Assembly (NCBI GenBank): GCA_050740255.1
Contig: JBOICV010000164.1
Coordinates: 15,035-79,034 of the forward strand
Origin: Nevskiales bacterium
Lineage (GTDB): Bacteria > Pseudomonadota > Gammaproteobacteria > Nevskiales > JBOICV01
Length of the DNA stretch: 64,000 nt
Direction: 5' to 3'
Part shown: positions 1 to 64,000 of the stretch, one piece after another
How the letters are laid out: each line of letters begins with the position of its first letter
How positions within the stretch are numbered: position 1 is the first letter of the stretch
The notes under the pieces: model-generated
What the model was told of the DNA's origin: nothing
What the model saw: the letters and a program-made list of their open reading frames with translations, nothing else
Database searches by the model: none
Translations under genes and position numbers: made by a program

Positions 1-150
1 TTGCCGACAAAAATGGCAGCCGGGCTGGCGCCGCAAATCGCGACGCGCATGTGCCAGATAACGAAACTGGCCGTGCCGCTACAAGCCGACTACGGCCTCG
101 GCGCGAACTGGGACGCGGCGCACGAAGGCGGCGGCTCCATCCGCATTTGA
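1..150 (+). CDS. polA: DNA polymerase I, C-terminal fragment (gene begins upstream of the window)
   Basis: Frame +1 is open from base 1 to TGA at 148-150. The tail ..LAVPLQADYGLGANWDAAHEGGGSIRI resembles the conserved PolA C-terminus (VPL..V..G.G.NW..AH). Its position next to engB/cc4/dsbA matches known polA-yihA synteny. Confidence 0.5.
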   Translation: MPTKMAAGLAPQIATRMCQITKLAVPLQADYGLGANWDAAHEGGGSIRI

Positions 151-244
151 GTTCAGGCGGGGCTGCATCTAGAACCCGACCGGCGCCGTACCTGTGCAAA
201 ATAACACGCTTGTCCGGGCGTGCTTCATACATCAAAGGTCTTGC

Positions 245-1093
245 ATGATCCGTCTGGTCATCCGGTTCAGCATCTTCGTCTTGCTCAGCGGCTGTGCCAC
301 CCACTCCGGCGCGCCCGAGGCAAAACCGCCCGCGGCCGTGCATACCGGCTACGAGCTGGAGCGCGATATTGTCTACTCGCCGGCTGGCTGGCCGGAAACG
401 CTGCTGGCGGATGTGTATCGGCCGAAAGCAAACGGCCTCCAGCCGGGCATTTTGCTGATTCACGGCGGCGGCTGGGAAGCGCCGGACCGGCGCGGACAAA
501 TGGACTCCATCGCGGAACGGCTGGCCGAACGCGGTTATGTCGTGATGAACGCCACTTACCGCTTCGCTCCGCAATATCTTTATCCCGCAGCGGTGGACGA
601 TTTGCGTGAGGCCCTGAAATGGCTGCGCCAGCACGCCGCGGAATACGGGATACGCACAGACCGGGTCGGCGTATTCGGCTACTCGGCTGGCGGGCATCTG
701 GCCGCCTTGCTGGCGGTGCAAAATCCGCGTTCGAGTCTGCGCGTGCAGGCCGCGGTGATCGGCGGCGCGCCGACTGACTTGCGCAAATATGCCGGCGGAA
801 AACTGGTGCCGCAGTTTCTCGGCGGAACCCAGACCGAGAAACCGGCACTGTATGGCAAGGCCTCGCCGATAACCTATGTCACGCCCGACGACCCGCCGGT
901 GTTCATCTATCACGGCGGCTCCGATACGCTGGTGTCGCCGGATCATGCGCAGGATTTCAAAGTCGCGCTGGATAAGGCTGGCATCAAGAACGAGCTTTAC
1001 ATTCTGCGCGGCCGCGGGCATGTCACGGCATTCCTCACCGACCGTGGTGCGGTCAGCGCGGCGCTGGAATTTCTGGACCGAAATTTGCGTTAG
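245..1093 (+). CDS. alpha/beta-hydrolase lipoprotein (carboxylesterase/lipase family)
   Basis: ORF 194..1093. ATG at 245 gives a signal peptide with lipobox (FVLLSGC). HGGGW oxyanion-hole motif and GYSAGG nucleophile elbow are present. Confidence 0.85.
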   Translation: MIRLVIRFSIFVLLSGCATHSGAPEAKPPAAVHTGYELERDIVYSPAGWPETLLADVYRPKANGLQPGILLIHGGGWEAPDRRGQMDSIAERLAERGYVVMNATYRFAPQYLYPAAVDDLREALKWLRQHAAEYGIRTDRVGVFGYSAGGHLAALLAVQNPRSSLRVQAAVIGGAPTDLRKYAGGKLVPQFLGGTQTEKPALYGKASPITYVTPDDPPVFIYHGGSDTLVSPDHAQDFKVALDKAGIKNELYILRGRGHVTAFLTDRGAVSAALEFLDRNLR

Positions 1094-1310
1094 TTTTCGT
1101 CAGGTTTTGAGCCGGGCCGCCCACGTCCACGGCGTGGAGTATTCCACCCGCTTTCGGACCACTTCATTAACCAATAAAAATCATGCGCTTACAGATTTTG
1201 CGAACTTTTTCGCAGCGCTAAAGTCTCAGTTTACGAGCGCAAGTGACGGCGCTTCCCGCCTCTCCTCCCTGGGCGGGCTCCTATTCCGGCGCACCCCGCC
1301 GGAGCTAGTT

Positions 1311-1348
1311 CCCTGGCAGGATACCCCTTCCTGCCAGGGATTTTTTTT
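1311..1348 (+). terminator. rho-independent terminator hairpin
   Basis: CCCTGGCAGG (1311-1320) pairs perfectly with CCTGCCAGGG (1330-1339) across a 9-nt loop, followed by A plus a T8 run (1341-1348). Confidence 0.65.
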
Positions 1349-1357
1349 GCCGCAAGT

Positions 1358-1795
1358 TCAGCGACCCATCCTCGGGACCATGATCGCCAGCAAACAAACG
1401 ATGCAGACAACTAAAAAGAATTCAAGGTGAATAAATTTGGAATACAACAACAGTAGGGAGTATCCACCTACGACAACTATCTCGGCTCGAGGAAGTCCCC
1501 ATAATAAATATGACAAGACAAACACCGCTATACAGCTTGCGATTGCTGCAATCCCGACATACAAATTTAGCTGCAGATCAAAAATCTCCTCACCCTTACT
1601 ATAAATCTCCTGTACCTCCTGTGATTTGATGTCCAAATCCCCGCCTCCCTTCTCAACCCTCAATTCGTCGATTTTGCGATTGACAAAAGTGCGCTCCATT
1701 TCGCCCGCGAGATCTAAAGGCAATGGGATCGTCACGAACACGATAAAAATAGCTTCCATTACATAGTAGATTGGTTTCCAGGGTCTTATTGTCAT
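1358..1795 (-). CDS. hypothetical small membrane protein in an AT-rich islet
   Basis: 145-codon ORF in a locally AT-rich stretch (hand count of 1501-1620: 47 G+C of 120), where long ORFs are unlikely by chance. It has hydrophobic N- and C-terminal segments flanking a charged central segment. No family recognised and no clear Shine-Dalgarno. Confidence 0.5.
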   Translation of the reverse strand: MTIRPWKPIYYVMEAIFIVFVTIPLPLDLAGEMERTFVNRKIDELRVEKGGGDLDIKSQEVQEIYSKGEEIFDLQLNLYVGIAAIASCIAVFVLSYLLWGLPRAEIVVVGGYSLLLLYSKFIHLEFFLVVCIVCLLAIMVPRMGR

Positions 1796-1848
1796 GGGGA
1801 AGGAAAGGGGGTGGAACGATTTATTCTCGCTGGTCCCAAGGTCCGGAA

Positions 1849-2463
1849 TTAACCCTCAATCTTGGTAATCCAAGCTTTTAGTTTGCCATCAAGCTCTGGC
1901 AGACCGGCTGATGGGGCGACGGAGAACAGTTGCACGCTCGCGTCCAGGTGAAGGTTCTTCAGTTCGCGCCGCACTGAATTCAAGACTTTCTCGCCAGCGC
2001 TGCGCGACAGTTTGTCGGCTTTGGTAAGCAGCACATGCGCCGGCCGTTCCAGCGCTTGCAGCCACGTCAATAATTGGCAATCGGTATCGGCCAATGGGTG
2101 ACGTGAGTCCATCAGGACCACGACGCCGCGCAAAGTTGCGCGCTCCTCTATATAAGTCTCGATCAACTCGCGCCAATGCTGGCGCATGTCCTTCGGCACT
2201 TTGGCATAACCGTAACCTGGCAAATCCACCAGACGCGCGCCGCCGTCGAGGTCGAAGAAATTGATGAGTTGGGTACGGCCGGGAGTCTTGCTGACGCGCG
2301 CGAGCTTGGCGTGGCCGGTGAGCAGATTGAGCGCGCTGGACTTGCCGGCATTGGAGCGCCCGGAGAAAGCGATTTCCGGCCCCGCTTCGGGCGGAAAATC
2401 GGCCGGAGTCTGGGCGCTTTTCAGGAACTGGCAGCGGGAGAAATCTATCTGCTTGTTTTCCAT
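1849..2463 (-). CDS. engB: ribosome-biogenesis GTPase YihA/EngB
   Basis: 204 aa. P-loop GRSNAGKSS, DLPGYGYA switch region and TKADK G4 motif. Confidence 0.9.
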   Translation of the reverse strand: MENKQIDFSRCQFLKSAQTPADFPPEAGPEIAFSGRSNAGKSSALNLLTGHAKLARVSKTPGRTQLINFFDLDGGARLVDLPGYGYAKVPKDMRQHWRELIETYIEERATLRGVVVLMDSRHPLADTDCQLLTWLQALERPAHVLLTKADKLSRSAGEKVLNSVRRELKNLHLDASVQLFSVAPSAGLPELDGKLKAWITKIEG

Positions 2464-2478
2464 TCCCCTCCCCTGAAT

Positions 2479-2499
2479 CCCCTCCCGCAGGGGGAGGGG
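2479..2499. repeat. G/C-rich REP-type hairpin (CCCCTCCC-GCAGG-GGGAGGGG)
   Basis: Perfect 8-bp inverted repeat in the engB/cc4 divergent intergenic region. Same family as the hairpins at 4226-4246 and about 48722-48763 (translate as ..PLP.GERG..). Confidence 0.7.
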
Positions 2500-2604
2500 A
2501 AAACCGGCGTCGCTTGGCGACCCCGCAGGGGCTTAGGTTACAATGCGGCGCAGCAGAAACCACGCGGCGGCTTGCTTAGACACGCGATTTCTCTGGGAGA
2601 AAAT

Positions 2605-3210
2605 ATGAAGCAAATCCTCTGGCTGGCCACGCTCGGCCTGTTTTCCGCGCAGGTCTGGGCGGCCGATGCAGCGCCGGTTGGCGATGCCCAAGCCGGGCAG
2701 GCCAAATCCGCCGCCTGCGCCGCCTGCCACGGACCCGGCGGCAACAGCCAGAGTGCGCTCTACCCAAAGCTGGCGGGCCAGTCGCCGGTTTACATCGTCA
2801 AGCAGCTCAACAAGTTCAAAAGCGGCGAGCGCAATAATCCAGTCATGATGCCGCAGGCGACGAATCTGTCCGAGCAGGATATGCAGGATATCGGCGCTTA
2901 CTACGCAGCGCAGAAACCGGGTTTTGGCGCGGCGAACGAGCAAGCCGCGCCTATCGGTCAGAAGCTATATCTGGGCGGCAATCCCGCTACTGGCGTACCG
3001 GCCTGTTCGGGCTGCCACGGCCCAGCCGGTGCCGGCAACGCGGCGGCCGGATATCCACAGATCGGCGGGCAGCATACCGATTACGTCGCCAATGCATTGC
3101 GCTCCTATAAGGACGGCACGCGCAAGGCACCGGCGATGAGCTATGTCGCCGCGAAGCTGACCGAGGAAGAGATCCAGGCCTTAGCCTCCTTCCTCGCCGG
3201 TTTGCACTAA
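2605..3210 (+). CDS. cc4: di-haem cytochrome c4
   Basis: ATG at 2605 within ORF 2176..3210 gives signal peptide MKQILWLATLGLFSAQVWA. Two CxxCH motifs (CAACH, CSGCH). Conserved position between engB and dsbA. Confidence 0.9.
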   Translation: MKQILWLATLGLFSAQVWAADAAPVGDAQAGQAKSAACAACHGPGGNSQSALYPKLAGQSPVYIVKQLNKFKSGERNNPVMMPQATNLSEQDMQDIGAYYAAQKPGFGAANEQAAPIGQKLYLGGNPATGVPACSGCHGPAGAGNAAAGYPQIGGQHTDYVANALRSYKDGTRKAPAMSYVAAKLTEEEIQALASFLAGLH

Positions 3211-3300
3211 TCGCACTGGGGCGCGCCAGGCGCACTTTTGTTGCACTTTCTTTTTGGGCCGCGGTCTTAGCAAGCCAGCATCACTTTTCAGGAAAATATC

Positions 3301-3975
3301 ATGTCCGGTCTGCTGTCGGGCCTGTCACGCGTACTGCAGGCTTTGTCGCTTTCGCTGTTCCTGTTGCCCATTGCGTGTTCGGCCGAACAGGCCCCGGCCA
3401 AGCCGGCGGACAGTTACAAGACCGGCGAACATTACATCGAGCTGACCGCCCCGGTACAGTCGGAGGCGCCGCCGGGACAGGTCGAGATTCTTGAATTCTT
3501 CCTCTACACCTGCCCGCACTGTTATCACTTCGAGCCCGTGATCGGACCGTGGTCGCAGAAACTGCCGGGCAACGTCGTGTTCAGGCGCGTGCCGGCGAAT
3601 TTCGGACCCAGCGCACCGTTATACGCGCGCGCGCACTACGCCGCCGAGTCCCTGGGTGTATTGGATAAAGTGCGGCCGGTCTTGTTCAAGGCCATTCATG
3701 ACGAGCGCCGCACGGTGGATAACGAAGCGGCGCTGGCAAAAGTATTTCAGGAAGCGGCGGGAATTGACGAGAAGACCTTCAAGGAGGCCTTCAGCAGCTT
3801 TGCGGTGGACAATCAAGTGCGCAAGTCCGACGCGCTGACCCGCGCCTACACCATTACCGGCGTGCCGGCGCTCGCGGTCGCCGGCAAGTACGTGATAAGT
3901 CCGCGCAATGGGGGCACTTTCGAGAACATGCTGAACATCGCCGATGCCCTGGCGACACGCGAAAAAGTTAATTGA
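3301..3975 (+). CDS. dsbA: thiol:disulfide interchange protein DsbA
   Basis: 224 aa with a signal peptide, the CPHC active site and a DsbA-like layout. Confidence 0.9.
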   Translation: MSGLLSGLSRVLQALSLSLFLLPIACSAEQAPAKPADSYKTGEHYIELTAPVQSEAPPGQVEILEFFLYTCPHCYHFEPVIGPWSQKLPGNVVFRRVPANFGPSAPLYARAHYAAESLGVLDKVRPVLFKAIHDERRTVDNEAALAKVFQEAAGIDEKTFKEAFSSFAVDNQVRKSDALTRAYTITGVPALAVAGKYVISPRNGGTFENMLNIADALATREKVN

Positions 3976-4040
3976 CGAGCCGCATAACGGCTCGTCATCC
4001 CGTGCAAGCCGTCCATAGACGGCGCGACACGGGATCCAGA
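3975..4040. repeat. 66-bp structured interspersed repeat, copy 1
   Basis: Identical base for base to 4135-4200. Contains nested hairpins ACGAGCCG/CGGCTCGT and ATCCCGTG/CACGGGAT enclosing GCCGTC/GACGGC. Starts on the last base of the dsbA stop codon. Confidence 0.95.
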
Positions 4041-4054
4041 GTTTTGCAAGCTGG

Positions 4055-4101
4055 ATTCCGGCGCATTCGACAGGCTCAGGACATGCTTCCGCCGGAATGA
4101 C
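4055..4101. repeat. REP/MITE-like element (ATTCCGGCG .. TTCGACAGGCTCAGGACA .. CGCCGGAATGAC)
   Basis: 9-bp inverted repeat ATTCCGGCG/CGCCGGAAT enclosing the TTCGACARGCTCAGGACA core. That core recurs at 6786-6805, 6857-6876 (opposite orientation) and 26590-26609. Confidence 0.85.
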
Positions 4102-4134
4102 AAAGGGTGGGTGCTCGACCCTCGGTTCGCGTAT

Positions 4135-4200
4135 ACGAGCCGCATAACGGCTCGTCATCCCGTGCAAGCCGTCCATAGACGGCGCGACACGGGATCCAGA
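4135..4200. repeat. 66-bp structured interspersed repeat, copy 2
   Basis: 100% identical to 3975-4040 and separated from it by 94 bp. Confidence 0.95.
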
Positions 4201-4225
4201 ATACCGAAAAGCGCCCTCACCCTAG

Positions 4226-4246
4226 CCCTCTCCCAGAGGGAGAGGG
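4226..4246. repeat. G/C-rich REP-type hairpin (CCCTCTCCC-AGA-GGGAGAGGG)
   Basis: Perfect 9-bp inverted repeat just downstream of the L,D-transpeptidase stop; may also act as a terminator stem. Confidence 0.7.
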
Positions 4247-4255
4247 GAAAAGAAG

Positions 4256-5437
4256 CTAGTCGAGCGCCTTATCCCCTTCGTAGATGATCTCCCAGCGGCC
4301 TTTTTTACCCTGCCGCCAGTACTGTTGTTTGTATTTCACCGCATTGAGATTGTTGCTTGAGTAGGCTTGGCGAAAGCTAGCCAGATAAAGCGGTTGTTTC
4401 TGCGGATAAGTGAACAGGCTTAAGTCCGTAAGCTTCACGCGGATTCTGGTTTTGGCGGCATTGACGCGTTTCTTGTGCGCGGTAAATTCCGCCAAATTCT
4501 GATCGTCAGTGCGAAAATCCCGCGCATAGTGGCTCAAGTATTTAACGGTTTTGCGCGACTCCCAATCCTTGCGCCACTGTTCGATTGCCTTGAGCAAGGC
4601 CGCTTCCTGTTTGCGCGCAGCCTTCGCATCAAGCCATTGCACCTGATCGGATAGCAGCACCGGCGCGCCGGCATCGGCTGCAAGTTCGATGCGTAATGCT
4701 TCCAGATCCTCGTTGGATACGGTGACGCAGCCACGGCTGGAACGCGGCGCCCTTGTATAGGTGTTCGGTGGCACGCCATGTATCCAGATACCGCCGCCGC
4801 TGCGATTTTGCGCGCGATCGAAGCGGTTGGGATAGGACAGCGGCAGCGCGCCGGCGCCGTAGAATTCGGTCAACTCGGCTGGCGGCAGAAATCCGGTGAC
4901 GCGATACAAACCAACCGGCGTCTTGCTGTCGCCTTGCTCGGTTTTGCCAAATCCGCTGACGCCGATACCGGCGTAGTAATGCTCGCGGATGTGCGGCCGA
5001 CCGTTTTTACCGCCTTCCAATAAATACAACCGGGCGCCGTTCAAATCCACCAGTGCTACGCGCATTTTCTCCGCGAGTCGGAGCACGGTACTGGGGATCG
5101 CATCGCTCGGCGGCGCGGTCTTGCGGTGCTGCCCGCGGAAACGCGCCTCTTCGATCAGGGCCTGCAGCCGCGCGTGTTGAGAGTCCACGGCGAGTGCCTG
5201 GGGCGCGCCGCTTTGCGCGCGCAGCAAGTCGCCATAAATCAACTGTGCCAGTTTGAAATTGGGCCGCTCGCGGGTGAGTCCGGCGAGTTCCTGCATCGCG
5301 GCGTCTGCACGGCCGGCCTGCAGTTCATCCAGCGCGCGCACCAGTCGCGATTCGGGATGATTATCCTGTTGCGCCGCGGCCAGCGCCGGCCAGATGCACG
5401 TAAGCGCGGCGTACAGGGCCGCGCAACGGAGTCTCAC
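4256..5437 (-). CDS. L,D-transpeptidase family protein (YkuD domain)
   Basis: ORF 4256..5668. I place the start at GTG 5437, which gives the signal-like N-terminus VRLRCAALYAALTCIWPALAAA and leaves 5 nt after the upstream gene's stop. Catalytic motif IWIHGVP...SRGCVTV. Confidence 0.8.
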   Translation of the reverse strand: MRLRCAALYAALTCIWPALAAAQQDNHPESRLVRALDELQAGRADAAMQELAGLTRERPNFKLAQLIYGDLLRAQSGAPQALAVDSQHARLQALIEEARFRGQHRKTAPPSDAIPSTVLRLAEKMRVALVDLNGARLYLLEGGKNGRPHIREHYYAGIGVSGFGKTEQGDSKTPVGLYRVTGFLPPAELTEFYGAGALPLSYPNRFDRAQNRSGGGIWIHGVPPNTYTRAPRSSRGCVTVSNEDLEALRIELAADAGAPVLLSDQVQWLDAKAARKQEAALLKAIEQWRKDWESRKTVKYLSHYARDFRTDDQNLAEFTAHKKRVNAAKTRIRVKLTDLSLFTYPQKQPLYLASFRQAYSSNNLNAVKYKQQYWRQGKKGRWEIIYEGDKALD

Positions 5438-5442
5438 GTGAG

Positions 5443-6684
5443 TCAGTTCTGCCGCTGGCCGACCTGCTCGCGCAAGATTTTCCAGCCAGCTCCTTCGCGC
5501 ACTAGTTCCAGCCGCTTCTCGACGGTGTCTTCCATGATTTCCGAAGAATAAAACTGTAGAAAGCGCGCCCGGGCCGTCGTATCCGTCAGTAGTTTGATCT
5601 GCATGTCGATCAGCTTTACTTCCACGCGTTTGGGCCGCGTGATGCGATCGCGACGCACTTTGGACCATTCAGCGCGGCTGACACCACCCTCCGGCTGGAA
5701 GTTAGTGGCATAGGCGGCAAGATAAGCGTCGGCATTCTGCGCTGACCAAGATTTCGCCCAACCCTGGACGGCTTCGGTCACCGCGCGTGCCTGCTGCTCG
5801 AGGCCGCTGGCCGCTGGCGTAACGGCAGGGGTCGGCTCAGTTTTCGCTTTTGCGATGGGTGTTGATGTTGCTGGCGTCGCCGGCGCCGTTGGCGCCGCAG
5901 CTGGGGCGGCGGGCGTAGATGGCGGCGTAGCGGCTGCAGTCGGTTTCGGCGCCGGTGAGGGTGTCACCTTCGCGTCTTTCGGCGACTCAAGCTTATTGGC
6001 GGCAAGCGCTGGTGGCGCCGGCGCGACTGACGAGGGAGTCTTGGGCGGCGGTGCGACAGTAGGCGGTTTCGCGGGTTCCGCAGCAGCAGCCGCTGGGGCG
6101 GGTTTCGGCTCCGGCCTCGGTGCTGTGGACACGGTCGGCGCAGGTGCTTCGAGCGGCGGGGGCGGCGCCAGTTGAGCGACCGCCGGCATTTGCATGGAAT
6201 CGAGCAGACTCAGGCGCGGCACCGGCGCCGCTCGCTTCTCGTCCCGCGCCAAGGCGCGGTTATAGGCCTGCGTCGCCATCGCCGAATAAATCTCGCCAAG
6301 ATTCCGGTGCGCGGTGGCGTAGCTCGGATGGGTTGCGAGTGCGGCCTCCAGCGCGGCGCGGGCTTTATCCAACTCGCCCTTTTGCGCGTACAGCACCGCG
6401 AGATTGTTATGCGGCTCGGGTGACTTTGGCAGCTCTTTGGCAAGCTGCTGAAATTCCGTGATGGCCTTGTCGGTCAAACCCAGCTGGGCGGCAGCGAAGG
6501 CGTAGTAAAAACGCAGCGCGGTATCGCGATTGCCTGCTTCGATCTCGGCTTCGGCTTCCTGCATCGCTTGCTGATACTTGCCGCTCGTGATCAGCCCCCG
6601 CAAATCGTCCAGATCGACGTTGGCGAAGGCGCTGGCCGAGAGAAAAAAACAAAGCGGAAACAGGCGGTTGAAGTGCAGGCGCAT
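5443..6684 (-). CDS. secreted TPR-repeat protein with long Pro/Ala-rich linker and an NTF2/Cds6-like C-terminal domain
   Basis: 413 aa. Signal peptide, TPR-like helices (residues about 30-150), about 150 aa of P/A/T low complexity, and a C-terminal ~110-aa domain similar by eye to the C-terminus of the adjacent L,D-transpeptidase. Confidence 0.8.
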   Translation of the reverse strand: MRLHFNRLFPLCFFLSASAFANVDLDDLRGLITSGKYQQAMQEAEAEIEAGNRDTALRFYYAFAAAQLGLTDKAITEFQQLAKELPKSPEPHNNLAVLYAQKGELDKARAALEAALATHPSYATAHRNLGEIYSAMATQAYNRALARDEKRAAPVPRLSLLDSMQMPAVAQLAPPPPLEAPAPTVSTAPRPEPKPAPAAAAAEPAKPPTVAPPPKTPSSVAPAPPALAANKLESPKDAKVTPSPAPKPTAAATPPSTPAAPAAAPTAPATPATSTPIAKAKTEPTPAVTPAASGLEQQARAVTEAVQGWAKSWSAQNADAYLAAYATNFQPEGGVSRAEWSKVRRDRITRPKRVEVKLIDMQIKLLTDTTARARFLQFYSSEIMEDTVEKRLELVREGAGWKILREQVGQRQN

Positions 6685-6785
6685 TGGCTGTCAGCAGGCG
6701 CGCGGCGGCCGCGCCTTTCGGGCACGCATCATAGCAAGAATGACTAACGCTGTAGGCGAATTCCGATCGCCCTGAGGTATCAAAG

Positions 6786-6876
6786 CCTGTCCTGAGCTTG
6801 TCGAATGGGGGCAACCGCTCCGCGCCCGTTCGTGCTTCGATACGCCGCAGGCGTACCCTGTCCTGAGCTTGTCGAA
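6786..6876. repeat. two copies of the CCTGTCCTGAGCTTGTCGAA core (REP/MITE family)
   Basis: Identical 20-mers at 6786-6805 and 6857-6876. They are the reverse complement of the TTCGACAAGCTCAGGACAGG core at 26590-26609. Confidence 0.9.
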
Positions 6877-6902
6877 GGATCAGTACGAACGGAGTGAATC
6901 AG

Positions 6903-7667
6903 TCATGCCAGATAGCCGCCGTCGGCGGTGATACAGCTCCCGGTCACATAACTGGCGGCATCCGACGCCAGGAACAAGATGGCGGGTGCGATCTCGTCTG
7001 GATGTGCCACCCGCTGCATCGGCACATTGGGCAAAAAGGTCTTGAGCATCTGGTCGTTCTTGACCAGGGCCGAGGCGAACTTGGTATCGGTGATGCCGGG
7101 CAATACCGCGTTCACGCGGATCTTGTGCGGCGCGCATTCTTTGGCGAAAGCCTGCGTCATGTTGATGATGGCGGCCTTGGTCACCGAATAAATCGCCTGG
7201 AACATGCCCGGGCTGACGCCGTTGATTGAGGCGGTGTTGACGATGCTGCCGCCGCCCTGCCTCTTCATAATCTGCCCGATTTTCTGCGACATGTAGAAAA
7301 AGCCGCGCACGTTCACATCTATGGTTTTTTCCATCGCATCGAGCGGCGTGTCGAGCACATGGCCGAAGTAAGGATTGGCGGCGGCATTGTTCACCAGGAT
7401 ATCCACTCGTCCGAACTGTTTCTCGACCTCGGCGGCGAAGGCGTCAATCGCCGTCACTTCACCAACGTGACAGACCAGCGCCGTCGCTTTGCCGCCTTCC
7501 TTCAGGATTGCTTCTGCGACCGCACCGCTGCCGTCCAGTTTGCGGCTGGAGCAGATCACATGTGCGCCGTAAGCGGCGAGCAGCCTGGCGGTGCTCTCGC
7601 CGATGCCGCGTGAGGCGCCGCTGACGATGGCAACTTTGCCGCTGAGGTTAAAGATGTCCTTTTTCAT
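6903..7667 (-). CDS. SDR-family oxidoreductase
   Basis: 254 aa. GASRGIG cofactor motif, NNAA, and the YSVTK catalytic Tyr/Lys. Confidence 0.9.
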   Translation of the reverse strand: MKKDIFNLSGKVAIVSGASRGIGESTARLLAAYGAHVICSSRKLDGSGAVAEAILKEGGKATALVCHVGEVTAIDAFAAEVEKQFGRVDILVNNAAANPYFGHVLDTPLDAMEKTIDVNVRGFFYMSQKIGQIMKRQGGGSIVNTASINGVSPGMFQAIYSVTKAAIINMTQAFAKECAPHKIRVNAVLPGITDTKFASALVKNDQMLKTFLPNVPMQRVAHPDEIAPAILFLASDAASYVTGSCITADGGYLA

Positions 7668-7688
7668 GGGTTGTCCTGAAGAATCGAA

Positions 7689-8756
7689 CTAGAGATCGGA
7701 CTTGGCAATGACTTCGTCGCAAATCTTGCCAAGATAAGTCACGAACTGGCCGAACATCGCAAAACGCTGGTCGGTCACTTGCTTGTGGTAGTAGCGGTAG
7801 TAAATCTGCTGGGCAATCACCGCCAGGCGAAACAAGCCAAACACATAGTAGAAATCGACATTCTCTACTTTGACTCCCGTCTGTGCTGCGTAACGCGCGA
7901 CCATTTCCTTGCGCGTCAGCATGCCGGGCAGATGAGTCGGGCCCATGCGCGACAGTTGCAAGGGCGCCGGATCGTTTTTTTCGACCCAGTAGGACAGGGT
8001 GCAGCCAAGGTCCATCAAGGGATCGCCCAGCGTAGTCATTTCCCAGTCGAGCACGCCGATGATTTGCAGCGGGTTCTCTTGGTCGAGCACCACGTTGTCG
8101 AATTTGTAATCGTTGTGGATGATGCCGATATAGCCTGAGTCGCCGGGCTGTTTGTCCTGCAGCCATTGCATGATGGCTTCGCAACCGGGCACATCGTCGG
8201 TCTTGGCTTTGCCGAAGCGCCCCATCCAGCCTTCGATCTGCCGCTTGACGTAACCCTGCGGGTGTCCGAAATCCGCCAGCCCCGCCTTGACGTAGTCCAC
8301 TTTGTGCAGCTTGGCCTGTAGATCAATCAGATTCTCGCAAAGCTGGCGACATTGCGCCGTCGTAAGCGGCATGTCCTTGGGCAAGTCCTTGCGCAGCACT
8401 ACGCCGTGAAAGCGCTGCATCAGATAAAACGGGGCGCCGATGACGGACTCGTCTTCGCAATACGCATAGGCTTTCGGCGCCTGCGCGAACAGCGGCTGCA
8501 GTTTCGACAGCACGCGGAATTCGCGGCCCATATCGTGCGCGCTCCTGGCCTTGGTGCCCGGCGGCGGGCGTCGCAGCACCATTTCGGTATTGCCGACGGT
8601 GACCAGATAAGTGAGATTGGAATGCCCACCGGGAAACTGTGCGATGGAAATGGCGCCCTTGAGTTCCGGCAAGGTTTGGCGGACATGGGCTTCGACCTTG
8701 GCGGTATCCAGCTCCTCCCCTTTACGGAACTGCGTCGCGGAATCTTCAGCGGTCAT
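7689..8756 (-). CDS. phosphotransferase (APH/choline-kinase-like) family protein
   Basis: 355 aa. HNDYKFDNVVL catalytic loop and DWEMTTLGDP motif. Confidence 0.85.
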   Translation of the reverse strand: MTAEDSATQFRKGEELDTAKVEAHVRQTLPELKGAISIAQFPGGHSNLTYLVTVGNTEMVLRRPPPGTKARSAHDMGREFRVLSKLQPLFAQAPKAYAYCEDESVIGAPFYLMQRFHGVVLRKDLPKDMPLTTAQCRQLCENLIDLQAKLHKVDYVKAGLADFGHPQGYVKRQIEGWMGRFGKAKTDDVPGCEAIMQWLQDKQPGDSGYIGIIHNDYKFDNVVLDQENPLQIIGVLDWEMTTLGDPLMDLGCTLSYWVEKNDPAPLQLSRMGPTHLPGMLTRKEMVARYAAQTGVKVENVDFYYVFGLFRLAVIAQQIYYRYYHKQVTDQRFAMFGQFVTYLGKICDEVIAKSDL

Positions 8757-8798
8757 GCGGCTGTGTTGTGCGGCCAGGCGGTGGGCCGGGGGCTCAGT

Positions 8799-9488
8799 TT
8801 AGGCCGGGTTGAGCATGCGCTCCACTATCTCGATAACGAAATCCGCATAACGCTCCACGTCCACGCCACGGCTGCGGTACTTGCCGCGCTTGAGATACCA
8901 ATCTTGCAGCATCGCCTTTAGCAGGGCCGCGGTCAGTTGCGCGTCAGTCGCGCGGAACAGGCCCGCGGCTTGCCCTTGCTCGATCAACTCCCGAAACAGC
9001 GTCTCAGTGGCGATCTCCGCCTCTACCGCCTGTTGCCGTTCGGCTGGCGCCAGATTTTTGGCCTCCATATACGAAAAGTAAAACCAGGCGCGCAGAACTT
9101 CCGACAAATATAAGTGCGCGCGGATCGCCGCTCGAAGTTTCTCGCGCGGCTCGTGGAGGCCCTCAAGCTGCCGACTCAGCGTACGCAGCGCCAGTCTGTG
9201 GCCATGCGTCTGAATCAAGGCCACCAGATCATCCTTGCTGCGGATGTATGCATAAAGCCCGCCCAGGCTCATGCCGGTGGCCTTGGCCAGATCGCGCAGG
9301 CTCATGCTGTGAAAGCCCTTCTCATTGGCGAGGGTTAGCGTGGCCTCGATGATGGTGACCAGCTTGGGCACCGCCACCGCTTCGCTCTGCACCTGGAACT
9401 GGGCGCTATGTTCCCGGTAAAGCTCGCGCACGATGCCCTGCATCGTCAGGCCGATGTCGCGCCGGAACTCTTTGAGAGTTCTCGTCAT
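8799..9488 (-). CDS. TetR-family transcriptional regulator
   Basis: 229 aa with an N-terminal HTH (GFHSMSLRDLAKATGMSLGGLYAYIRSKDDL). Confidence 0.9.
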   Translation of the reverse strand: MTRTLKEFRRDIGLTMQGIVRELYREHSAQFQVQSEAVAVPKLVTIIEATLTLANEKGFHSMSLRDLAKATGMSLGGLYAYIRSKDDLVALIQTHGHRLALRTLSRQLEGLHEPREKLRAAIRAHLYLSEVLRAWFYFSYMEAKNLAPAERQQAVEAEIATETLFRELIEQGQAAGLFRATDAQLTAALLKAMLQDWYLKRGKYRSRGVDVERYADFVIEIVERMLNPA

Positions 9489-9497
9489 GTGGTTTCG

Positions 9498-10211
9498 CTA
9501 GCGATAAGTGATTAACGCGGGGTCGGCGGCCAGGTACAGATGCGTGATGTTGTTGAGCTCCAGCAGGTAGTAACCCGAGCGGCGCACCTGTACTCGCGTG
9601 ATGGAAGCGTTGGCGATGCCCCAGTTGACGCGCATGGCCATATCGTCCGACAGCTTCAACGCGGCGCGCACCGCCACCGAAATCGCGCCGCCGGAAGTAA
9701 AGACCGCGACGTGTTCATCCTTGGCATGGCGCTCATGCAAGCGCGTCAGACCGGCTTCAACCCGCGCGACGAAATCCGTCCACGACTCCATCTGGCCGTG
9801 CTCGGAAGTCTCGCCGCGCAACCAGCAGGCGATCATTTGCTCGAAGGCGCGCTGAAACGTACGCCGGTCCTTGAACAGCAGCGTGCGATCGGCCTGCAGC
9901 ATGGCGGCCAGCTCGGCATCCGCCTTTAACGCGGCCGGCAGATAGCATTTGAACAAGCCATTGGCGTCATACTCGTTGAATGCGCTTTCCGTCTGGGGCG
10001 CCGGCATCGCGCCATGGGCTCGCACCGCAATCTCAGCGGTATCCGCCTGGCGCAACATGTCGCCGGAGTAGACGCCGGCAAAACTCAGGCCGAGTCGTTT
10101 AAGATGGCGGCCGGTGACTTCGGCCTGCCGTTGGCCAATCGCCGAGAGGCGGTCATAATTGTCGCCGCCGAAAGAAGCTTGTCCGTGGCGGATGAGATGA
10201 ATATGAGCCAT
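9498..10211 (-). CDS. histidine phosphatase (phosphoglycerate-mutase-like) family protein
   Basis: 237 aa. N-terminal LIRHGQ catalytic motif, with downstream His/Glu in the expected context. Confidence 0.85.
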   Translation of the reverse strand: MAHIHLIRHGQASFGGDNYDRLSAIGQRQAEVTGRHLKRLGLSFAGVYSGDMLRQADTAEIAVRAHGAMPAPQTESAFNEYDANGLFKCYLPAALKADAELAAMLQADRTLLFKDRRTFQRAFEQMIACWLRGETSEHGQMESWTDFVARVEAGLTRLHERHAKDEHVAVFTSGGAISVAVRAALKLSDDMAMRVNWGIANASITRVQVRRSGYYLLELNNITHLYLAADPALITYR

Positions 10212-10260
10212 AAAGCCCTAATGAAAATTTTATCGGTATGTGTAACATATTATTATCGTT

Positions 10261-10290
10261 GATATTTGTCAATATCGAACGAACGTTCGA
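10261..10290. promoter_or_regulatory. candidate operator: two adjacent perfect palindromes in an AT-rich divergent promoter region
   Basis: GATATT-TGTC-AATATC (10261-10276) overlaps TCGAACG-AA-CGTTCGA (10275-10290). They lie between the phosphatase-TetR-kinase-SDR operon (minus) and the saccharopine-dehydrogenase-like gene (plus). Confidence 0.4.
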
Positions 10291-10307
10291 TTGAGATTAT
10301 ATAGGAG

Positions 10308-11369
10308 TTGAACTTGGATAAACGCACCTGGATGATTTACGGCGCTAACGGCTACACCGGCGAGTTGATTGCGCGCGAGGCGAAGAACCGCGGGCTCAAA
10401 CCGATTCTCGCCGGCCGCAGCGGCGACAAACTCGCGCCGCTGAGCAAGGAGCTTGACTTCGAGTGCCGCGTCTTCGATCTGGGCGACGCGGAGCAACTTG
10501 CCAGGAATCTGATTGGGATAAAGCTGGTACTGCATTGCGCGGGGCCTTTTTCCGCCACCAGTGCGCCGATGATCGAGGGCTGTTTGAAGGCCAAGGCGCA
10601 TTATCTCGACATAACCGGCGAGATCAGCGTGTTCGAGCACGCGCAGGCCCAGCATGCACGTGCACGCGAGGCCAATATCGTCGTCTGCCCTGGTGTTGGC
10701 TTCGACGTCATTCCGACTGACTGCGTCGCCGCCGCGCTAAAAAATGCTTTACCGGATGCGACCCATCTCACATTGGGTTTCGATTCAAGCTCCGGCTTTT
10801 CGCCCGGCACCGCCAAGACTTCGGTTGAAGGGCTGGCGCAGGGCGGTCGCGCGCGCGTCAACGGCAAACTCCAGCGCGTGCCGCTGGCCTACAAGACGCG
10901 TCGCATCGATTTCGGCGACGGCGTCAAGCTGGCGATGACGATTCCCTGGGGCGATGTGTCCACCGCTTACTACACGACCGGTATTCCGAACATCGAGGTT
11001 TTTATCCCGGCCTCGCCGAAGCTGGTCAGCATCCTCAAGCGGCTGAACTATATCCGCTGGCTGCTGGGCTTCGGCCCGATACAGGGCTTGCTCAAGCAGC
11101 AGGCGGCTAAACAAAAAGGCCCCAACGCCGAACAGCGCGAACAATTACCGACCTTTGTCTGGGGCGAGGCCAAGAGCGCGGCCGGCGTGACCAAGACCGC
11201 GCGCATCAAAACCGCGAATGGTTACGCGCTGACCGTTACCGGCTCGCTCGCGGTCACCGAGTTTCTGCTGCGCAACGAGGTACGCGGCGGCGCCTATACA
11301 CCGGCCAAACTCATGGGCGCGCAACTGGTGGAGAAACTGCCCGGCAGTAGCGCGCTGGCGCTGAGCTAG
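10308..11369 (+). CDS. saccharopine dehydrogenase NADP-binding domain protein
   Basis: 353 aa with N-terminal Rossmann motif IYGANGYTG. TTG start at 10308 (alternative ATG at 10332). Confidence 0.8.
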   Translation: MNLDKRTWMIYGANGYTGELIAREAKNRGLKPILAGRSGDKLAPLSKELDFECRVFDLGDAEQLARNLIGIKLVLHCAGPFSATSAPMIEGCLKAKAHYLDITGEISVFEHAQAQHARAREANIVVCPGVGFDVIPTDCVAAALKNALPDATHLTLGFDSSSGFSPGTAKTSVEGLAQGGRARVNGKLQRVPLAYKTRRIDFGDGVKLAMTIPWGDVSTAYYTTGIPNIEVFIPASPKLVSILKRLNYIRWLLGFGPIQGLLKQQAAKQKGPNAEQREQLPTFVWGEAKSAAGVTKTARIKTANGYALTVTGSLAVTEFLLRNEVRGGAYTPAKLMGAQLVEKLPGSSALALS

Positions 11370-11388
11370 CGAGCTAAGCGCGCCCCGG

Positions 11389-12321
11389 CTAGCCGGCTTT
11401 AGCCAACATCGTCTCAAGCTGCGCGCTGAGTCCCAGACTACGGGCTTTCTGCCGCAGCAGTTTGGGCTTTACGCCTTGCGTCAGCGCGAACTGTGTCAGG
11501 CGCTGCTGCGCTGACTCGCCCATGCTGTTGATGATCGGCAGCAGCACATCCCACAGGTCTTGCATCTGCACCGCTTTGAGCATGCTGCCCAGCACGGCAT
11601 CGTCCTGCTGCGCGGCGAGGTCCGCCAGTTTTTTGCGGGTCTTGTCGCCGACTGCGGCCATCAGCCCCAGGGCTTCGTCCCAGTAGCCATCGGTATCAGC
11701 GCCGCCACTCGCCGCGGTTTGGATCAGGCTGGCGAGCCGAGCGGGGCTCATGAAGCCGACGATCTGGTCGATGCGCTGTGGCGACTCCAGAAAGGACGCT
11801 ATCTGCAACAGCACGGCGTCGTCATGAATCGCGTGAATGACCGTCTCCAACGTACTGTCGAGCAGATAATCCACAAACCGCGCCATGACCACGAACTCGC
11901 GCCGCTTGATGAGCTCCTGCGCGATGGCGACCACCTGCTCCGCCGGCAGACGTGCGATGACGCCCTTGGCGCTGCGCGGATCCAGTTCGAGGCTCACATC
12001 GGCGAGGAAACCGGTCGGCAGTTTGCGCGCCGTCTCCAGCGCCTGTTCGGCCGGCAGCAGCCCGGCCACACGCGCACACAGCATGGCGCCGAATACTTTT
12101 TCGCCGATCATGGCGTTGATGCCGGCCGGCAGCAGCCGGCTGGCCGCGGCCACGCGCTGCAAACGCGAACGAGCATCATCGAATAACGCGTCCGACATCT
12201 GCTCGCGCAGCGCGCGGATGGCCAGCGGGTCCACCGCCTGCAGGAACTCCAGCTTCTGCGGCGCCAGGCCGAGCAGCCGGCCGAGCTTGACGATCTCCGC
12301 CCGGCCGCCGAGCTGATTCAT
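11389..12321 (-). CDS. hypothetical all-helical protein (last gene of the DUF1302 operon)
   Basis: 310-aa ORF with host-like codon usage. Its ATG overlaps the stop of the upstream 75-codon ORF (ATGA at 12318-12321). No family recognised. Confidence 0.7.
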   Translation of the reverse strand: MNQLGGRAEIVKLGRLLGLAPQKLEFLQAVDPLAIRALREQMSDALFDDARSRLQRVAAASRLLPAGINAMIGEKVFGAMLCARVAGLLPAEQALETARKLPTGFLADVSLELDPRSAKGVIARLPAEQVVAIAQELIKRREFVVMARFVDYLLDSTLETVIHAIHDDAVLLQIASFLESPQRIDQIVGFMSPARLASLIQTAASGGADTDGYWDEALGLMAAVGDKTRKKLADLAAQQDDAVLGSMLKAVQMQDLWDVLLPIINSMGESAQQRLTQFALTQGVKPKLLRQKARSLGLSAQLETMLAKAG

Positions 12322-12545
12322 TTTCTGAAGAGAATCTTTTTTATCGGGATGCGCAGCAGCGCCGGAATAAAGCTGAGCGAGTCTTCCACCGCGCGGTGCA
12401 GCGCCCTGCGCTGACCCGCGCGCGCGTCGCGGTAAGCTTGCAGCAGGATGGTCAGTTGCGCGTCGGGGAGTTGCTCGAATGCGTCCAGCTCAAGCTGCGG
12501 CGACTTCAACTCGCGGCGCAATTCTTCCAGAGCCTGCCTGGTCAA
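12318..12545 (-). CDS. hypothetical small protein
   Basis: 75-aa ORF 29 nt downstream of the RND gene, translationally coupled to the next gene. No family recognised. Confidence 0.5.
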   Translation of the reverse strand: MTRQALEELRRELKSPQLELDAFEQLPDAQLTILLQAYRDARAGQRRALHRAVEDSLSFIPALLRIPIKKILFRK

Positions 12546-12574
12546 GCGTTTCCCTCGGGGCTTGCGGCGGCCCG

Positions 12575-14980
12575 CTACTTCTCGCTCATCGCCGCGTCCG
12601 CGCCCGCGGTCAAGTCCTGGCCCTTATGCTTGAGCTCCTCGTGCGAGAAGAAGTAGGCCAGCGCCGGCAGCACCACAATCGCGCCAATCATGTTCGCGGT
12701 GAAACCGAACACCAGCAGCACGCCCATATCGCGCTGAAACTGCAGCTCGGAGAACAGCCACATGGCGACGCCGGCGGCCAAGCCTATTCCCGTAAACAGG
12801 GTGGCCTTGCCGGTCGAGCGCATTTTTTGATAGTAGGCTTCCTCGAGAGTCAAACCTTTTCGCAGGCCGTCGGCCACGACCGAGTAGCTGTAAATGCCGT
12901 AGTCCACGCCGATGCCGCAGGCAAAGGCCAGCACCGGCAGCGTCGCCACTTTCTGGCCGATGTCCATGGCGACCATCACCGCGTAGCCCAGCAGAGTGAC
13001 CAGCGACAGCGGCAACATGATGCATAGCACGCCTGACAGCGTGCGGAAAGACAGGAACACGAACAGCGTGATCGCGCCGTATACCCAGTACACCACCGGC
13101 AGCTCGTTTTTCTTGACCTCCTCATTGGTCGCGGCCATCACGCCGACATTGCCGGAGGCCAGGCGGAATTTCACGCGCGGCTCCTGGTTCATATTGTCCT
13201 GGTAATGCTTCACCTTCGCGATCAGATCCGTAATGGTTTCAGCCTTGTGATCGCGGGTGAAGATGAACAGCGCCAGCCCGTCGCAATTGTCGTTGAGGAA
13301 GCCGGTGGTGGTCGGCACCAGCGCCGTGGATTGCGCCAGCGCGTATTGATTGCGCGGCAACACCTCGGCGCTCGGGCGGCCTTCGCTTAAGCCCTCATAG
13401 GCCAGCTTGGCCAGATCCAGCAAGGACAGCACGTCGCGCACACCATCCTGGTTGTACATATACCAGGAGAAGCGGTCTATCTCGCCCATGATGCTGTAGT
13501 CAATGCAGGCATCCGGCACGGTTTCAGCGATGACCTTGAGCTGGTCCACGCCCATCGCGAAGTTGCCGGCGACGACGGCTGCGTCCTTGTTGAAGCGCGA
13601 ATCGGGCCGCAGTTCCGGCACGCCTTCGGTGGTGTCGCCGATGCGGACGAAGTGGAGTTGCGTGGCGCCAAACCCGGCCAGCACCGCGCAAATCAGCACG
13701 ACGGTGGTGGCCGGGCCGCGACGGCACAGCACCGCCATCTTCTTGAATACGACATCGCCGAGCCGCTCGCGCAAGGCCTGCGCCTCGCGGAATTTCTCGA
13801 TGTTCGGGATGCGCATGAAGGACAGCACCGCCGGCAGCAATACCTTGTTGACCATGATCACGCCGAGCATGCCGAAGGCCGCGTTCACCGACATCTCGCG
13901 GATCACGTCGATATTGATCAGGTAAATGGTCGAAAAGCCCACCACATTGGCGAGCAGCGCCACCACGCCCGGAATCGCCAGGTTGCGGAAGGTCGCGAGC
14001 GAAGCCTGATAACCGGTCGCGCCCTTGGTGGAGATTTCATTGGCCCAGGAGCTGACGTATTGCACGCCGTGGCTCACCGACACCGCCATGATCAGGAAGG
14101 GCACCAGCAGCGCGAACGGATCCAGGCCGTAGCCAATCGTTTTCAGCAGGCCCAGCTCCCAGATGCAGGCCACACAGGAAGTGGAGACGACGATGATCGC
14201 CATGGTCAGCGAGCCGACGTAAATCCACAGCAGCGCGCCCATCATGAATAGCGCGACGAAGAAGAAGCCGGCGACCTGGATCGACGCGTCGGTCATGTCG
14301 TCCACGACCTTGGCGAAGCCGATGATGTGCACTGAAGTGTTTTCGGTCTCGTACTTGGCGCGGATCTCCTCGAGCTTGTCGCCGACCTTGACGTAATCAA
14401 GCGGCAGGTTGGTCTCGGGATCGTTTTCCAGCAGCTCCGCCGCGATCAGCGCTGCGCTGTGATCCTCGGACACCAGCCGTCCGATCACATTGGCCTTGCC
14501 GACGTTGATGCGCAGGCGCTCCATCATTTCGGGTGTCGGTACGTAATCAGGCGGCACCACGGTGGCGCCGGCCAGGCCGTCCTCGATCACCTCAACATAA
14601 AGAATGCTGGGCGAGAAAATCGAGGTGACGCGTGCGCGGTCCACGCCCGGGATGAAGAACACCTCGTCGTTGACCTCGCGCAGCACTTCCATGAATTCCG
14701 GCTGATAGATGTCGCCCTTGTGGTTTTTGAGCGCGACCAGCACCGTGTTCGCTCCGCCGAAGTCCTTGTAATACTCCAGAAAGGTCTGCATATACGGGTG
14801 GGCCTGCGGCACCATCTTCAGCCAGCCGGCCTGCGGCTTGAGCTGGGCGGCCTGCACGGCGAAGAACACGGTCAGCAGCGCCAGCACCGTCAGCGTGATC
14901 TTGCGGTGCTTGAAAATCGGCGGCTCGACAATCTTGAGAATCGCCCTCGTGAAAGAGGTCTGACGCATCGGTGCGGCCAT
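12575..14980 (-). CDS. RND/MMPL-family transporter (12-TM type with two large periplasmic loops)
   Basis: ORF 12575..15013; start taken at ATG 14980 (MAAPMRQTS..), 10 nt after the upstream stop. Duplicated hydrophobic halves and about 800 aa length are typical of MMPL/HpnN-like RND exporters. Confidence 0.85.
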   Translation of the reverse strand: MAAPMRQTSFTRAILKIVEPPIFKHRKITLTVLALLTVFFAVQAAQLKPQAGWLKMVPQAHPYMQTFLEYYKDFGGANTVLVALKNHKGDIYQPEFMEVLREVNDEVFFIPGVDRARVTSIFSPSILYVEVIEDGLAGATVVPPDYVPTPEMMERLRINVGKANVIGRLVSEDHSAALIAAELLENDPETNLPLDYVKVGDKLEEIRAKYETENTSVHIIGFAKVVDDMTDASIQVAGFFFVALFMMGALLWIYVGSLTMAIIVVSTSCVACIWELGLLKTIGYGLDPFALLVPFLIMAVSVSHGVQYVSSWANEISTKGATGYQASLATFRNLAIPGVVALLANVVGFSTIYLINIDVIREMSVNAAFGMLGVIMVNKVLLPAVLSFMRIPNIEKFREAQALRERLGDVVFKKMAVLCRRGPATTVVLICAVLAGFGATQLHFVRIGDTTEGVPELRPDSRFNKDAAVVAGNFAMGVDQLKVIAETVPDACIDYSIMGEIDRFSWYMYNQDGVRDVLSLLDLAKLAYEGLSEGRPSAEVLPRNQYALAQSTALVPTTTGFLNDNCDGLALFIFTRDHKAETITDLIAKVKHYQDNMNQEPRVKFRLASGNVGVMAATNEEVKKNELPVVYWVYGAITLFVFLSFRTLSGVLCIMLPLSLVTLLGYAVMVAMDIGQKVATLPVLAFACGIGVDYGIYSYSVVADGLRKGLTLEEAYYQKMRSTGKATLFTGIGLAAGVAMWLFSELQFQRDMGVLLVFGFTANMIGAIVVLPALAYFFSHEELKHKGQDLTAGADAAMSEK

Positions 14981-14990
14981 GTGATTTCCC

Positions 14991-16091
14991 CTAGTTGATG
15001 GCGCCGAGATCAACTACGCCGCGCTTGCCGACGCCGATCACGCGTCCGTCCCGCGCCAGCGCACCGGACAGACTGGCATCGGTGGGCAATTTGAGCGGCG
15101 TCAAACTCGCCGCCGCCAGATTGGTCTTCTCGCCCAGGCCGTTGACGCCCACCAGCAATACCTCGCCGTCCGGCAGCTTGGCCGCGCCGAACATGCTCTC
15201 GCTCAAGCCGCCGTTCAGTTGCTGCCAGCCGAGTTGGGTGATGCCCGCCGCATCGCCTGTGGTCAGACGGGCCGCGGGATCAAACGCGGCCACGTCCTGC
15301 GTGGCCACGGCGCCGATATCGGCCGCGACATACACCCGGCCACGCAGACCGTAAACCAGCACGCCGCGCTCGCCCATCGGCACCGCGCCGAACATGCTGC
15401 CGGCGTAGGGCGAGTGCAGCAACTGCCAGTTTTCGCCGCGGTCCGTGGAGGTCGCCAGCAGGCTTTTCTCGCCGGCGATGAACAGCGTGCCGTTGCCAAG
15501 CTGCACAATCGTGTTGAAGTGCTGGCCGAGATCGCCGATCGGGAACTGGCGCAGTTGCCAGTTGGCGCCGCCATCGGCCGTGGCCAGATAAGCGCCATAG
15601 CCGCCGACGGCGATGCCGTTCTGCGCATCGAGCATCAGGATGTCGAACAACTGCCGCGCTTCGGCGTTATGGTGTTGCAGCGCCCAGCTGCCGCCGCCAT
15701 CGTTCGTATGCAGAATGGCGCCGTCGTAGCCGACCGCCCAGCCGCGTTGCGCGTCCAGAAAGCGCACCCGCGTCAGCATGGTGTTGACCGGGGAGGGGAC
15801 TTGTTTCCAGGTCTTGCCGTCATCCGAGATCACGATACTGCCGCGCTGGCCGACCGCGATCAGCCGCTGGCCGGTATCGGCGATATCAATCATGCGGTAC
15901 TTCGCCGCCAACGGCGCTTCGAGCGCGGGCTGCGGCTTGATTGAATGCGGCGGCGGCGGGGCGGCCTCATCGCTCGCCGCTTCCGCCGTCGCTTCGGGCG
16001 GCGGCACAGCGTCCGCCGCTTTCGGTTCTTCGTCTTTGCCGCCGCAGGCGCTCAGCGCCAGCAACAGCATCCAGCCGATGTGCATTTTCAT
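14991..16091 (-). CDS. Ycf48/BNR-like beta-propeller lipoprotein
   Basis: ORF 14991..16211; start at ATG 16091 gives MKMHIGWMLLLALSACGG (lipobox). Repeated ..DGG.SW.. / ..G..W.. propeller blades resemble photosystem-II assembly factor Ycf48 homologues. Confidence 0.8.
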   Translation of the reverse strand: MKMHIGWMLLLALSACGGKDEEPKAADAVPPPEATAEAASDEAAPPPPHSIKPQPALEAPLAAKYRMIDIADTGQRLIAVGQRGSIVISDDGKTWKQVPSPVNTMLTRVRFLDAQRGWAVGYDGAILHTNDGGGSWALQHHNAEARQLFDILMLDAQNGIAVGGYGAYLATADGGANWQLRQFPIGDLGQHFNTIVQLGNGTLFIAGEKSLLATSTDRGENWQLLHSPYAGSMFGAVPMGERGVLVYGLRGRVYVAADIGAVATQDVAAFDPAARLTTGDAAGITQLGWQQLNGGLSESMFGAAKLPDGEVLLVGVNGLGEKTNLAAASLTPLKLPTDASLSGALARDGRVIGVGKRGVVDLGAIN

Positions 16092-16122
16092 GACTGCTCC
16101 CCGGCGAGCATGACTGACTCTC

Positions 16123-17946
16123 TTATTTGGTGCGCGACAGCTTGGCCATATTGGATTGGGTGAAATAACTGTCGTCGTAACTGATCTCGAAATCCGAAAT
16201 CGCGTCCTCATTGGTCAGGCTGGTGAGGAAATAGCGCTTCGCCTGCAAGTCGTAAATCGCTTCCGGAATGCCGGTCACCGTGGGAATGAAGGGCAGCGTT
16301 ATCAGAGATGCCTCCTGAAACTTCCACAACTGGCCGCGCGCGTCGTAGCAGTCCACCGCGGCGACGGACCAACTGTCCTCGTCCACGTAGAACACGCGCC
16401 GCGCGAACTTGTGGCGGATGCCTTGCCGCACGTTCGCTTCCACCACCCAGATGCGGTGCAGCTCGTAGCGCGCCAGATCCTGGTTGATGTGACCGGGGCG
16501 GATAATGTCGGTGTATTTGAAGGTCGGGCTGTTGAGCAGCGCCGAGTTGTAGGGAATCAGCATTTCTTTCTTGCCGATCAACTTCCAGTCGTAACGGTCG
16601 AGGTTGCCGTTGTAGACGTCCACCTGATCGAAGAACTGCTCGCCGTCGGAACCGATGTTGGGGCCGTCATAGCCCACGTCCGGCGCGCGGTTGGTGCGGC
16701 CGAGACCGGGGTTGTAAAGCCAGGCGGAACGGCCGCTGCCGCCGGTCATGCCGGCGTATTCGTGCACCAGCGTGATCTGGCCGGCCACGCGCGGCGGCTC
16801 CAGCACGCGCTGCAGGTAGTACACCAGAATTTTGTTATCGGCGCCGGGCGGCTCTTTCAGATTGGCGTACTTGAGCTTCACGTCCTCGACCAGTTTGCTG
16901 ATCTTGTAGCTGCCGTCCGGTTTGACGATGGCCTGGTTGTTATAGCGCCGCACGGCCGAACCGCGGAATTTCATCTTGTGGTTCCACAAGACCTCGGCGC
17001 CGCTCTGCGGAATCGGAAAGGGGAAACCGAGTCTCGCGCCGGACACATCATCGGTGCCCTTCAGCTCCGCGCTGCTCGCATTCGCAATCGTGGCCTTGTA
17101 AATCTCCTCCGGGAAAAAGCCGTTGCGCGCGGTTGGATACACAATCATCTTGTAGTCGGCATAGGCCTTGAACATGGCCTTGTGCCCTTCGGTCAGCTTG
17201 CTTTCGTGCTGCGCCAGATTGTCGCGCGTGACGACATACAACGGCCGCAGGAAATCCTCCGGCTTGGTGCCCGGCACCTGGTAGGTGAGGAAATCGCGCA
17301 CATTGGGCGGCATGTACTTCAGCATGAGATCGCTGATGTCCTGCGCACCTTGGCCGCTGGTGACCAGCGCCGACAACTCCAGCACCGAGCCGACATCGAA
17401 TGCGTTCACCAGCCGCGTGAAAATATTCGGATCTTTTTTCAGCTCGGTGATGACGGCGACGATGTCTGCCTCGATCTCCGGCAGCTTTACTGCTCTCGAC
17501 TTTACGTCGGCAATCAAGCCATCCACACTCTTGCCACGGCCGGAGAGTATCCGGTTCATATCGGCCTTGAGCGCGGCATCGGCCGACAGCATCTTCTCGA
17601 CCACCGCGACGACCTTGTCGCCCTTGGCCGGGTCGGCGTCCATGATTCTCTGGCCGGTCGCCAGCATGTCGCTGATCGCGCCGGCATCGCCGACCAGTTG
17701 CTGAATGTCCTTGACCAGCTGGGTGCGGAAATCTTCCAGCTTGGCGCGGGTAAAGGCTTTCGGCGTCGGGCCGAAGGAATCGGCGCCGGTCCAGACCGGG
17801 ATCGAGCCCTCCGCGTTGCCGGGCTTTTCCGCCCCGACCGGCGTCAGCTCATTGCCGAGCTTGGCGGCCTGTTCCGGCGGCGCTTTGGCCCAGGCTGCGC
17901 TGCTGATGGCCAGCATGGCCACCAGCAGCTTGCCGGATTGCTTCAT
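16123..17946 (-). CDS. DUF1329-family periplasmic protein (LolA-like), long paralogue
   Basis: 607 aa with a signal peptide. GFPFPIP and WNH..R motifs. The C-terminal ~370 aa are highly similar to the adjacent 507-aa paralogue. Confidence 0.8.
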   Translation of the reverse strand: MKQSGKLLVAMLAISSAAWAKAPPEQAAKLGNELTPVGAEKPGNAEGSIPVWTGADSFGPTPKAFTRAKLEDFRTQLVKDIQQLVGDAGAISDMLATGQRIMDADPAKGDKVVAVVEKMLSADAALKADMNRILSGRGKSVDGLIADVKSRAVKLPEIEADIVAVITELKKDPNIFTRLVNAFDVGSVLELSALVTSGQGAQDISDLMLKYMPPNVRDFLTYQVPGTKPEDFLRPLYVVTRDNLAQHESKLTEGHKAMFKAYADYKMIVYPTARNGFFPEEIYKATIANASSAELKGTDDVSGARLGFPFPIPQSGAEVLWNHKMKFRGSAVRRYNNQAIVKPDGSYKISKLVEDVKLKYANLKEPPGADNKILVYYLQRVLEPPRVAGQITLVHEYAGMTGGSGRSAWLYNPGLGRTNRAPDVGYDGPNIGSDGEQFFDQVDVYNGNLDRYDWKLIGKKEMLIPYNSALLNSPTFKYTDIIRPGHINQDLARYELHRIWVVEANVRQGIRHKFARRVFYVDEDSWSVAAVDCYDARGQLWKFQEASLITLPFIPTVTGIPEAIYDLQAKRYFLTSLTNEDAISDFEISYDDSYFTQSNMAKLSRTK

Positions 17947-17950
17947 GCGC

Positions 17951-19474
17951 TCACTTCGTGCGCGACAACTTCGCTATGTTCGACTGCGTGAAGTAAGCGT
18001 CTTCCCAGTTGATTTCCCAGTTCGAGTAAGGATCCTCGTTGGTCATCGTAGTGGTGAAGTAGCGCTTCGACTGCAGGTCGTAAATCAGCTCCGGAATGCC
18101 CGACACCGTCGGGATAAACGGAATCGTCAGCAGATGCGCTTCCTGCACCTTCCACATCTGGCCGCGCGCGTCGTAGCAGTCCACCACCGCGATGGACCAG
18201 CTGTCCTCGTCAATATAGAACACGCGCTTGGCGAATTTGTGGCGGATGCCCTGGCGCACGGTCGCTTCAACCACCCAGACGCGATGCAGCTCGTAGCGCG
18301 CCAGCACCGGGTTGATATGGCCGGGCCGGATCAGGTCGCCGTATTTCAGTGAAGGCGCGTTGATGATCCAGGAGTTGTAGGGGATGTAAAGCTCTTTCTT
18401 GCCGACCAGCTTCCAGTCGAAGCGGTCGAGCGCGCCGTTGAACACGTCAACCTGATCGAAGAACTGCTCGCCGTCGGAACCGATCTGCGGCCCGTCATAA
18501 CCCACGTCCGGCGCGCGATTCACGCGGCCGAGGCCGGGGTTGTACAACCAAGCGGAACGGCCGCCGCCTTCTATCGAACCGGCGGTCTCATGCACCAGGG
18601 TGATCTGGCCGGCCACGCGTGGCGGCTCCATCACGCGCTGCAGATAAGTGAGCAACAGTTTGTTGTCGGCCGGCGGTGGCTCCTTGAGATTCGCGTATTT
18701 GAACTTTACGTCCTCGACCAGCTTGGAGATCTTGAAAGTGCCGTCCGGCTTGACGATGGCCTGGTTGTTGAAGCGCCGCACCGCCGAGCCACGGTACTTC
18801 ATCTTGTGGTTCCAGAGCGCCTCGGCGCCGCTTTGCGGAATCGGGAAGGGAAAGCCGAGCTTCGCCCCGCTCACCTGATCGGTGCCGGTCAGCGTGGCGT
18901 TGGCGGCGTTCGCCACCGTGGCCTTGTTGACTTCATCCGGGAAGAAGGCGTTGCGCACCGAGGGGAAGACCACCATCTTGTAAGTGTTGGGATAGGTCTT
19001 GAACATCGCCTTGTGGCCTTCGGTGAGCTTGCTCTCGTGCTCGGCGAGGTTGTCCTTGGTGATCACGACCTGCGCCTCGACCGGGCTCTTGGTCATGCCG
19101 GGGATTTTCACATCCACCGATTCGCGGATATTGGCCGGCATCACCGCCACGATCTTCGGAATGATCGCGATCAACCCCGCGGCATCCTTGGCCGCCTCGG
19201 CTTCCTTGAGTAGTTCGCGGCTCTTGGGATCAAGGTTTTTGCGCTGCTCCTCGAGCCCGGCGTGCGTGATCTTGATCAGCGATTCGGGAAATGCGGTCTT
19301 GCCGATCCACTCCGTGATGCTGCCGTCGGCATTGCCCTTCGCTTCGGCGCCAGCGAAGGTCAGCTCGCCGCCGAGCTTGGCCGCTTGATCGGGCGGCGCC
19401 TTGGCCCAGACCGCGTTGGCGGCCAGCACGTATACAAGGCTGGCGATCAGCCACTTGCTCAAAATCGTTTTCAT
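17951..19474 (-). CDS. DUF1329-family periplasmic protein (LolA-like), short paralogue
   Basis: 507 aa with a signal peptide and the same GFPFPIPQSGAE..WNHKMK..RGSAVRR motifs. Confidence 0.8.
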   Translation of the reverse strand: MKTILSKWLIASLVYVLAANAVWAKAPPDQAAKLGGELTFAGAEAKGNADGSITEWIGKTAFPESLIKITHAGLEEQRKNLDPKSRELLKEAEAAKDAAGLIAIIPKIVAVMPANIRESVDVKIPGMTKSPVEAQVVITKDNLAEHESKLTEGHKAMFKTYPNTYKMVVFPSVRNAFFPDEVNKATVANAANATLTGTDQVSGAKLGFPFPIPQSGAEALWNHKMKYRGSAVRRFNNQAIVKPDGTFKISKLVEDVKFKYANLKEPPPADNKLLLTYLQRVMEPPRVAGQITLVHETAGSIEGGGRSAWLYNPGLGRVNRAPDVGYDGPQIGSDGEQFFDQVDVFNGALDRFDWKLVGKKELYIPYNSWIINAPSLKYGDLIRPGHINPVLARYELHRVWVVEATVRQGIRHKFAKRVFYIDEDSWSIAVVDCYDARGQMWKVQEAHLLTIPFIPTVSGIPELIYDLQSKRYFTTTMTNEDPYSNWEINWEDAYFTQSNIAKLSRTK

Positions 19475-19560
19475 CGCATTATCTCCTGCACCAAGGCGGC
19501 AGCGCGCCGCCGAATGAATGTCAGGCGCCTCAAAACCTAAGCGCCTTACCGGGTCCTGCG

Positions 19561-21672
19561 TCAGAACGAATAAGTTACGCCGAACAGCACGCTGTCGCGA
19601 TCCGCGAGCAAATTGTCTTCTCCCGCATAGTGATTGAACAGAATACTGCCGGACCAGTCATTGCCGTACTCGAAAAAGCTGCCGTACACGATCCAGCGGT
19701 TGCCTTCCACATAATTCTGCGCGGGCGAAGGCGCGATACCGTCAATGTCCTCCATCCACAGAATCGTGGGCTTCAGCGTGAGGCCGAGATCGAATACGTT
19801 GGCGTAGTTGAACTGCACCAGGCTGCGCACACCCCAGGCGAAGTCATCCGCCCAGCCTTCCGTCATCTGGGTTGGATTGATGCGCAGGGCATGCGTCGTG
19901 CCCGGCGGATCGCCGGTGCCGTCTTCGCCGGGGCTGGGATGGGTCTGCTCGCCGGTGCCGTTGAAGAACAGCTCGCCCGGTTCGGGCATGTCCGCCACGT
20001 GGGTGAAGCCGGCCTCGAGCAGGATGGTGATGTCCTCGGCGCGGAACAGATTCTCGCCGGAGACCAGCTTGATCGCGTTCAGCACGAACTGGCCCACCTT
20101 GAGCCGCTCGAAGCCAGGCACATACTCGTTGGCCGAAATCTCCTCGCCGCGGAAAACGCTGATGAAATCCGGCACGAAGGTTCGCGCGCCAGGAATGGTA
20201 CCGAGGGTCAGGCCCGGAATGACGCCCACGCCGATCGGGATATCCTGGGCCGGCAAGGCCGGTTGCTGCGCGGCCATGAGCACATCCGTGAACAGCAATT
20301 GCGCCGGCTGGTTCGGCCGGTAGGCATACTCGCCCGAGAAAGACCAGCCGAAGCCGGTGGTGTTGAAGCTGACGCCGAACAAATGGATGTCTTCCGGGTA
20401 GTCCAGAATGATGCGCGGCGTGTCGAGGGGCAGCGGCTCCAACCCGATGCCCAGGACATTCAGTGTGCCGTTAAAACCCCGGCAGGCGATGGCCGCGGTT
20501 ACGATATCTCCGGGAATGAGCGCATCGCGCAAGCAGGAGCGGTCCGCCGCGAACACGCTCGCCAGCGGCAGGCGGCTGTGGTAATTCATTGCGTAAATGC
20601 CGAACTGGGTGCCGTTGTTGAAGTTTTCGAGATACCAGTTCAGGCGCAGGCCGTACTGACCCCCTTCGTCGGGCGCGAAGGCTTTCTCGTTGGATACGGA
20701 GACCGTTGCCGTCGAGCTGCTGATCAGGCCGGTCATGCCGGCGAACCCGCCACGCCGGTCGGGATCCTCCGCGATCTGGCCGAGGTGCAGAAAAGCCCGG
20801 CGGCCGCCGCCGGCGATGTCGCTGGTGGAGAAAAAGCTGCCCGCCGGATCCGGCCGTACCGGCTCCCAGTCGAACTGGTAAAAGGCTTCCAGGTTGATCG
20901 CCTCGTTGACGTCCACGCCGATCAAGGCCATGCCGGTGGGAATAGCCAGCTCGCTGAGCGCCAGCCCCGGCTGACGCGCCGCGATCGCATCCAGCGGGTT
21001 GATCTCGTCCAGGGTATTGAACAGGTGCAGATTGGCCTCGCCCCAGCGCACGCGTTGATAGCCCACCGCCACGTTGACGTTCTTGTCGAACACGGAGAAG
21101 GGCCTGGCGATGAAGGCCTCGCGGAACTGGATTTTCTTCGCCACTTTCTCCTCGATAGTTTTCTTGCGGTCGGTGAAGCGCGGCTGAAAGCGCGTATTGC
21201 CATGCTGCTCGATGAAGTTGTTATTTACCGTGTCGTAAAAACCGATGCCGGAGAGCTTGAGCGTCCAGTCGCTCCACTTAACCGCCAGCTCGCTATTGAT
21301 CTTGGCCAGGCCGCTGATCAGATCGCCCTTGTCGTAGTTCAGATTGCCGTCGTCGGTGTTGTGCAGCAGAAAACCGCCTTCCGCGGCGATCAGACGCCGG
21401 TTCGGCGCGGGGTCCATATTGGCGGACAGGCAGTCGTCGGCGTTACACAGATTCTCCTGGCCCGGCACATTCAGCTTGCCGAGCAGCGCGTTGTCGCGCT
21501 CTTCCAGGCGCCAGCCGGCGCCTACGGAAAGTTTTGTGATCAGCTCGAGCGTGATCGCGCCTTCAGCAAATTCAAAGTTCAGCGCCCAACTCGCGGGCGC
21601 GACCGCGAACGATAAAAAAACAGACACACCCAGCCGTAAAAGCAGGTGCAAGGCTCTCTCCTCCTGACGCAC
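19561..21672 (-). CDS. DUF1302-family outer-membrane protein
   Basis: 703 aa. Signal peptide, beta-rich sequence, YQRVRWGE motif, C-terminal ..GVTYSF (aromatic terminus typical of OM barrels). The GTG start at 21672 is uncertain. Confidence 0.8.
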   Translation of the reverse strand: MRQEERALHLLLRLGVSVFLSFAVAPASWALNFEFAEGAITLELITKLSVGAGWRLEERDNALLGKLNVPGQENLCNADDCLSANMDPAPNRRLIAAEGGFLLHNTDDGNLNYDKGDLISGLAKINSELAVKWSDWTLKLSGIGFYDTVNNNFIEQHGNTRFQPRFTDRKKTIEEKVAKKIQFREAFIARPFSVFDKNVNVAVGYQRVRWGEANLHLFNTLDEINPLDAIAARQPGLALSELAIPTGMALIGVDVNEAINLEAFYQFDWEPVRPDPAGSFFSTSDIAGGGRRAFLHLGQIAEDPDRRGGFAGMTGLISSSTATVSVSNEKAFAPDEGGQYGLRLNWYLENFNNGTQFGIYAMNYHSRLPLASVFAADRSCLRDALIPGDIVTAAIACRGFNGTLNVLGIGLEPLPLDTPRIILDYPEDIHLFGVSFNTTGFGWSFSGEYAYRPNQPAQLLFTDVLMAAQQPALPAQDIPIGVGVIPGLTLGTIPGARTFVPDFISVFRGEEISANEYVPGFERLKVGQFVLNAIKLVSGENLFRAEDITILLEAGFTHVADMPEPGELFFNGTGEQTHPSPGEDGTGDPPGTTHALRINPTQMTEGWADDFAWGVRSLVQFNYANVFDLGLTLKPTILWMEDIDGIAPSPAQNYVEGNRWIVYGSFFEYGNDWSGSILFNHYAGEDNLLADRDSVLFGVTYSF

Positions 21673-21681
21673 GAATATTAT

Positions 21682-21715
21682 TTACATCCGGTAATGTAAG
21701 AGTTAATACATTAGA
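21682..21715. promoter_or_regulatory. candidate operator array (TTACAT / TAATGTA / TACATTA motifs)
   Basis: TTACAT-CCGGTA-ATGTAA palindrome (21682-21699) followed by TAATACATTA. Located in the AT-rich divergent region between the DUF1302 operon and the Tyr-rich protein gene. Confidence 0.3.
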
Positions 21716-21805
21716 CGCAATTGTGTCAAGCGCAGACGCGCCACAGCGTGCTGGTGTTGCGGTAAGCTGCGCATATTCGCAAAAAAACTATGGGAGGAAG
21801 GGACC

Positions 21806-22561
21806 ATGAAAGCCATCGTGCACCGGACGGTGCTGACCTGCTGCACAGTCATGCTGCTGGGTATTATCGGAGTGGCACAGGCCGGCTACTACCACCCCTA
21901 TAGCGGCGAGTTTTATTCGCCATCCCCCACCGGCTACGACTATCGTTACGACGCCGGTTACTACCAGCCGTATAGCCCCGACTACTTCGCCGCCTACGAC
22001 GGCGATTACCACTCCCCATATCGCTCCGACTACTCGCCGCCTTATCGCGCTGGCCTGCGGGGTAGCAGTCAGGAATGGGAAGTGATTTGCGCCCATGAGG
22101 ACGAAAAACACAACAAGCGCTGCGTCGCCTATACCGCGCTGGAGGGTCTGGTTGGCGGTGTCTGGGGAGCTGCGCACGCGCTCAGCGTATCCAGCAACGA
22201 ACCTGGGGACTACCGGCTTGGCTGGACTCCGCGGCTTTATGTGCCGGACGGCGAGCATCCGCTATTCCTGCAGGTGGACAATCGCTACCGGCGCAGCTTC
22301 TCGGCGGGCAAGAAAGGTTACCGTGGCAATGAATTCGACGGTTATCGCATCGAGACCGACGCCGCCTTGATCAACGCGATGAAGCGCGGCCGCGAGCTTA
22401 GCCTGAGCTATACCGATATCTTCGGCGACACCCGGCAGGTGCGTTTCTCGCTGATGGGTGTAACGAGATCATTACAAATGACCGATCAGCGCCTGACGGC
22501 AAAACCGAAAATGGTGGCGCCAGCGCAAGCACCGGTGGCACGCCTGTACCGGCATAAGTAA
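21806..22561 (+). CDS. secreted protein with Tyr/Pro-rich repeat region
   Basis: 251 aa. Strong SD (GGGAGGAAGG) 4 nt upstream and a signal peptide ending ..GVAQA. It is followed by ~60 aa with 16 Tyr in Y-x-P-Y-S/R-like repeats, then a globular C-terminal domain of unknown family. Confidence 0.75.
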   Translation: MKAIVHRTVLTCCTVMLLGIIGVAQAGYYHPYSGEFYSPSPTGYDYRYDAGYYQPYSPDYFAAYDGDYHSPYRSDYSPPYRAGLRGSSQEWEVICAHEDEKHNKRCVAYTALEGLVGGVWGAAHALSVSSNEPGDYRLGWTPRLYVPDGEHPLFLQVDNRYRRSFSAGKKGYRGNEFDGYRIETDAALINAMKRGRELSLSYTDIFGDTRQVRFSLMGVTRSLQMTDQRLTAKPKMVAPAQAPVARLYRHK

Positions 22562-22600
22562 GCGCGGGGCGCCTGGCGCGCCGCAGTGCCCCGGCGCAGA

Positions 22601-23143
22601 TCAATGAGTCGCGGCCGCCTGCGCGGCCGGCGCCATGATCATGCGGTCGGTCCAGGCGAGCGCGATGGCCGACAGCAGAAACGTGCAGTGGATGATCACC
22701 TGCCATTTCAGCGTATCGTTGCTCATATTCGGCGCGTTGATAAAGCTCTTGAGCAGATGAATGGAAGAGATGCCGATCAAGGCCGTGGCGAGCTTGACCT
22801 TGAGCACGCCCGCATTCACATGCGACAGCCATTCCGGCTTGTCCGGATGTTGTTCGATCCGCAGCCGCGACACGAAAGTTTCGTAGCCGCCGACAATCAC
22901 CATCAGCAACAGATTGGCGATCATCACCACGTCAATCAGCCCCAGCACCACCAGCATGATCTCGGTTTCCTTCAGGCTGGTGGTGTGCGTGACCAGATGC
23001 CAGAGTTCGTGCAGAAAATGATAAACGTATACGCCCTGGGCGACGATCAGGCCGAGATACAGCGGCGCCTGCAGCCAGCGCGACCAGAACATGAAGCTGC
23101 CGACCATGCCGGTGTAACGGGTGTTGGGGACTGATGCAGTCAT
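22601..23143 (-). CDS. yqhA: UPF0114 family inner-membrane protein YqhA
   Basis: 180 aa. SRWLQAPLYLGL, GGYETFVS and SSIHLL motifs match E. coli YqhA as I recall it. Confidence 0.85.
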   Translation of the reverse strand: MTASVPNTRYTGMVGSFMFWSRWLQAPLYLGLIVAQGVYVYHFLHELWHLVTHTTSLKETEIMLVVLGLIDVVMIANLLLMVIVGGYETFVSRLRIEQHPDKPEWLSHVNAGVLKVKLATALIGISSIHLLKSFINAPNMSNDTLKWQVIIHCTFLLSAIALAWTDRMIMAPAAQAAATH

Positions 23144-23259
23144 ATGGTGAACGTCCTTTTTTTGCCGATGCCGTTGCGACCCACGGGAAGGGCGATATTG
23201 TAGCGGGCTATAGGACGGTGTCAGGTTGTGTCTGAGTTTGCCGCCGTATTCCTAAGTTT

Positions 23260-23323
23260 GTCATTCCGGCGGAGGCCGGAATCCATTCTGTTCACGCCGA
23301 TGGACACCGACCTGTGTCGGTGT
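23260..23323. repeat. REP-like hairpin pair (GTCATTCCGGC..GCCGGAAT family)
   Basis: ATTCCGGC/GCCGGAAT (23263-23282) and ACACCGAC/GTCGGTGT (23304-23323) inverted repeats. Confidence 0.75.
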
Positions 23324-23407
23324 GAAAGCAAACTGAGACTACCCGGCGCTAGGCAATGGCCTGGCCGCACCGTACGCAATGGTTCTGTGCGAAAATTCGC
23401 GCGCAAA

Positions 23408-23484
23408 GCGCCCGTAGCTCAGCTGGATAGAGTGCTGCCCTCCGAAGGCAGAGGTCGTGAGTTCGAATCTCACCGGGCGCGCCA
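23408..23484 (+). tRNA. tRNA-Arg (anticodon CCG)
   Basis: Folded by hand into a cloverleaf. Acceptor GCGCCCG/CGGGCGC, D arm GCTC..GAGT, anticodon stem CTGCC/GGCAG with loop CT-CCG-AA, T arm GTGAG-TTCGAAT-CTCAC, encoded CCA. Confidence 0.95.
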
Positions 23485-23587
23485 GTTCCCTCTGTTCCCA
23501 CTTTCACCTTTGCGGCTATACTTGCGCCACTTTGGGGCAGGGCCATAGCCTGACCCCATATTCATATAAGAAGTAGCGAGGGCTGCG

Positions 23588-24058
23588 GTGTCCGCCAATC
23601 ACGACAAGGTGTTTATCGTTACTTTTGCCGGTGTGCTGGCTTTTTTGATGGCTTTTGCCGGCGTCATCTTCATCATCGCGAATCTGATTCAGTCGAGCGC
23701 CGAGGGCGAAGAGATGCCGGCGGAACTGATCGCACGCATCGAGGAGCGTACCGCACCGATCGGCAAGGTCAACACCGATCCCAATGCGGCGCTCGCAGCA
23801 GCGGCAGAAGCCGCGGCCAGCGGTAGCGCCGAACTTAGCGGCGCCGAGGTGGTCAAGCAGGTGTGCGCCGGCTGTCATGCAGCCGGTGTGCTGGGCGCGA
23901 TGAAGATCGGCGACAAGGGTGCGTGGAGCGCGCGCGGCAGCGTGGATCAGATGCTCAAGGTCGCGATTGCCGGCAAGGGCGCGATGCCGGCCCGCGGCGG
24001 CAATCCGGGTTTGACCGATGACCAAGTGCGTGAAGCGATTGTGGAGATGAGCAAGTAG
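23588..24058 (+). CDS. membrane-anchored cytochrome c5-type protein
   Basis: 156 aa from a GTG start. N-terminal TM helix, single CAGCH haem motif, and GAMPARGG with the Met ligand. Confidence 0.8.
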   Translation: MSANHDKVFIVTFAGVLAFLMAFAGVIFIIANLIQSSAEGEEMPAELIARIEERTAPIGKVNTDPNAALAAAAEAAASGSAELSGAEVVKQVCAGCHAAGVLGAMKIGDKGAWSARGSVDQMLKVAIAGKGAMPARGGNPGLTDDQVREAIVEMSK

Positions 24059-24122
24059 TAGGAAACGGGGGCCTCGAGGCTCCGGTACGAATGGAAGTTC
24101 CCGCAATTAAAGGAGAGTGTAG

Positions 24123-24725
24123 ATGCTAGGTAAATCCTGGGCTGTGGCCCTGTTACTGCTCCCGCTGTCGGCGCTCGCCGCAGAGGGCTTGAGTTACAAC
24201 TACGTTGAAGCCGATTATTTTCAAGGCGACATTGATGTGCCGGGCGGCGAAGTAGACTTCGATGGTTTCGCACTAGAAGGTTCGTTTGGATTCAATGAGA
24301 TGTTTTACGTGACGGGCCAATACGCTGATGCTTCAATTGACGAGACCGGTGTTGATGGTGACTCAGAGGGCATCAGCCTGGGCATTGGTGGCCACACCAG
24401 CCAATGGACCGGCGGCGTTGATTTGTTCGGCGTGCTCTCGTATGAGCGTGCGGAAGTCGACATCTCCGTGACTAGTGGCGGCATCACCAGATCCTTTAAG
24501 GCCGACGATGACGGCTTTGGCGTCGAAGTGGGGCTGCGCAGCCTGGTAACTGCGGCGCTTGAGCTGAACGGCAGCGTCAAGTACGTGGATGTCGGCGATG
24601 CGGACGGTACTGGCTTTGAAATCGGCGCCGTTTATTCGTTTACGCCCACCATTGCTGCTCTCGCGGCGTATCAGGACGGCGAAGACAGCTCTGGTTTCCT
24701 GGTCGGCGGACGTTTGTATTTCTAA
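24123..24725 (+). CDS. small acidic outer-membrane beta-barrel protein
   Basis: 200 aa. Signal peptide (..LSALAAEG), alternating beta pattern, C-terminal ..GGRLYF. Confidence 0.7.
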   Translation: MLGKSWAVALLLLPLSALAAEGLSYNYVEADYFQGDIDVPGGEVDFDGFALEGSFGFNEMFYVTGQYADASIDETGVDGDSEGISLGIGGHTSQWTGGVDLFGVLSYERAEVDISVTSGGITRSFKADDDGFGVEVGLRSLVTAALELNGSVKYVDVGDADGTGFEIGAVYSFTPTIAALAAYQDGEDSSGFLVGGRLYF

Positions 24726-24748
24726 AAACCCGTAAGCAGGCTCCAAAA

Positions 24749-24778
24749 CCCCGCGCGCTTCGGCCGCGGGGTTTTTTT
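24749..24778 (+). terminator. rho-independent terminator
   Basis: CCCCGCG (24749-24755) pairs with CGCGGGG (24765-24771), followed by a T7 run. Confidence 0.75.
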
Positions 24779-24852
24779 ATTTCCGCGGCTCATGTCGTAT
24801 AGTTGCCGGCAGATGCCCCACGCCGATGGGGCCGCCTTGAGGGAGGAGAATC

Positions 24853-25464
24853 ATGCGTTTGAGCAAACTGCTTTGCGCCGTGGCCCTGGCCGGATGCAGC
24901 GGCCTTGCCGCAGCCCAGCCTAGCTATAGCCATTTCGAACTCGGTTACATCGCCGACGCGGACTTCGACAAGCTGGATCAGGGCGACGGAGTTGATCTGC
25001 GCTTGCGCTTCAAGCTTGGCGAAAGCTTCTTTTTCCACGGCCACGTCGCCGACGCCGAGGGGGACGACAGCGGCGCGCAGATAGATACCTTTGGTCTGGC
25101 CTTGGGCTTCCAGTGGGTATGGCTGGAAAAGCTCGGGCTTTACGCCACCTACGGTTTTGAAGACCTCGAGCTTTCCGACGTGGTGCTGACCGGACTTGCG
25201 CCGGATTTCGACGACAAGGGACAGGGTTTCGAGCTAGGCGCGCGCTATCCGCTTCTGGAAGGCAAGCTGGAACTGGGCTTCGAAGTGGATTACGACACTT
25301 ACGACCACGCCGAGGCGCGCTTTTACGAACTCGCGGGGGTTTACGCCCTCACGCCGAGCTTTTCAGCAGTCGTGACCTATACCACCGGTGAATATGATTT
25401 CGACGACGCCGAAGACACGGTTGATCGCAGCGATATACGCGTCGGCCTCAGGGTGCAGTTTTAA
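24853..25464 (+). CDS. small acidic outer-membrane beta-barrel protein (architecture like 24123..24725)
   Basis: 203 aa. Signal peptide (..LAAAQP), alternating beta pattern, C-terminal ..GLRVQF. Confidence 0.7.
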   Translation: MRLSKLLCAVALAGCSGLAAAQPSYSHFELGYIADADFDKLDQGDGVDLRLRFKLGESFFFHGHVADAEGDDSGAQIDTFGLALGFQWVWLEKLGLYATYGFEDLELSDVVLTGLAPDFDDKGQGFELGARYPLLEGKLELGFEVDYDTYDHAEARFYELAGVYALTPSFSAVVTYTTGEYDFDDAEDTVDRSDIRVGLRVQF

Positions 25465-25662
25465 TTGGCGCAGGCATCGCCGGTTGTGCGTTGCACAAGC
25501 TCGATGGGTGCACTAGGATGCGCAACAATGCTTTGCAGCGCTGGCGGTCGCACTGTTATTGCGCTATAAGACCGTTCAAGCTGGCGGACACGAAAGAGGT
25601 TCGCCGATCGCCCGGGGAATTTTCGGCTGGATAATGCTCATTCGAGCAACAGGAGAGAAGAC

Positions 25663-26496
25663 ATGCGTGATGCAAAAAGGATAGTCGCCGGGCTGTTGCT
25701 CGGTGCGGGGGGGTTAGCTTGCGGCCAGGCCTTTGCTGATACCACGGGTACAGTGGCGGCCACCAGCGAATATCTATTCCGCGGTGTGGAGCAGGAAAAC
25801 GGCGCCGCCGTGCAGGGCAGCCTGACCTGGAATAATCCCGGCGGCTTTTATGTGGGCGCCTGGGCTTCCAACGCAGCAATTGCCGGCGGCAACGAGCTGG
25901 ATATTTACGGCGGCTGGACCACGGAGTTGGGCAACGGCCTGAGTTTGGACCTCGGTGTGATTTACTACCTGTACTCTGAAGCCGAGGAAACGCCGGGCAG
26001 CAATAGCCTCGATTACCCGGAAGTGTACGCTGGGCTGTCGTTCGGTGGCCTGAGCGGGAAGGTATTCTATGCAGCCGACATCAACGACGAAGCCAGCGAG
26101 GCCGGCACTTGCCAGGCCAATCTGGCCGCTCTGGGTTTTGTCGGGGCGAGCTGCAATAACGATCAGGAAGGCATTTACGCAACGCTCAGCTACGCGCTCA
26201 CCGTGAAAGAGGGCTTGGATCTGACTTTCCAGGTGGGCCATAGCACTGGCGACGGCGTGGAGAATTTGATGGCCGCCGGTTTCTATACTGGCTCTGGCCC
26301 CGGTAATCTGAATGCGGGCGACGACGACAGCTACACCGACTACAGCATCACGCTGTCGAAGGATCTGGGCAATGGCATGGGCGCGAGCTTCGCCTTTGTT
26401 GATACCGATCTTGAAGCGGTTGATGGCACCGGCAACACCGTATTTGAAGACGATGGTAAGTTCGTAGTGTCCTTCAGCAAGGAATTTGCGCTGTAA
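25663..26496 (+). CDS. TorF-family putative porin (TIGR02001-like), copy 1
   Basis: 277 aa. Signal peptide, then the family N-terminal signature ATSEYLFRGVEQ..AVQGSL, and later DYPEVYAGL. Confidence 0.8.
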   Translation: MRDAKRIVAGLLLGAGGLACGQAFADTTGTVAATSEYLFRGVEQENGAAVQGSLTWNNPGGFYVGAWASNAAIAGGNELDIYGGWTTELGNGLSLDLGVIYYLYSEAEETPGSNSLDYPEVYAGLSFGGLSGKVFYAADINDEASEAGTCQANLAALGFVGASCNNDQEGIYATLSYALTVKEGLDLTFQVGHSTGDGVENLMAAGFYTGSGPGNLNAGDDDSYTDYSITLSKDLGNGMGASFAFVDTDLEAVDGTGNTVFEDDGKFVVSFSKEFAL

Positions 26497-26522
26497 ATAA
26501 CGCAGCATCTGGTTTGGAGAAG

Positions 26523-26561
26523 GCGGGCCCCACCGAAAGTGTGGGCCCGCTTTTCTTTTTT
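26523..26561 (+). terminator. rho-independent terminator
   Basis: GCGGGCCCCAC .. GTGGGCCCGC stem (one bulge) followed by TTTTCTTTTTT. Confidence 0.65.
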
Positions 26562-26578
26562 GTCGCTCTGGCGCACAA

Positions 26579-26715
26579 GATTCCCGCCCTTCGACAAGCT
26601 CAGGACAGGCCCCCGCGGGAATGACGGTAGTTCATTATCTTTGACGTCATTCCGGAAGTTGCGCAGCAACTATCCGGAATCTTTAACGCACAAGATTCCT
26701 GCGTTTGCGCGGATG
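26579..26715. repeat. mosaic of three REP/MITE-like elements
   Basis: TTCCCGC..TTCGACAAGCTCAGGACAGG..GCGGGAATGAC (core at 26590-26609); ATTCCGGA..GTTGC-GCA-GCAAC..TCCGGAAT (26649-26680); and a truncated third copy sharing CGCACAAGATTCC with the first. Confidence 0.85.
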
Positions 26716-26788
26716 ACCGTATATGCGGACGGTTGCACGCCGTAAGACGCTATGCGATGTTTAGTTCACGCCGTGTTGGGGAGACATC

Positions 26789-27508
26789 ATGAAGCACGCA
26801 AAGCTGCTGGCCGCTGTGCTGGTCTTGTTCAGTGCGCCGGCGCTGGCCCAGGTCAGCGGCAATATCACCGCCATCAGTGAGTACATGTTCCGCGGCGTCG
26901 CCCAGGAGGGCGGCGCGGCGCTGCAGGGCAGCCTGGACTATAGCCGCGAAGACGGCTGGTATTCGGGCGTCTGGGGTTCCAATTGCAGCGAATGCGGCGG
27001 CAACGAAATTGACTTTTACGGCGGCTGGACGGGTGAAGTCGGCCGTGGCGTAACGCTCGATGCCGGCGTGGTCTATTACCTGTTTACCGAGGACGCAGAA
27101 GTCAGCGGCGCGCCGGACATCGACTATCCGGAAATCTATCTCGGCGCCGGCTATGACGGCTTGAGCGGCACGCTTTACTACAGCAATAAGCTGGTGGACG
27201 AATTGAGCGACATCCCGGGCAGCGACCAGACGGGGTTTTATTTCACCGCGGATTACACCCATGCGCTGCGCGAGGGCCTGGAATTGGTGTTGCAGGTGGG
27301 GCGCAGTTGGGGCGATGGTGTTGACGCCGTCTTAGGCGACGCCTACACCGATTACAGCGTCACCGTGGTAAAAACGCTGGACGACGGCTTCAGCCTCAGC
27401 GCCGCGGTAATCGATACCGACCTGGACGCTGATGCCACCGCCACGACACCGGCCAGGGAGGACGACCCCAAGTTTGTGGTGGGTTTGAGCAAGGATTTTG
27501 CGTTTTAA
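26789..27508 (+). CDS. TorF-family putative porin, copy 2
   Basis: 239 aa. Signal peptide, signature AISEYMFRGVAQ..ALQGSL, DYPEIYLGA, C-terminal ..SKDFAF. Confidence 0.8.
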   Translation: MKHAKLLAAVLVLFSAPALAQVSGNITAISEYMFRGVAQEGGAALQGSLDYSREDGWYSGVWGSNCSECGGNEIDFYGGWTGEVGRGVTLDAGVVYYLFTEDAEVSGAPDIDYPEIYLGAGYDGLSGTLYYSNKLVDELSDIPGSDQTGFYFTADYTHALREGLELVLQVGRSWGDGVDAVLGDAYTDYSVTVVKTLDDGFSLSAAVIDTDLDADATATTPAREDDPKFVVGLSKDFAF

Positions 27509-27656
27509 GTTATTCGCGTGGGGTGAAGCCCTGAAGCTGGATGCGTTCGCGCCGGTCCGCGTGCAGTGGCTGGAGGAAGATTTTTTCCGGCGGTAATCGG
27601 CGGCAGAAGCAAGGCCCGCCAATCCTCGAAGCACAAGCCGGCGTGTTCGGCCGGGC

Positions 27657-30600
27657 TCATCCCTCATCCGCCTGAACCACCAGCAAATCCTGCCCCGCCG
27701 CCACGGCGCCGCCTTCCTTGCAGAACAGATGCGTCAGGATGCCGTCGCAGGGCGCGGCCAGGGAGAATTCCATTTTCATGGATTCGACGACGACCAGGGT
27801 TTGGCCCTGTTTTACGGCGTCGCCCACCCGGGCTTCTAGCCTCCACACGCTGCCGGCGACAGGGGTTGTCACCGGGCGCGCGTGTTCGGGCAGCTCCAGT
27901 TCGCGCTCGACGCCCGCCGCCGCCAGCGTCAGGTCGTTGGCGACCACGTCCTGTCCGGCGGCCTTCCAGCGTTCGCGCTCAGCTTCGAAAGCGGCCTGCT
28001 GGCGGGCCCTGAACTCGCCGATGGAAGCGGCGTTGGCCTCCAGGAAGAGGCGGTAGTCCTTGAGGCGGAAGCGGGCGGCTTCCAGCTTCAAGCGGAATCT
28101 GCCGCTGGCGAAATCCTCGCGCAGCTTGAGCAGCTCCGCCTCGCCCACCGGGTAGAAGCGCAGCTGGTCGAAGAAGCGCAGCAACCACGGTTGCGTGAAG
28201 TCGGCCGTGCGGCGGTGGCGGTTCCACATTTGCACCGTGCGGCCGACGAACTGGTAGCCGCCAGGCCCTTCCATGCCATACACGCAGAGATAGGCGCCGC
28301 CGATGGCCACGGCATTCTCCGGGGTCCACGTGCGGGCCGGGTTGTACTTGGTGGTGACCAGCCGATGGCGCGGGTCCAGCGGCGTCGCCACCGGCGCGCC
28401 GAGGTACACGTCGCCCAGGCCCATGACCAGGTAGCTGGCATCGAACACCACCCGGTACACGTCCTCGGTGGATGCCAGCCCGTTGATGCGGCGAATGAAC
28501 TCGATGTTGCTTGGACACCAGGGCGCATCGGGCCGCACCGACTGCATGTACTTGTCGATCGCCAGCCGGGTCGCCGGGTCGTCCCAGGACAGGGGTAGAT
28601 GGACGATGCGCGATGCCACCTCCATGTCGTCGAGACTGGGCAATCCCGCTTCCAGCGCCACGATTTTTTCGATCAATTCGTCCTGATCGGCGAGGCGGGG
28701 ATCGAAGTGGATTTGCAGCGAGCGGATGCCGGGCGTGAGGTCGAGCACCCCCCCGATCCTCCCGGCGCCGATTTCGTCCCGCAGCGCCTGCATCAGCGCG
28801 TGGATGCGAAAACGCAGTGCGAGATCGAGCACCGGCGGACCCATTTCGATCAGCAGGTTCGCGTCGCCCGATTGCCGGATCACCAAGGCGGGCCTCTCGT
28901 CCTCCCGTTCAAGCTGGCGCAGTACCGGCGTGCCGAGGAGGGCGTGTGCCACCGGCAAGCTGGCGAATGCCGGCGCGGGCGAGTGAAGGCCGGCGATGGC
29001 CGCGTCCTGGGCGGCTTGCAGGGCACGCGCCTGCGCGCCGGTGAGACGCTTGAAGCGAACCGTGGCGCCCGGCTTCAATTGACCCAGCTTCCACAACTCG
29101 GCCTGAACGATGCAGGCGGGGCAGACGAAACCGCCCAGGCTGGGTCCGTCGGGACCGAGGATGACCGGCATGTCGCCGGTGAAATTGACGGCGCCGATGG
29201 CATAGGCGTTGTCGTGGATATTCGAAGGATGCAGCCCCGCCTCACCGCCGTGCGCGCGCGCCCACTGCGGCCTGGGGCCGATCAGGCGGACCCCGGTTCG
29301 GGAGGAGTTGTAGTGCACTTCCCAGGCGGTGGCGAAGAAGCTCGCGATGTCGGCCTCGGTGAAAAAATCCGGCGCGCCATGGGGGCCGTACAGCACGCCG
29401 ATTTCCCAAGCGTCGCTCAGCGTCGGTTGCAGTCGGGCGTCCAGCTCGCTCACGCTTCCGTGTCGCTCGACGGGGATACGGGCTGTGATGTGCAACACGT
29501 CACCGCTACGCAGAGTGCGCCCGCCATGGCCGCCGAACTGGCCGAGGGTGAAGGTGGATTTGGAGCCGAGGGTGTCGGGCACCTCGAAGCCTCCGGCTAC
29601 GGCCAGGTAGCTGCGCAGCCCGGCGCCCTGCACGGCGCCCAGCTTGAGCACGCTGCCCGCCGGCACCGGATGGGCCTGCCATCCGGCCACGGGCGTGCCA
29701 TCCAGGGTGGCCTGCAGGGCCGCGCCGCCGAGGGCGATCAGGCTATCGCAATTGAAGCGCAAGCTCGGTCCGGCTGCCGTGAGTTCCAGCGCCGCGGCCC
29801 CTTCACGGTTGCCCACCAGCCGGTTGGCCAGACGCATGGACAAGTTGTCCATCGGGCCGGACGGCGGCACGCCCACATCCCAATAGCCTTGCCGTCCCGG
29901 CCAGTCCTGGATGCTCGACTGCAAGCCGGGCTCCAGCACGTCGGCGGTCGCCGGCCGGTAGCGGAAGCCGTCCAGCATGCGGGTGGTCTGGCGGCCGGCG
30001 ATGAAGTCCGGACTGGCCAGCACCTGGGCCAGGTAAGCCAGGTTGGTTTCGATGCCGGCCACGGTGCTGGCCTGCAACGCAGCGATCAGCTTGGCGCGCG
30101 CCGCCTCGCGAGTCGCGCCGTGGGCGATGAGCTTGGCCAGCAGCGGGTCGTAGTTGGGCGGCACCTCGGTGCCGGCCTCGACCCAGCCGTCGACACGTAT
30201 TCCGTCCGGGTAGGCCACGGCGCTGAGCAGGCCTGTCGACGGCTGAAAATTCTTGTTGGGATCTTCAGCGTAGAGGCGGACCTGGATCGCCGCACCGTGC
30301 GGTTCGATGACGAAGCTGTCGAGCGCCGGCAACTCGCCGGCGGCCAGGCACACCATCCACTCCACCAGGTCCACGCCGGTCACGGCTTCGGTGACGCCAT
30401 GCTCCACCTGCAAACGGGTGTTCACTTCGAGGAAATAGAACGCGCCGGCGCCGACGTCATAGACGAATTCCACGGTACCGGCGGAGCGATAGTTCACCGC
30501 CTGGCCGAGCTTGACGGCGGTGGCCAGCAGAGCGGCGCGTTGCGCGTCGCTCAAGCCGGGTGCCGGCGTTTCCTCCACCACCTTCTGGTTGCGTCGCTGC

Positions 30601-31289
30601 ACCGAGCAATCGCGCTCGCCCAGGGCGATCACGCCGCCATGGCCGTCGCCGAAGATCTGTACTTCGATGTGGCGCGCGTGCTCGACGTATTTTTCGAGAT
30701 AGCTGCCGGCTTGCTTGAAGTTGGCGCGGGCCAGGCGCTCGACGGTGGCGTAGGCTTGCGCCAGTTCGTCCTCGCTGCGGATCAGGCGCAGGCCGATGCC
30801 GCCGCCGCCGGCGGTGCTCTTCAGCATCAGCGGATAGCCGATGCGCCGCGCCTCGGCGGCGGCATGGCCGGCGTCGGCCAGCAGGCCGGACCCCGGCAGC
30901 AGCGGCACGCCATTTTCTTCGGCCAGTTGCCGCGCCGTATGCTTGAGGCCGAAGTCGCGCATGTGCTGCGCCGCCGGGCCGATGAAGACAATGCCGGCAG
31001 CAGCGCAGGCGTCGGCGAAATCCGGGTTCTCGGAGAGGAAGCCGTAGCCCGGGTGGATAGCCTGGGCACCGCAGGCCTGGGCGATTTCAAGAATCCGGTC
31101 GGCCCTCAGATAACTTTCGCTGGCCGGGGCCGGGCCCAGCAGGTAAGCCTCGCCGGCCTGCCGCACATGGCGGGCGCCGGCGTCGGCGGCGGAATACACC
31201 GCCACCGACGCCACGCCCAAGCGGTCGAGAGTGCGCTGGATGCGGCAGGCGATGGCGCCGCGATTGGCGATCAGGACTTTGCTGAACAT
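27657..31289 (-). CDS. urea carboxylase / guanidine carboxylase (biotin carboxylase + KipA/KipI-like carboxyltransferase + biotinyl domain)
   Basis: 1210 aa. N-terminal [19 protein letters not shown]-grasp biotin carboxylase, central allophanate-hydrolase-subunit-like domains, C-terminal biotin attachment VESMKME. The substrate (urea vs guanidine) cannot be read from sequence by eye. Confidence 0.95.
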
Positions 31290-31305
31290 CGATTACCGGT
31301 GCGGG

Positions 31306-31971
31306 TTACGGCGCATCCCACAACAGAAACCGCACCGGGGTCGGGTTGTAGGCATTGCAGGGATTGTTGAGCTGCGGGCAGTTGGAGGCGAGCAGCCACA
31401 GGTCCATCTCGGCGCGCAGTTCCACATACTTGCCCGGCGCGGAGACGCCGTCCGCGAAACTGAGTTCGCCCGCCGCTGTCACCGGCACGTTCATGAAGAA
31501 GTTGATGTTGGGCACCAGGTCGCGCTTGCCGATGCCGATGTCGGCGTGCTGCAGGGCGGTCAGGAAATTGTCGCGGCAACTGTGCATGAACTTTTTCTGC
31601 AAGGCGTAGCGCACCGAATTGCTCTCGGCGGCACAGGCTCCGCCGAGCGTGTCATGACGCCCGCAGGTATCGGCGACGAGGGTCAGCATCAGCTTGCCGT
31701 CGTTGCTGTACAGCGCCGAATCCGTGGTCAGGTAGATGCCGCCCTGGCGCAGCAGGGTTTGCGTCGCGCTGTAGTGTTCGGCCGGGTCGTGCCGGTTGTA
31801 GAACAGCGCGTCCACCGCCTGGTTGCCTTCCAGGTCGACGATGCGCACGGTCTGCCCGCGCCCGATCTCGAGCAGGTAAGGCTCGCCGGCGGGCAGGGTG
31901 TGGTCGAGCACGGCGGCGGCGGGGTCGAAGCGGCTTTCGCGGATGCGGATGGCCGCGCTGGCATCGGTCAT
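31306..31971 (-). CDS. urea-amidolyase-associated protein UAAP2 (DUF1989; carboxyguanidine deiminase subunit-like)
   Basis: 221 aa. Paralogous by eye to the upstream 270-aa protein, in the canonical position immediately upstream of the carboxylase. Confidence 0.8.
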   Translation of the reverse strand: MTDASAAIRIRESRFDPAAAVLDHTLPAGEPYLLEIGRGQTVRIVDLEGNQAVDALFYNRHDPAEHYSATQTLLRQGGIYLTTDSALYSNDGKLMLTLVADTCGRHDTLGGACAAESNSVRYALQKKFMHSCRDNFLTALQHADIGIGKRDLVPNINFFMNVPVTAAGELSFADGVSAPGKYVELRAEMDLWLLASNCPQLNNPCNAYNPTPVRFLLWDAP

Positions 31972-31980
31972 GGCAGTTCT

Positions 31981-32793
31981 CTATCCGATGAGATAAAGCA
32001 TTTCGGCGTTGTGGATGGCGCGGGCGTTCTCGGGACGGAAGCCGCGGCAGTAATCGTCTTTCGGCGCCGGTCCGGAGCGCCAGGCCGCCAGGCCGACCGG
32101 CTTCGGCGCGTAGGCGGGCGACGGATCGAGCGGGTGCGGCGCGGTCGAACAGGCGAGCAGCACGTCCATCTCGAAGCGCAGTTCCACATGATCGCCGGGC
32201 TGGCTGTGATCGGGAACGAAATGGAAACGCCCTTCGCCGTCCACGCTCACCTTGGAGAAGAAATTCACCGGCGCCGTCAGGTCGCGCTTGCCCAAGCCGT
32301 ACTTGCCCAGTTCGATCAGCAGGCCGTCGCGCCCGGAGCGGTACATGCCGTTGCGCGCCGCCTGGTAGTTGCGCACGCCATATTTGCGCTGCATCGAGCC
32401 GGCGTCCAGCAGCAGGCCCAGGGGGTCGTGCCAGCCCAGCGTATCGGCGGTGATCGAGGCCAGGGCGCGACCCATGTCGCTCATCAGCACGTGGCCGCGA
32501 GTGTAGTGGGCCGTGTGCTGTGCCTTGAGCGAGTCCGGCATGTTGTAGCGCTCCAGCTTTTCGCGCGCCGAGTACAACACCAGGCTGATGTTGGCGCCGG
32601 CTGCCAGCGCCGTCAGGCGCAGCGTGGTGCCGCGCGCCAGCAGATACGACCAGTGGCCGCCGCCGGGAACTCGCTCGGAGAACAGCACCGACCCGGCCGC
32701 CAGGTCGGGCGCGAAACTGCGCCAGTGTTCCGGCGCATCCACCGGCGCGCTCGGGGGCGGATTTTGCGGAGTGAATTCAGCCGGGGTTTGCAT
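31981..32793 (-). CDS. urea-amidolyase-associated protein UAAP1 (DUF1989; carboxyguanidine deiminase subunit-like)
   Basis: 270 aa, in the canonical UAAP1-UAAP2-carboxylase order. Confidence 0.8.
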   Translation of the reverse strand: MQTPAEFTPQNPPPSAPVDAPEHWRSFAPDLAAGSVLFSERVPGGGHWSYLLARGTTLRLTALAAGANISLVLYSAREKLERYNMPDSLKAQHTAHYTRGHVLMSDMGRALASITADTLGWHDPLGLLLDAGSMQRKYGVRNYQAARNGMYRSGRDGLLIELGKYGLGKRDLTAPVNFFSKVSVDGEGRFHFVPDHSQPGDHVELRFEMDVLLACSTAPHPLDPSPAYAPKPVGLAAWRSGPAPKDDYCRGFRPENARAIHNAEMLYLIG

Positions 32794-33298
32794 GATGTTC
32801 CACGTTCGAAGAGCGCTTGGCGCGGGTGGCGGAAAGGGCAGTCGCCGGCAGCGGATGCAGGGGCGGCATCATGGCCGCCAGTAGCTGCAGCTGGCCGGTC
32901 ACCACGCCGCGCAGCGTGATCATATCGTTGGCGATGTCGCGCAAGCGTTTGGCAGGACCCTGGATCAGGATCACTTCCAGCAACTGGTCCTCGCTCAGAT
33001 GCACATGCAAGGAACTGATCACCTCGTCGAGATGGCGGTATTGGAGATCGGCCAGCTTCTTTAGCAAGCCCCGGGTGAGGCGGTCGTAGAGCAGCGTGAC
33101 GGTGCCCACCATGACGTGGTTGCCCAGTTCGCGCTTGTGCTCGGCCAACTGGTAGTTGACCATCTCGCCGATGGCCTGCGAGCGGCTGCCATAGCCGCGG
33201 CTCTGCACCATCCGGTCCAATTCCGCGAGCAGGTCTGGCGGCAGCGAGATGCTGATGCGGCTCACCAGGCGGTTGCTTGCATGCTTTTTTTTTGGCAT
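32777..33298 (-). CDS. NikR-family ribbon-helix-helix regulator with a degenerate metal site
   Basis: ATG 33298 within ORF 32777..33673. The N-terminus SRISISLPPDLLAELDRMVQSRGYGSRSQAIGEMV matches the NikR RHH (E. coli RVTITLDDDLLETLD..RGYNNRSEAIRD). The C-domain has SLHVHLSEDQLLEV versus E. coli [14 protein letters not shown]. The 3' end overlaps the UAAP1 start by 17 nt. Confidence 0.8.
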   Translation of the reverse strand: MPKKKHASNRLVSRISISLPPDLLAELDRMVQSRGYGSRSQAIGEMVNYQLAEHKRELGNHVMVGTVTLLYDRLTRGLLKKLADLQYRHLDEVISSLHVHLSEDQLLEVILIQGPAKRLRDIANDMITLRGVVTGQLQLLAAMMPPLHPLPATALSATRAKRSSNVEHHANPG

Positions 33299-33308
33299 TC
33301 CGTCCCCG

Positions 33309-34670
33309 CTAAAACAGGTAACTGTAGCGTTCGATCTCCCACTGGCTGACGCTGAGGTGATACGCCTCCCATTCCTCGGTTTTATAACGAATGAATTCGT
33401 CGCGCAATTCCTTGCCCAAGGTCGCTTGCACCAGTGGGTCGGCGGCGAAGGCGGCCACCGCCTCCTGCAGCGTCTGCGGCAGGAACTCGATGCCGCGGGC
33501 TTGGCGCTGTTCCTCGCTGATGGCATAGAGGTTGTCTTCGTTCGGGTTGCCCGGATCGAGTTTTTCGCGGATGCCTTCGAGTCCCGCCGCCAGCACCAGC
33601 GTCGCGGCGAGGTAGGGGTTGACCGCGCCGTCGGCGTTGCGCGACTCGCAGCGCCCACCGCCGGCCGGAACACGCACCGAGTTGGTCCGGTTGTTGGAAC
33701 CGTAGGAGTTGAACACGGGAGCCCACGAGTAGTAGCTCATCGCGCCGCGCCGCACCAGGCGCTTGTAGCTGTTTACCGTGGGGGCGAACACCGCGCACAG
33801 CGCGCGGCCGTGCTTGAGCATGCCGGCGATGAACTGGTAGCCCAGGGGCGTGAGCCCGATGCCGCGCCGGTCCTCCTGCGGGTCGCAGGCGAACAGGTTG
33901 CGGCCGCTGCCCGGATCGTAGAGCGACAGGTTGAAGTGGGCGCCGTTGCCGGTCTTGTCGGCGAAGGGCTTGGGCATCATGGTGGCGAGCAGGCCCTGTT
34001 CCCTGGCGTAGTGCTTGGCCATGAAGCGGAAGAAGATCAGGCGGTCGCAGGTGGTCAGGGCATCGGCATAGTTGAAGTCGAACTCGAACTGGCCGTTGGC
34101 GTCTTCGTGATCGAAGGAATACAGATCCCAACCCAGGCCGTTGATGGCCGTCGCCATCTGGTCCAACCACGGAAAGCTATTGGTGAAACCGCGCAGGTCG
34201 TAGCAAGGCTTGGTGAGCTTGTCATCGGCATCCGGCACCGACAGGCTGCCGTCGGCATGTTGCTTCAGCAGGAAGATCTCGCACTCGATGCCGAGGTTCA
34301 TGCCGAAGCCCATTTGTGCCGCTCGCGCCAACTGGCTTTGCAGCGCCACCCGGGTGTTGAGCGGATAGGGCCGGCCCTGGTAATGGTTGTCGGCGGGAAT
34401 CCAGGCGATCTTGGGCTCCCAGGGCAACTGGATCAGGCGGCTGAAATCCGGGACCGAGGTTATTTCGTCGTCATTGGGCGCCTGGCCCAGACCGTCCAGC
34501 GCATAGCCGGTGTAGCGCTCGGAACCGTGCGCCATAGCTTGCAGATGTTCGATGGGAACCACCTTGGCCTTGGGTATGCCGTGGATATCGACGTAGGCAC
34601 CGATGCAGTACTTGACCCCCTTTTCGGACAGCTCTTGCTGCAGGCGGGAGACAGCATCGATGGCGGACAT
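33309..34670 (-). CDS. glutamine-synthetase-family ligase (GlnA-like / gamma-glutamyl-amine ligase type)
   Basis: 453 aa. GS beta-grasp N-domain and catalytic-domain motifs (ECEFFL-like [22 protein letters not shown]). Confidence 0.85.
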
Positions 34671-34698
34671 GGTCTTTCCTCAGGGGCATGCAAGCGGG

Positions 34699-35493
34699 TC
34701 AGAAATCGGCGGTTACCGAGGTAGCGTAGGGCTGGTCCAGCGGGGGGTTCTCGGCCATCCCACGGCGGACCAGGTCGCTCAAGTCCTCGACCAGCCAGTC
34801 GAACCAGCGCGCGCCTTTCTCGGCGGTGGCCAGGCTGGGCTGGCCGGTGACGCCGTTGCGGCTGCTGCGGTTGACCGGATGGGCGAAGACGCAGCCGCCG
34901 CTGCGATCGGGATCGTCGGCGGCGGCTAGCCGTTCGGGACGTACTCCGCCGGGCGCGATAGCCAGCATCAGCGAAGTCTCGGCATCGTTGGCATGCCAGT
35001 CGGCGGCATCGGCAAAAAAATGGAATTGGCGCACCCGCTCGCTGATGTTGGCGGTATCGATCACGGCCACCATCAAGTCGTCATGCTCGGCGCGCAACAT
35101 TTCCAGCGCGCAGCGCAGGGGCGCGGCATTGGTCACGTGGGCGTTGACGATGAACAGCCGGCGCACGCCGCTGTGATAGGCCCAGTCGCCGATCTGCTTG
35201 ACCAGTTCGATCAGGGTGATCGGCTGCACCGCGAGGGTGCCGGGCCAGCGTTGGCTATGACCGATGGAACAGCCGTAAGGCAAAGTGGGCAGCATCGGTA
35301 CGCCGGTTTTTTCGGCGACGGCGGCGCATAGGTGTTCGGCGATCACCGTGTCCACGCCGCAGCCCAGATGCGGGCCATGTTGTTCGGTGGCGCCGACCGG
35401 CAGCAGGGCAGCGTGTCCGACCCGCGCCAAAACCGCGGGTATCTCGGACCAGGTCAGATCGGACCAGCGCCGGGAGCTTGGCCTATTCGACAT
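34699..35493 (-). CDS. creatininase-family amidohydrolase
   Basis: 264 aa with the family motif [13 protein letters not shown] and downstream His/Asp/Glu metal ligands. Overlaps the ABC ATPase stop by 11 nt. Confidence 0.8.
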
Positions 35494-36397
35494 TGTCGTT
35501 GACGTCCGTGAGCCGGATCAGCTGCGGCTTGACCGTCGCGTCCTCTTCCGCATCGAAGCTGACCGGCGGATGGATCAGTTCTTCCAGGCGTGCCCTGGTG
35601 GCGCGGAATTCAGCAGAGTTGAACTGCGCCGGAGCGCGCGGCCGCGGTACCGGTACCTCGATGAATTCCTGCACCTCGCCCGGCTGCGCCTTGAGCACCA
35701 GGATGCGGTCCGCCAGATAGGCGGCTTCGTCGAGATCGTGGGTGATGAACAGCACCGTGATGTCGATGTTCTTCCAGATGTCGAGCAGGTGCGATTGCAT
35801 GCGCGCCCGGGTCTGCGCGTCGAGCGCGCCGAAGGGCTCATCCATGAGCAGGATGCGGGGCTGATTGACCAGGGCGCGGGCGATCGCCACTCGTTGCCGC
35901 ATGCCGCCCGACAATTGATGCGGATAGGCGTCGGCGAACTTCGACAGGCCGACCAGGTCCAGCCACAGCAGGGCGTCGCGCTCGGCCTCGTCGCGGCCGT
36001 AGCCGCTCGTCTGGGGACCGAACATCACGTTCTTCTTGACCGTGAGCCAGGGGAACAGGGAATAGCCCTGGAACACCATGCCGCGGTCGCGGCCCGCGCC
36101 AAGCACTGGCTTTCCGTCCAGCAACACCTCCCCCGAACTATGGCTTTCCAGGCCGGCGAGGATGCGGATCAGGGTGGACTTGCCGCAGCCCGAGGGCCCG
36201 ATCGCGCAGATGAATTCGCGGCGATGGATCTTGAAGCTGACGTTGCGCAAGGCGTCCACTGCTCCCTGGGACGAGACGAAACGCTTGTTGAGATCGCGCA
36301 CTTCGAGGATGACTTCGCGCCGGTGGATTTTTTCGAAGCGCGCCTTGACCGCATCCGACTGCTGCAGGTAGTGGGGCCGGGGCAGTTCCGCTTGCAT
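35483..36397 (-). CDS. ABC transporter ATP-binding protein (NitT/TauT nitrate/sulfonate/bicarbonate family)
   Basis: 304 aa. Walker [10 protein letters not shown], signature LSGGMRQR, Walker B LLMDEP. Confidence 0.9.
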
Positions 36398-36400
36398 GGC

Positions 36401-37363
36401 TCAGCTCCGCTCCTGCGGACGGTCCCAGGGGAACAAGCGGCGGCCGAGCCGGTCGAGCGCCGCGTCGGTGCCGAAGCCGATGATGCCGATGATGATGATC
36501 GCGGCGTAGACGTTGTCGAAGTGCTGATAGCGCGCCTGCTGGGTGATAAAAAAGGTGATGCCCGAGCTGGAGCCGATCAGTTCCGCCACGATCAGGTAGG
36601 TCCAGGCCCAGCCCAGCAGGATGCGCTGGTCGCGGTAGAGGTCGGGCAGGATGCCGGGGACCACCACCCGCGTCAGCAGGCGCAGGCGGCGCGCGCCCAG
36701 GGTCTTGGCCGCCTCGAGAATGGTGGTGTCGAGTTTACGCGTGGTGTTGGCGACGATCAGCACCTGCTGGAACAGGGTGCCGATGACGATGATGGCGATC
36801 TTGGGACTGTCGTAAATGCCCAGCACGGCTACCGCCAACGCGCCGAAGGCGGGCGCGGGCAGGTAGCGGAAGAATTCGATGAAAGGCTCGTTGAGCCGGG
36901 ACAGGGTGACGTAGGTGCCCGAGAGAATGCCCAGCGGCACGCCGATCAGCGAGGAGAGCAGGAAGCCCCAGGCGATGATCTGAACGCTATGCCACAGACT
37001 CTCGTGCAGCCAGGGCGCGTCCCTCTGTTCCGGCGCGCGAGTGAAGGCGGTGTAGAAGGCGGCCGCCACCCGATGCGGCGCCGGCAGGTAAATCGGGTTG
37101 GCCGCGCGGCCCTTGGGCAGCGCTAGTCCCTGGGCGCGCATCTGGGCGACCTCGTCGGCGAAGACATCCTTGTCTACCAGCATGCCGACCTGGAAATAAT
37201 CCACGGCGCCGACCTCCTCGACCAGCACCTTGGGGTGCCAGACGAAGGGGACGTAGCTGACCACGCACCAGAGCAGGGTCGGCAGCAGAAACGAGCCGAG
37301 CGTCAGCAGCGAGCGCCGGCGTCGTGGGCGCCATTGGGGAATCATGTGGACGCCGCTGCCCAT
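36401..37363 (-). CDS. ABC transporter permease (NitT/TauT family)
   Basis: ORF 36401..37399; ATG 37363 is preceded by GGGAGG 5 nt upstream. Multiple TM segments, BPD-transport EAA-like loop (EAAKTLGA). Confidence 0.8.
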   Translation of the reverse strand: MGSGVHMIPQWRPRRRRSLLTLGSFLLPTLLWCVVSYVPFVWHPKVLVEEVGAVDYFQVGMLVDKDVFADEVAQMRAQGLALPKGRAANPIYLPAPHRVAAAFYTAFTRAPEQRDAPWLHESLWHSVQIIAWGFLLSSLIGVPLGILSGTYVTLSRLNEPFIEFFRYLPAPAFGALAVAVLGIYDSPKIAIIVIGTLFQQVLIVANTTRKLDTTILEAAKTLGARRLRLLTRVVVPGILPDLYRDQRILLGWAWTYLIVAELIGSSSGITFFITQQARYQHFDNVYAAIIIIGIIGFGTDAALDRLGRRLFPWDRPQERS

Positions 37364-37413
37364 GGAGGCCTCCCGCCGACGCCGGGTCGGTGGGAACAAA
37401 AAAATAAACTCGG

Positions 37414-38412
37414 TTACTCGGCGTTGGTGAAGGACGGATCGAGATAGCTGTCAACGTTCTGTGGCGCCTTGTAGACGCCGTTAGTGACGTTGAAGCTGTC
37501 GGCTACCTTGGTGGAGCCATAGAGGGACTCGAAGCCGTCGCCCTCGACGTAAATCTTCCTGCCTTCACTCAGACTGAGGAGCTTGGTGCCCTTGAGCAGG
37601 GGCAGGTAAGCCTCGGGCGCAATGCCCACCCGGGCCGCCATGATCTTGACCGCATCCGGCTGGGTCTTGGGGTCCTCGATGTAGCTCACCACCCGATCCC
37701 AGACCTTGACCACCTTCTGCCAATCGGCGCGCCGGCTCTTGACGCTGGCTGGACTGACGGCGAGCACGTCGTAGATCAGCCCCGGTTCGTCGGCCGAGGT
37801 GTAGATGGGATGGGAGCCCGGCACGGCTTTCATCGCCTCGCCGATGACCGGCTGCCAGGCGCCTACCGCGGCGATGTCGGCCGCGCCCAGTATTTGCGGC
37901 ATTTCGTTGGTCTTGGCGTTGACCAGGGTGAGGTCGGATTCCTTGAGACCGGCTTTCTCCAGGCCGTTAAGCAACAGCAGGTGCTCCACCAGGCCGGCTT
38001 CCACCGCCACCTTCTTGCCCTTCAGGTCCTTGAGGGACTTGTACTGGGGCTTGGCGACGATCATGTCGTTGCCGTTGGAATAGTCGGTCAGCATCACCAT
38101 GATGCTCTTGGCGCCGCCGGCGCCGGTCACCAGCGCGTCGCCATTGGTCATGGTGACGGCATCAATCTTGCCGGCGGTGAAGGCGTCCATCGAGGCGGAA
38201 TAATCGAACCACTCGAAAGTGACGTCTACACCCGCCTCCTTGAACCAAGCCTTGTCTATCGCCACCTGCCAGGCCACCCAGCCCGGCCAGTCGCTATAGC
38301 CGATCTTGAGCGGCGCAGCCGCCTGGGTGGCGACGGATGCCAGCGTGGTGGCGCCCACCAGCAGGCCTGCGAACCAGCGTTTCACCCTTCCCCCGGTCCT
38401 GTTCGTTTCCAT
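37414..38412 (-). CDS. ABC transporter periplasmic substrate-binding protein (NMT1/THI5-like)
   Basis: ORF 37414..38556; ATG 38412 is preceded by AAGGAG 7 nt upstream. It gives signal peptide ..LVGATTLASVATQAAA followed by PLKIGYSDWPGW. Confidence 0.85.
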   Translation of the reverse strand: METNRTGGRVKRWFAGLLVGATTLASVATQAAAPLKIGYSDWPGWVAWQVAIDKAWFKEAGVDVTFEWFDYSASMDAFTAGKIDAVTMTNGDALVTGAGGAKSIMVMLTDYSNGNDMIVAKPQYKSLKDLKGKKVAVEAGLVEHLLLLNGLEKAGLKESDLTLVNAKTNEMPQILGAADIAAVGAWQPVIGEAMKAVPGSHPIYTSADEPGLIYDVLAVSPASVKSRRADWQKVVKVWDRVVSYIEDPKTQPDAVKIMAARVGIAPEAYLPLLKGTKLLSLSEGRKIYVEGDGFESLYGSTKVADSFNVTNGVYKAPQNVDSYLDPSFTNAE

Positions 38413-38434
38413 GGTTCGACTCCTTGAAGATGCG

Positions 38435-38462
38435 GTATTACGATTCAACACGAAAGTCATAC
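38435..38462 (-). promoter_or_regulatory. NikR-type operator candidate GTATGA-N16-TAATAC
   Basis: The minus strand reads GTATGA-ctttcgtgttgaatcg-TAATAC (plus strand GTATTA 38435-38440, TCATAC 38457-38462). This is one mismatch from the E. coli nik operator GTATGA-N16-TCATAC. It lies between the sigma54 promoter and the SD/ATG of the first operon gene. Confidence 0.5.
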
Positions 38463-38482
38463 TTGGCGCGTCCTCTATCTCT

Positions 38483-38498
38483 AGCAAGAACGGGGCCA
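38483..38498 (-). promoter_or_regulatory. sigma54 (-24/-12) promoter of the ABC-to-carboxylase operon
   Basis: The minus strand reads TGGCCC-CGTTC-TTGCT, with exact GG-N10-GC spacing versus consensus TGGCAC-N5-TTGCW. It is about 70 nt upstream of ATG 38412. Confidence 0.6.
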
Positions 38499-38814
38499 GT
38501 GCCGGGTCAGCGGTCAAGCGTCTGTTTGCGCCAGGTTTGTGGTTTTTCGGGGGCACAGGCGGCCCTTGGGCGCCCGTTCAGCCTTGTGCGAGTGCGCCGA
38601 TGCACCAAAGTAAGCGCGTAGGGAAGCGCACCGGGTTAGCGGCGCGTAGCCGGTTCCGTGTCATTCACGCACCACTGTCTTGGTCCTGGTGTCCGTGACT
38701 TACGCGGGAGATCGCGCAGACCGGCCCTAACTCAGGTTGACCCACGACCGGTTGCGGAGTAATTTCGCTGGGAGGGGCGCTGACATTCCTATTCTTTTGG
38801 GGGACAAGCACGAC

Positions 38815-40635
38815 GTGCAGGAGCGCGCCGATGCGTCCGGCCTCGGCCTCGATTTGACGACCCTCACGGCCCGGTACGGGGCCGGCGCTACGACCCCCTC
38901 GGAGGTCGTCCGCGTCGTCTACCGGCGCATCCCCGAGTACCTCTCGAACCCCCTCTGGATCACCCTCCGGCCCGAGGAGGACGTCCTCGGCGAGGCCCTG
39001 GCCCTCGAAGCGCGCGGGCCCGCGCGAGGGCCGCTCTACGGACTGCCCTTCGCGGTCAAGGACAACCTCGACTGCGCGGGGTTGCCGACGACCGCGGCCT
39101 GCCCGGCCCTGACCTATATCCCCGCGAAGAGCGCCCATGCGGTGCAACGTCTCCTGGATGCCGGGGCCCTCCTCATCGGCAAGACCAACCTGGACCAGCT
39201 CGCGACCGGGCTCACGGGTACTCGTTCGCCGCACGGTGTCTGCCGCAACCTGTTCGATGAGCGTTACATCGCCGGGGGCTCGAGCAGCGGCTCGGCGCTC
39301 TCGGTGGCCGCGGGTCTCGTCTCTTTCGCGCTCGGTACCGACACGGCCGGCTCGGGCCGGGTGCCGGCGGCGTTCAACAACATCGTGGGTCTCAAGCCGA
39401 CGCGCGGGCTGGTGAGCACCCGCGGGCTGGTGCCGGCCTGCCGCTCGCTCGACTGCGTCTCGGTCTTTGCGCTCTCCTCGACCGACGCGCTGGCGGTCCT
39501 GCGCGTGCTTGCCGGCCACGACCCCGAGGACCCGTATTCGCGGTCGGACGCCTCGGTGATCGGGCTTGCGCCCGTCGCGCCGCCGGCGAGCTTTCGGTTC
39601 GGCGTCCCGAACGCGCTCGAGTTCTTCGGCGACGGCGAGGCGGAGCGGCTCTTTCACGCCGCGCTGCGACGCCTCGAGACGCTCGGCGGCACAGCCATCG
39701 AGATCGATTTCGCCGCGTACCGGGAAGCCGGGCGGCTCCTCTACGGCGGCCCCTGGCTCGCCGAGCGCTTCCTCGCACTCGCGCCCCTCCTGGCGCGCGA
39801 TCCCGATGTCCTGCACCCCGTCGTGCGCGCCGTGGTCGAACCCGGGGGACGACACTCGGCTGCCGAGTGTTTCGCCGCGCAGCATCGGCTACAGGCACTC
39901 GTCCAGGCCACCCGCCGAGACTGGGCGGCGATGGACCTCCTCGTCACCCCCACGGCCGGGACGTGTTATACGCGCGCGGCCATTGAGGAGGAGCCCATCC
40001 GGCGCAACGCCGATCTCGGGTACTACACGAACTTCGTCAACCTCATGGATCTGTGCGCCCTGGCCGTGCCCGCCGGCTTCACCGGCTCGGGTCTGCCGTT
40101 CGGGGTGTCGCTGCTCGCACCCCCCTTCCGTGAAGGCTTCTTGTGCGCGCTGGGCCATGCGCTACACGCCGCGCAAGGGTTGACGGTGGGGGCGACCCGC
40201 CATCGTCTGCCTGTCGGTCCGGCCGCGCTACCAGCGGACGGCACGACGGTGCGGCTCTGCGTCTGCGGTGCGCACATGTCGGGACTGCCCTTGAACGGCG
40301 AGCTGCTGCGGCTGGGTGCGCGGTTTGTCGGACCCGCGCGCACGGCGCCGCGTTACCGTCTTTATTGCCTCGATCGCTTCGCGCCCCCGCGGCCGGGGCT
40401 CGTGCGCGAGGCGCTCGGCGCCGCGATCGAGGTCGAGGTGTGGGCGCTGCCGGTCGCGGGCTTCGGCGCCCTGGTCGCCGGGATTCCCGCCCCACTCGCG
40501 ATCGGACGGGTCGAGCTCGAGACCGGGGAGGAGGTCGCGGGCTTCCTGTGCGAGGCCCACGCGACCGAGGGCGCCCGCGACATCACCACGCATGGCGGTT
40601 GGCGCGGGTATCTGGCCACCGGGGGCGGGCCATGA
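38815..40635 (+). CDS. atzF: allophanate hydrolase (amidase-signature family)
   Basis: ORF 38737..40635. Amidase signature GGSSSGSA and the C-terminal AtzF-type domain are present. The start is uncertain: TTG 38737 coincides with a -35-like TTGACC, so I prefer GTG 38815, preceded by GGGGGA. Confidence 0.85.
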   Translation: MQERADASGLGLDLTTLTARYGAGATTPSEVVRVVYRRIPEYLSNPLWITLRPEEDVLGEALALEARGPARGPLYGLPFAVKDNLDCAGLPTTAACPALTYIPAKSAHAVQRLLDAGALLIGKTNLDQLATGLTGTRSPHGVCRNLFDERYIAGGSSSGSALSVAAGLVSFALGTDTAGSGRVPAAFNNIVGLKPTRGLVSTRGLVPACRSLDCVSVFALSSTDALAVLRVLAGHDPEDPYSRSDASVIGLAPVAPPASFRFGVPNALEFFGDGEAERLFHAALRRLETLGGTAIEIDFAAYREAGRLLYGGPWLAERFLALAPLLARDPDVLHPVVRAVVEPGGRHSAAECFAAQHRLQALVQATRRDWAAMDLLVTPTAGTCYTRAAIEEEPIRRNADLGYYTNFVNLMDLCALAVPAGFTGSGLPFGVSLLAPPFREGFLCALGHALHAAQGLTVGATRHRLPVGPAALPADGTTVRLCVCGAHMSGLPLNGELLRLGARFVGPARTAPRYRLYCLDRFAPPRPGLVREALGAAIEVEVWALPVAGFGALVAGIPAPLAIGRVELETGEEVAGFLCEAHATEGARDITTHGGWRGYLATGGGP

Positions 40636-40682
40636 GCGCGGTTACCCCTACACTTTACGCCTCCCTTCCGGATTGAGCCGCG

Positions 40683-41576
40683 ATGGGAACCCGGCTGTTC
40701 AAGGCGGCGAAAAGTCCGCACCTCGTGGCCTTTGATGGCAGGTTCAAGCTCAAGCACGCGCCGACCGAAGCACCCAAGGGCGCGCCGGATAAAACCGCGG
40801 CGAAAGCGCGGCTGGCGGAACTGGTCAAAAAGCTCGACGAGCTGCAGCGCGTACTCTACGCGCATGACAATCATTCGGTATTGCTGGTGTTTCAGGCGAT
40901 GGATGCCGCCGGCAAGGACAGCACCATCCGCGCGGTGCTGAGCGGTGTGGATCCCGCCGGCTGCGAGGTCTACTCCTTCAAGCGGCCCAGCGAACAGGAG
41001 CTGGGCCACGACTTTCTGTGGCGCACCGCGCAATGTCTGCCGCAGCGCGGCCGCATCGGCGTGTTCAATCGCAGCTATTACGAAGAGGTGCTGGCGGTGT
41101 GCGTGCATCCGGAATTTCTGGGCGCACAAAAACTGCCGGCCTTGCCCAAAAATCTGGATCGGTTATGGGAAGAGCGCTACAAATCCATCCGCGACCATGA
41201 AAAGCATCTGGCGCGCAGCGGCACCCTGATTCTCAAGTTCTGGCTGAACGTCTCGGCCGAGGAACAACGCAAGCGTTTTATGACGCGATTGCAGGAACCC
41301 GAGAAGAACTGGAAATTCGAACTGGCCGATGTACGCGAACGTGGCTTCTGGCGGCAATACATGCGGGCCTATGAGGACGCACTGAACGCGACCTCGCGTC
41401 CCTGGGCGCCGTGGTATGCGATTCCGGCCGACAACAAAGCTTACATGCGCATGGCGGTGGCCGAAATCATCGTGCGCAGCCTGAAAAAGCTCGACTTGCA
41501 TTACCCGCGTCTTGAGGCAGACGAGCTGGCCAAGTTCGCTCGGCTCAGGCGCCAGCTCGCGCGCAAAGACGCGTAG
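40683..41576 (+). CDS. ppk2: polyphosphate kinase 2 family protein
   Basis: 297 aa with the PPK2 Walker-like motif FQAMDAAGKDSTI and lid motif. Confidence 0.9.
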   Translation: MGTRLFKAAKSPHLVAFDGRFKLKHAPTEAPKGAPDKTAAKARLAELVKKLDELQRVLYAHDNHSVLLVFQAMDAAGKDSTIRAVLSGVDPAGCEVYSFKRPSEQELGHDFLWRTAQCLPQRGRIGVFNRSYYEEVLAVCVHPEFLGAQKLPALPKNLDRLWEERYKSIRDHEKHLARSGTLILKFWLNVSAEEQRKRFMTRLQEPEKNWKFELADVRERGFWRQYMRAYEDALNATSRPWAPWYAIPADNKAYMRMAVAEIIVRSLKKLDLHYPRLEADELAKFARLRRQLARKDA

Positions 41577-41621
41577 CCGAATTTGGACAGTGTTTCAGTT
41601 TGCCGCCTAACCTTTGAGCTC

Positions 41622-41695
41622 GTCATTCCCGCGCAATCGGGAATCTTGGCCGCAAAAAGATTCCGGATAGCCGCTATGCGGCTTCCGGAATGACG
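41622..41695. repeat. REP-like hairpin pair (GTCATTCC.. family)
   Basis: ATTCCCG/CGGGAAT (41625-41643), and ATTCCGGA..GCCGC-TAT-GCGGC..TCCGGAAT-GAC (41660-41694). Confidence 0.8.
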
Positions 41696-41745
41696 GGTTG
41701 ATGGCGACTGAACGCTGAACTGAGGCACCACCAGACAAAAAAGGC

Positions 41746-41776
41746 CGGCTTACGCCGGCCTTTTTGCAAGCAGTGA
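41746..41776. terminator. bidirectional rho-independent terminator
   Basis: AAGGCCGGC-TTAC-GCCGGCCTT stem flanked by an A-run (5') and a T-run (3'). It lies 5 nt from the stop of the minus-strand TorF gene and downstream of ppk2. Confidence 0.75.
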
Positions 41777-41780
41777 ATCT

Positions 41781-42557
41781 TTACAAGCTTCGCGCAACCG
41801 TGAACACCACGCGCCCTTCGCACACGTCCTCGCCCACACCCGCGAACAGCAAACAGTCTTTCTCGTTCAGATCGGTGTCGGTGTAGGCCAGCGTGAAATT
41901 CAGGCCGGCCGCCGCCAGTCCGAGCGCGACGCTGTAGTCCGTGTAGCTGTCCTCGAGGGCGACGGGGAGGGGTGGCACGAGCGTTTCCTTATCCAGCGTC
42001 TGATGGCCGACGTGGAAGCCCAGCGAGAAATTATTCTGTAACGGTATGCCCAGGTTCGCTTCGTAGTAAAAACCGTCATCGAAGGCAAGCCCGAAGAAAT
42101 CCGGCGAATAGTGGATTTTGCCGTTGATATTGAAAGTGCCGAAGTCGTAGAACAGCGCCGGGGTCAGCTCGAGATAGTCGTATTCCAGCTGGCTGTCGGT
42201 GCCCGGGTAGAGGAAGTACGTCAGATTGATGTCCCAGCCGGCTTTTTCGTTCGGGAACTTGCCACCCCAGCCGACATAGATATCGAACTCGACTTGCCCG
42301 TCGTCAACCTCAAGGGGATCGGGTAGCAGTTCGTTTTCGTTGAAGTCCACATTGGAACCCCATACTCCGGCGTAAAACCCGTTGTCCTCCTTGAAGTCTA
42401 TGCTGCCCTGAAACGCCGGGTCTTGTGAACTTTGCGAGATGCCGCGGAAGACGTAATCGCTGGTTAAATAAACGGTGCCGCTAAAGCCGGTCGCGAGCGC
42501 TGCGCTACTCAATCCCGCCAAGGCGGCCGCCACACCTGCTGTGAAAATCTTACGCAT
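41781..42557 (-). CDS. TorF-family putative porin, copy 3
   Basis: 258 aa. Signal peptide, then the signature LTSDYVFRGISQ..AFQGSIDF. Confidence 0.8.
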   Translation of the reverse strand: MRKIFTAGVAAALAGLSSAALATGFSGTVYLTSDYVFRGISQSSQDPAFQGSIDFKEDNGFYAGVWGSNVDFNENELLPDPLEVDDGQVEFDIYVGWGGKFPNEKAGWDINLTYFLYPGTDSQLEYDYLELTPALFYDFGTFNINGKIHYSPDFFGLAFDDGFYYEANLGIPLQNNFSLGFHVGHQTLDKETLVPPLPVALEDSYTDYSVALGLAAAGLNFTLAYTDTDLNEKDCLLFAGVGEDVCEGRVVFTVARSL

Positions 42558-42625
42558 GGTTCTCTCCCTTTAATGTGCTTGGGCGAGGTCGGCCCGCGCG
42601 GGCCTGGCTCGCAGTGGTTGTATAT

Positions 42626-42641
42626 AGCATCATCTATGCCA
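42626..42641 (-). promoter_or_regulatory. sigma54 (-24/-12) promoter candidate for TorF copy 3
   Basis: The minus strand reads TGGCAT-AGATG-ATGCT with exact GG-N10-GC spacing, about 70 nt upstream of ATG 42557. Confidence 0.5.
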
Positions 42642-42662
42642 GCGTGGCAGCCCTTGACGAAA

Positions 42663-44174
42663 TCAGGCCGCTAGGGTTCGGTCCAGCTGGCGGTAAGCGA
42701 TCGCTTCGCTGACCTGGGGCAGATCCACCGCCTGGGCGCCGTCGAGATCCGCGATAGTGCGCGCCACTTTAAGCACGCGGTGATAGGCGCGGGCCGATAG
42801 CGCCAGGCGTTCGAGTGCCTGCTCCAGCACGGCGCGTGCGGCCGGCGTCGGCACGGCGTCGCGTTCCACTTCCTTGGACGTGAGCGCAGCATTGGGTTTG
42901 CCCGCGCGAGCAAGCTGGCGTTCGCGCGCAGCGCAGGCCCGCGTCCGCACTTCGCTGCTGCTGGGGCTGGCCGGCGCTTCGGTTCGCGTCAGTGCTTTTT
43001 TGTCCACCCGCGCTACATTCACGTGCAGATCGATGCGGTCGAGCAGCGGCCCGGAGATACGGCCGGCGTAACGCTGCACCTGCTCACTGGTGCAGCGGCA
43101 TCTGCCGCTCGGATCGCCGAGATAACCGCAAGGACAGGGATTCATCGCCGCGACCAATTGAAAACGCGCCGGAAACTCCATCTGCTGCGCCGCACGCGAG
43201 ATGCTGATGTGACCGCTCTCCAGCGGCTCGCGCAGCACTTCCAGCACGCGGCGGTCGAATTCCGGCAGCTCATCGAGGAATAACACGCCGCAGTGCGCGA
43301 GTGTGATCTCACCGGGGCGCGGCACGCTGCCGCCGCCGACCAGCGCCACCGCGGACGCGGTGTGATGCGGGCCTCTGAAGGGGCGCAAACCCCAGTGCGC
43401 GTAGTCGAAGCCGCCACGGCTGACCGATTGCACCATCGCCACCTCCAAGGCCTCGGCCTCAGTCAGGGGCGGCAGCAATCCCGGCAGACGCGCAGCGAGC
43501 ATCGATTTGCCGCTGCCGGGCGGACCGAGCATGAGCAGGCTGTGGCCGCCCGCGGCGGCAATCACCAGCGCGCGCTTGGCCTGGTGCTGGCCGCGCACTT
43601 CGCTTAAGTCGGGAATCTCGCGGTGTGAGGCGGGCGCTGGCGGCTCGGGCCGCGTTAGCGTCTCCTGCCCCGCCAGAAACGCACAGACCTGCAGCAAGGT
43701 TTTCGCAGCGCGGGCACTGACGCCCTGGGCCAGGACGCTCTCCGGACCATTGAGCTCCGGCACTACCAGCGTGCGTTTCTCATCACGGCAGCGCAGGGCC
43801 GACGGCAGTACACCGGTGACCGGTCGGAGCTCGCCCGATAGCGACAGCTCGCCGAGAAATTCGTACTCCGCCAGCTTGGCCGCGTTGACCTGACCGGAGG
43901 CCGCAAGCACACCGAGCGCGATCGCCAGATCGAAGCGCCCGCCTTCCTTCGGCAAATCGGCCGGCGCAAGATTGACGGTGATTCTGCGATTGGGAAACTC
44001 GAAGCCGCTGTTGACGATTGCGGCCCGGACGCGGTCTTTGCTTTCCTTAACCGCCGCTTCCGGCAGGCCCACCAGCGACAGCGCGGGCAGGCCGGCGGCG
44101 AGATCTACTTCGACCGCTACGGGCGGTGCGCCGAGCCCGTCCTGAGCACGGCTGAACACGGTGGCCAGCGGCAT
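42663..44174 (-). CDS. comM: YifB/ComM family Mg-chelatase-like AAA+ ATPase
   Basis: 503 aa. Lon-protease-like N-domain, Walker A GPPGSGKS, ChlI-type core, C-terminal HTH-like tail. Confidence 0.9.
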   Translation of the reverse strand: MPLATVFSRAQDGLGAPPVAVEVDLAAGLPALSLVGLPEAAVKESKDRVRAAIVNSGFEFPNRRITVNLAPADLPKEGGRFDLAIALGVLAASGQVNAAKLAEYEFLGELSLSGELRPVTGVLPSALRCRDEKRTLVVPELNGPESVLAQGVSARAAKTLLQVCAFLAGQETLTRPEPPAPASHREIPDLSEVRGQHQAKRALVIAAAGGHSLLMLGPPGSGKSMLAARLPGLLPPLTEAEALEVAMVQSVSRGGFDYAHWGLRPFRGPHHTASAVALVGGGSVPRPGEITLAHCGVLFLDELPEFDRRVLEVLREPLESGHISISRAAQQMEFPARFQLVAAMNPCPCGYLGDPSGRCRCTSEQVQRYAGRISGPLLDRIDLHVNVARVDKKALTRTEAPASPSSSEVRTRACAARERQLARAGKPNAALTSKEVERDAVPTPAARAVLEQALERLALSARAYHRVLKVARTIADLDGAQAVDLPQVSEAIAYRQLDRTLAA

Positions 44175-44180
44175 CAGGAA

Positions 44181-44270
44181 ATCCCCCCGGCGCTACGCGC
44201 CGGCCCCCTTTTTGCAAGGGGGCACTGCAGTACTCCCCCCTTTCGTAAAGGGGGGCGAGGGGGGATTTCT
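44181..44270. repeat. cluster of three G/C hairpins (CCCCC..GGGGG REP family)
   Basis: CCGGCGC-TAC-GCGCCGG (44187-44203), CCCCCTT..AAGGGGG (44204-44222) and CCCCCCTTT-CGT-AAAGGGGGG (44235-44255). Confidence 0.8.
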
Positions 44271-44289
44271 TCGATACCGCAGACAACCC

Positions 44290-44562
44290 TCATTCTTTGT
44301 CGCGTCCTTGCTGAGAGCGCTCCAGGACGGCGAGTTGTTTTTCCAGCTTGTCCAGTTTGGCGCGGGTGCGCTTCAGTACTTCCTGCTGCACCTCGAACTC
44401 CTCGCGGCCGACGAGTTCCAGCCGGCTGAGCTGGCTTTGCAGCAGCGCACGAAAATTACGTTCCAGCTCCGCGCGTAAATCCTTGAGACCCGGTGGAATC
44501 AGTTGACCCAGGCGGGCGGCGAGATCTTCAACCAATTGGGCGTTGGGTTTGCGCTGGGTCAT
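44290..44562 (-). CDS. ubiK: ubiquinone-biosynthesis accessory factor UbiK (YqiC/BMFP family)
   Basis: 90 aa. The coiled-coil motif LQSQLSRLELVGREEFEVQQEVLKRTRAKL matches E. coli YqiC as I recall it. Confidence 0.8.
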   Translation of the reverse strand: MTQRKPNAQLVEDLAARLGQLIPPGLKDLRAELERNFRALLQSQLSRLELVGREEFEVQQEVLKRTRAKLDKLEKQLAVLERSQQGRDKE

Positions 44563-44583
44563 GTGGTGATGGGGGCTGGCTGA

Positions 44584-45147
<564 letters not shown>

Positions 45148-45173
45148 ATTTCTTACCAGGGGAGAGAGTTGTC

Positions 45174-46889
45174 ATGATCCGTAAACTATTACTTGTTTCG
45201 CTGCTCGCTGTGTGTGCGGGCGCAAGCTATGCCGAAGTCGCGCCGGAAGCGGCGGCTGCGTTGGCGGCCGAGCAGGCGCGGCTCGCACAGGCCGAGGAGC
45301 CCGCCGCAGAACCGGCTCCAGCGATGGAGCCGGAGCCTGCGCCCGCGCCGAAGCCGGCAGCGAAACCGGCCGCGAAGGCAAAACCGGCGCCGCGGGCCGC
45401 GGCTGTCAACACGCAGCAGGTAACCAATATCGCCACCGAAGTCGCCGAGCGCGTGGCGGCTGAAGCGGTGGCCAAGGCACTGGCCGACGCGGAAGCCGCC
45501 AAGCAAGCTGCGGAAGAAGCGGCGGTAGCCGAAGCTGCACCGGCGGAGGAAGCGCCAAAAGCCCCCGTTTACAACGAGGGCAACGTCAGCTGGATGCTAA
45601 CGGCGACCGCTTTCGTGCTGTTGATGTCAATCCCAGGCTTGGCCTTGTTCTACGGCGGCATGGTGCGCACCAAGAACATGCTGTCCACGCTGATGCAGAT
45701 CTTCACGATTTTCTGCGTGATCTCGATCTTGTGGGTGATCTACGGCTATAGCGTGGCCTTCTCCAACGGCAATCCCTTCTTCGGCGGATTCAGCAAGCTG
45801 CTGCTGGCGGGTGTGGTTTACGATGCGAACGGTTTCTTCGTGCCGACCGCGACTTTCAGCAAAGGCGTGTTGATCCCGGAACTGATCTTCGCGATGTTCC
45901 AGCTCACCTTCGCCGCGATCACGGTTTGCCTGGTCGCCGGCGGTTTCGCCGAGCGCATGAAATTCTCCGCGGTGCTGCTGTTCTCGGTGATCTGGTTCAC
46001 CTTCTCCTACCTGCCGATGGCGCATATGGTCTGGTGGTGGCCGGGGCCGGACGCCTACACTTCGGCTGAAGTGGTCGCCGAAATGAACGCGACCGCAGGC
46101 TGGCTGTGGCAGATGGGCGCGCTCGACTTCGCCGGCGGCACGGTGGTGCACATCAACGCCGGTGTCGCGGGTCTGGTGGCGGCGCTGTTCGTCGGCAAGC
46201 GTCTGGGTTACGGCAAGATACCCATGCCGCCGCACAGCCTGACGATGAGCATGCTCGGCGCGTCCCTGTTGTGGTTCGGCTGGTTCGGCTTCAACGCCGG
46301 CTCCAACCTCGAAGCCAATGGCTACGCGGTACTGGCCTTCGCCAACACGCTGTTCGCCACTGCGGTCGCGGCGGTGACCTGGCTGCTGGCCGAGTGGATC
46401 GTCAAGGGCAAGCCCTCGCTGCTGGGCATCATCTCCGGCGCCGTCGCCGGCCTGGTCGGCATCACGCCGGCCTGCGGCTTCGTCGGCATAGAAGGCGCGC
46501 TCGTCATAGGCCTGTCCGCCGGCTTGCTGTGCTTCGTGGCCGTAACCTTCATCAAGAAGATGCTCGGTTACGACGATGCGCTGGATGCCTTCGGCGTACA
46601 TGCCATCGGCGGCATGGTTGGCGCGATTCTGACCGGCGTGTTCGTCAACCCGAAGCTGGGCGGCGCCGGTTATGTGACTGACGGCTGGCTGGTGCCGACC
46701 TTCGGCTACGACTCCGCGCAAATCATGATTCAGGTGAAGGCGGCGGCGGTCGCGGCGGTCTGGAGCGCGGTCGTCAGCTCGGTGGCGCTGTTGCTCATCA
46801 AGTTCACCATCGGTCTGCGCCCGAGCGAAGAGTCCGAACGCGAGGGCCTGGACATCGCCGAGCATGGTGAAACCGCCTACAACTACTAA
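45174..46889 (+). CDS. amtB: ammonium transporter AmtB with a ~120-aa Ala/Glu/Pro-rich N-terminal extension
   Basis: 571 aa. Signal peptide, low-complexity region to about residue 140, then the canonical Amt core (DFAGGTVVHINAG, twin-His context). Confidence 0.9.
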   Translation: MIRKLLLVSLLAVCAGASYAEVAPEAAAALAAEQARLAQAEEPAAEPAPAMEPEPAPAPKPAAKPAAKAKPAPRAAAVNTQQVTNIATEVAERVAAEAVAKALADAEAAKQAAEEAAVAEAAPAEEAPKAPVYNEGNVSWMLTATAFVLLMSIPGLALFYGGMVRTKNMLSTLMQIFTIFCVISILWVIYGYSVAFSNGNPFFGGFSKLLLAGVVYDANGFFVPTATFSKGVLIPELIFAMFQLTFAAITVCLVAGGFAERMKFSAVLLFSVIWFTFSYLPMAHMVWWWPGPDAYTSAEVVAEMNATAGWLWQMGALDFAGGTVVHINAGVAGLVAALFVGKRLGYGKIPMPPHSLTMSMLGASLLWFGWFGFNAGSNLEANGYAVLAFANTLFATAVAAVTWLLAEWIVKGKPSLLGIISGAVAGLVGITPACGFVGIEGALVIGLSAGLLCFVAVTFIKKMLGYDDALDAFGVHAIGGMVGAILTGVFVNPKLGGAGYVTDGWLVPTFGYDSAQIMIQVKAAAVAAVWSAVVSSVALLLIKFTIGLRPSEESEREGLDIAEHGETAYNY

Positions 46890-46928
46890 GCTTGCGGATT
46901 TACTTGGCCTAGCCAGGCCGGGTCTTCG

Positions 46929-46957
46929 AGGCGCCCCTTCACCGGGGCGCCTTTTTT
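46929..46957 (+). terminator. rho-independent terminator after amtB copy 1
   Basis: AGGCGCCCC-TTCACC-GGGGCGCCT stem followed by a T-run. Confidence 0.8.
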
Positions 46958-46971
46958 ATTGGCCGCGATAA

Positions 46972-47394
<423 letters not shown>

Positions 47395-47421
47395 GGCTTC
47401 AAGTTCCTGGGGAGGAGAGAA

Positions 47422-48717
47422 ATGAAGACGTGGCTTAGCCGCGCGTGGCTCGTTTGTACGCTCGCCGTTTTTCCGGGTGTGGCGCTGGCGCAGGAAATTA
47501 GCTCCGGCGATACCGCCTGGCTGCTGACCGCCACCGCCCTGGTGCTATTCATGACGCTACCGGGTCTGGCCTTGTTTTATGGCGGCCTGGTACGCACCAA
47601 GAACGTGCTATCCGTGCTGATGCAGTGCTTCGTCATTACCTGCGTCGTCTCCGTGCTATGGGTACTCTATGGTTACAGCGTCGCCTTCGGCGCGGGTGGC
47701 CCTTACTGGGGTGGGTTGTCCAAGGCAATGCTGAACGGCGTGGCCGAAGGCAGCGTCAGCGGCACGATTCCCGAAACCGTGTTCTCGATGTTCCAGCTTA
47801 CCTTCGCCGTCATCACACCCGCGCTGGTGGTCGGCGCCTTCGCCGAGCGCATGAAATTCACCGCGATGCTGTTGTTTTCGGTGTTGTGGCTGACATTTGT
47901 TTATCTGCCGGTCGCGCACTGGGTCTGGGCGGGCGACGGCTGGCTGTTCAAGAAAGGTCTGCTCGATTTCGCCGGCGGCACGGTGGTGCACACCACTTGC
48001 GGTGTAGCTGCGCTGTTGTGCGCGCTGGTCATGGGCGCGCGGCGCGGTTTTCCGCAGACCGCAATGCCGCCGCATAACCTGACCATGACCGTGATGGGCG
48101 CCGGCATGCTATGGGTCGGCTGGTTCGGCTTCAACGCCGGCTCGGCGCTCGCCGCCAACGGCAATGCCGGCATGGCGATGCTGGTGACGCATACTTCTGC
48201 GGCAACCGGTGCACTCGCGTGGATGGCGATGGAATGGATTAAATATGGCAAGCCGAGCGTGCTGGGCGTGGCGACCGGCACGATCGCGGGCCTGGCGACG
48301 ATTACGCCGGCCTCCGGTTATGTCGGCCCCGGTGGCGCGCTGGTGATCGGACTTGGCGCCGGCGTGATTTGTTTCACCGCTACCAATTTCATGAAGCGTG
48401 CGCTGAATGTGGACGACTCACTGGACGTATTCCCGGTGCACGGCGTCGGCGGCATGCTCGGCACCATCGCGGCGGGCATCTTCGCCTCCACCGAGCTGGG
48501 TCTGTTCAGCGGCCAGGGTTATGCCGAGGGCATGAACATGGGCTCGCAGATTATTGTGCAGTTCACGGGTGTGGTGGCGGTTGCGCTCTACACCGTGATC
48601 CTGACCTTTGTGTTGTTGAAACTCGTCGATTTCACGCTCGGCTTGCGCGTGAGTGCCGAGGAAGAGACGCTGGGTCTGGATACTACGCAGCACAACGAGA
48701 GCGGTTACGATCTTTGA
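47422..48717 (+). CDS. amtB: ammonium transporter AmtB, copy 2 (canonical length)
   Basis: 431 aa. Signal peptide directly followed by the Amt core; DFAGGTVVHTTCG. Confidence 0.9.
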   Translation: MKTWLSRAWLVCTLAVFPGVALAQEISSGDTAWLLTATALVLFMTLPGLALFYGGLVRTKNVLSVLMQCFVITCVVSVLWVLYGYSVAFGAGGPYWGGLSKAMLNGVAEGSVSGTIPETVFSMFQLTFAVITPALVVGAFAERMKFTAMLLFSVLWLTFVYLPVAHWVWAGDGWLFKKGLLDFAGGTVVHTTCGVAALLCALVMGARRGFPQTAMPPHNLTMTVMGAGMLWVGWFGFNAGSALAANGNAGMAMLVTHTSAATGALAWMAMEWIKYGKPSVLGVATGTIAGLATITPASGYVGPGGALVIGLGAGVICFTATNFMKRALNVDDSLDVFPVHGVGGMLGTIAAGIFASTELGLFSGQGYAEGMNMGSQIIVQFTGVVAVALYTVILTFVLLKLVDFTLGLRVSAEEETLGLDTTQHNESGYDL

Positions 48718-48778
48718 CCCCCCTCACTCCAACCCGCTCCCCGCTTGCGGAGAGAGGGAGACGCGCAGCGCGCGGCGG

Positions 48779-51043
48779 GTGAGGGGCGCTGGCGCGGCAT
48801 GCGCCGTGCTGCTGGCCGGCTATCTCGCCGGATGCGGTGACGGTTCCTCGACTGTGGCGACCCCGAGCGCCCGGCCGCCGAGCACAGACTTCAGTCCGCG
48901 CTCCTTATACAGCGGCCCCGAGCCACGGCCCGGGCCGGATATTCTCTATGCCGCGCCGGCCAAGGCGCCGCAGCTCGAAAATACCGGCATCTGGCGCGCT
49001 CAACCGATTCTGATCTCCGGCGCTTCGGCCTATCGCGACGGTGAATTTCTCTATCAGGACTTTCTGTACGACGACCACGGCGCCAACGGCATATTGCCCG
49101 ACCTGAGCGATCCGCGCACCGGCGACGATCTCTTTTCGCGCCCTGCCGGCACTTACACCTATCCCACCGATCCGGCTTACGCGAATAACGCGGCCGATCT
49201 GATCGAGTTTCGCGTCAAATCACTGCCAACGGCCACCGCGTTTCGCGTGACGCTCAACACTTTGCTGGATCCGGAGCGCGTGGCCTTCACGCTGGCGCTC
49301 GGCGACAGCAGCGCTTCCCGCGTACTGCCGCATGGCGCCAACACGACGACGCCCGCGGCCTGGTTTCTGACGGTGCACGGCAGCAAGGCTGAGTTGCTGG
49401 ACGCGGCCAGTGGTGCGGTGATTGCGCCAGCGCCGACCGTGAGCGTGGATTTGCCGCGACGGCAGTTCGAAGTGCGCCTGCCACATGCGGCCTGGAATCC
49501 GGCGCAAGCGGCCGTGCCGATGGCATTAGGCGTCGGGCTCTGGGACTCTGCTCGCAACGCTTATCTCGTACCTGGCTTGCAAGCCAGCAATGCCACGCCC
49601 GGTGGTGGCGGACTAATGTCCGCGCCGAGCGCGTTTTTCAATCTCGGCTTTCGCTATGACGAGCCTATGCCGGATGTCGCCAACGGCTTGAGCGTCGTGA
49701 TCGCGCCTTCGTGGTGGCGCGACCAAGCACAGGCTGAAGCACTTGCGGCCGGCGATCTGGGCCGTTTCCGCGCGCAGGTGGACTTCAGCAAGTTGGCCGC
49801 TGGCGTGAATGACGACATGCCGGATCAGCCCGGCGGCGTGCCGACGCATGGTCCGATGAACCGCATTTTCGCCAGTCATGTCGAGACCGCGCAGGGCGCG
49901 ACCTATCCGAGCGCTTGCGGCGGCGCGGCGGGCTGTGTCGGCGCGCTACGCGGCCAGCTACAGCCTTATGCGCTCTACGCGCCGCAGCGGGCTGCGCCGC
50001 CCGAAGGCGGCTACGGTCTGACCCTGCTGCTGCATTCGCTCGGCGCAAACTACAACCAATATCTGGACAGCCGCCATCAGGCCCAGCTGGGCGAACGTGG
50101 GCGTGGCTATCTCATCATCACGCCGGCCGGACGCGGCCCGGATGGCTGGTACGTCGAGCACGCCGGCGCCGACACCTTCGAGGTGTGGGCCGATGTCGCG
50201 CGCCACTATCCGCTGCATCCGGATTTCGCCAGCGTCAGCGGTTACTCGATGGGCGGCTATGGCACTTTCCGTTTCGCCACACGCTACCCCGATTTGTTTT
50301 CGCGTGCGCATACCGTGGTCGGCCCACCCGCAATTGGCGCGTGGCTACCGCCGTTACAGCCCAGTCCCGGACCGGCCAGTAATACTTTCGAGTCGCTGGC
50401 CTCGCTGCGCAATCTGCCGATTCTGATGTGGGTGGCGCTGACCGATGAGTTGGTGCCGTATCTCAGCACGCTGACACAGGCGCGGGGTTTGGACGCGCTC
50501 GGTTATCGCTATGGCTTCGAGTCCTATGCGCCGGCGGAGCATCTGACCTTCGCTATTAACGACGAATACGCGCCAGCCGCTGAGTTTCTGGGCGACGAGC
50601 CGGCGCAGCGCAATCCCGCGCACATCACCTATGTAGTCAATCCGGCGATGGATTTTCCCGGTGTAGGCATGATTGGCGACCATGCCTACTGGTTATCGGG
50701 AATGACGGTGCGCGATACCGCCACGCCCGGCACGGTGGACGCCATATCGCTGGGCTTCGGCCACGGTGACGCGCCGGTCGGATCCACCCAGTTCGGCGGC
50801 GGTGCGCTCACGGGGGGTACGTTGCCGGCGATTGTCTATATACGCCAGTCAAGAACCTGGGGCGCAGCGCCGGCCACCGCGCAACAAGACCGTTTGCAAT
50901 TGACTGCGCGCAATCTGGCGACGGTCACCGTTCATGCGACGCGGGCACATCTCAACTGCGGCGCGCAACTGGTCGTAGATACCGATGGACCCCTGAAGGT
51001 GCGTTTAGACGGCTGTAATCGGGTCGAGAACTTCGGCCCCTAG
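48779..51043 (+). CDS. large lipoprotein with C-terminal alpha/beta-hydrolase (esterase/peptidase) domain
   Basis: ORF 48653..51043. GTG 48779 gives a lipobox (LLAGYLAGCGD). The N-terminal region includes GDD..AGTYTYPTD..ADLIEFRV, reminiscent of a glucodextranase-like C-domain. The C-terminal part has the nucleophile elbow GYSMGGYG. Confidence 0.7.
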   Translation: MRGAGAACAVLLAGYLAGCGDGSSTVATPSARPPSTDFSPRSLYSGPEPRPGPDILYAAPAKAPQLENTGIWRAQPILISGASAYRDGEFLYQDFLYDDHGANGILPDLSDPRTGDDLFSRPAGTYTYPTDPAYANNAADLIEFRVKSLPTATAFRVTLNTLLDPERVAFTLALGDSSASRVLPHGANTTTPAAWFLTVHGSKAELLDAASGAVIAPAPTVSVDLPRRQFEVRLPHAAWNPAQAAVPMALGVGLWDSARNAYLVPGLQASNATPGGGGLMSAPSAFFNLGFRYDEPMPDVANGLSVVIAPSWWRDQAQAEALAAGDLGRFRAQVDFSKLAAGVNDDMPDQPGGVPTHGPMNRIFASHVETAQGATYPSACGGAAGCVGALRGQLQPYALYAPQRAAPPEGGYGLTLLLHSLGANYNQYLDSRHQAQLGERGRGYLIITPAGRGPDGWYVEHAGADTFEVWADVARHYPLHPDFASVSGYSMGGYGTFRFATRYPDLFSRAHTVVGPPAIGAWLPPLQPSPGPASNTFESLASLRNLPILMWVALTDELVPYLSTLTQARGLDALGYRYGFESYAPAEHLTFAINDEYAPAAEFLGDEPAQRNPAHITYVVNPAMDFPGVGMIGDHAYWLSGMTVRDTATPGTVDAISLGFGHGDAPVGSTQFGGGALTGGTLPAIVYIRQSRTWGAAPATAQQDRLQLTARNLATVTVHATRAHLNCGAQLVVDTDGPLKVRLDGCNRVENFGP

Positions 51044-51064
51044 TCAGAGACAGCCCCTGATTTC

Positions 51065-51112
51065 GTAGGAGCGACCCCGGTCGCGATCACTCGCGCGTGG
51101 GCGCGCTCCTAC
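51065..51112. repeat. REP-type element (GTAGGAGCG .. CGCTCCTAC)
   Basis: 9-bp inverted repeat enclosing GACCCCGGTCGCGATC. It overlaps the stop codon of the CDGSH gene. Confidence 0.75.
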
Positions 51113-51348
51113 AGCCTGTTATGCGTACCGTCGCAGAGGGGTTTGGTCTTGCTGTGCTTGCAGCCGCACCACCACAGTTTGCGGTCTTTTTCAGTCACCG
51201 TGTACCTGACCGGCTGGAACTCGGAACCCTTGTGTGAACCGTCGCAAAACGGCTGTTTCCGGGAGCGCCCGCAGGCGCACCACCAGTAGTCGCCGGGCAC
51301 CAGTTCGAGCGGATAAGGCCCCCTCTGCGGGATCGCCGGCTCGGCCAT
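51109..51348 (-). CDS. CDGSH iron-sulfur domain protein (two CDGSH motifs)
   Basis: 79 aa with [16 protein letters not shown] and [16 protein letters not shown]. Confidence 0.85.
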
Positions 51349-51430
51349 AATTTCCCTCCTCGACTGTTGTCCAAGCTTGGACTAAGGTAGTCGCTGCAAT
51401 ATAGCAGCGGTTGGATGAGGGGTTTGAGTC

Positions 51431-51853
51431 ATGCGCGCAGTCATACTGGGTGTAATTCTCGCGTTCAGCGCAGTCGCCGCGCAGGCGGCGGTGTACAAAT
51501 GGGTCGATCAGAACGGCAAGACCCATTACAGCGACAAGCCGGTGCAGAACGCCGAAAAACTCAAGGTGCCGGGCGACAAGAAGGCTGAACCGGGACAACA
51601 GCCGGACTCGGACAAACCGAAGCTCGACGAAGCCGCGACGGCCCAGGTCCGCGCGCAGAAGTGCGAGCAGGCGCAAAGCCGTCTGGCCGAGTATCAGAAC
51701 TCTTCCAGCCTGGTCAGCAAGGACGAGTTCGGCGCGCAGCGCACCTTATCGCCGGAAGAGCAGGTTCAGGCCATTGTCGAGATGCAGAAAAACGTGGACA
51801 GTTTCTGCGCCGGCCAGCCGGAACAGACCCAGGCCGAAACCGCTTCACCCTAG
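51431..51853 (+). CDS. DUF4124 domain protein
   Basis: 140 aa. Signal peptide followed by VYKWVDQNGKTHYSDKP. Confidence 0.8.
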   Translation: MRAVILGVILAFSAVAAQAAVYKWVDQNGKTHYSDKPVQNAEKLKVPGDKKAEPGQQPDSDKPKLDEAATAQVRAQKCEQAQSRLAEYQNSSSLVSKDEFGAQRTLSPEEQVQAIVEMQKNVDSFCAGQPEQTQAETASP

Positions 51854-52704
51854 CCGCGTATTGCCGCGGCTACGAAGGGCGGCAGCGCAAACGCCGCCTG
51901 GTGTATTTCCGCGTTGTAGTAGCGAGTACGCAACACACCGATATCAATCTCCGCTAGACGCGGCTTGAGCGGCACAGCGCTTTTGCCGGCGAGTGAGGCC
52001 GACCAGTAGCCCGAAGGGTACAGCGGCTGCGGAAAACCGAGCACATGCGTTTGCCTGAACCCGGTCTCGCGCATGGCCTGATGCATCGCCGCCAGAATTC
52101 CGGTGTGCAGCAAGGGCGATTCACTTTGCTGTACCAGCAGACCGTCATCGGATAACGCGCGGAGTGCGTCCGCATAGAACTGCTTGCCGAACAGGCCTTC
52201 GGCCGGCCCCACCGGATCGGTCGAGTCCACGATGATCAGGTCCACGCTGCCGGGCTTGGCCTTCTTCACCCACTCGATGCCGTCGCCAAAATACAGCTCG
52301 GCGCGTGGATCGCCGTTGGCCTCGCACAGCTCCGGAAAATACTTCTCGGCCAGGCGCGTGACGCGCTCGTCGATCTCCACCTGCAGTACATGCGCCACGC
52401 CTCGATGCTTGAGCACCTCGCGCAAAGTACCGCAGTCGCCGCCGCCGATGATGACCGCGCGCTTGGGCTGCGGGTGCGAGAATAGCGCGGGATGCGACAT
52501 CATTTCGTGATAGAAGAAATTGTCGCGCGTGGACACCATGGTGCAGCCGTCAATCACCATCAGCTTGCCGAAGGTCCTGGTGTCGTAAATCTCGATTTTC
52601 TGGAACGCGGTTTGTTCCTCGTGCAGCTTCTTACCAAGCTCCAGGGAAAAAGCGGTGCCGGCGCCGGCATGAATTTCCGTAAACCAGTGGTGATCGAGCG
52701 CCAT
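51850..52704 (-). CDS. speE: spermidine synthase (polyamine aminopropyltransferase)
   Basis: ATG 52704 within ORF 51850..52869. Contains WFTE.., QKIEIYDT, GGGDGG-like IIGGGDCG and VDSTDP motifs. Confidence 0.9.
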   Translation of the reverse strand: MALDHHWFTEIHAGAGTAFSLELGKKLHEEQTAFQKIEIYDTRTFGKLMVIDGCTMVSTRDNFFYHEMMSHPALFSHPQPKRAVIIGGGDCGTLREVLKHRGVAHVLQVEIDERVTRLAEKYFPELCEANGDPRAELYFGDGIEWVKKAKPGSVDLIIVDSTDPVGPAEGLFGKQFYADALRALSDDGLLVQQSESPLLHTGILAAMHQAMRETGFRQTHVLGFPQPLYPSGYWSASLAGKSAVPLKPRLAEIDIGVLRTRYYNAEIHQAAFALPPFVAAAIRG

Positions 52705-52776
52705 AGGAATTCCTTGCGTCACGGCAAAAGTGCGCGGATTATACGCGCCTCTAACGACTGTTCCTGTGATTCCTAG

Positions 52777-54657
52777 ATGACTAAAAACTGGAACCCCAGC
52801 GACGCGGACGAGCTGTATAACACCGCGCATTGGGGTGAGGGCTACTTCAGCAGCACTGCCGAAGGACACCTAAGCGCGCGACCGCAACGCAACGGTGCCG
52901 CGATTGATTTATTCAGTGTCGTGCAGGAATTGCAGCGCCAGGGCAGCCATCTGCCCGTGTTATTGCGGCTGACCGATATCCTGCACGACCGCGTGCTCGC
53001 GCTGACCGGCGCCTTCGCTACGGCGATACGCGAAAGCAATTATGGCGGACGCTATACCGCGGTTTATCCGATCAAGGTCAATCAGCAGCGCACCGTGGTC
53101 GAGCACATCCTGCAGGCGGGCAACGGCGACGTCGGACTCGAAGCGGGCAGCAAACCGGAGCTGATGGCGGTACTGGGGCTGGCGCCGGCCGGCAGCACCA
53201 TCGTCTGCAATGGCTACAAGGATCGCGGCTTTATCCGGCTCGCTCTGATCGGCCGCAAGCTCGGTCATCGCGTATATATCGTGGTGGAAAAACTGTCCGA
53301 GCTGGATATCGTACTCAGTGAAGCAGAGGCTCTGCAGGTAGAGCCGTTAATCGGTATCCGCGTGCGCCTCGCTTCGGTCGGCGCCGGCAACTGGCAGAAC
53401 ACCGGCGGCGAAAAATCCAAGTTCGGCCTGTCCGCCAGTCAAATCCTGCAGGCGGTGGAACATTTGCGCGCCGCCGGCAAACTCGACTGGCTGCGCATGG
53501 TGCATTGCCATCTCGGCTCGCAGGTCGCCAATCTGCGCGACATCCAGCGTGGTCTGGGTGAGGTCGCGCGGTTTTACGCGGAGCTGCGACGGCTCGGCGC
53601 GCCGGTGGATTGCGTGGACGTGGGCGGTGGTCTCGGTGTGGACTACGAGGGCACGCGTTCGCGCAGCTATTGCTCGATCAACTACGCGATGGAGGAGTAC
53701 GCCCGCGCGGTGGTGGAAGCGCTCGCGGACTGCTGCCGCAAAGAGCGGCTGCCGGCGCCGGACATTATCAGCGAGTCGGGCCGCGCGCTGACCGCGCACC
53801 ACGCGGTGCTGGTGGTCAATGTGGTGGACAGCGAGTCCGCGCCCAAGGACGAGCCAGCCGTGCTTGCAATTGACGCGGCACCGGTGCTGCGCGATCTGCA
53901 TCGTTTATACGAGAACCCGGAGCAGCGGCCTGAACTGGAGCGTCTGCAGGACGCCGCCCAGGCCTTGCACGACGCACAAACCCAATACTGCGAGGGTGGG
54001 CTATCGCTCACCGCGCGCGCGCAAGCCGAGCAGCTTTACTACGCCATCTGCCGCAGAATTCAACCCGGGTTGGAGCCGGGTGCGCGCGTGCATCGCGAAG
54101 CGGTCGATGCTTTGCGGGAGAAGCTGGCGGACAAGTATTTCTGCAATTTTTCGATTTTTCAGTCCATTCCCGACGCCTGGGCGCTGGACCAGATTTTCCC
54201 CATTCTGCCGATTCATCGGCTGGACGAAGCGCCGACCGCGCGCGTCAGCCTGTGCGACCTGACCTGCGACTCCGACGGACGGCTCGATCAGTATGTGGAT
54301 CGCGACGGGCTCGACACGACGCTGCCGGCGCATGCGCTCAAACCCGGTGAGCCCTATCTGCTGGGAATTTTCATGGTCGGCGCCTATCAGGAAATTCTCG
54401 GCGATATGCACAATTTGTTCGGCGATACGGACGCGGTGGACGTGGCGCTGGACGCGAACGGCGCGTGGCAGATTACGGCCGCAGAGCGCGGCGACCGGGC
54501 CGACGAATTATTGCGCTACGTGCACTTCGCGCCGGAGGAGTTGCTCGCTGCCTATGAGCGCAAACTCGCCGGGGCGGCGCTGGCATCGGAACAGCGCAGG
54601 CAGTTTCTTGAGGAGCTGCGGGCGGGATTGACCGGCTATACCTATTTGCAGAGTTGA
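52777..54657 (+). CDS. speA: biosynthetic arginine decarboxylase
   Basis: 626 aa. N-terminal YNTAHWGEGYF, PLP lysine context YPIKVNQQ, and the length are typical of SpeA. Confidence 0.95.
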   Translation: MTKNWNPSDADELYNTAHWGEGYFSSTAEGHLSARPQRNGAAIDLFSVVQELQRQGSHLPVLLRLTDILHDRVLALTGAFATAIRESNYGGRYTAVYPIKVNQQRTVVEHILQAGNGDVGLEAGSKPELMAVLGLAPAGSTIVCNGYKDRGFIRLALIGRKLGHRVYIVVEKLSELDIVLSEAEALQVEPLIGIRVRLASVGAGNWQNTGGEKSKFGLSASQILQAVEHLRAAGKLDWLRMVHCHLGSQVANLRDIQRGLGEVARFYAELRRLGAPVDCVDVGGGLGVDYEGTRSRSYCSINYAMEEYARAVVEALADCCRKERLPAPDIISESGRALTAHHAVLVVNVVDSESAPKDEPAVLAIDAAPVLRDLHRLYENPEQRPELERLQDAAQALHDAQTQYCEGGLSLTARAQAEQLYYAICRRIQPGLEPGARVHREAVDALREKLADKYFCNFSIFQSIPDAWALDQIFPILPIHRLDEAPTARVSLCDLTCDSDGRLDQYVDRDGLDTTLPAHALKPGEPYLLGIFMVGAYQEILGDMHNLFGDTDAVDVALDANGAWQITAAERGDRADELLRYVHFAPEELLAAYERKLAGAALASEQRRQFLEELRAGLTGYTYLQS

Positions 54658-54660
54658 CAG

Positions 54661-54936
54661 ATGAACGATTCAGAAACCATCGCCCGTCTGCTGGCGGAGA
54701 TACGCGACAACCAGAAGCTGCAGCTCGAGCGCCAAGCCGAAGCCTTGGCGCTGCAGCGCGAGCAATTCGGCATGGCGCAGAAGCAATTCGAACGCGCTGA
54801 ACGACTGAATGACCGGGCCGCGCAAATCCAGGAGAAAAGCGCGCAATTAATTGCGGGTGCACGCAAGGTCCTGGTGGTGGTCGTTCCGATCATCGTGCTG
54901 CTGATCGCCTATCTGTCGTGGCTGATCTTTCGCTAA
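54661..54936 (+). CDS. hypothetical coiled-coil protein with C-terminal TM anchor
   Basis: 91-aa ORF starting 4 nt after the speA stop. Host-like codon usage; C-terminal VLVVVVPIIVLLIAYLSWLIF. Confidence 0.5.
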   Translation: MNDSETIARLLAEIRDNQKLQLERQAEALALQREQFGMAQKQFERAERLNDRAAQIQEKSAQLIAGARKVLVVVVPIIVLLIAYLSWLIFR

Positions 54937-55104
54937 GTGCTGCAGCAGGGAGAGCAGCATCAGCTCCCTGAACAATTCTTGCAGCGAGGCGTCTTTGCGC
55001 GCATCGTTCGCGCGCCACGCCAAGCGCACGGCGTTGGAGTCCCGATCCAGAATTTGCAGCCGCGGTTCGCCGTTCTCAATCCAGGCGTCAATGGTGAAAC
55101 CCAT
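54847..55104 (-). CDS. hypothetical small protein
   Basis: 85-aa ORF with GAGGA 7 nt upstream of the ATG. The last 90 nt overlap the convergent ORF 54661..54936. No family recognised. Confidence 0.45.
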   Translation of the reverse strand: MGFTIDAWIENGEPRLQILDRDSNAVRLAWRANDARKDASLQELFRELMLLSLLQHLAKDQPRQIGDQQHDDRNDHHQDLACTRN

Positions 55105-55160
55105 GGTCTTATCCTCATTGATAACCCCTCACTTGTAACGATAATGATTCTCATTCGTAT

Positions 55161-56021
55161 ATGTCAAGTCCAAGGGTAGGTCTATTGGGTCTCGGCGCCA
55201 TGGGTCAGCACATGGCGCGCAACTTAAGCAAACACAAATTACTGACCGGCGTCTGGAACCGCAGCCGCGCGCGGGCCGAAACCCTGGCTGTGGAGCTTGG
55301 TTGCGATAACCCTGCAACACCCGGGGAGCTGGCCAGCCGCTGCGACGCGCTGCTGCTGTGCGTCTCCGCCGACGCGGATGTATTGGAAGTGATCGTCGCG
55401 CTGAAACCCGGCCTGAGCCGTGGCGCGCTGGTGATTGACTGCTCCACCGTGAGCCGAGAAACCGCGCAACGCGCCGCACGCGAACTGACGGAAGTCGGTG
55501 GGGAATTTCTCGACGCGCCAGTGTCCGGTGGCGTCGAAGGCGCCAGAAACGCAACGCTCACTATCATGTGCGGCGGCACGCCGGCGGCGTTTCAAAACGC
55601 CCAGCCGCTACTGTCAGCAATTGGCCAGCGCGTTGTGCACATGGGTCCCGTCGGCAGCGGCCAGGCAACGAAAGCCGTGAACCAGGTGATGGCTGCCGGC
55701 ATCAATCAAGCAGTATGTGAAGCGCTGGCCTTTGCGCGGGCGCTGAACTTGCCGCTGGATGAAGTGATTGACGCGATTGGCTCCGGCGCCGCGGGCAACT
55801 GGTTTATCAATCACCGTGGCAAGGCCATGACGAAAGGCGTATTTGCGCCCGGCTTCAAACTGGCGCTGCATCACAAGGATTTGGACATCTGCCTGCAGAT
55901 GGCACACCAGGCCGGCGTTGAAATCCCGCTGTCAGCACAGACGCGCGATGAATACGCGAAGCTGATGCGCGACGGTCACGGCGACGACGATATCTCCGGC
56001 TTGTTCCGCTTGCGCCGATGA
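55161..56021 (+). CDS. NAD(P)-dependent oxidoreductase (3-hydroxyisobutyrate dehydrogenase family)
   Basis: 286 aa. GLLGLGAMG Rossmann motif, DAPVSGG, and catalytic Lys context GQATKAVNQ. Confidence 0.85.
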   Translation: MSSPRVGLLGLGAMGQHMARNLSKHKLLTGVWNRSRARAETLAVELGCDNPATPGELASRCDALLLCVSADADVLEVIVALKPGLSRGALVIDCSTVSRETAQRAARELTEVGGEFLDAPVSGGVEGARNATLTIMCGGTPAAFQNAQPLLSAIGQRVVHMGPVGSGQATKAVNQVMAAGINQAVCEALAFARALNLPLDEVIDAIGSGAAGNWFINHRGKAMTKGVFAPGFKLALHHKDLDICLQMAHQAGVEIPLSAQTRDEYAKLMRDGHGDDDISGLFRLRR

Positions 56022-56629
56022 TTGCCGTTCCGACTCAGGCGATACTCGAGCTGTGGTTTGGCGATGGGCTCGCTCAGCCCGCACGCTTAACCGAGGTCGC
56101 CGGCCGCTGGTTTGAAGCCCACCCGCAATTCGACCAATCGCTGCGTGAAAGATACGCGAGCTTGTTGGCGACGGTGGTGCGCGAGACGCCGTGGCAGGGA
56201 GCCATTGACGAAACCCTGGCGCGAGTGCTGCTGCTGGATCAGTTCAGCCGGAATATTCACCGCGGCCAAGCTGCCGCCTTCGCCTACGATGCTTCGGCAC
56301 AGGCGCTGATGCGCGGCGCAATTGACGCGGGTACGGATACGGCGCTGCCGCCCATCGGGCGCTCTTTTCTCTACATGCCGCTGCAGCACGCGGAAGATCC
56401 GGCGCTACAGCGGGAATCGGTGCAGCGCTTTACGGCGCTGGTGGCCGAAGCGAGACATCCGGCGGAGCGAAAGTTGCTCAGTGGCTCCGCCGATTACGCC
56501 AGGCTGCACGCGGATATCATCGAACGCTTCGGCCGCTTTCCGCATCGTAATGCCCTGCTCGATCGACCGTCCGATCCGGCGGAACGGGCCTATCTCGAAT
56601 CAGGCGCACCGCGTTTCGGCCAAAGCTGA
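56018..56629 (+). CDS. DUF924 family protein
   Basis: 203 aa. LDQFSRN and RFGRFPHRN motifs. 4-nt overlap with the upstream gene. Confidence 0.8.
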   Translation: MIAVPTQAILELWFGDGLAQPARLTEVAGRWFEAHPQFDQSLRERYASLLATVVRETPWQGAIDETLARVLLLDQFSRNIHRGQAAAFAYDASAQALMRGAIDAGTDTALPPIGRSFLYMPLQHAEDPALQRESVQRFTALVAEARHPAERKLLSGSADYARLHADIIERFGRFPHRNALLDRPSDPAERAYLESGAPRFGQS

Positions 56630-56660
56630 AACGCGGCGCGGCCGGGCCTCCGCAAGATTT

Positions 56661-57758
56661 CTAACGATAGAGAATCTTGAACTCGACCCGGCGGTTCCGG
56701 GCGCGACCATCCGGATCATCGCGACCGTCGCTGCGCGTGTTGGGCGCCACCGGCCGCGTCTCGCCATAACCGGCCGCCGTCAGGCGCGAGCGCTCGATGC
56801 CGGCGTTGACCAGAAAATTCATGACGCTCGCGGCGCGCTCGAGCGACAGGCGCTGGTTATACGTCGGGCTGCCGATGTGGTCCGTATGGCCGGCAATCTC
56901 CACCCTCATTGACGGCTGCCCGCGCATCGCGTTCACGGCCGCCTGCAGTATCGGGTGTGAGGCCGGGGTGAGCCGCGCGGAGTCGAACTCGAAATTGACG
57001 TCGCGCAAGACCACGACCAGCTTTTCCTTGGCGCAGCCGTAGCGATCCACCTCGCTTCCTCGCATCGTATCGGGGCAGCGATCGGCACGATCCAGCACGC
57101 CGTCGCCGTCGGAATCACGCGGCGGTGGGGGCGGCCGGCGCACCGGCTCCGGGATCACTTCCACTTCCCGGCGTTCGGTACGCTCAACGTGTTGCGTTTG
57201 GCGCGTCGGTATGACGAGCGCGAGGTTTAGGTGCAGGTCTTCGGGGTCCTCGTGGTAGTTGTCTATGACATAGCGCACATCGCTACGCAGACGCAGGCCG
57301 TAGGAGTTGAGCTTGCCCGTCATCAGGCCGACACCCACGTTGCCGAAGACATCGGTTTTTTCGCGGCCCGGGTCCGGGCTGTTGCGCACCGCGCCGAGCC
57401 CGGCCAGGAAATACGGCGTGAAGCGGTCGGGATTCACATAGAAGACGCTGTCCAGCCCCAGCGCAATACGGTCCGCGTCAGTGCCTGAAACCGGCGCGTC
57501 GAACTCGGCGTAGGACAGGTTCAGTTCAAACGCCCAGCGCTGGGATGAGGGCCAACCGAAGAATACCTGGGCGCCGGCGCCATCGTCGGTCTCCACGGGG
57601 CGGTTACGCTCATCGCTGAAGACATAGGTCCCGCCGAAGCCGAAATACGGGGCGTCGATTTGCCCGTCGTCGTGAGCGGCAAAGCTCAGGCCGGGGCAGA
57701 TCGTGCAAACAACAACGGAAAATCCGGTCAGCAGTCGCGCCAGAGTCAGCCGTTTCAT
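56661..57758 (-). CDS. OmpA-family outer-membrane protein with thrombospondin type-3 repeat
   Basis: 365 aa. Signal peptide, N-terminal barrel, DSDGDGVLDRADRCPDT calcium-binding repeat, and a C-terminal OmpA peptidoglycan-binding domain (GHTD..G...YN..LS..RA). Confidence 0.85.
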   Translation of the reverse strand: MKRLTLARLLTGFSVVVCTICPGLSFAAHDDGQIDAPYFGFGGTYVFSDERNRPVETDDGAGAQVFFGWPSSQRWAFELNLSYAEFDAPVSGTDADRIALGLDSVFYVNPDRFTPYFLAGLGAVRNSPDPGREKTDVFGNVGVGLMTGKLNSYGLRLRSDVRYVIDNYHEDPEDLHLNLALVIPTRQTQHVERTERREVEVIPEPVRRPPPPPRDSDGDGVLDRADRCPDTMRGSEVDRYGCAKEKLVVVLRDVNFEFDSARLTPASHPILQAAVNAMRGQPSMRVEIAGHTDHIGSPTYNQRLSLERAASVMNFLVNAGIERSRLTAAGYGETRPVAPNTRSDGRDDPDGRARNRRVEFKILYR

Positions 57759-57985
57759 AGCTCTCTCCCATCATTGTTAGGTTCACGGCGTCATGAGTTG
57801 ACGCGGGCCTTTGGAAAATAGTTCCGCGCCTCCCGTCGCCAAAAGCAACAGGTCTCCCGGCTCGGGACGGCAGGCGGCCACGCGGAACATACCCTGTTGC
57901 GGGGCGCTGGCTCTGTACGCCATCGCACTGAGTGAGTGTATACGAACCCGGGTAAGGGGTCGCTACAACGGCCGCGGGGTTGGCT

Positions 57986-58705
57986 TCAGTTCAGCCCAAG
58001 GGTGGTATTGGTGCCGGAGCGGCCCACGGTGTCGGGATCAGGCGCGGTGCGCAGCAGCCGATCACCCAGGCCCATCGAGACCCCCCACCAGTAGTTTTCG
58101 TTGCGGAAATGGTGATAGCGATGCTCGCGCACGCGGCGTTTGTAGTACTCAATCTCAGGGCACCACGGAATATGCGACAGCATGTGCACCCATTCGTAAT
58201 GCAGGCCGAGCAGGAGATAAACCGTGAGTCCGGTCAGTGCGAGCTCCTTCCAGGGCCACAACGCCCACAGGATCAAACCCGCGGTGAACGGCGTCCAGAA
58301 ATGCACATGCCGCGGGATGAACACCCACTTCGGATTCCAGGGGTCGGCGTGGTGACGGCGGTGCGTCTTCGGCAGATAGAAGTCAAGCGTGCGGCCGAAT
58401 ATTTTGCGCGGCTTGTAGTGCAGCATGAAGACATGAATCAGCCACTCGTTGATGGGAAAATAGGCCACAAGTGCGAGCGCCACCGCAGCGTCTTTCCAAC
58501 TGAAAGCGCCAAGCGATAGACGCCAGATGCCGAAAATGGCGATGAACAGCGTAATCAACTGCCCGCTCGGGTGCGACACGAACAATTTGAGCGCGGCGCC
58601 GAAATCTTTGGGCAGCGTATCCGGCGGACGCATCGGATTGCGCCTGGCAGTTTCGGAGGCGGCAATCATCTCGCTGTCGGTGGCGCGTGCTTCGATGCTA
58701 GTCAT
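57986..58705 (-). CDS. membrane fatty-acid desaturase/hydroxylase family protein
   Basis: 239 aa with three His boxes: HVFMLH, HRRHH, HRYHH. Confidence 0.8.
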   Translation of the reverse strand: MTSIEARATDSEMIAASETARRNPMRPPDTLPKDFGAALKLFVSHPSGQLITLFIAIFGIWRLSLGAFSWKDAAVALALVAYFPINEWLIHVFMLHYKPRKIFGRTLDFYLPKTHRRHHADPWNPKWVFIPRHVHFWTPFTAGLILWALWPWKELALTGLTVYLLLGLHYEWVHMLSHIPWCPEIEYYKRRVREHRYHHFRNENYWWGVSMGLGDRLLRTAPDPDTVGRSGTNTTLGLN

Positions 58706-58716
58706 GGGTAAGCTCC

Positions 58717-60186
58717 TCAGGAAGGAAAGGCCACGGGGCCGGTCCAGAAACCGTGCTCGCCGGCTTTTTCATACAGACCGCGCAATTGGCGCACATGCAG
58801 CTCGTCCGCTGATTTAACCGTCGGTGCGAATGAAGGAAGCGAGAGCGTAGGCAGCGGCAAGACCACGCCCGGATCCAGCGGGCCGGGCAGATTGATCTGC
58901 GGCCAGTTGCTGTAGCGCTGGCAGTCGAGGCCGTAAGTGCCGTTCTGCACGCTGTAGCCACGCGAGGCGAGATTGGGTGGATGGTCCCAGTCCAGCGCGT
59001 GGGCCAGATTGCCCGAATGCGCCGCGCGGCTGCCAATCGGCGGCAGGTCAAAGCGCCAGGAAAAGAAATTCAGAATGGCGTTCGGATGCAGCAGATCGTG
59101 GCAGACATGGCCACGCCGTGCACGCGGTCCGATCAGCGCGCAGGGGACGCGAAACCCGAGCCGGCCATCGTTGCCGGTAACTTCGAGGTCACGCGTGGAG
59201 GGCGGCACGATGGGCGGCGCTACGTGATCGAAGAAGCCGCCCCATTCGTCGTAGTTGATGATCAGCAGCGTCTTGCCCCATTGGGGTCCGGTGCGCAGCG
59301 CGTCGTAAACGCGGTTCAATAGCACCTGACCGGCGCGCACATCGGAATGCGGATGATCGTCGTTCGACAAGGCGTTCGGCGCACCGGATTCGAAAATCGG
59401 GTCCACGTAGCTGATCGCCGGCAGATTGCCGAGTGCGCAGTCAACAAAAAAGGTTTCCAGCGGGCGGCTGATTGAAAGATACTTGGTCTTCGACCACAGG
59501 CCGACGAAGGGCAGGTTGCCGTAGTAGTAACGGCCTTCAACACCCGCGGTGGCGAGCGCGTCCCATAAGGATGGCAACTGCGACTCCTTCTCGATGCCAT
59601 CGCCGTCGAGGAAGTCGTTGTCGCCGGCGTGCATGTAGAAGCGATTCGGCCAGGTGCCGGCCATGATGCCGCTGAAGTAGTTGTCGCAAATGGTCCAGTC
59701 GTCGGCTACGCCCGAGTAAAACGGCAAGTCTTCGCGGCGGTAATAACCGAGCGGCAGGGTGTCGCCGAGCAGGGTCGGATCGGTGTGCAGCCAGCCACCC
59801 TGCAGATGGATACGTCCGCCTTCGTAACCATGATTCGGATCGCTGCTGCCGCAGCCCTGCCAGGGCGAGGCATGGCCGTCCAGCATCGGATAGGTGTTTT
59901 GCATCACCCCGGCGCGATCGGGGAAGCTGAGACCGGCCTGCACACCGTCGGCGCCCGGCACCCAGCCGAGAAAATGATCGAAGGAGCGGTTCTCCATCAT
60001 CAGCAGCACGATGTGATCAATACCGCTATCGCGCGGATCTGGCAGCGCGCGCGAACTGCTGGCACTCGCTGCGCTCGCCAAACCGCTGTCGCCGCCGGAT
60101 TTGCAGCCCGGTAGCGTCATCGCGCCGATGCCGGCGGCGAGGCCGGCCAGCAGTTGGCGGCGGCCGGCGTCGTACTCTTTCGTCAC
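58717..60186 (-). CDS. phosphoesterase family protein (non-haemolytic phospholipase C / AcpA type), Tat-lipoprotein signal
   Basis: 489 aa. RRQLLAGLAAGIGAMTLPGC (twin-Arg plus lipobox) and the MENRSFDHFLGW family motif. Confidence 0.85.
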   Translation of the reverse strand: MTKEYDAGRRQLLAGLAAGIGAMTLPGCKSGGDSGLASAASASSSRALPDPRDSGIDHIVLLMMENRSFDHFLGWVPGADGVQAGLSFPDRAGVMQNTYPMLDGHASPWQGCGSSDPNHGYEGGRIHLQGGWLHTDPTLLGDTLPLGYYRREDLPFYSGVADDWTICDNYFSGIMAGTWPNRFYMHAGDNDFLDGDGIEKESQLPSLWDALATAGVEGRYYYGNLPFVGLWSKTKYLSISRPLETFFVDCALGNLPAISYVDPIFESGAPNALSNDDHPHSDVRAGQVLLNRVYDALRTGPQWGKTLLIINYDEWGGFFDHVAPPIVPPSTRDLEVTGNDGRLGFRVPCALIGPRARRGHVCHDLLHPNAILNFFSWRFDLPPIGSRAAHSGNLAHALDWDHPPNLASRGYSVQNGTYGLDCQRYSNWPQINLPGPLDPGVVLPLPTLSLPSFAPTVKSADELHVRQLRGLYEKAGEHGFWTGPVAFPS

Positions 60187-60929
60187 GCGGGCGTCCGATT
60201 TTTCGGCATGGCGTCCAGTACACGCTCCAGCGCCATGCGGCCAATCTCGACGTGTTTGCGGCCACAGTCCCGCGCCAGCTCACTATCGCCGTCGCGTACG
60301 GCATTGACGAGACGCTGCAGATTGTCGAAATCACGGAACTCGGGTTCGAGCACCCGCGTCAACAGGCCCCAAATATTCCGGTAGGTCTTGTTCATGGAAT
60401 TGAACGCCAGCCGGAAAGCGATGTTGCCGCAGTTCTGGACTAGCAATTGCCAGAACTCCAAGGCGAACGGCTGCAGTGCGGCAGTATCCTTGGCGCAAGC
60501 GCGCATTTTCATCAGCACCGCGTCCAGCGCATCCGCCAGCGTCGCGCCACCGCGCTTGGCCGCCGCGGCGGCGATATCCGGCGCGAAACTACTGCGCATG
60601 CCCATGATCGAGCGCGCGACGGTTGGATTGATATTTCCGTGTTGGTCGGTAAGCAGGCTTGGTAGCAATTCCAGTCCCCCTTCGGTTTCGTAATCGAGCA
60701 CCACGTGATTGCCGCCCTGGCGCACCGCGATCAGACCGGCCTGCTGCAGTCGTTTGACCGCCTCGCGCACCGCGCCACGGTTCACGCCCAGTTTTTCCGC
60801 CAGAACGCGCTCCGCGGGCAGCTCGCTGCCGGGCGCCAGATCACGGGCGACGATGCGCCGCCGCAGTTGCTGGTATACGGCTTCGGAAACAGGTTGGCGC
60901 TGGACGGACTGGAACATCATGGCCCCCAA
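60183..60929 (-). CDS. GntR/FadR-family transcriptional regulator
   Basis: 248 aa. N-terminal winged HTH (LPAERVLAEKLGVNRGAVREAVKRL) and FCD-type C-domain. 4-nt overlap with the phosphoesterase start. Confidence 0.9.
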   Translation of the reverse strand: MGAMMFQSVQRQPVSEAVYQQLRRRIVARDLAPGSELPAERVLAEKLGVNRGAVREAVKRLQQAGLIAVRQGGNHVVLDYETEGGLELLPSLLTDQHGNINPTVARSIMGMRSSFAPDIAAAAAKRGGATLADALDAVLMKMRACAKDTAALQPFALEFWQLLVQNCGNIAFRLAFNSMNKTYRNIWGLLTRVLEPEFRDFDNLQRLVNAVRDGDSELARDCGRKHVEIGRMALERVLDAMPKNRTPA

Positions 60930-60933
60930 TATG

Positions 60934-60953
60934 CTGGTAACATATCATACCAG
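60934..60953. promoter_or_regulatory. FadR/GntR-type operator candidate
   Basis: Perfect dyad CTGGTA-ACATATCA-TACCAG, 5 nt upstream of the GntR start codon. It fits the GntR-family core t.GT...AC.a. Confidence 0.5.
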
Positions 60954-61002
60954 TTCATGGAATCAAAATATACATGACTATAACTACAGTGTATTCAATC
61001 TC

Positions 61003-61380
61003 TTAGCTGGATAAAGCTTGGCGCCAGAGCCGCCACAGGGTGAAGGGACCGAAACTCAAGCAGAACCCCACAATGACTGTCTCGGCCCACATTTGGGCGC
61101 TCATCGGCGCGCGGAAATGGCCTTGCTCGATATTGAACAGCAAGTCCATGCAGCCCAGGAAAATCATGGCGCTGCCGGCGCATAACCCCCAGAACAGGGC
61201 GCGCCGGTCGCCGCGCCACAGAAAATAGGCGGCGAACAAAAAGCACAGCGCCATCCAGCCGTCAGCAAGCGGGAAGGCGTTTTCAAACGCGAGATAGACT
61301 TCATCGACACGGACCTGGGTATCGCCGGTGGTGAAGTACACCAGCCAATACGCGACGGTGCCGAGTGCGGCGATCAGCAT
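61003..61380 (-). CDS. hypothetical 4-TM membrane protein
   Basis: Only the C-terminal 125 codons of ORF 61003..62025 lie outside argH. ATG 61380 (MLIAALGTVAYWLVYF..) gives a compact hydrophobic protein. Confidence 0.6.
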   Translation of the reverse strand: MLIAALGTVAYWLVYFTTGDTQVRVDEVYLAFENAFPLADGWMALCFLFAAYFLWRGDRRALFWGLCAGSAMIFLGCMDLLFNIEQGHFRAPMSAQMWAETVIVGFCLSFGPFTLWRLWRQALSS

Positions 61381-61415
61381 GAACGCCGCGTGAATGCGAT
61401 CAGACTTTCGCGAGC

Positions 61416-62822
<1,407 letters not shown>

Positions 62823-62918
62823 GACTCCAAGCCCGCCCGAAGTTCACCGTCCCTGCGCAAAACGCGCGCAGTATAACGCCGGGCGCTTGACCCCCGCGTC
62901 CGGGCGCACAAGACTGGC

Positions 62919-63977
62919 GTGATGCGCGCCGATTTCAGCTCTCGCCAGCCGCCCACCGCCGGCAATCCCTTTCTGCCGGATTTTTGCGCGGCTGGGCCGG
63001 TGCTGAGCGTGCTGCTGATCACCCAACTCGTGGCGATTCTGCTGACTCTCGCCAGACTGCCGGCCACGACCGAGCTATGGCCGCAGTTTCTGATGTTGTC
63101 GCTTTATCTGCAGTGGATCGGTTTGTGCAGCGCCGCGGCGCTGTGCGGCCTACGCCGCTGGCTGATGATGGCCAGCGGACCGGTGATGGCCTTGACCTGT
63201 TATGCCGCCTTGCTGGCCGTCACCTGGCTGATCAGCGAGTTCGCGCTGTTGATTGCGCAGCGCTATGCGCTCGCGCCGCTGGCGGACATATCGCGCGGCG
63301 AATTCCTGATCCGCAGTCTGGGCGTGTGCGCCATCGTCAGCGCGCTGGCGCTGCGCTATTTCTGGCTGGCGCGGCAATGGCGCACGCAGACCCTGGCCGA
63401 GGGCAATGCGCGTTACCAGATGCTGCAGGCGCGCATCCGCCCGCATTTTCTGTTCAACAGCCTAAACAGCATCGCTGCGCTTACCGCGCTGAATCCGAAA
63501 CTGGCCGAACACGCCATAGAAGACTTGTCGGCCTTGTTCCGCGCCAATCTCGCCGAAGATGCCGCGGCCGCGACGCTGCAGGAAGAGGTTGATCTGGCGC
63601 AGGCTTACGCGCGCATCGAACAACTGCGGCTCGGCGAGCGCCTGCGCCTGTCGTGGAAGCTGGCGCCGGCGAGTCTGAGCGCGCGCTTGCCGCCGCTGAC
63701 GCTGCAGCCGCTGATCGAGAATGCGGTGCGCCATGGTATTGAGCCGCTAGCGGAAGGTGGCGCGGTGGAGGTGCGGGCCGACGCGAGTGACGGCGTGCTG
63801 GAGCTGTCCGTACGCAATCCGGCGACCGGCGACAGCGGACGCCCCGGCCGCGGCGAAGCCCTGGAAAATATCCGGCAACGCCTCAATCTTTTATATGGGG
63901 CGGGCCGCGCGGCCTTGCTGACTGAACATAACGGTAATGAATTTATCGTGCGCTTGCGTGTCCCGAGCCTGAGTTAA
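62919..63977 (+). CDS. algZ: LytS/AlgZ(FimS)-type sensor histidine kinase
   Basis: 352 aa. N-terminal FLPDFC and TM segments, His_kinase motif RIRPHFLFNSLNSI, and an HATPase tail. Synteny argH-algZ-algR as in Pseudomonas. Confidence 0.85.
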   Translation: MMRADFSSRQPPTAGNPFLPDFCAAGPVLSVLLITQLVAILLTLARLPATTELWPQFLMLSLYLQWIGLCSAAALCGLRRWLMMASGPVMALTCYAALLAVTWLISEFALLIAQRYALAPLADISRGEFLIRSLGVCAIVSALALRYFWLARQWRTQTLAEGNARYQMLQARIRPHFLFNSLNSIAALTALNPKLAEHAIEDLSALFRANLAEDAAAATLQEEVDLAQAYARIEQLRLGERLRLSWKLAPASLSARLPPLTLQPLIENAVRHGIEPLAEGGAVEVRADASDGVLELSVRNPATGDSGRPGRGEALENIRQRLNLLYGAGRAALLTEHNGNEFIVRLRVPSLS

Positions 63978-64000
63978 TGCGCCTGGTTATTGCCGATGAT
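63977..64000 (+). CDS. algR: response regulator, first 8 codons only (probable LytTR/AlgR type)
   Basis: The ATG overlaps the kinase stop (TAATG). MRLVIADD is a typical receiver-domain N-terminus. Truncated by the window end. Confidence 0.4.

Follow-up and report, generated by a model that had tools for sequence, protein, structure and literature searches.

A seven-gene Nevskiales operon combines an AmeABCD-type envelope gene set with a widely distributed cytoplasmic gene pair

Seven co-directional genes (six long ORFs plus one 75-aa ORF) occupy the minus strand at positions 11389-21672 of the window, i.e., the whole 64,000-nucleotide stretch of a Nevskiales MAG analyzed here. The seven genes are a genuine operon. 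The locus consists, however, of a five-gene envelope system and a two-gene cytoplasmic module, not of a seven-gene envelope machine. The operon probably specifies a transporter of the AmeABCD type, made of four components, that spans the envelope and handles hydrophobic or amphiphilic molecules, with the cytoplasmic pair as an accessory module. The first-pass annotation had described a seven-gene envelope operon; the operon stands, as does the envelope role of five of the genes, but that role does not extend to the 75-aa/310-aa pair. In order of transcription, the genes are as follows.

19561..21672, minus strand: DUF1302 outer-membrane beta-barrel protein, AmeA-like (PF06980, E 4.5e-137, full profile)
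17951..19474, minus strand: DUF1329 copy a, 507 aa, periplasmic, LolA-like, AmeB-like (PF07044, E 3.7e-128; LolA_like, 9.7e-10)
16123..17946, minus strand: DUF1329 copy b, 607 aa, AmeB-like (PF07044, E 1.2e-123; LolA_like, 5.4e-10)
14991..16091, minus strand: Ycf48-like BNR beta-propeller lipoprotein of the COG4447 type, AmeC-like (PSII_BNR, E 1.1e-20)
12575..14980, minus strand: HAE3-type RND inner-membrane transporter, AmeD-like (TIGR00921 HAE3, 1.3e-40)
12318..12545, minus strand: 75-aa basic (pI 10.1) helical cytoplasmic protein, first of the pair (no family)
11389..12321, minus strand: 310-aa cytoplasmic alpha-solenoid, ARM/PUF-like, second of the pair (AF2 model; MgtE_N, 2e-3)

With corrected starts, the intergenic spacings are 86, 4, 31, 10, and 29 nt, followed by a 4-nt overlap (ATGA) in which the ATG of the 310-aa gene shares bases with the stop of the 75-aa gene, so that the close packing with gaps of 4-90 nt initially noted was essentially right. 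The overlap and the tight spacing indicate co-expression. GC3 is high throughout (0.79-0.85 in the six long ORFs). The complete seven-gene order is retained in two related genomes, L089 and L090, with 60-95% amino-acid identity per gene, and the arrangement is therefore not due to chance.

The DUF1302, double DUF1329, and Ycf48-like propeller assignments made at first reading were upheld by Pfam, NCBIfam, and PDB matches. The Pfam and NCBIfam profile searches, which had been suggested as a check, strongly supported DUF1302 and DUF1329 and also returned MMPL. For the DUF1302 gene, TTG 21651, which lies 8 nt past an AGGAGG, is a likelier start than GTG 21672; from the TTG start the predicted signal peptide reads MHLLLRLGVSVFLSFAVAPASWA, which is the protein's one hydrophobic segment, N-terminal and signal-like. 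A sequence search found no homologue of solved structure for this protein; family members form an 18-stranded barrel in published AF2 models. The propeller ORF spans 14991-16211, with the start corrected to ATG 16091 (MKMHIGWMLLLALSAC, lipobox LSAC, RBS GGGGAG). An Ala/Pro-rich linker of ~55 residues follows the lipobox, and the best PDB sequence match is the Ycf48-like 2xbg (7.6e-17).

For the RND protein (ORF 12575-15013, start corrected to ATG 14980), the best match is TIGR00921 HAE3, at 1.3e-40 yet under the trusted cutoff (139 vs 352 bits), in addition to MMPL (1.2e-15 to 5.8e-15), HpnN (2e-12), and ACR_tran (3e-7) profile matches and to distant PDB matches to MmpL4/5 and HpnN structures (E 1e-4 to 1e-5). 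It had been labeled an MMPL-type RND pump. The RND class and the MMPL match hold, but the protein is not a true MmpL, the HAE3 match being far stronger than that to MMPL. Its hydropathy profile begins with TM1 and a first loop, after which TM clusters at 232-445 and 627-779 flank a second loop; the two periplasmic loops measure ~180 aa each. The motifs SVSHGVQY and GVDYGIY are invariant in 10 relatives and are assigned to TM4 and TM10 from position only; their conserved His and Asp-Tyr, respectively, are what a proton relay could use.

The same four-gene cassette is known as AmeABCD, the apolar monoterpene efflux system of Castellaniella defragrans 65Phen, the deletion of which lowers monoterpene tolerance and increases Nile Red influx, and ameB mutants show poor growth on these compounds (Puentes-Cala and Harder 2018, PMC6394551). 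The window genes match it in composition: a DUF1302 outer-membrane protein with signal peptide (AmeA), DUF1329/LolA-like proteins (AmeB), a COG4447 Ycf48-like protein (AmeC), and an RND protein of probable HAE3 type, in the same A-B-C-D order (DUF1302, two DUF1329, BNR, RND; gaps of 4-86 nt) that is also found in 14 related loci. AmeD itself belongs to HAE3 and has 12 membrane segments besides its two periplasmic loops; for the window protein, a putative counterpart, the HAE3 profile is the best match, below the trusted cutoff, and the hydropathy fits that topology. The window operon differs from AmeABCD in the tandem duplication of DUF1329, both copies of which carry extra N-terminal segments, in its two additional cytoplasmic genes, in its gammaproteobacterial Nevskiales host (C. 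defragrans is a betaproteobacterium), and in lacking a surrounding monoterpene island.

The four families are also cofit in RB-TnSeq data from Shewanella, Kangiella, and Pseudomonas (Price et al.), and Pseudomonas putida depends on them when growing on Tween 20 and butyl stearate (Thompson et al.; Foldy). The cluster had been regarded as functionally unassigned, a claim that falls in view of AmeABCD, the cofitness, and these growth requirements. As in the window, the genes are contiguous in Shewanella (S. amazonensis Sama_1588-1591) and Kangiella; the Pseudomonas set, in contrast, is split across two loci (PP_0765/PP_0766 and PP_2018/PP_2019 in P. putida) associated with LuxR- or AraC-type regulators. 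No regulator of either type is adjacent in the window, where a TetR gene lies 2 kb off. The system occurs widely among Pseudomonas, Shewanella, and hydrocarbon degraders, and its mutants show clear phenotypes.

Other envelope transporters are less similar. The HpnN (HAE3) and MmpL (HAE2) lipid exporters share the RND core, small periplasmic domains, and presumably a lipidic cargo, at a distant sequence level, but HpnN needs neither a dedicated outer-membrane barrel nor a co-transcribed periplasmic partner (PMC6394551). HAE1 tripartite pumps of the AcrAB-TolC type likewise join an inner-membrane RND pump to periplasmic adaptors and an outer-membrane channel; in the window, however, a LolA-like protein would act with a beta-propeller as adaptors and a DUF1302 barrel as the channel, and no HlyD-type membrane fusion or TolC/OEP Pfam domain was detected in the seven proteins or the flanking genes. 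The Lol lipoprotein-sorting pathway (LolA carrier, LolCDE ABC transporter, and LolB) was rejected because only a LolA_like fold signal is present and the energizing protein is an RND, not an ABC, transporter. Also rejected was a system of the Marinobacter AupA/AupB alkane uptake type, in which the FadL-family outer-membrane protein AupA works with the inner-membrane AupB, as no FadL-type Pfam domain was found here.

The first-pass annotation had envisaged a trans-envelope conduit made of an inner-membrane pump, a LolA-like carrier, and an outer-membrane barrel, an idea that agrees with the proposals of Price et al., Foldy, and Puentes-Cala and Harder. In the mechanism that we favor, the HAE3-family protein, presumably powered by the proton gradient, would act in the inner membrane with the Ycf48-like propeller lipoprotein as its partner, the LolA-like DUF1329 proteins would shield or pass on hydrophobic cargo in the periplasm, and the DUF1302 beta-barrel would sit in the outer membrane. 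Outward movement is the most likely direction: cargo would be taken up at the inner membrane or in the periplasm and delivered to the cell surface, so that oily growth substrates, or the products of their breakdown, would be cleared from the envelope. The pair, translationally coupled at the 3' end of the operon, may serve as an accessory scaffold or regulator tying the transporter to cytoplasmic lipid/fatty-acyl catabolism. The predicted signal peptides, lipobox, and RND-like topology agree with the envelope locations proposed for the other five proteins. The present analysis establishes which genes are present, their order and conservation, their predicted localization signals, the fold class of the 310-aa protein, and the neighborhood statistics. 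We infer the direction of transport, the cargo, how the two DUF1329 copies divide their labor, and what the pair does; the efflux-type phenotypes, the cofitness, and the predicted complexes would apply here by analogy, being carried over from the literature on homologues.

The second DUF1329 gene is a lineage-specific tandem duplication, placed in the common ancestor of the window genome, L089, and L090. Both copies pass the LolA_like cutoff and have signal-peptide-like N-termini, and the ATG of copy a is preceded by the RBS AGGAGA. They share 71% identity over 421 aligned residues. The DUF1329 domain begins at residue 137 in copy a vs 238 in copy b, where ~100 additional residues separate it from the N-terminal motif; single-copy relatives (L017 and L019-L021) are of the long type, like copy b. 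Published AlphaFold-Multimer models predict a DUF1302-DUF1329 complex (ipTM 0.84) and, in Foldy, a DUF1329-BNR-RND trimer. Since one copy adjoins the barrel gene and the other the propeller and pump genes, there is a hint that the two docking roles predicted for a single DUF1329 may now be divided between them. Such a split between paralogues could reveal which face binds the barrel and which the pump.

The 75-aa/310-aa genes are a separate, widely distributed, obligate gene pair. A hydropathy scan found no signal peptides or membrane segments in either protein and the pair is self-contained elsewhere, hence the division of the locus into a five-gene envelope system and a cytoplasmic pair. The gene content bears out the initial description of a core cluster with a duplicated DUF1329 and two extra genes, as well as the view of the latter as family-less: no family was found for the 75-aa protein in Pfam, NCBIfam, or PADLOC, and the 310-aa protein has a sub-threshold MgtE_N match alone (19 bits vs a cutoff of 25.9). 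The 75-aa gene starts with TTG, 6 nt after GAGGGA; its product, all-helical in a single-sequence AF2 model (pLDDT 67), is 68% identical in L089 and 60% in L090 and has a conserved C-terminal motif, aLxH(I/V)PxLLRGxvRK(I/V)L. For the 310-aa protein, AF2 on a 40-sequence alignment gave a model of 21 helices (pLDDT 93.6, pTM 0.88), the best PDB matches of which, designed armadillo and Pumilio repeats, are not significant (E >= 0.011); the modeled fold yields no functional assignment. MgtE_N matched 35/40 members of the family (best, 2.8e-9). This weak but recurrent similarity, at about residues 89-137, and the all-alpha right-handed repeat fold recall MgtE_N/FliG-type helical repeats, from which the protein differs in that its remainder is built of ~43-residue repeats particular to the family (motif LWxxLLPLxxxM) and in always being accompanied by the 75-aa partner. 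An MgtE magnesium channel was rejected, there being no CBS pair, MgtE membrane domain, or membrane segments in the 310-aa protein.

The 310-aa family comprises 1,118 clusters at 50% identity (E <= 1e-3), and a 75-aa homologue lies immediately 5' of the large partner in 79/86 loci. The pair is also present in Myxococcota and Actinobacteria, the latter single-membraned. A DUF1302, DUF1329, BNR, or RND gene was found <=10 kb from the pair in 23/46 proteobacterial-type loci, in addition to the window, L089, and L090, and none in the other 23 or in any of the 39 actinobacterial loci. The pair is thus not an obligate transporter subunit. The neighboring genes consistently point toward lipid metabolism: acyl-CoA dehydrogenase pairs, enoyl-CoA hydratase, acyl-CoA synthetase, a secreted alpha/beta hydrolase, a phospholipase-C-type phosphoesterase, and an ElbD-like enzyme with a lipase maturation factor. 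In Nevskiales, the pair stands directly against DUF1302/DUF1329 genes in three distinct arrangements. Cultivable relatives in which the pair adjoins DUF1302/DUF1329 genes include Solimonas variicoloris, S. flava, Nevskia soli, Fontimonas thermophila, and Stenotrophobium rhamnosiphilum, which makes the link between pair and transporter directly testable.

That the pair is unrelated to the transporter, an independent cytoplasmic module sharing the transcript by happenstance, strikes us as unlikely. The many loci without core transporter genes would fit such independence, as would the pair and DUF1329 trees, which are not congruent for the window's arrangement and argue against tight co-evolution. 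Weighing on the other side are the three Nevskiales arrangements, the 29-nt gap to the pump gene, the conservation of all seven genes together in three genomes, and the finding that roughly every second locus has a core component no more than 10 kb away, which by a rough estimate seems far above chance. A bolder proposal, which we hold to be doubtful, is that the pair is a previously undescribed cytoplasmic partner of lipid-handling machinery in double- and single-membraned bacteria which, in Nevskiales, docks on or controls the AmeABCD-type pump, with one DUF1329 copy specialized for the barrel and the other for the pump-propeller complex. If true, this would be a six-protein assembly joining cytoplasmic fatty-acyl catabolism to transport over both membranes. 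The pair is in any case a recurrent cytoplasmic lead from an unannotated family of ~1,100 clusters.

As for the envelope proteins, we consider it possible, if somewhat unlikely, that the five form an uptake route for fatty esters, lipids, alkanes, or terpenoids, running from the DUF1302 barrel via DUF1329 and the RND/propeller to the inner membrane, with the pair coupling delivery to activation and beta-oxidation. Characterized RND transporters work outward, which counts against uptake. HAE3 pumps, moreover, are known to carry substrates into the periplasm, and the increased dye influx and reduced tolerance upon loss of AmeABCD are an efflux signature (PMC6394551); the Shewanella and P. stutzeri phenotypes are pleiotropic rather than substrate-specific (Price et al.). 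Uptake would nevertheless account for the specific failure of P. putida mutants on Tween 20 and butyl stearate, for which Foldy's authors propose substrate transport, and for the poor growth of ameB mutants on monoterpenes (PMC6394551). It would also suit the operon-like arrays in which the Nevskiales cassette occurs with two acyl-CoA dehydrogenases, AraC-type regulators, and an acyl-CoA synthetase, and the location of the cassette within the alkane-degradation island of a crude-oil P. aeruginosa, adjoining an almA-like gene. The growth defects and catabolic neighborhoods indeed suit uptake and outward transport equally well.

Export of an endogenous envelope lipid or other outer-membrane/cell-wall component (envelope biogenesis, vesicles), with the hydrophobic-substrate effects arising indirectly from an altered outer membrane, appears distinctly unlikely to us. 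Price et al. proposed cell-wall-component export from the pleiotropic cofitness, DUF1302 and DUF1329 proteins have been reported in the outer-membrane-vesicle nanopods of Delftia, and the nearest characterized HAE3 pump, HpnN, carries hopanoids toward the outer membrane (PMC6394551). Yet the cassette is often carried on accessory catabolic islands and often present as several paralogues in one genome, which would be unusual for core envelope biogenesis, and the window has no adjacent genes for the synthesis of a candidate lipid. Least probable by far is that the DUF1302 and DUF1329 proteins are esterases cleaving fatty esters at the cell surface, as proposed by Thompson et al. for the missing Tween 20/butyl stearate hydrolysis step and repeated in a 2026 preprint, given their beta-barrel and LolA-like folds, the lack of any hydrolase domain detected with Pfam, and the recasting of both families as transport components by the same group (Foldy).

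Upstream of the operon and in its first intergenic gap, the following candidate control elements were noted.

21682..21729, minus strand: candidate promoter and operator (sequence reading; putative function)
21729-21724, minus strand: TTGACA, candidate promoter, followed by the conserved ATGTATTAAC block, candidate -10 region
21713-21707 and 21698-21692, minus strand: inverted repeat TAATGTA/TACATTA (confirmed computationally)
21699-21682, minus strand: inverted repeat TTACAT-N6-ATGTAA, interlocked with the preceding repeat (confirmed computationally)
19495..19511, minus strand: GC hairpin GGCGGC-gcgct-GCCGCC, in the 86-nt gap between the DUF1302 and first DUF1329 genes (sequence reading)

L089 and L090 conserve TTGACAC, ATGTATTAAC, and ATGTAA ahead of their DUF1302 genes. 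Taken in full, the 18-nt palindrome is matched once in the window, but 26/100 shuffles also gave at least one match. The GC hairpin is not followed by a T-run and was not listed by the terminator scan; it possibly serves mRNA processing or differential expression.

On the minus strand, window positions 11389 to 21672 hold one 75-aa ORF and six long ORFs, the latter with GC3 values of 0.79 to 0.85, as expected of real genes in a stretch of about 61% GC.

Genes of the operon in 5′-to-3′ order (ORF coordinates).
19561-21672, minus strand: DUF1302 barrel (Pfam E = 4.5e-137)
17951-19474, minus strand: DUF1329 copy a (Pfam E = 3.7e-128; above the LolA_like cutoff)
16123-17946, minus strand: DUF1329 copy b (Pfam E = 1.2e-123; above the LolA_like cutoff)
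14991-16211, minus strand: Ycf48/BNR propeller (E = 1.1e-20)
12575-15013, minus strand: RND protein (top named relative, the HAE3 subfamily, TIGR00921, E = 1.3e-40, under the trusted cutoff)
12318-12545, minus strand: 75-aa ORF without a Pfam or NCBIfam family
11389-12321, minus strand: 310-aa ORF (sole Pfam/NCBIfam match, a sub-threshold MgtE_N)

The seven-gene arrangement described in the first-pass annotation was borne out, and the HMM searches upheld its DUF1302 and DUF1329 assignments. Reading of the gene junctions moved three starts, i.e., DUF1302 to the more likely TTG 21651 (preceded by AGGAGG), the propeller to ATG 16091, and the pump to ATG 14980. The resulting spacings are 86, 4, 31, 10, and 29 nt, and the last two genes share a 4-nt ATGA overlap. 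The revised propeller N terminus, MKMHIGWMLLLALSAC, has a lipobox followed by a long Ala/Pro-rich linker; the top PDB sequence match of this protein is the Ycf48-like protein 2xbg (7.6e-17). Terminator and promoter scans of the sequence gave counts not above those of shuffled sequence and no convincing internal terminator. The 86-nt gap 3′ of the DUF1302 gene contains a GC-rich hairpin without a T-run (19495-19511), which may give the barrel and the downstream genes different expression levels.

The five-gene core (DUF1302 to RND) is a member of a known, named kind. The same set of four families, in the same order, makes up the monoterpene efflux system AmeABCD of Castellaniella defragrans, which comprises a DUF1302 outer-membrane protein (AmeA), a DUF1329/LolA-like protein (AmeB), a COG4447 protein (AmeC), and an HAE3 RND pump (AmeD); its deletion lowers monoterpene tolerance and increases Nile Red influx, and the members of the AmeD lineage are all encoded within four-gene cassettes of this kind (Puentes-Cala and Harder, PMC6394551). 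The four families are cofit in Shewanella, Kangiella, and Pseudomonas, and export of a cell wall component has been proposed (Price et al.); PP_0765/PP_0766 and PP_2018/PP_2019 are required on Tween 20 and butyl stearate (Thompson et al.). AlphaFold-Multimer predictions give a DUF1302-DUF1329 complex (ipTM 0.84) and a DUF1329-propeller-pump trimer (Foldy; ECLIPSE), and in crude-oil P. aeruginosa the same four genes adjoin an almA-like gene in an alkane degradation island. The earlier description of the cluster as functionally unassigned thus does not hold, nor does its reading of the two unknown genes as envelope parts (see below), although its family assignments and its idea of a conduit for hydrophobic molecules do.

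The signal peptides on the barrel and both DUF1329 proteins, the propeller lipobox, and the RND-like topology of the pump, with two loops of about 180 aa, all fit the AmeABCD architecture. Besides HAE3, the pump has weaker Pfam/NCBIfam matches to MMPL, HpnN, BstA, and SecF. Its motifs SVSHGVQY and GVDYGIY, invariant in ten relatives and putatively in TM4 and TM10 as judged by sequence position alone, are compatible with a proton relay like that known in MmpL3. AupA and AupB of Marinobacter, considered as possible DUF1302 and DUF1329 proteins, were dropped as comparators because AupA is shown in the relevant paper to be FadL-like. PA3923 of P. aeruginosa, linked to laminin binding and biofilm, is presumably a DUF1302 protein and was kept out of the evidence.

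A Nevskiales bacterium MAG encodes a protein identical to the 310-aa protein. All seven genes, with both DUF1329 copies and the small 75-aa ORF among them, are present in the same order in two related genomes (loci L089 and L090), with 60 to 95% amino acid identity per gene, and the downstream neighbors of the operon also match. The block directly 3′ of the operon (6903-11369) encodes an SDR, an APH-type phosphotransferase, a TetR regulator (8799-9488), a histidine phosphatase, and a convergent saccharopine-dehydrogenase-like protein; its synteny is kept in both relatives, L089 having an additional TetR gene immediately after the 310-aa gene.

A TTGACAC box and a ATGTATTAAC block 5′ of the DUF1302 gene are common to the three genomes. 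Downstream of these elements, at 21682-21713, lie the interlocked inverted repeats TAATGTA/TACATTA and TTACAT-N6-ATGTAA; ATGTAA is common to all three genomes, and the full TTACAT-N6-ATGTAA palindrome is kept in L090 and partially in L089. From these motifs we infer a promoter whose operator would cover the transcription start. The 64-kb window contains no further copy of the palindrome, which was sought to define a regulon. Divergent from the operon is a gene (21806-22561) for a 251-aa secreted, Tyr/Pro-rich protein with a weakly IalB-like C terminus; at this position L089 and L090 also have divergent genes, each encoding about 200 aa. A tRNA-Arg(CCG) gene (23408-23484) and two Gcw_chp outer-membrane protein genes (25663-27508) are located nearby.

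DUF1329 copies a and b are 71% identical over 421 aligned C-terminal residues, copy b being about 100 residues longer in the region that separates the domain from the conserved N-terminal motif. In a neighbor-joining tree of the DUF1329 domain, the two copies of the window, L089, and L090 form sister groups and the single long copy of locus L017 branches just outside them, indicating that the duplication occurred in the ancestor of the three genomes and has been retained since. Copy a adjoins the barrel gene, and copy b is next to the genes for the propeller and pump, a placement that parallels the two-locus organization of the system in Pseudomonas. A reasonable guess is that two docking roles predicted for a single-copy DUF1329 protein would be divided between a and b.

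The duplicated DUF1329 subunit and the recurrent cytoplasmic pair formed by the last two genes mark the locus as a variant within the known kind. Analysis of sequence and hydropathy found no signal peptide or hydrophobic segment in either the 75-aa or the 310-aa protein, which places both in the cytoplasm. The genes are an obligate pair (in 79 of 86 loci, a homologue of the 75-aa gene immediately precedes the large gene in the same orientation), and they represent an unannotated protein family, with no Pfam, NCBIfam, or PADLOC model covering either protein and no match to the PADLOC defense models.

AlphaFold2, run with a 40-sequence alignment, models the 310-aa protein as an all-alpha solenoid of 21 helices (pLDDT 93.6, pTM 0.88), a helical-repeat fold that suggests protein binding. 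Foldseek searches of the PDB with this model returned nothing significant, the matches being designed armadillo repeats (the best, E = 0.011), importin-alpha, and Pumilio repeats (E ≥ 0.011, TM 0.24 to 0.40), and the family profile had no match below E = 0.5 among PDB sequences, hence no solved relative by sequence. Weak Pfam MgtE_N matches in 35 of 40 family members (best, 2.8e-9) indicate that the central part is probably related to the MgtE_N helical domain; one member also had a weak FliG_M match. An exhaustive profile search yielded 1,118 clusters (50% identity), of which 626 had E values below 1e-30. Family length ranges from 238 to about 920 aa (library maximum, 921 aa) through expansion of C-terminal repeats of about 43 residues with LWxxLLPLxxxM; homologues that illustrate this variation include P0005, P0006, P0028, P0108, L039, and L049, and P0044 ends in a predicted membrane helix.

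The 75-aa protein is basic (pI 10.1), helical in a single-sequence model of low confidence, and conserved at its C-terminal end as aLxH(I/V)PxLLRGxvRK(I/V)L. In none of the best 150 of the 1,118 large-protein clusters is the N terminus extended by more than about 60 residues, and none is evidently a fusion. A natural small-large fusion was discarded, as the large-library matches all begin at profile residue 1; the only protein with an extended N terminus, P0144, appears to be a gene call with a frameshift rather than a fusion.

A scan for the pair using one genome per species gave 182 confirmed loci. The 80 best, which were retained, fall in Nevskiales (Nevskia, Solimonas, Stenotrophobium, Fontimonas, Stagnimonas, Algiphilus, Salinisphaerales), Actinobacteria (Solirubrobacterales, Streptomycetaceae, Skermania), and Myxococcota (Kofleriaceae); a separate protein search found the pair in Perlucidibaca. 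Actinobacteria have no outer membrane, and 0 of 39 actinobacterial loci had a DUF1302, DUF1329, BNR, or RND homologue in the flanks, which rules out the pair as an intrinsic envelope subunit. Among the proteobacterial-type loci, 23 of 46 had one or more core components within 10 kb, and the window, L089, and L090 bring three more. This BLAST count with the window proteins overlooks divergent cases, e.g., L006 and L092, in which Pfam detects a DUF1329 gene at a distance of 2 kb.

Arrangements of the pair and transporter genes (L numbers, homologous loci in other genomes).
Form A, DUF1302-DUF1329-BNR-RND-pair: window, L089, L090, L017
Form A with the DUF1302 gene replaced: L019-L021
Form B, pair-DUF1302-DUF1329-BNR-RND: L014-L016, L018, L022-L025, L045, L047, L053
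Form C, DUF1329-pair, divergent from DUF1302 and two acyl-CoA dehydrogenases: L002, L026-L028, L050
Form C variant, AraC-type regulator in between instead: L065, L076

Form B is often preceded by an AraC-type regulator or two acyl-CoA dehydrogenases. In the large-protein tree form B clusters and form A is scattered, whereas form A stays together in the DUF1329 tree. With this discordance, the pair-transporter association appears to have arisen anew on several occasions instead of being inherited as a single block, which argues for a functional link and against tight coevolution.

Where no transporter gene is nearby, the pair adjoins a secreted alpha/beta hydrolase in Solirubrobacterales, a phospholipase-C-type phosphoesterase gene directly upstream in L005 (Nevskiaceae), two acyl-CoA dehydrogenases and an AraC regulator in Perlucidibaca, and TetR regulators and an acyl-CoA dehydrogenase in Skermania and Streptomycetaceae; others have an enoyl-CoA hydratase and a GST, or an ElbD-like reductase/ligase/acyltransferase and a lipase maturation factor. 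The common theme is lipid acquisition and catabolism. In Stenotrophobium and relatives (L019, 1373-4165; L020; L021), a 639-aa secreted Lnb_N/DUF7840 protein and an alpha/beta-hydrolase lipoprotein, encoded upstream of DUF1329-BNR-RND-pair, replace DUF1302; the cassette-embedded hydrolase fits the ester growth phenotypes of P. putida.

We propose that the five envelope proteins would form an AmeABCD-type conduit in which the presumably proton-driven pump and the propeller pick up hydrophobic or amphiphilic cargo in the inner membrane or periplasm and pass it to the LolA-like DUF1329 proteins, which would hand it to the DUF1302 barrel. Outward transport is favored because RND transporters generally work in that direction and the phenotypes of AmeABCD resemble those of efflux. 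A serious rival is nevertheless the import of oily growth substrates, which the ester-specific growth defects and the catabolic neighborhoods support; a third possibility is that an endogenous envelope lipid is exported. The cytoplasmic pair would probably act as an accessory scaffold or regulator that connects the transporter with fatty-acyl catabolism.

Elsewhere in the window, positions 1253-1348 match the Burkholderia anti-hemB sRNA (Rfam RF02837; 51.6 bits against a gathering score of 49.5), which is unexpected in a gammaproteobacterium. A nitrogen-scavenging cluster (27657-40635) encodes a urea carboxylase (1210 aa), two DUF1989 proteins, a glutamine-synthetase-like protein, a creatininase, an NMT1-type ABC transporter, and an allophanate hydrolase, and is followed by two ammonium transporters (45174-48717). 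A phospholipase-C-type gene of the Phosphoesterase family (58717-60186; E = 8.9e-65) lies 37 kb from the pair, whereas in L005 a member of this family directly precedes the local copy of the pair.

Follow-up and report, generated by a model that had tools for sequence, protein, structure and literature searches.

What are a creatininase-family hydrolase and a glutamine synthetase (GS)-like ligase doing within an operon that otherwise resembles the guanidine carboxylase pathway operon, which is said to go back to Schneider 2020 and Sinn 2021? The question is raised by a locus in the window, i.e., the whole stretch of 64,000 nucleotides of Nevskiales bacterium DNA that was analyzed. The known operon, comprising an ABC importer, CgdAB, the carboxylase and allophanate hydrolase (AH), occurs in Pseudomonas syringae, Raoultella and Klebsiella (reviewed in PMC12186494). 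We interpret the locus, with a rough probability of 0.5, as a nitrogen-starvation-induced guanidine-scavenging operon, a form of the guanidine carboxylase operon that is widespread and extended by a two-enzyme side branch.

Organization of the locus

Gene starts were refined using the context of ribosome-binding sites (RBS), and all ten genes of the locus were confirmed on their strands, every family assignment holding. The content and order given in a preliminary description, namely a tightly packed run of nine minus-strand genes and a divergent AH, are borne out by the gene calls and family profiles:

37414..38412, minus strand: periplasmic substrate-binding protein (SBP), NitT/TauT (NMT1/SsuA) type; PF09084/PF13379
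36401..37363, minus strand: ABC permease, TauC/SsuC/NtrB-like; PF00528
35483..36397, minus strand: ABC ATPase; PF00005
34699..35493, minus strand: creatininase-family metal-dependent amidohydrolase; PF02633, 234 bits
33309..34670, minus strand: GmaS-clade gamma-glutamyl-amine ligase (GS family, annotated 'type III GS'); Gln-synt_C, TIGR03105 668 bits
32777..33298, minus strand: NikR-family regulator (RHH + ACT-like); RHH_1 and NikR_C domains
31981..32793, minus strand: UAAP1 (DUF1989), CgdAB-type carboxyguanidine deiminase subunit; TIGR03425 341 bits, cutoff 206
31306..31971, minus strand: UAAP2 (DUF1989), CgdAB-type subunit; TIGR03424 328 bits, cutoff 285
27657..31289, minus strand: biotin-dependent urea/guanidine carboxylase; TIGR02712 1843 bits
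38815..40635, plus strand, divergent: AH; TIGR02713 748 bits, Amidase and AH_C domains

The SBP starts at 38412, with an AAGGAG RBS and a Sec signal peptide, and scored 151 bits against TIGR03427 ('urea-carboxylase-associated SBP'), below the cutoff of 334. The permease probably starts at 37363 and AH at ~38815, and the NikR-like gene starts at 33298 and encodes 173 aa, a 298-aa ORF, which overlaps the GS gene, having been rejected. With the refined starts, the junctions from SBP to carboxylase measure +50, +3, -11, +28, +10, -17, +9 and +16 nt; the formerly proposed range of -17 to +28 nt therefore stands for every junction but SBP/permease (+50). The overlaps are those of the ATPase stop with the start of the creatininase-like gene (11 nt) and of the NikR-like and UAAP1 genes (17 nt). 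No internal terminator signal above the shuffled background was found in the nine-gene operon.

Family profile matches support the assignment of the core to the guanidine carboxylase/CgdAB/AH pathway. As had been proposed, the published guanidine scheme includes neither the creatininase-like nor the GS-like gene, and the literature search yielded no paper describing either enzyme in a guanidine-operon context. Transporter type, DUF1989 pair, TIGR02712 carboxylase and AH are shared with the known operon, as are, in the related loci, the gene order and a guanidine-II riboswitch before the carboxylase and, in two of them, a guanidine-I riboswitch before the transporter. Unlike in the known operon, the creatininase-family, GmaS-clade ligase and NikR-family genes are inserted between transporter and cgdAB, and a sigma-54 promoter and NikR box take the place of the guanidine-I riboswitch.

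Conservation across related loci

The comparison set comprised 80 related loci, and denominators vary with what each locus allows to be judged. It can be deduced from this set that the ABC-creatininase-GS-NikR block is near-invariant, with the ABC transporter in 68/68, the GS-like gene in 69/69 and the NikR-like gene in 64/67 loci. Co-conservation of the two extra genes with the core in other genomes is likewise upheld: the creatininase-like gene is followed by the GS-like gene in all 69 loci, and the carboxylase core lies within 10 kb of the block in 57 of 64 judgeable loci, a linkage that persists across inversions (L056, L060, L077, L080) and two core lineages. The two genes are thus genuinely linked to the core, and the arrangement is not chance, since the same order is repeated in dozens of genomes. 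Seven loci carry the transporter/creatininase/GS(/NikR) block in the absence of any core, and the block is therefore able to stand alone as a self-contained unit. The glnK-amtB genes are found in the flanks of 25–28 related loci and also in the window.

Promoter, operator and riboswitches

One sigma-54 promoter, accompanied by an upstream palindromic element, drives the nine translationally coupled genes, and a NikR-type operator is placed between promoter and RBS:

38592..38606, minus strand: palindromic element GGTGCATCGGCGCAC, ~95 nt upstream of the -24/-12 promoter
38484..38498, minus strand: sigma-54 (-24/-12) promoter TGGCCCCGTTCTTGC of the nine-gene operon
38435..38462, no strand (.): NikR-type operator, 28-bp inverted repeat GTATGAC-N14-GTAATAC

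In 45/68 loci the promoter motif TGGC-N7-TTGC recurs at a distance of 65–101 nt before the start codon of the SBP gene; in L031 it is located further upstream (-209), ahead of a riboswitch, giving a strict total of 46/68, and the relaxed form GG-N10-GC is present in 67/68. Of 68 loci, 34 have the element GGTGC-N4-9-GCAC ahead of the SBP gene, where shuffled sequences would give 1.85, and by its resemblance the palindrome is a candidate site for an enhancer-binding protein of NtrC type.

The operator, the only copy within the window, matches published NikR boxes (GTGTTAC-N13/14-GTAACAC, GTATGAT-N13/14-ATCATAC; PMC545781). Its form [A/G]TATTAC-N14-GTAATAC occupies the same position in 61/68 loci, the spacer always being 14 nt, and ~1.25 Mb of locus sequence contains 63 boxes, every one ahead of the SBP gene and none elsewhere. 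Across loci the box goes together with the NikR-family gene of the operon, and both are jointly absent from L013, L031 and L082. L013 and L031 retain the full operon including the creatininase-like and GS-like genes, and where other loci have the box there is a guanidine-I riboswitch (bit scores of 89.5 and 92, the gathering score being 63), preceded by a sigma-54 promoter and directly followed by SBP orthologs of 72–77% identity. Guanidine-II riboswitch hairpins stand ahead of the carboxylase in about 50 of 52 loci, and this guanidine-I/-II layout mirrors the enterobacterial architecture (PMC12186494). The guanidine-I exchange in two genomes and the prevalence of guanidine-II place the creatininase-like and GS-like enzymes within guanidine metabolism; they also point to guanidine itself as the substrate, and the earlier suggestion of a larger compound, cyclic or N-substituted, is not supported.

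The NikR-like protein is the probable repressor of the operon, a role that the preliminary description had not considered. Its exchange with the riboswitch is a positional equivalence, from which it does not follow that both sense the same ligand. With E. coli, P. horikoshii and H. pylori NikR it shares the RHH and C-terminal ACT-like domains and an operator of the GTRTTAC-N14-GTAAYAC type, but it is devoid of the high-affinity His3Cys site (Tyr/His/His/Leu), its probable target is a nitrogen-scavenging operon rather than nickel uptake, and in position it can be exchanged for a guanidine riboswitch. At the His76 equivalent, Tyr is present here and in 57/66 orthologs, and the Cys95 equivalent is Leu here and Met, Leu, Ile, Val or Thr in the 66 orthologs, never Cys, so that His3Cys is missing in 66/66. 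The 32 nearest 50%-cluster representatives are likewise without His3Cys and variable there, canonical HHHC appearing only from rank 33.

These ligand losses bear on the reading that the protein is a true metal sensor repressing a nickel-independent, ATP-costly route whenever urease or Ni-guanidinase can be supplied with nickel, the extra enzymes being untied to its signal. Such a logic would suit a NikR family member with an RHH domain and an almost canonical box, has a precedent in NikR predicted to repress a nickel-independent isozyme (PMC545781), and would agree with urea carboxylase as the classical nickel-free alternative to urease (PMC2667541). The His87 and His89 equivalents are moreover retained and invariant in orthologs, and together with the NikR-like box they are compatible with a metal input. 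However, in L013 and L031 it is a guanidine riboswitch and not another metal sensor that replaces the regulator, and neither a nickel transporter nor a nickel enzyme turned up among the scanned ORFs of the window, in the flanks of L001, L006, L067 and L072, or among the recurrent gene clusters. We regard nickel control as distinctly unlikely, and the protein is most likely not a nickel sensor.

The creatininase-like hydrolase and the GS-like ligase

Creatininase, the archetype of its family, hydrolyses creatinine, a cyclic acylguanidine. The window hydrolase shares with it (PDB 1j2t/3a6h) and with other PF02633 members (MftE, ArfB, IolN) the fold family and most of the residues of the binuclear metal site and of catalysis, the Glu34, His36, Asp45, His120, His178 and Glu183 equivalents being invariant in 80/80 orthologs. 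It differs in that the Glu122 equivalent is Thr in 80/80 orthologs and conservation does not extend to Ser78 and Trp154, which contact creatinine; it matches the solved creatininases at only ~74–83 bits and falls below every NCBIfam cutoff (creatininase 117 vs 235, MftE 127 vs 172).

The best PDB matches of the GS-like protein are glutamate-methylamine ligases (GmaS; 9qur, 397 bits; 7cql, 351 bits), to which it is ~45–50% identical. It shares with them the GS fold, the catalytic residues Asp177, Glu179 and Glu186, a Trp (Trp316) in place of the Glu-flap Glu, and the loss of Asp50', here Thr54. In contrast to the two solved structures, the amine pocket has three differences, an extra Asp and a smaller Ser among them: Gln175, Asn188 and Trp189 (Trp/Tyr) of RhGmaS correspond to Ser185, Asp198 and Phe199, invariant in at least 72 orthologs and kept even in the 53%-identical copy of L031. 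Nor is the gene embedded among N-methylglutamate (NMG)-pathway genes, which are lacking in the window and in 77/80 loci; in L006 and L022 true GmaS paralogs and NMG-pathway genes coexist with it. A typical methylamine ligase was rejected on account of the altered pocket and the coexisting paralogs, which make methylamine an unlikely amine, and a glutamine synthetase was rejected on account of the missing ammonia residues Asp50' and Glu-flap Glu.

The last point weighs on the view that the pathway merely feeds ordinary assimilation, with the GS-like enzyme as an extra glutamine synthetase capturing its ammonia and the creatininase-like protein as a loosely related hitch-hiker amidase. The NCBIfam label 'type III glutamate-ammonia ligase' (668 bits vs a cutoff of 470), the weak turnover of NH4Cl by RhGmaS (PMC7948447) and a like reading of the neighbouring gene in the D. 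aromatica genome paper (PMC2907700) would favour it. The residues needed for ammonium handling are nevertheless missing, the creatininase-like gene is its constant partner (69/69), and the pocket signature does not vary even at 53% identity. In nitrogen-starved cells GlnA is, besides, already expressed at a high level, and we consider this view very improbable.

The main rival is precursor processing, in which an imported guanidino/ureido compound, cyclic or N-substituted (e.g., of the creatinine, methylguanidine or guanylurea type), would be converted to guanidine or urea and a small amine: the creatininase-like enzyme would open or cleave it, the GmaS-like ligase would trap the amine as a gamma-glutamyl amide, and the core would mineralise the guanidine or urea. 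The family activities fit, as a ring-opening or deformylating amidohydrolase and a GmaS-related amine ligase; the creatininase-like gene is translationally coupled to that of the transporter ATPase, and NMG-pathway genes are neighbours in L006 and L022. By analogy, the Vreelandella boliviensis guanidine operon is a precedent for accessory genes, its MgdH dioxygenase and MgdL lyase extending a guanidine-riboswitch operon to methylguanidine use (PMC12508155). It is likewise enlarged by two accessory enzymes, although of unrelated families, the accessory chemistry here being predicted to be O2-independent and ATP-dependent. Against precursor processing stand the pocket and paralogs that disfavour methylamine, the sub-cutoff score and lost substrate contacts of the hydrolase, the scarcity of NMG genes, and the fact that the RNA sensors of related operons are guanidine sensors. 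Furthermore, we know of no natural compound that would give guanidine and a ligatable amine by a single hydrolysis. Precursor processing is accordingly rated as unlikely.

The atypical window copy

The published criterion at position 1330 of K. lactis urea carboxylase assigns Asp to guanidine and Asn to urea (PMC11410670). Asp occupies this position in 49/50 orthologs and 117/118 top homologs, which supports the guanidine-scavenging reading. In the window carboxylase, Asn702 (codon 29184-29186, AAT) aligns with Kl-1330 and Asp960 with Kl-1584, the Asn being a single G-to-A change from GAT to AAT. No guanidine riboswitch was found in the window, and before its carboxylase a guanidine-II riboswitch is excluded, as the 16-nt gap to UAAP2 is too small. 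AH, which in 43/45 related loci is the next gene after the carboxylase and has the same orientation, is divergent here and only 48–53% identical to AHs of related loci. The only other Asn-type homolog found, P0179 in L082, is likewise without riboswitch and NikR-like gene.

The window copy is an atypical, derived form, which may be partly re-tuned towards urea. A re-tuning from guanidine to urea, specific to the window, would agree with these features but is doubtful: the CgdAB genes are intact though pointless for urea, the effect of Asn702 in this enzyme is a prediction from sequence, the source is a MAG, in which a one-base consensus or sequencing error is possible, and L042 and L077 have kept Asp despite a missing riboswitch.

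Proposed function and significance

In the guanidine-scavenging reading, nitrogen limitation would turn on the sigma-54 promoter through an NtrC-type activator, and the NikR-like protein would act as local repressor and second, substrate-related input, at the position that a guanidine-I riboswitch takes in other genomes. The NitT/TauT transporter would import guanidine, and the carboxylase, the CgdAB-type DUF1989 pair and AH would mineralise it to ammonia. The creatininase-family hydrolase and GmaS-clade ligase would form a conserved ATP-dependent side branch whose substrate is guanidine or a very close derivative of it. In this branch the gamma-carboxyl of glutamate would be linked by the ligase to a small cationic amine that is neither ammonia nor methylamine, and the hydrolase would cleave an acyl-guanidine or amide bond. 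A gamma-glutamyl/acylguanidine branch is favoured for the pair, and in its preferred version glutamate, guanidine and ATP would give gamma-glutamylguanidine, which would be cleaved to glutamine and urea (or a ureide and NH3); the literature search found no precedent for gamma-glutamylguanidine.

Several points oppose this proposal. The side branch looks redundant with carboxylase/CgdAB, acyl-N cleavage by the creatininase-like enzyme would reverse the ligase in a futile cycle, no extra enzymes are needed for the canonical pathway to work in P. syringae and enterobacteria (PMC12186494), and the window itself carries the urea-type Asn and no guanidine riboswitch.

Overall, the two conserved extra enzymes point to an unknown step in guanidine metabolism, and the NikR-like protein at the site of a riboswitch is possibly a new protein sensor in guanidine metabolism.

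Results and discussion

Operon layout and gene content

Profile searches of the window proteins (Pfam and NCBIfam) confirmed all ten families of the operon and its divergent allophanate hydrolase (AH), and the gene list, order, strands and divergent AH of the preliminary description were all found in the window as it had stated them.

Genes of the extended operon in the window
38412-37414, minus: periplasmic substrate-binding protein (SBP), start refined
37363-36401, minus: ABC permease
36397-35483, minus: ABC ATPase
35493-34699, minus: creatininase-family protein (PF02633)
34670-33309, minus: GS-family protein (PF00120, Gln-synt_C, 300 bits)
33298-32777, minus: NikR-family protein (PF01402 and PF08753)
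32793-31981, minus: DUF1989 subunit UAAP1, CgdAB-type (TIGR03425, 341 bits, above cutoff)
31971-31306, minus: DUF1989 subunit UAAP2, CgdAB-type (TIGR03424, 328 bits, above cutoff)
31289-27657, minus: biotin carboxylase, 1210 aa (TIGR02712, 1843 bits)
about 38815-40635, plus: AH, divergent (TIGR02713, 748 bits)

A longer ORF of 298 aa at the NikR-like position overlaps the GS gene and was ruled out as the gene. Junction lengths within the nine-gene run lie between -17 and +50 nt, and the ATPase/creatininase and NikR/UAAP1 pairs overlap by their starts and stops; the range of -17 to +28 nt claimed earlier fits every junction but SBP/permease. A consensus scan of the nine-gene run gave no internal promoters or terminators above shuffled background. 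The SBP scored 151 bits against TIGR03427, the urea-carboxylase-associated ABC SBP, under the cutoff of 334, and by this measure can be assigned to a related but distinct subfamily. Among solved structures it matched nothing closer than distant taurine, sulfonate and nitrate binders, which gave no basis for inferring a ligand.

The GC content of the operon block is 64–68% against about 60% in the flanks (window 27600-40700), and its GC3 is 0.81–0.89 against 0.69–0.78. The record of the window is labelled Nevskiales, and the creatininase-like protein is likewise on record from a Nevskiales MAG, while the closest homologs are betaproteobacterial. Horizontal acquisition of the operon block is possible.

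Conservation of the block and its association with the core

Relatives were gathered with the creatininase-like protein as query, one genome per species, and the best 80 of the 321 found (creatininase-like identity 74–84%) were taken for locus comparison. These are mostly Betaproteobacteria, among them Thiobacillus, Hydrogenophilales, Gallionellaceae, Rhodocyclaceae, Sulfuricella, Ferriphaselus and Methyloversatilis. All ten window proteins were mapped onto the 80 loci, and each count covers the loci with sequence at that place. A plasmid collection searched with the same query returned only matches of ≤36% identity, from Streptomyces and Listeria, and was uninformative.

The ABC transporter lies ahead of the creatininase-like gene in 68/68 loci, the GS-like gene stands behind it in 69/69, and the NikR-like gene comes next after the GS-like gene in 64 of 67. 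The preliminary description had made its proposal depend in part on co-conservation of the two extra enzymes with the carboxylase core, and the DUF1989/carboxylase core was present inside the 10-kb flanks in 57 of the 64 judgeable loci. The association is kept despite inversions or relocations of the core in four loci (L056, L060, L077 and L080) and spans two core lineages, with UAAP1 at about 75–80% or about 52–57% identity. Seven loci carry the transporter-creatininase-GS block without the core in these flanks, six of them with the NikR-like gene; in L067 (Aquabacterium) and L072 (Mangrovitalea) this core-less block stands among unrelated housekeeping genes, and in L078 (Solimonas) the core is absent from both flanks. 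The linkage of block and core is thus strong, but the two can be separated. Among individual variations, L014 has a further permease/ATPase pair at 12838-14400, placed after the NikR-like gene and before cgdA, and L044 has a second SBP paralog upstream (at about 3658).

Genomic neighbourhood

The surroundings of the operon also recur. Near the operon in the 80 related loci, Gcw_chp was found in 26, glnK in 25 and amtB in 28, and the same genes lie near the operon of the window:

25663-26496, 26789-27508 and 41781-42557: Gcw_chp outer-membrane beta-barrel genes flanking the operon
44632-47394: ComM-like gene and glnK-amtB-glnK, just beyond the Gcw_chp genes

The Gcw_chp-glnK-amtB arrangement is upstream of the operon in roughly 20–28 related loci, and its recurrence marks the area as a conserved nitrogen-acquisition neighbourhood. 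A polyphosphate kinase 2 (PPK2) gene at 40683-41576 starts 47 nt past the AH stop on the AH strand; it was rejected as a member of the system, being present in the flanks of only 1/80 loci, and is probably unrelated. Elsewhere in the window, Rfam gave an anti-hemB RNA (Burkholderia RNA 7; 51.6 bits, just over gathering score) at 1253-1348 and a tRNA at 23408-23481, neither linked to the operon, and a minus-strand group at 12575-21672, comprising an MMPL/RND-like gene, two DUF1329 genes and a DUF1302 gene, is separate from the operon finding.

Promoter, operator and riboswitches

Alignment of the leaders of 68 loci revealed three conserved elements, located in the window as follows:

38592-38606: upstream palindrome
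38484-38498: sigma-54 promoter, TGGCCCCGTTCTTGC
38435-38462: NikR-type box, GTATGAC-N14-GTAATAC

A strict pattern for the sigma-54 promoter, TGGCAC-N5-TTGC, places it 65–101 nt ahead of the SBP start codon in 45/68 loci (46/68 with L031, the Ferriphaselus R-1 locus, where it lies at -209, ahead of a riboswitch), and a relaxed pattern recovers it in 67/68. The palindrome GGTGC-N4-9-GCAC occurs in 34/68 loci (shuffled expectation 1.85) and may represent an NtrC-type site. The third element, a 28-bp inverted repeat [A/G]TATTAC-N14-GTAATAC, sits between the promoter and the RBS in 61/68 loci with a spacer of 14 nt throughout, and all 63 copies of the box in about 1.25 Mb of related DNA fall at this single position. 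It is essentially the same box as the published NikR operators, which read GTGTTAC-N13/14-GTAACAC in delta-proteobacteria and GTATGAT-N13/14-ATCATAC in enterobacteria (PMC545781). The window yielded no second NikR box, and no sigma-54 promoter for the divergent AH.

Two loci with the complete operon, L013 (Sulfuricella T08) and L031, have neither the NikR-like gene nor the box, and carry at the box position a guanidine-I riboswitch (89.5 and 92 bits; gathering score 63), behind the sigma-54 promoter and directly ahead of the SBP gene. This exchange points to the putative NikR-like repressor and the guanidine-I riboswitch being alternative devices at one control point. At the other end of the operon, a guanidine-II element of two GGGACGRCCC hairpins separates the second DUF1989 gene from the carboxylase in about 50/52 loci. 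Rfam scores this element at or above the gathering score in three loci and at 20.8 bits in another; it was not found in the window (16-nt gap, 31290-31305) or in the related loci L042 and L077. The window as a whole gave no Rfam match to a guanidine riboswitch at gathering score, and its leader (38300-38950) none at E≤10.

In enterobacteria, guanidine-I precedes the transporter and cgdAB, and guanidine-II precedes the carboxylase and AH (PMC12186494). The related loci reproduce this overall layout, with guanidine-II before the carboxylase in common; unlike the enterobacterial operons, they have a sigma-54 promoter and NikR box in the place of guanidine-I, and three genes inserted. Guanidine control at both ends of the operon indicates that the creatininase-like and GS-like genes belong to guanidine metabolism.

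Carboxylase, core pathway and the atypical allophanate hydrolase

The core pathway is already known, and the window operon shares with the guanidine carboxylase pathway its TIGR02712 carboxylase, the DUF1989 pair, of CgdA/CgdB type and adjoining the carboxylase, and AH. It differs in the lack of a guanidine riboswitch and in one residue of the carboxylase. In K. lactis urea carboxylase numbering (Kl), Asp at Kl-1584 is conserved, while Asp at Kl-1330 marks guanidine carboxylases and Asn marks urea carboxylase (PMC11410670). With the offset verified on both 3va7 and 5i8i, Asp960 (GLGDVYLG) of the window carboxylase aligns to Kl-1584, and Kl-1330 is occupied by Asn702 (codon AAT, 29184-29186). 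Asp, encoded by GAC or GAT, is found there in 49/50 orthologous loci, and in 117 of the 118 top database homologs, so that the window carboxylase stands apart by a single GAT-to-AAT difference. The sole other Asn-type among those 118 is P0179, the carboxylase of L082 (ENA contig, 1-11164), whose operon runs SBP-permease-ATPase-creatininase-GS, two DUF1989 genes and carboxylase, and is without the NikR-like gene, NikR box and riboswitch. Together with the missing guanidine-II element and the divergent, dissimilar AH of the window, the Asn-type carboxylases suggest that some copies may be drifting towards urea. A complete switch is made less likely by the CgdAB genes, which are still present.

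The AH gene stands directly behind the carboxylase in 43/45 related loci. The divergent AH of the window is 48–53% identical to those of the related loci against mostly 60–88% for the other operon proteins, which suggests that the window AH gene was replaced or relocated.

The hydrolase-ligase pair

NCBIfam would name the GS-like protein "type III glutamate-ammonia ligase", and its nearest solved relatives are the glutamate-methylamine ligases (GmaS) 9qur (397 bits) and 7cql (351 bits). Residues were read from the structure paper of RhGmaS (PMC7948447), and the numbering was verified on the alignment. The equivalents of the catalytic Asp177, Glu179 and Glu186 are kept, with Asp187 and Glu196 standing for the first and the last of these. 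The equivalent of the ammonium-binding Asp50' is Thr54, and that of the Glu-flap Glu (Glu327 in E. coli, Glu304 in B. subtilis) is Trp316, both invariant in the orthologs. The notion of a plain extra glutamine synthetase, as the database name would have it, is disfavoured by these missing ammonium residues. In the Trp replacing the flap Glu and in closest overall similarity the protein resembles GmaS; in the amine pocket it differs from both solved GmaS, with Gln175 replaced by Ser185, Asn188 by Asp198 and Trp/Tyr189 by Phe199. The Ser/Asp/Phe set is invariant in at least 72 orthologs and is also present in the 53%-identical copy of the riboswitch-controlled L031 operon. Missing ammonium residues and a different amine pocket together set the operon ligase apart from both glutamine synthetase and methylamine ligase; the pocket is predicted to be roomier and more acidic, and would fit a larger cationic amine such as guanidinium.

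A link to the N-methylglutamate (NMG) pathway was also considered. In the Thiobacillus MAG loci L006 (39-6745) and L022, NMG-pathway genes (among them an mgd subunit, a true GmaS and mgsABC) stand immediately upstream of the guanidine operon, the GmaS being a second paralog a few kb upstream with the true signature Gln/Asn/Tyr; L053 has an mgdC homolog alone, and no NMG synthase or dehydrogenase genes were found in the window. The link was rejected, since adjacency is confined to 2–3 of 80 loci and goes with the other ligase paralog.

The creatininase-like protein is a PF02633 metallohydrolase that falls under every curated NCBIfam subfamily cutoff (TIGR04448: 117.5 bits, cutoff 235). The fold is conserved, the equivalents of the metal ligands Glu34, His36, Asp45 and His120 are invariant in 80/80 orthologs, and those of His178 and Glu183 are likewise invariant; the fifth ligand of the binuclear metal site, Glu122, is replaced by Thr in 80/80. 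Creatinine-contact residues are not conserved, with Ser78 aligning to Ile and Trp154 changed. Creatininase, the family archetype, hydrolyses creatinine, which is a cyclic acylguanidine; other PF02633 members are deformylases or peptidases.

Proposed mechanism

In the scheme that we favour, the transporter would import guanidine, as suggested by SBP orthologs sitting behind guanidine-I, and the core would run the published route from carboxylase through CgdAB to AH. The extra hydrolase-ligase pair would form a branch of ATP-dependent ligation and hydrolysis acting on guanidine or a close derivative, preferably in the version in which glutamate, guanidine and ATP give gamma-glutamylguanidine, which is then cleaved to glutamine and urea. 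Two independent clues from the protein families, both leading to an acylguanidine, together with the block-only loci suggest this chemistry, which is put forward tentatively, well below even odds. It looks redundant with the carboxylase route, and needs a cleavage regiochemistry unlike that of creatininase, without which a futile cycle would result; a literature search returned no precedent for gamma-glutamylguanidine.

About as likely is the proposal of the preliminary description, in which the transporter takes up a larger cyclic or N-substituted guanidino or ureido compound and the extra enzymes convert it for the core. Such processing of a precursor has a precedent in MgdH/MgdL. It must explain the non-GmaS pocket of the ligase and must name a compound that gives both guanidine and a ligatable amine.

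The NikR-like regulator

The NikR-like protein combines an N-terminal RHH domain (PF01402) with a C-terminal NikR_C domain (PF08753), and scores 117 bits against NF003381 (cutoff 105). Mapped by alignment to E. coli and P. horikoshii NikR, the high-affinity nickel site His76', His87, His89 and Cys95 (E. coli) corresponds to Tyr87, His98, His100 and Leu106 in the window. Across 66 orthologs, position 87 is Tyr in 57, Phe in 4, Cys in 4 and His in 1, and position 106 is Met in 51, Leu in 8, Ile in 3, Val in 3 and Thr in 1, with Cys in none. When 1.84 billion cluster representatives were searched exhaustively, the nearest 32 (38–63% identity) all proved to lack His3Cys and to vary at the site positions, while the canonical HHHC occurs in 66 of the 150 best matches, the first at rank 33. 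The absence of His3Cys from the orthologs and the 32 nearest relatives places the regulator in a diversified non-nickel branch of NikR. We propose, at about even odds, that the regulator responds to guanidine or to a metabolite of the pathway. A response to metal is unlikely; no nickel-related genes were seen in the scanned window ORFs or in the flanks of four scanned loci.

Taken jointly with the gamma-glutamylguanidine chemistry, the pair would constitute a new biotin- and nickel-independent guanidine activation, gamma-glutamylguanidine (equivalent to 5-oxo-arginine) being split arginase-like to glutamine and urea, and the NikR-family protein, its nickel site lost, would be the first transcription factor of protein type to sense guanidine or its conjugate, functionally interchangeable with guanidine-I. 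We give this joint reading a probability of about one in four.

Implications

Recognition of guanidine as a genuine nitrogen source is recent, and to our knowledge only two routes of its degradation are known. Our literature searches found no description of a creatininase/GS/NikR module with a urea or guanidine carboxylase, nor of a guanidine-sensing transcription factor. Within the literature searched, the extension by a hydrolase-ligase pair, the control by sigma-54 and a NikR box, and the exchange between the guanidine-I riboswitch and a NikR-family regulator that lacks the nickel site all appear to be undescribed. For three of the nine operon genes the names in routine use, "creatininase", "type III glutamine synthetase" and "NikR", are wrong.

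The lost riboswitch and the Asp-to-Asn change combine into a natural experiment on specificity for guanidine or for urea, and the swap of riboswitch and NikR-like gene offers a candidate protein guanidine sensor that can be tested directly and that biosensors could exploit. Chemolithoautotrophs and denitrifiers of groundwater and sediment (including Thiobacillus, Gallionellaceae, Rhodocyclaceae, Sulfuricella and Methyloversatilis) commonly carry the extended operon, and PMC2907700 suggests the cluster for Dechloromonas aromatica RCB as well. That the pair is strictly conserved where guanidine riboswitches are in control implies that guanidine metabolism has a step missing from the known scheme. 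There is a realistic chance that both an enzymatic step and a sensor not described before lie hidden in the operon.

Follow-up and report, generated by a model that had tools for sequence, protein, structure and literature searches.

A nikR-like gene sits among genes for the import and breakdown of nitrogen compounds in the window, the 64,000-nucleotide stretch of Nevskiales bacterium DNA analyzed here, which raises the question of what a descendant of a nickel sensor controls at such a locus and what it responds to. Its start codon lies 10 nt past the stop codon of the GS-like gene; a longer open reading frame at 32777..33673, opening with GTG, overlaps the GS-like gene and was rejected as an ORF-finder artefact. 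Like E. coli NikR (1q5v, 2hza, 2hzv), the product joins a ribbon-helix-helix (RHH) domain to an ACT-like NikR_C domain. The Arg-x-Thr/Ser-x-Thr/Ser reading strand that the NikR family requires is present, with Arg14, Ser16 and Ser18 as base readers on the β-strand (E. coli Arg3, Thr5 and Thr7), all three invariant in 120 homologues. The AF2 monomer model has a pLDDT of 84 overall and above 90 over the NikR_C region, and every top Foldseek match is a NikR; the C-domain superposes on Ni-bound NikR C-domains with rmsd values of 0.6–1.2 Å, and the best whole-model superposition is with the DNA-bound H. pylori NikR chain 6mrj_B (rmsd 2.2 Å). In domain content and in modeled fold, the product is a NikR. 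Its scores lie above cutoff for the NikR equivalog model NF003381 (117, cutoff 105) and for NF002815 (101, cutoff 83), and below cutoff for TIGR02793 (97, cutoff 175). The public record names the protein NikR.

The high-affinity nickel site of NikR consists of His87, His89 and Cys95 together with His76 of the neighboring chain (PMC7055735). HMMER alignments to E. coli NikR (1q5v), P. horikoshii NikR (2bj1) and H. pylori NikR run without gaps through the metal-site region and all agree: His76 is replaced by Tyr87 and Cys95 by Leu106, and His87 and His89 are kept as His98 and His100. The original prediction had reached the same register by eye, and its two claims, that two of the four ligands are missing and that the square-planar site cannot form as such, are both borne out. 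As Tyr87 and Leu106 stand in place of His76 and Cys95, the canonical His3Cys site cannot form; no alignment with all four ligands was obtained by HMMER or MAFFT. Judged against homologues, the substitutions are neither chance nor private to the window protein. The His76 position is Tyr or Phe and the Cys95 position Leu, Met, Ile or Val in all 120 closest homologues, His98 and His100 being present in 119 and 118 of them, respectively, and Cys at the Cys95 position was found in none of 240 relatives (120 close homologues plus 120 further loci). The residue set of the low-affinity/K+ site is likewise absent, with Glu30 replaced by Gln in 119/120 and the Asp34 position occupied by Glu or Asp. The window protein further departs from E. 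coli NikR at His62 (Arg) and His123 (Thr), and it retains the Glu97 equivalent. We give virtually no credence to the reading that this is an ordinary Ni-responsive NikR whose missing ligands are an alignment artefact. The NF003381 score and the public name would fit such a protein, but the three ungapped HMMER alignments and the MAFFT alignments of 120 and ~135 sequences concur on ligand loss, the TIGR02793 score falls short of its cutoff, and 64 canonical representatives read HHHC in the same columns of the ~135-sequence alignment. At the sequence level, this reading is refuted.

By its relatives, the nikR-like protein is a member of a large clade, not a single oddity. One operon type lies beside the gene at 112 of 120 loci, comprising 40/40 genome loci and 72/80 metagenome loci, the latter found with a query alignment of six sequences. 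The order is ABC importer, an optional creatininase/GS-like pair, nikR-like gene, UAAP1/2 (CgdAB), biotin carboxylase and allophanate hydrolase, and the regulator keeps company with the importer–CgdAB–carboxylase–allophanate hydrolase core with or without the creatininase/GS pair (Table 1). In the window, the CgdA/CgdB (DUF1989) pair and allophanate hydrolase are identified by TIGR03425, TIGR03424, TIGR02713 and NF006043, all scoring above cutoff. This neighborhood upholds the proposal that the protein stands for a so far uncharacterised subfamily of NikR with a link to nitrogen catabolism; a lack of association with UAAP1/UAAP2/carboxylase loci, which would speak against it, was not seen. We found no published description of the clade in the literature searched. 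Its hosts are Gallionellaceae, Thiobacillus, Rhodocyclaceae, Methylophilaceae, Nevskiales and many uncultured bacteria, and the cultured ones include Thiobacillus thioparus DSM 505, Sideroxydans lithotrophicus and Parasulfuritortus cantonensis. Outside the clade, where contigs span 1–3 kb, the outgroup representative P0121 adjoins an NMT1-type substrate-binding protein (SBP) gene.

Table 1. Coordinates of the operon genes, of the nikR-like gene with its parts, and of the predicted control elements in the window
Feature	Position	Strand	Remarks
Biotin-dependent urea/guanidine carboxylase	27657..31289	minus	
UAAP2	31306..31971	minus	DUF1989; carboxyguanidine deiminase subunit family
UAAP1	31981..32793	minus	DUF1989; carboxyguanidine deiminase subunit family
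nikR-like gene	33298..32777	minus	173 aa; ATG 33298, stop 32779-32777
Variable tail	32780..32848	minus	Residues 151-173, including His168-His169; overlaps UAAP1 start
Conserved extension AAMMPPLHPL	32849..32878	minus	Residues 141-150; motif [ILVM][ILVM]P[PQ][LVI]H
NikR_C (ACT-like) domain	32882..33109	minus	Residues 64-139; Pfam, E 1.5e-24
Former Ni-ligand codons	Tyr87 33040-33038; His98 33007-33005; His100 33001-32999; Leu106 32983-32981	minus	
RHH DNA-binding domain	33143..33259	minus	Residues 14-52; Pfam RHH_1, E 4e-7
Type III GS-like ligase	33309..34670	minus	Closest solved structure is glutamate--methylamine ligase
Creatininase-family hydrolase	34699..35493	minus	Accessory
ABC ATPase	35483..36397	minus	
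ABC permease	36401..37399	minus	
ABC substrate-binding protein (NMT1/SsuA-like)	37414..38412	minus	First operon gene; ATG 38412 after AAGGAG
Predicted operator, 28-bp dyad GTATGAC-N14-GTAATAC	38462..38435	minus	Ends 22 nt before SBP start codon
Sigma-54-type promoter-like element TGGCCC-CGTTC-TTGCT	38483..38498	minus	Puts operator at ~+11 to +38
Allophanate hydrolase	38737..40635	plus	Divergent in window; last operon gene in relatives

What the clade has gained lies at the C-terminus. A tail of about 35 residues overlapping the next gene by 17 nt had been described originally; the length (~33 residues beyond the end of E. coli NikR) and the 17-nt overlap of the nikR-like stop with UAAP1 (ATG at 32793) stand, but the first ten residues of that tail are a conserved motif. 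Among close homologues, Pro145 is present in 120/120, Pro146 in 119/120 and His148 in 115/120, and the form ΦΦP[PQ]ΦH occurs in every complete member at the 120 loci. Relaxed to a loose form, the motif matches 39 of 62 complete non-canonical representatives versus 0 of 50 complete canonical ones. By these counts, the C-terminal motif is a hallmark of the clade without counterpart in canonical NikRs. From residue 156 on, 69–110 of the 120 homologues have gaps and there is no conservation. The suggestion that His168-His169 in the tail supply replacement ligands did not survive; 84–97 of the 120 close homologues are gapped there, and for want of conservation we dropped the pair. In the AF2 monomer, pLDDT is ~50 over the tail, conserved extension included, and the model fails to place the extension.

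Conserved across the whole clade are Glu92 and Gln113, both invariant and inside the ACT-like domain, Pro145 and His148, joined in most members by His54 and His98; in the non-redundant clade set, His98 is present in 51/55, His148 in 53/55 and His54 in 47/55. The clade-wide conservation thus lies for the most part outside the former Ni-ligand positions. The positions equivalent to His76 and His89 differ between subfamilies, yielding ligand types YHHL/M, HHHT, HHQT, AHHT, RHQR, RQQV and others. The notion that the former Ni pocket has been reused for a new ligand is weakened by this variation, since the subfamilies all have the same operon type.

The character of the C-terminal motif bears on a reading in which no small ligand is sensed, the protein being a constitutive operator-binding protein whose activity depends on how much of it autoregulation allows, or on a partner docking on the PPxHP tail. 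The adjacent GS-like enzyme, housekeeping GS or PII would be candidate partners, on the model of the TnrA/GlnR C-terminal tails. The proline-rich terminal motif, the sole clade-wide novelty, is typical of a short linear interaction motif, and the former pocket is hydrophobic in the window subfamily (Tyr/Phe87, Leu/Met106). The GS-like gene immediately precedes the nikR-like gene in most close loci, and Amt and GlnK genes are often present among neighboring ORFs. However, many loci without a GS-like gene keep the tail motif (L054, L056, L058, L062-64), the partners are candidate proteins only, and the invariant Glu92 and Gln113 suggest a binding site in the ACT-like domain itself. We regard this reading as quite unlikely.

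A regulon of nickel uptake or nickel enzymes, which NikR membership requires, was not found; the operon consists of a nitrogen-compound importer and catabolic genes. A scan of 30 window ORFs showed no urease, hydrogenase, Hyp or Nik/Cbi gene; none of these was among the 25 commonest Pfam families in 150 neighbor ORFs either, two weak NicO matches being all that appeared there. This context, together with the varying ligand positions, informs whether the protein could still sense a metal, be it Ni or a different divalent ion, through a rebuilt site, for example one made of His98, His100 and His148 and optionally His54 or Glu92. The ancestor of the protein was a nickel sensor, the conserved His98, His148 and His54 could form a non-canonical site with Glu92/Glu108, and HHHT-type members retain three of the four ligands. 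Other guanidine and urea routes are Ni-dependent (PMC12186494; PMC11410670), so that the protein might act as a nickel-sparing switch: with nickel plentiful, the cheaper Ni-dependent guanidinase/urease would serve and the ATP-costly carboxylase operon would be repressed. Against this stand the universal lack of Cys95, the source of the square-planar site, the free variation of the other ligand positions (A, S, V, R, Q, L) in an unchanged operon context, the retention of the tail motif in members such as RQQV and RSLV, where almost none of the candidate His ligands is left, and the scarcity of nickel genes nearby. A rebuilt metal site is, in our estimate, unlikely; our best reading is of a regulator without canonical nickel sensing.

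The probable target of the protein is the operon itself. At the operon head, we located a dyad with the clade consensus GTATTAC-N14-GTAATAC, from which the window copy deviates by one mismatch. One copy per locus lies 42–80 nt upstream of the SBP start codon at 33/35 close loci, and no copy occurs elsewhere in 680 kb; distant subfamilies also carry the dyad, with unrelated spacers, and RHQR-type loci have a second copy 42–85 nt upstream of the nikR-like gene. The E. coli nik operator is GTATGA-N16-TCATAC (PMC7055735). Half-site and spacing of the clade dyad match it, the window sequence reading GTATGA-N16-TAATAC in the same geometry and with nearly the same half-site; as a predicted site, the dyad has the 6-bp half-sites about two helical turns apart of a NikR-type operator, and in both organisms it occupies a repressor position in the promoter of an ABC importer operon. 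The half-site deviations are non-compensatory (TATGAC/GTAATA in the window, TATTAC/GTAACA and TATTAC/TTAATA elsewhere), and a protein site is therefore favored over an RNA hairpin. An mRNA hairpin was rejected as an explanation, half-site sequence being conserved and pairing not.

The promoter type became visible solely through comparison of loci. A scan of 38350-38800 for sigma-70 promoters and terminators returned nothing, and the pattern TGGYMY-N5-YTGCW occurs within 60 nt upstream of 41 of 79 operator copies (background frequency, 0.027 per kb), with a modal gap of 14 nt between sigma-54 element and operator; the window element is an imperfect match (TGGCCC). Sigma-54 control bears on whether the regulator's ACT-like domain binds a metabolite reporting overall nitrogen status, for instance glutamine or 2-oxoglutarate, and not a pathway substrate. 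ACT-like domains commonly bind amino acids and the whole neighborhood is devoted to nitrogen scavenging, but the usual route of nitrogen-status control, a sigma-54 promoter, is already at the operon, and the regulator keeps strictly to a single pathway instead of being distributed among several nitrogen operons. We hold a nitrogen-status sensor to be improbable.

The pathway substrate is better defined in the relatives than in the window. Schneider et al. 2020 and Sinn et al. 2021 reportedly defined CgdAB and guanidine carboxylase. Guanidine carboxylases carry Asp at K. lactis position 1330 together with Asp1584 (PMC11410670), the Asp/Asn rule for position 1330 being taken from PMC11410670 and PMC12186494. 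Asp1330 is present in 53/53 of the relatives' carboxylases; in the window enzyme, the corresponding residue 702 is the urea-type Asn (AAT at 29186-29184) and Asp1584 is kept. Double hairpins precede the carboxylase gene at 28/31 close loci, and a guanidine-II riboswitch there reaches the Rfam threshold in 5/15 scanned loci. Given the guanidine-carboxylase signature and the guanidine-II riboswitches, the relatives' pathway is guanidine assimilation. The window, searched with Rfam at gathering threshold throughout and at E<=1 over 38300-38800, holds no riboswitch, and its 19-nt UAAP2–carboxylase gap has no guanidine-II element. With its own carboxylase of the urea type and no riboswitch, the window effector may differ from that of the relatives, and the pathway here is possibly one for urea.

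In enterobacteria, the guanidine-I riboswitch heads the importer/CgdAB genes (PMC12186494). Neither the window nor the 15 scanned loci have one at the operon head; the clade's sigma-54 promoter and predicted operator occupy the same regulatory position as guanidine-I/ykkC at importer–CgdAB operons. Guanidine-II/mini-ykkC, known at carboxylase–allophanate hydrolase genes, still precedes the carboxylase gene in the majority of close relatives. Unlike these RNA aptamers, the clade would offer a putative protein repressor acting on DNA, and guanidine sensing by it is a proposal.

Taken together, we tentatively favor, as a reading that could well prove wrong, a NikR-family RHH regulator, stripped of the canonical nickel site, that serves as a dedicated, autoregulated repressor of its own guanidine/urea-carboxylase nitrogen-scavenging operon. 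The tetramer would bind the 28-bp dyad and block open-complex formation or early elongation. Nitrogen limitation would be signaled separately, via sigma-54 and an activator, and the NikR-like protein would add a second, pathway-specific input. The protein would be freed from DNA by one of the pathway's small molecules. Guanidine, our leading guess, is the likeliest, with urea or an imported precursor as alternatives, although many loci already have a guanidine-II riboswitch and do not require a second guanidine sensor. The signal would be sensed by the remodeled C-terminal domain. Candidate sensing residues are Glu92, Gln113 and His148 of the tail, all clade-invariant, together with His54 and His98; strand-topology reasoning suggests that they would gather close to the linker between the domains and at a distance from the old nickel site. 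That the clade is the first protein transcription factor to sense guanidine, derived from a nickel sensor by loss of Cys95 and gain of PPxH and replacing the operon-head guanidine-I riboswitch, is a bolder and, on present evidence, doubtful extension.

Characterized NikRs delimit what is new. The closest solved relative by sequence is P. horikoshii NikR (2bj1/2bj7; E 9e-30, ~40% identity), which shares the DE(V/I)ISSLHVH motif, including the Glu92 equivalent; unlike the window protein, it is a nickel regulator with a full His3Cys site and without the PPxH tail. H. pylori NikR has the same fold and provides a precedent for a NikR over nitrogen-related (urease) genes with AT-rich half-sites, but it is Ni-dependent through a canonical site and controls nickel uptake, storage and urease. 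E. coli NikR lacks the conserved 10-residue PPLHP extension of the window clade, whose operon, under a promoter of the sigma-54 type, serves to take up and break down a nitrogen compound and has no role in nickel import. The NikR fold and family are known; what appears new, from sequence comparison, is a clade of regulators built into guanidine/urea nitrogen-source operons.

In the clade, the scaffold of a metalloregulator has found a second use at a nitrogen-catabolic operon. Annotation pipelines call its proteins "nickel-responsive transcriptional regulator NikR", which would corrupt nickel-regulon reconstructions in many genomes. The graded natural series HHHC, HHHT, HHQT, YHHL, RHQR and RQQV offers material for the study of metal-site decay and of the rise of a new sensing function. 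According to a 2025 review, no guanidine receptor other than riboswitches is known, and guanidine-binding transcription factors are yet to be found (PMC12186494). The clade is a concrete candidate for that missing factor, with a defined predicted 28-bp operator and cultured hosts; if its candidate status is borne out, it would be the first protein, rather than RNA, switch for the guanidine pathway.

The nikR-like gene begins 10 nt after the stop codon of the GS-like gene, and its own stop codon sits 17 nt within the next gene, UAAP1, an overlap already recognised in the original prediction. HMMER alignments of its product to the solved NikR proteins of P. horikoshii (E 9e-30), E. coli (E 2e-18) and H. 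pylori contained no gaps across the metal-site region, and gave the same register as had been drawn by eye. Relative to E. coli NikR, whose four Ni ligands and nik operator are described in PMC7055735, His87 and His89 are retained as His98 and His100, and His76 and Cys95 are replaced by Tyr87 and Leu106. With two ligands replaced in alignments to three solved NikRs, the canonical Ni site cannot form, as had been proposed. Structure prediction, suggested in the same place, yielded an AlphaFold2 monomer model with a NikR fold (pLDDT 84; confident over residues 11–140); every top Foldseek match was a NikR, and the modelled C-domain superposed on Ni-bound NikR C-domains at 0.6–1.2 Å. Taken together, the alignments and the model describe a NikR fold predicted to be unable to form the His3Cys site. 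Codons 3–5 of the gene (AAA AAA AAG) form a nine-A homopolymer, nine T on the plus strand, where slippage or errors in sequencing readily arise; the residues ahead of Val12 are not conserved among homologues.

A sequence identical to the window protein was present in the protein database, from a Nevskiales MAG and labelled "nickel-responsive transcriptional regulator NikR", together with more than 100 relatives at 67–82% identity from Gallionellaceae, Sideroxydans, Rhodocyclaceae, Steroidobacteraceae and Denitratisoma. Among 120 homologues, Tyr (97) or Phe (23) takes the place of His76 and Leu, Met, Ile or Val that of Cys95; His98 is retained in 119 and His100 in 118. A wider search over 1.8 billion cluster representatives returned ~135 NikR-family representatives nearest to the query; only 64 of these possess the HHHC tetrad (residues at the four E. 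coli ligand positions in order), and the remainder display many combinations, such as RHQR, RHHT, HHHT, HHQT and RHFS. The HMMER alignments, the 120 homologues and the ~135 representatives exclude an alignment artefact as the source of the missing ligands.

Per-column conservation showed that an extension spanning residues 141–150 (AAMMPPLHPL), which canonical NikR lacks, is conserved among the 120 homologues, with Pro145 present in all 120 and His148 in 115. Everything beyond approximately residue 152, His168–His169 included, is variable or missing, which speaks against the suggestion that these tail histidines serve as replacement ligands. A loose [ILVM][ILVM]P[PQ][LVI]H motif occurs in 39/62 complete non-canonical representatives versus 0/50 complete canonical ones. 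Comparison of 55 non-redundant clade members, relatives devoid of the canonical site, with 64 canonical sequences listed as clade-specific conserved polar residues Glu92 (55/55), Gln113 (55/55), Pro145 (55/55), His148 (53/55) and His54 (47/55); His98 (51/55) and Glu108 are common to both groups.

A genome scan using one genome per species retrieved 40 loci, including those of Thiobacillus thioparus DSM 505, Parasulfuritortus cantonensis, and MAGs assigned to Gallionella, Sideroxydans, Hydrogenophilales, Rhodocyclaceae and Methylophilaceae. The gene order SBP-permease-ATPase-creatininase-like-GS-like-nikR-like, with the regulator last, was found at 40/40 loci, the creatininase/GS pair being missing from one. 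The UAAP1-UAAP2-carboxylase-allophanate hydrolase genes follow next at ~30 of the 40; in some Gallionellaceae the regulator ends the operon, followed by glnK-amtB or unrelated genes. A further 80 loci (40–71% identity to the window protein) came from a metagenome scan for which distant members of RHQR type served as seeds; their operon type is the same, and the creatininase/GS pair is frequently missing. Across the 120 loci, ligand-position types were YHHM (25), RHQR (22), HHHT (15), YHHL (10), HHQT (9), AHHT (8) and others, none with Cys at the fourth position, and every complete member examined possesses the tail motif. Operon genes lie within 6 kb of the regulator at 112/120 loci, the other eight being short contigs or contig ends, in support of the proposed NikR subfamily tied to nitrogen catabolism. 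The genomic association named beforehand as a check was seen, as neighbouring genes of this operon type, at 40/40 genome loci and 72/80 metagenome loci.

No nickel-related genes were found among the 30 other window ORFs; two of these encode Amt transporters, one PPK2 and three Gcw_chp outer-membrane proteins. When 150 non-operon neighbour ORFs were counted by Pfam family, ammonium transporters came first (9) and Gcw_chp numbered 4, making Amt and Gcw_chp recurrent neighbours of related loci; nickel genes were represented by just two weak NicO matches. A rebuilt metal site following a nickel-sparing logic is an attractive rival reading, as the alternative guanidinase and urease routes require Ni and three histidines are conserved; it is countered by the clade-wide loss of Cys, the free variation of the other former ligand positions, the near absence of His from some members, and the lack of nickel genes nearby.

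In the window the allophanate hydrolase gene is transcribed divergently from the operon head; in nearly all relatives it closes the operon, indicating that the window locus is rearranged. In most loci a creatininase-family hydrolase and a type III GS-like ligase, encoded between the ABC importer and the regulator, make up a conserved accessory pair. A glutamate--methylamine ligase (9qur, E 8e-118) is the best solved relative of the ligase, and a methylated or cyclic precursor of guanidine is a possible substrate of the pair. About 12 kb away from the operon are genes for arginine decarboxylase and spermidine synthase, which might supply guanidino compounds (agmatine) locally. Elsewhere in the window, which the protein database assigns to a Nevskiales (Gammaproteobacteria) MAG, an Rfam match to anti-hemB, a Burkholderia sRNA (Burkholderia sRNA 7), scores 51.6 bits against a threshold of 49.5.

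Coordinates of features in the window and in the nikR-like protein
Feature	Position	Strand	Remarks
nikR-like ORF	33298..32777	-	173 aa, N-terminus MPKKKHASNRLVSRISISLPPDLL
RHH_1	residues 14-52 of nikR-like protein		Pfam
NikR_C	residues 64-139 of nikR-like protein		Pfam, E 1.5e-24
Nine-A run	33281-33291		codons 3-5 of nikR-like gene
Creatininase-like/GS-like pair	33309-35493
Carboxylase codon 702	29184-29186		AAT
UAAP2-carboxylase gap	31290-31305		19 nt
Allophanate hydrolase	38737-40635	+
Dyad GTATGAC-TTTCGTGTTGAATC-GTAATAC	38462..38435	-	upstream of SBP gene
Sigma-54-type element TGGCCC-CGTTC-TTGCT	38498..38483	-	upstream of dyad
Dyad-like match TATTAT-N14-GTAAGA	21676-21701		2 mismatches
Ammonium-transporter genes	45174-46889, 47422-48717	+	two, flanking operon
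Paralogous Gcw_chp genes	25663-26496, 26789-27508 (+); 41781-42557 (-)	+/-	three outer-membrane proteins, flanking operon
Arginine decarboxylase and spermidine synthase genes	51850-54657
anti-hemB match	1253-1348	+	Rfam

UAAP1/UAAP2 constitute a DUF1989 pair annotated as urea-amidolyase-associated proteins, a pair now described as carboxyguanidine deiminase (PMC11410670, PMC12186494). Guanidine carboxylases are marked by Asp, and urea carboxylases by Asn, at K. lactis position 1330, Asp1584 being conserved (PMC11410670). Aligned to 3va7/5i8i, the window carboxylase possesses Asp at 1584 and Asn (Asn702) at 1330, where 53/53 relatives with that region recovered carry Asp (GAT or GAC). A guanidine-II riboswitch was detected by Rfam directly 5′ of the carboxylase gene at 5/15 loci scanned, and many further hairpin copies fall under the Rfam threshold, with ACGY rather than ACGR loops. 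Tandem GGGACGNCCC hairpins (guanidine-II/mini-ykkC) lie within the operon 20–60 nt before the carboxylase (e.g., L027:11962-12006 and L016:11925-11972, two genome-scan loci), and paired GGACGNCC hairpins at about −52 and −23 occur at 28/31 close versus 4/25 distant loci. The window is the sole close locus without guanidine-II hairpins ahead of the carboxylase, none being found in its UAAP2-carboxylase gap; at the head of the operon, neither the window nor any scanned locus has a guanidine-I riboswitch. Judged from sequence, the operon pathway in relatives is guanidine assimilation. Asn702 and the missing hairpins could reflect a recent switch toward urea or, for the codon, a MAG error; the window CgdAB-like genes are intact despite Asn702.

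An unbiased half-site tally detected an inverted repeat, TATTAC-N14-GTAATA, 5′ of the SBP gene. Tolerating one mismatch over 12 core positions, this dyad occurs as a single copy 42–80 nt ahead of the SBP start codon at 33/35 close loci containing the region, and nowhere else in the 680 kb searched. Read as GTATTA-N16-TAATAC, its geometry equals that of the E. coli nik operator, GTATGA-N16-TCATAC, and its half-site is nearly the same, the window left half being GTATGA; this likeness fits the conserved Arg14/Ser16/Ser18 reading strand. A second dyad-like match in the window, about 100 nt upstream of an ORF at 21806, is within chance expectation. The possibility that the dyad is an mRNA hairpin was rejected, as deviating copies break complementarity without compensation.

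Distant subfamilies also possess the dyad, with completely different spacers. At RHQR-type loci, a second dyad 42–85 nt upstream of the nikR-like gene heads a nikR-UAAP-carboxylase-AH unit. This copy often reads GTATTAC-N14-TTAATAC (metagenome loci L047-L055, L059-L061, L065-L068, L078, L082, L088 and L090, RHQR-type and related), and these loci do not bear the sigma-54 pattern. From its placement, the second copy indicates that the regulator probably controls its own gene directly and that two transcription units are under operator control.

When upstream regions were aligned on the dyad, a sigma-54-type element emerged, TGGCAC-N5-TTGCT, most often 14 nt before the dyad; a degenerate pattern of it precedes 41/79 operator copies, the background rate being 0.027 per kb. 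Relative to this element the dyad spans, approximately, +4 to +31 at most loci and +11 to +38 in the window, a repressor position. At loci L001-L034, another conserved block, rich in AT (for example TTGTATTCATATGGATAGAT in Thiobacillus and AATATCAATATAAACAA in Gallionellaceae), precedes the sigma-54 element by about 60–75 nt; an activator or IHF may bind there.

A model for regulation emerges in which a nikR-like tetramer would bind the dyad and block transcription of its own operon, sigma-54 and its activator would convey nitrogen limitation, and the NikR-like protein would supply a second, pathway-specific signal. A sensor of a nitrogen-status metabolite is less necessary, given the sigma-54 promoter. 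The regulator accompanies the importer-CgdAB-carboxylase-AH core with or without accessory genes or riboswitch, and is the sole specific regulator visible at most of the distant loci; guanidine, the pathway substrate, would thus be the simplest effector. In the window, Asn702 and the missing riboswitch suggest that the effector may be urea. The original prediction that the C-domain may have been repurposed for another ligand is retained in part: the old Ni ligands are probably not the sensing residues, since these positions vary across subfamilies sharing one context. The order of strands in a ferredoxin-like fold leads us to infer that Gln113 (β4 end), Glu92 (α3–β3 loop), His54 (interdomain linker) and the tail (exit after β5; pLDDT about 50 in the monomer model) should cluster in a region that should be distant from the old Ni site. 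A ligand-free repressor on which a protein partner, such as a GS-like enzyme or PII, acts via the tail also fits the proline-rich motif and the adjoining GS-like gene, although that gene is missing from many loci.

The protein matches the NikR family in fold, architecture and operator type, but fails its high-affinity Ni site, the low-affinity-site Glu30 and the nickel regulon; despite NF003381 and public annotation, it should not be named a nickel-responsive regulator. Full-text literature searches found neither NikR, CopG or RHH regulators tied to urea/guanidine carboxylase operons nor NikR homologues without Ni ligands, though a mention within a gene-neighbourhood figure may exist. A 2025 review describes guanidine-binding transcription factors as yet to be discovered (PMC12186494), and the nikR-like regulator would be of high interest if its effector proves to be guanidine.
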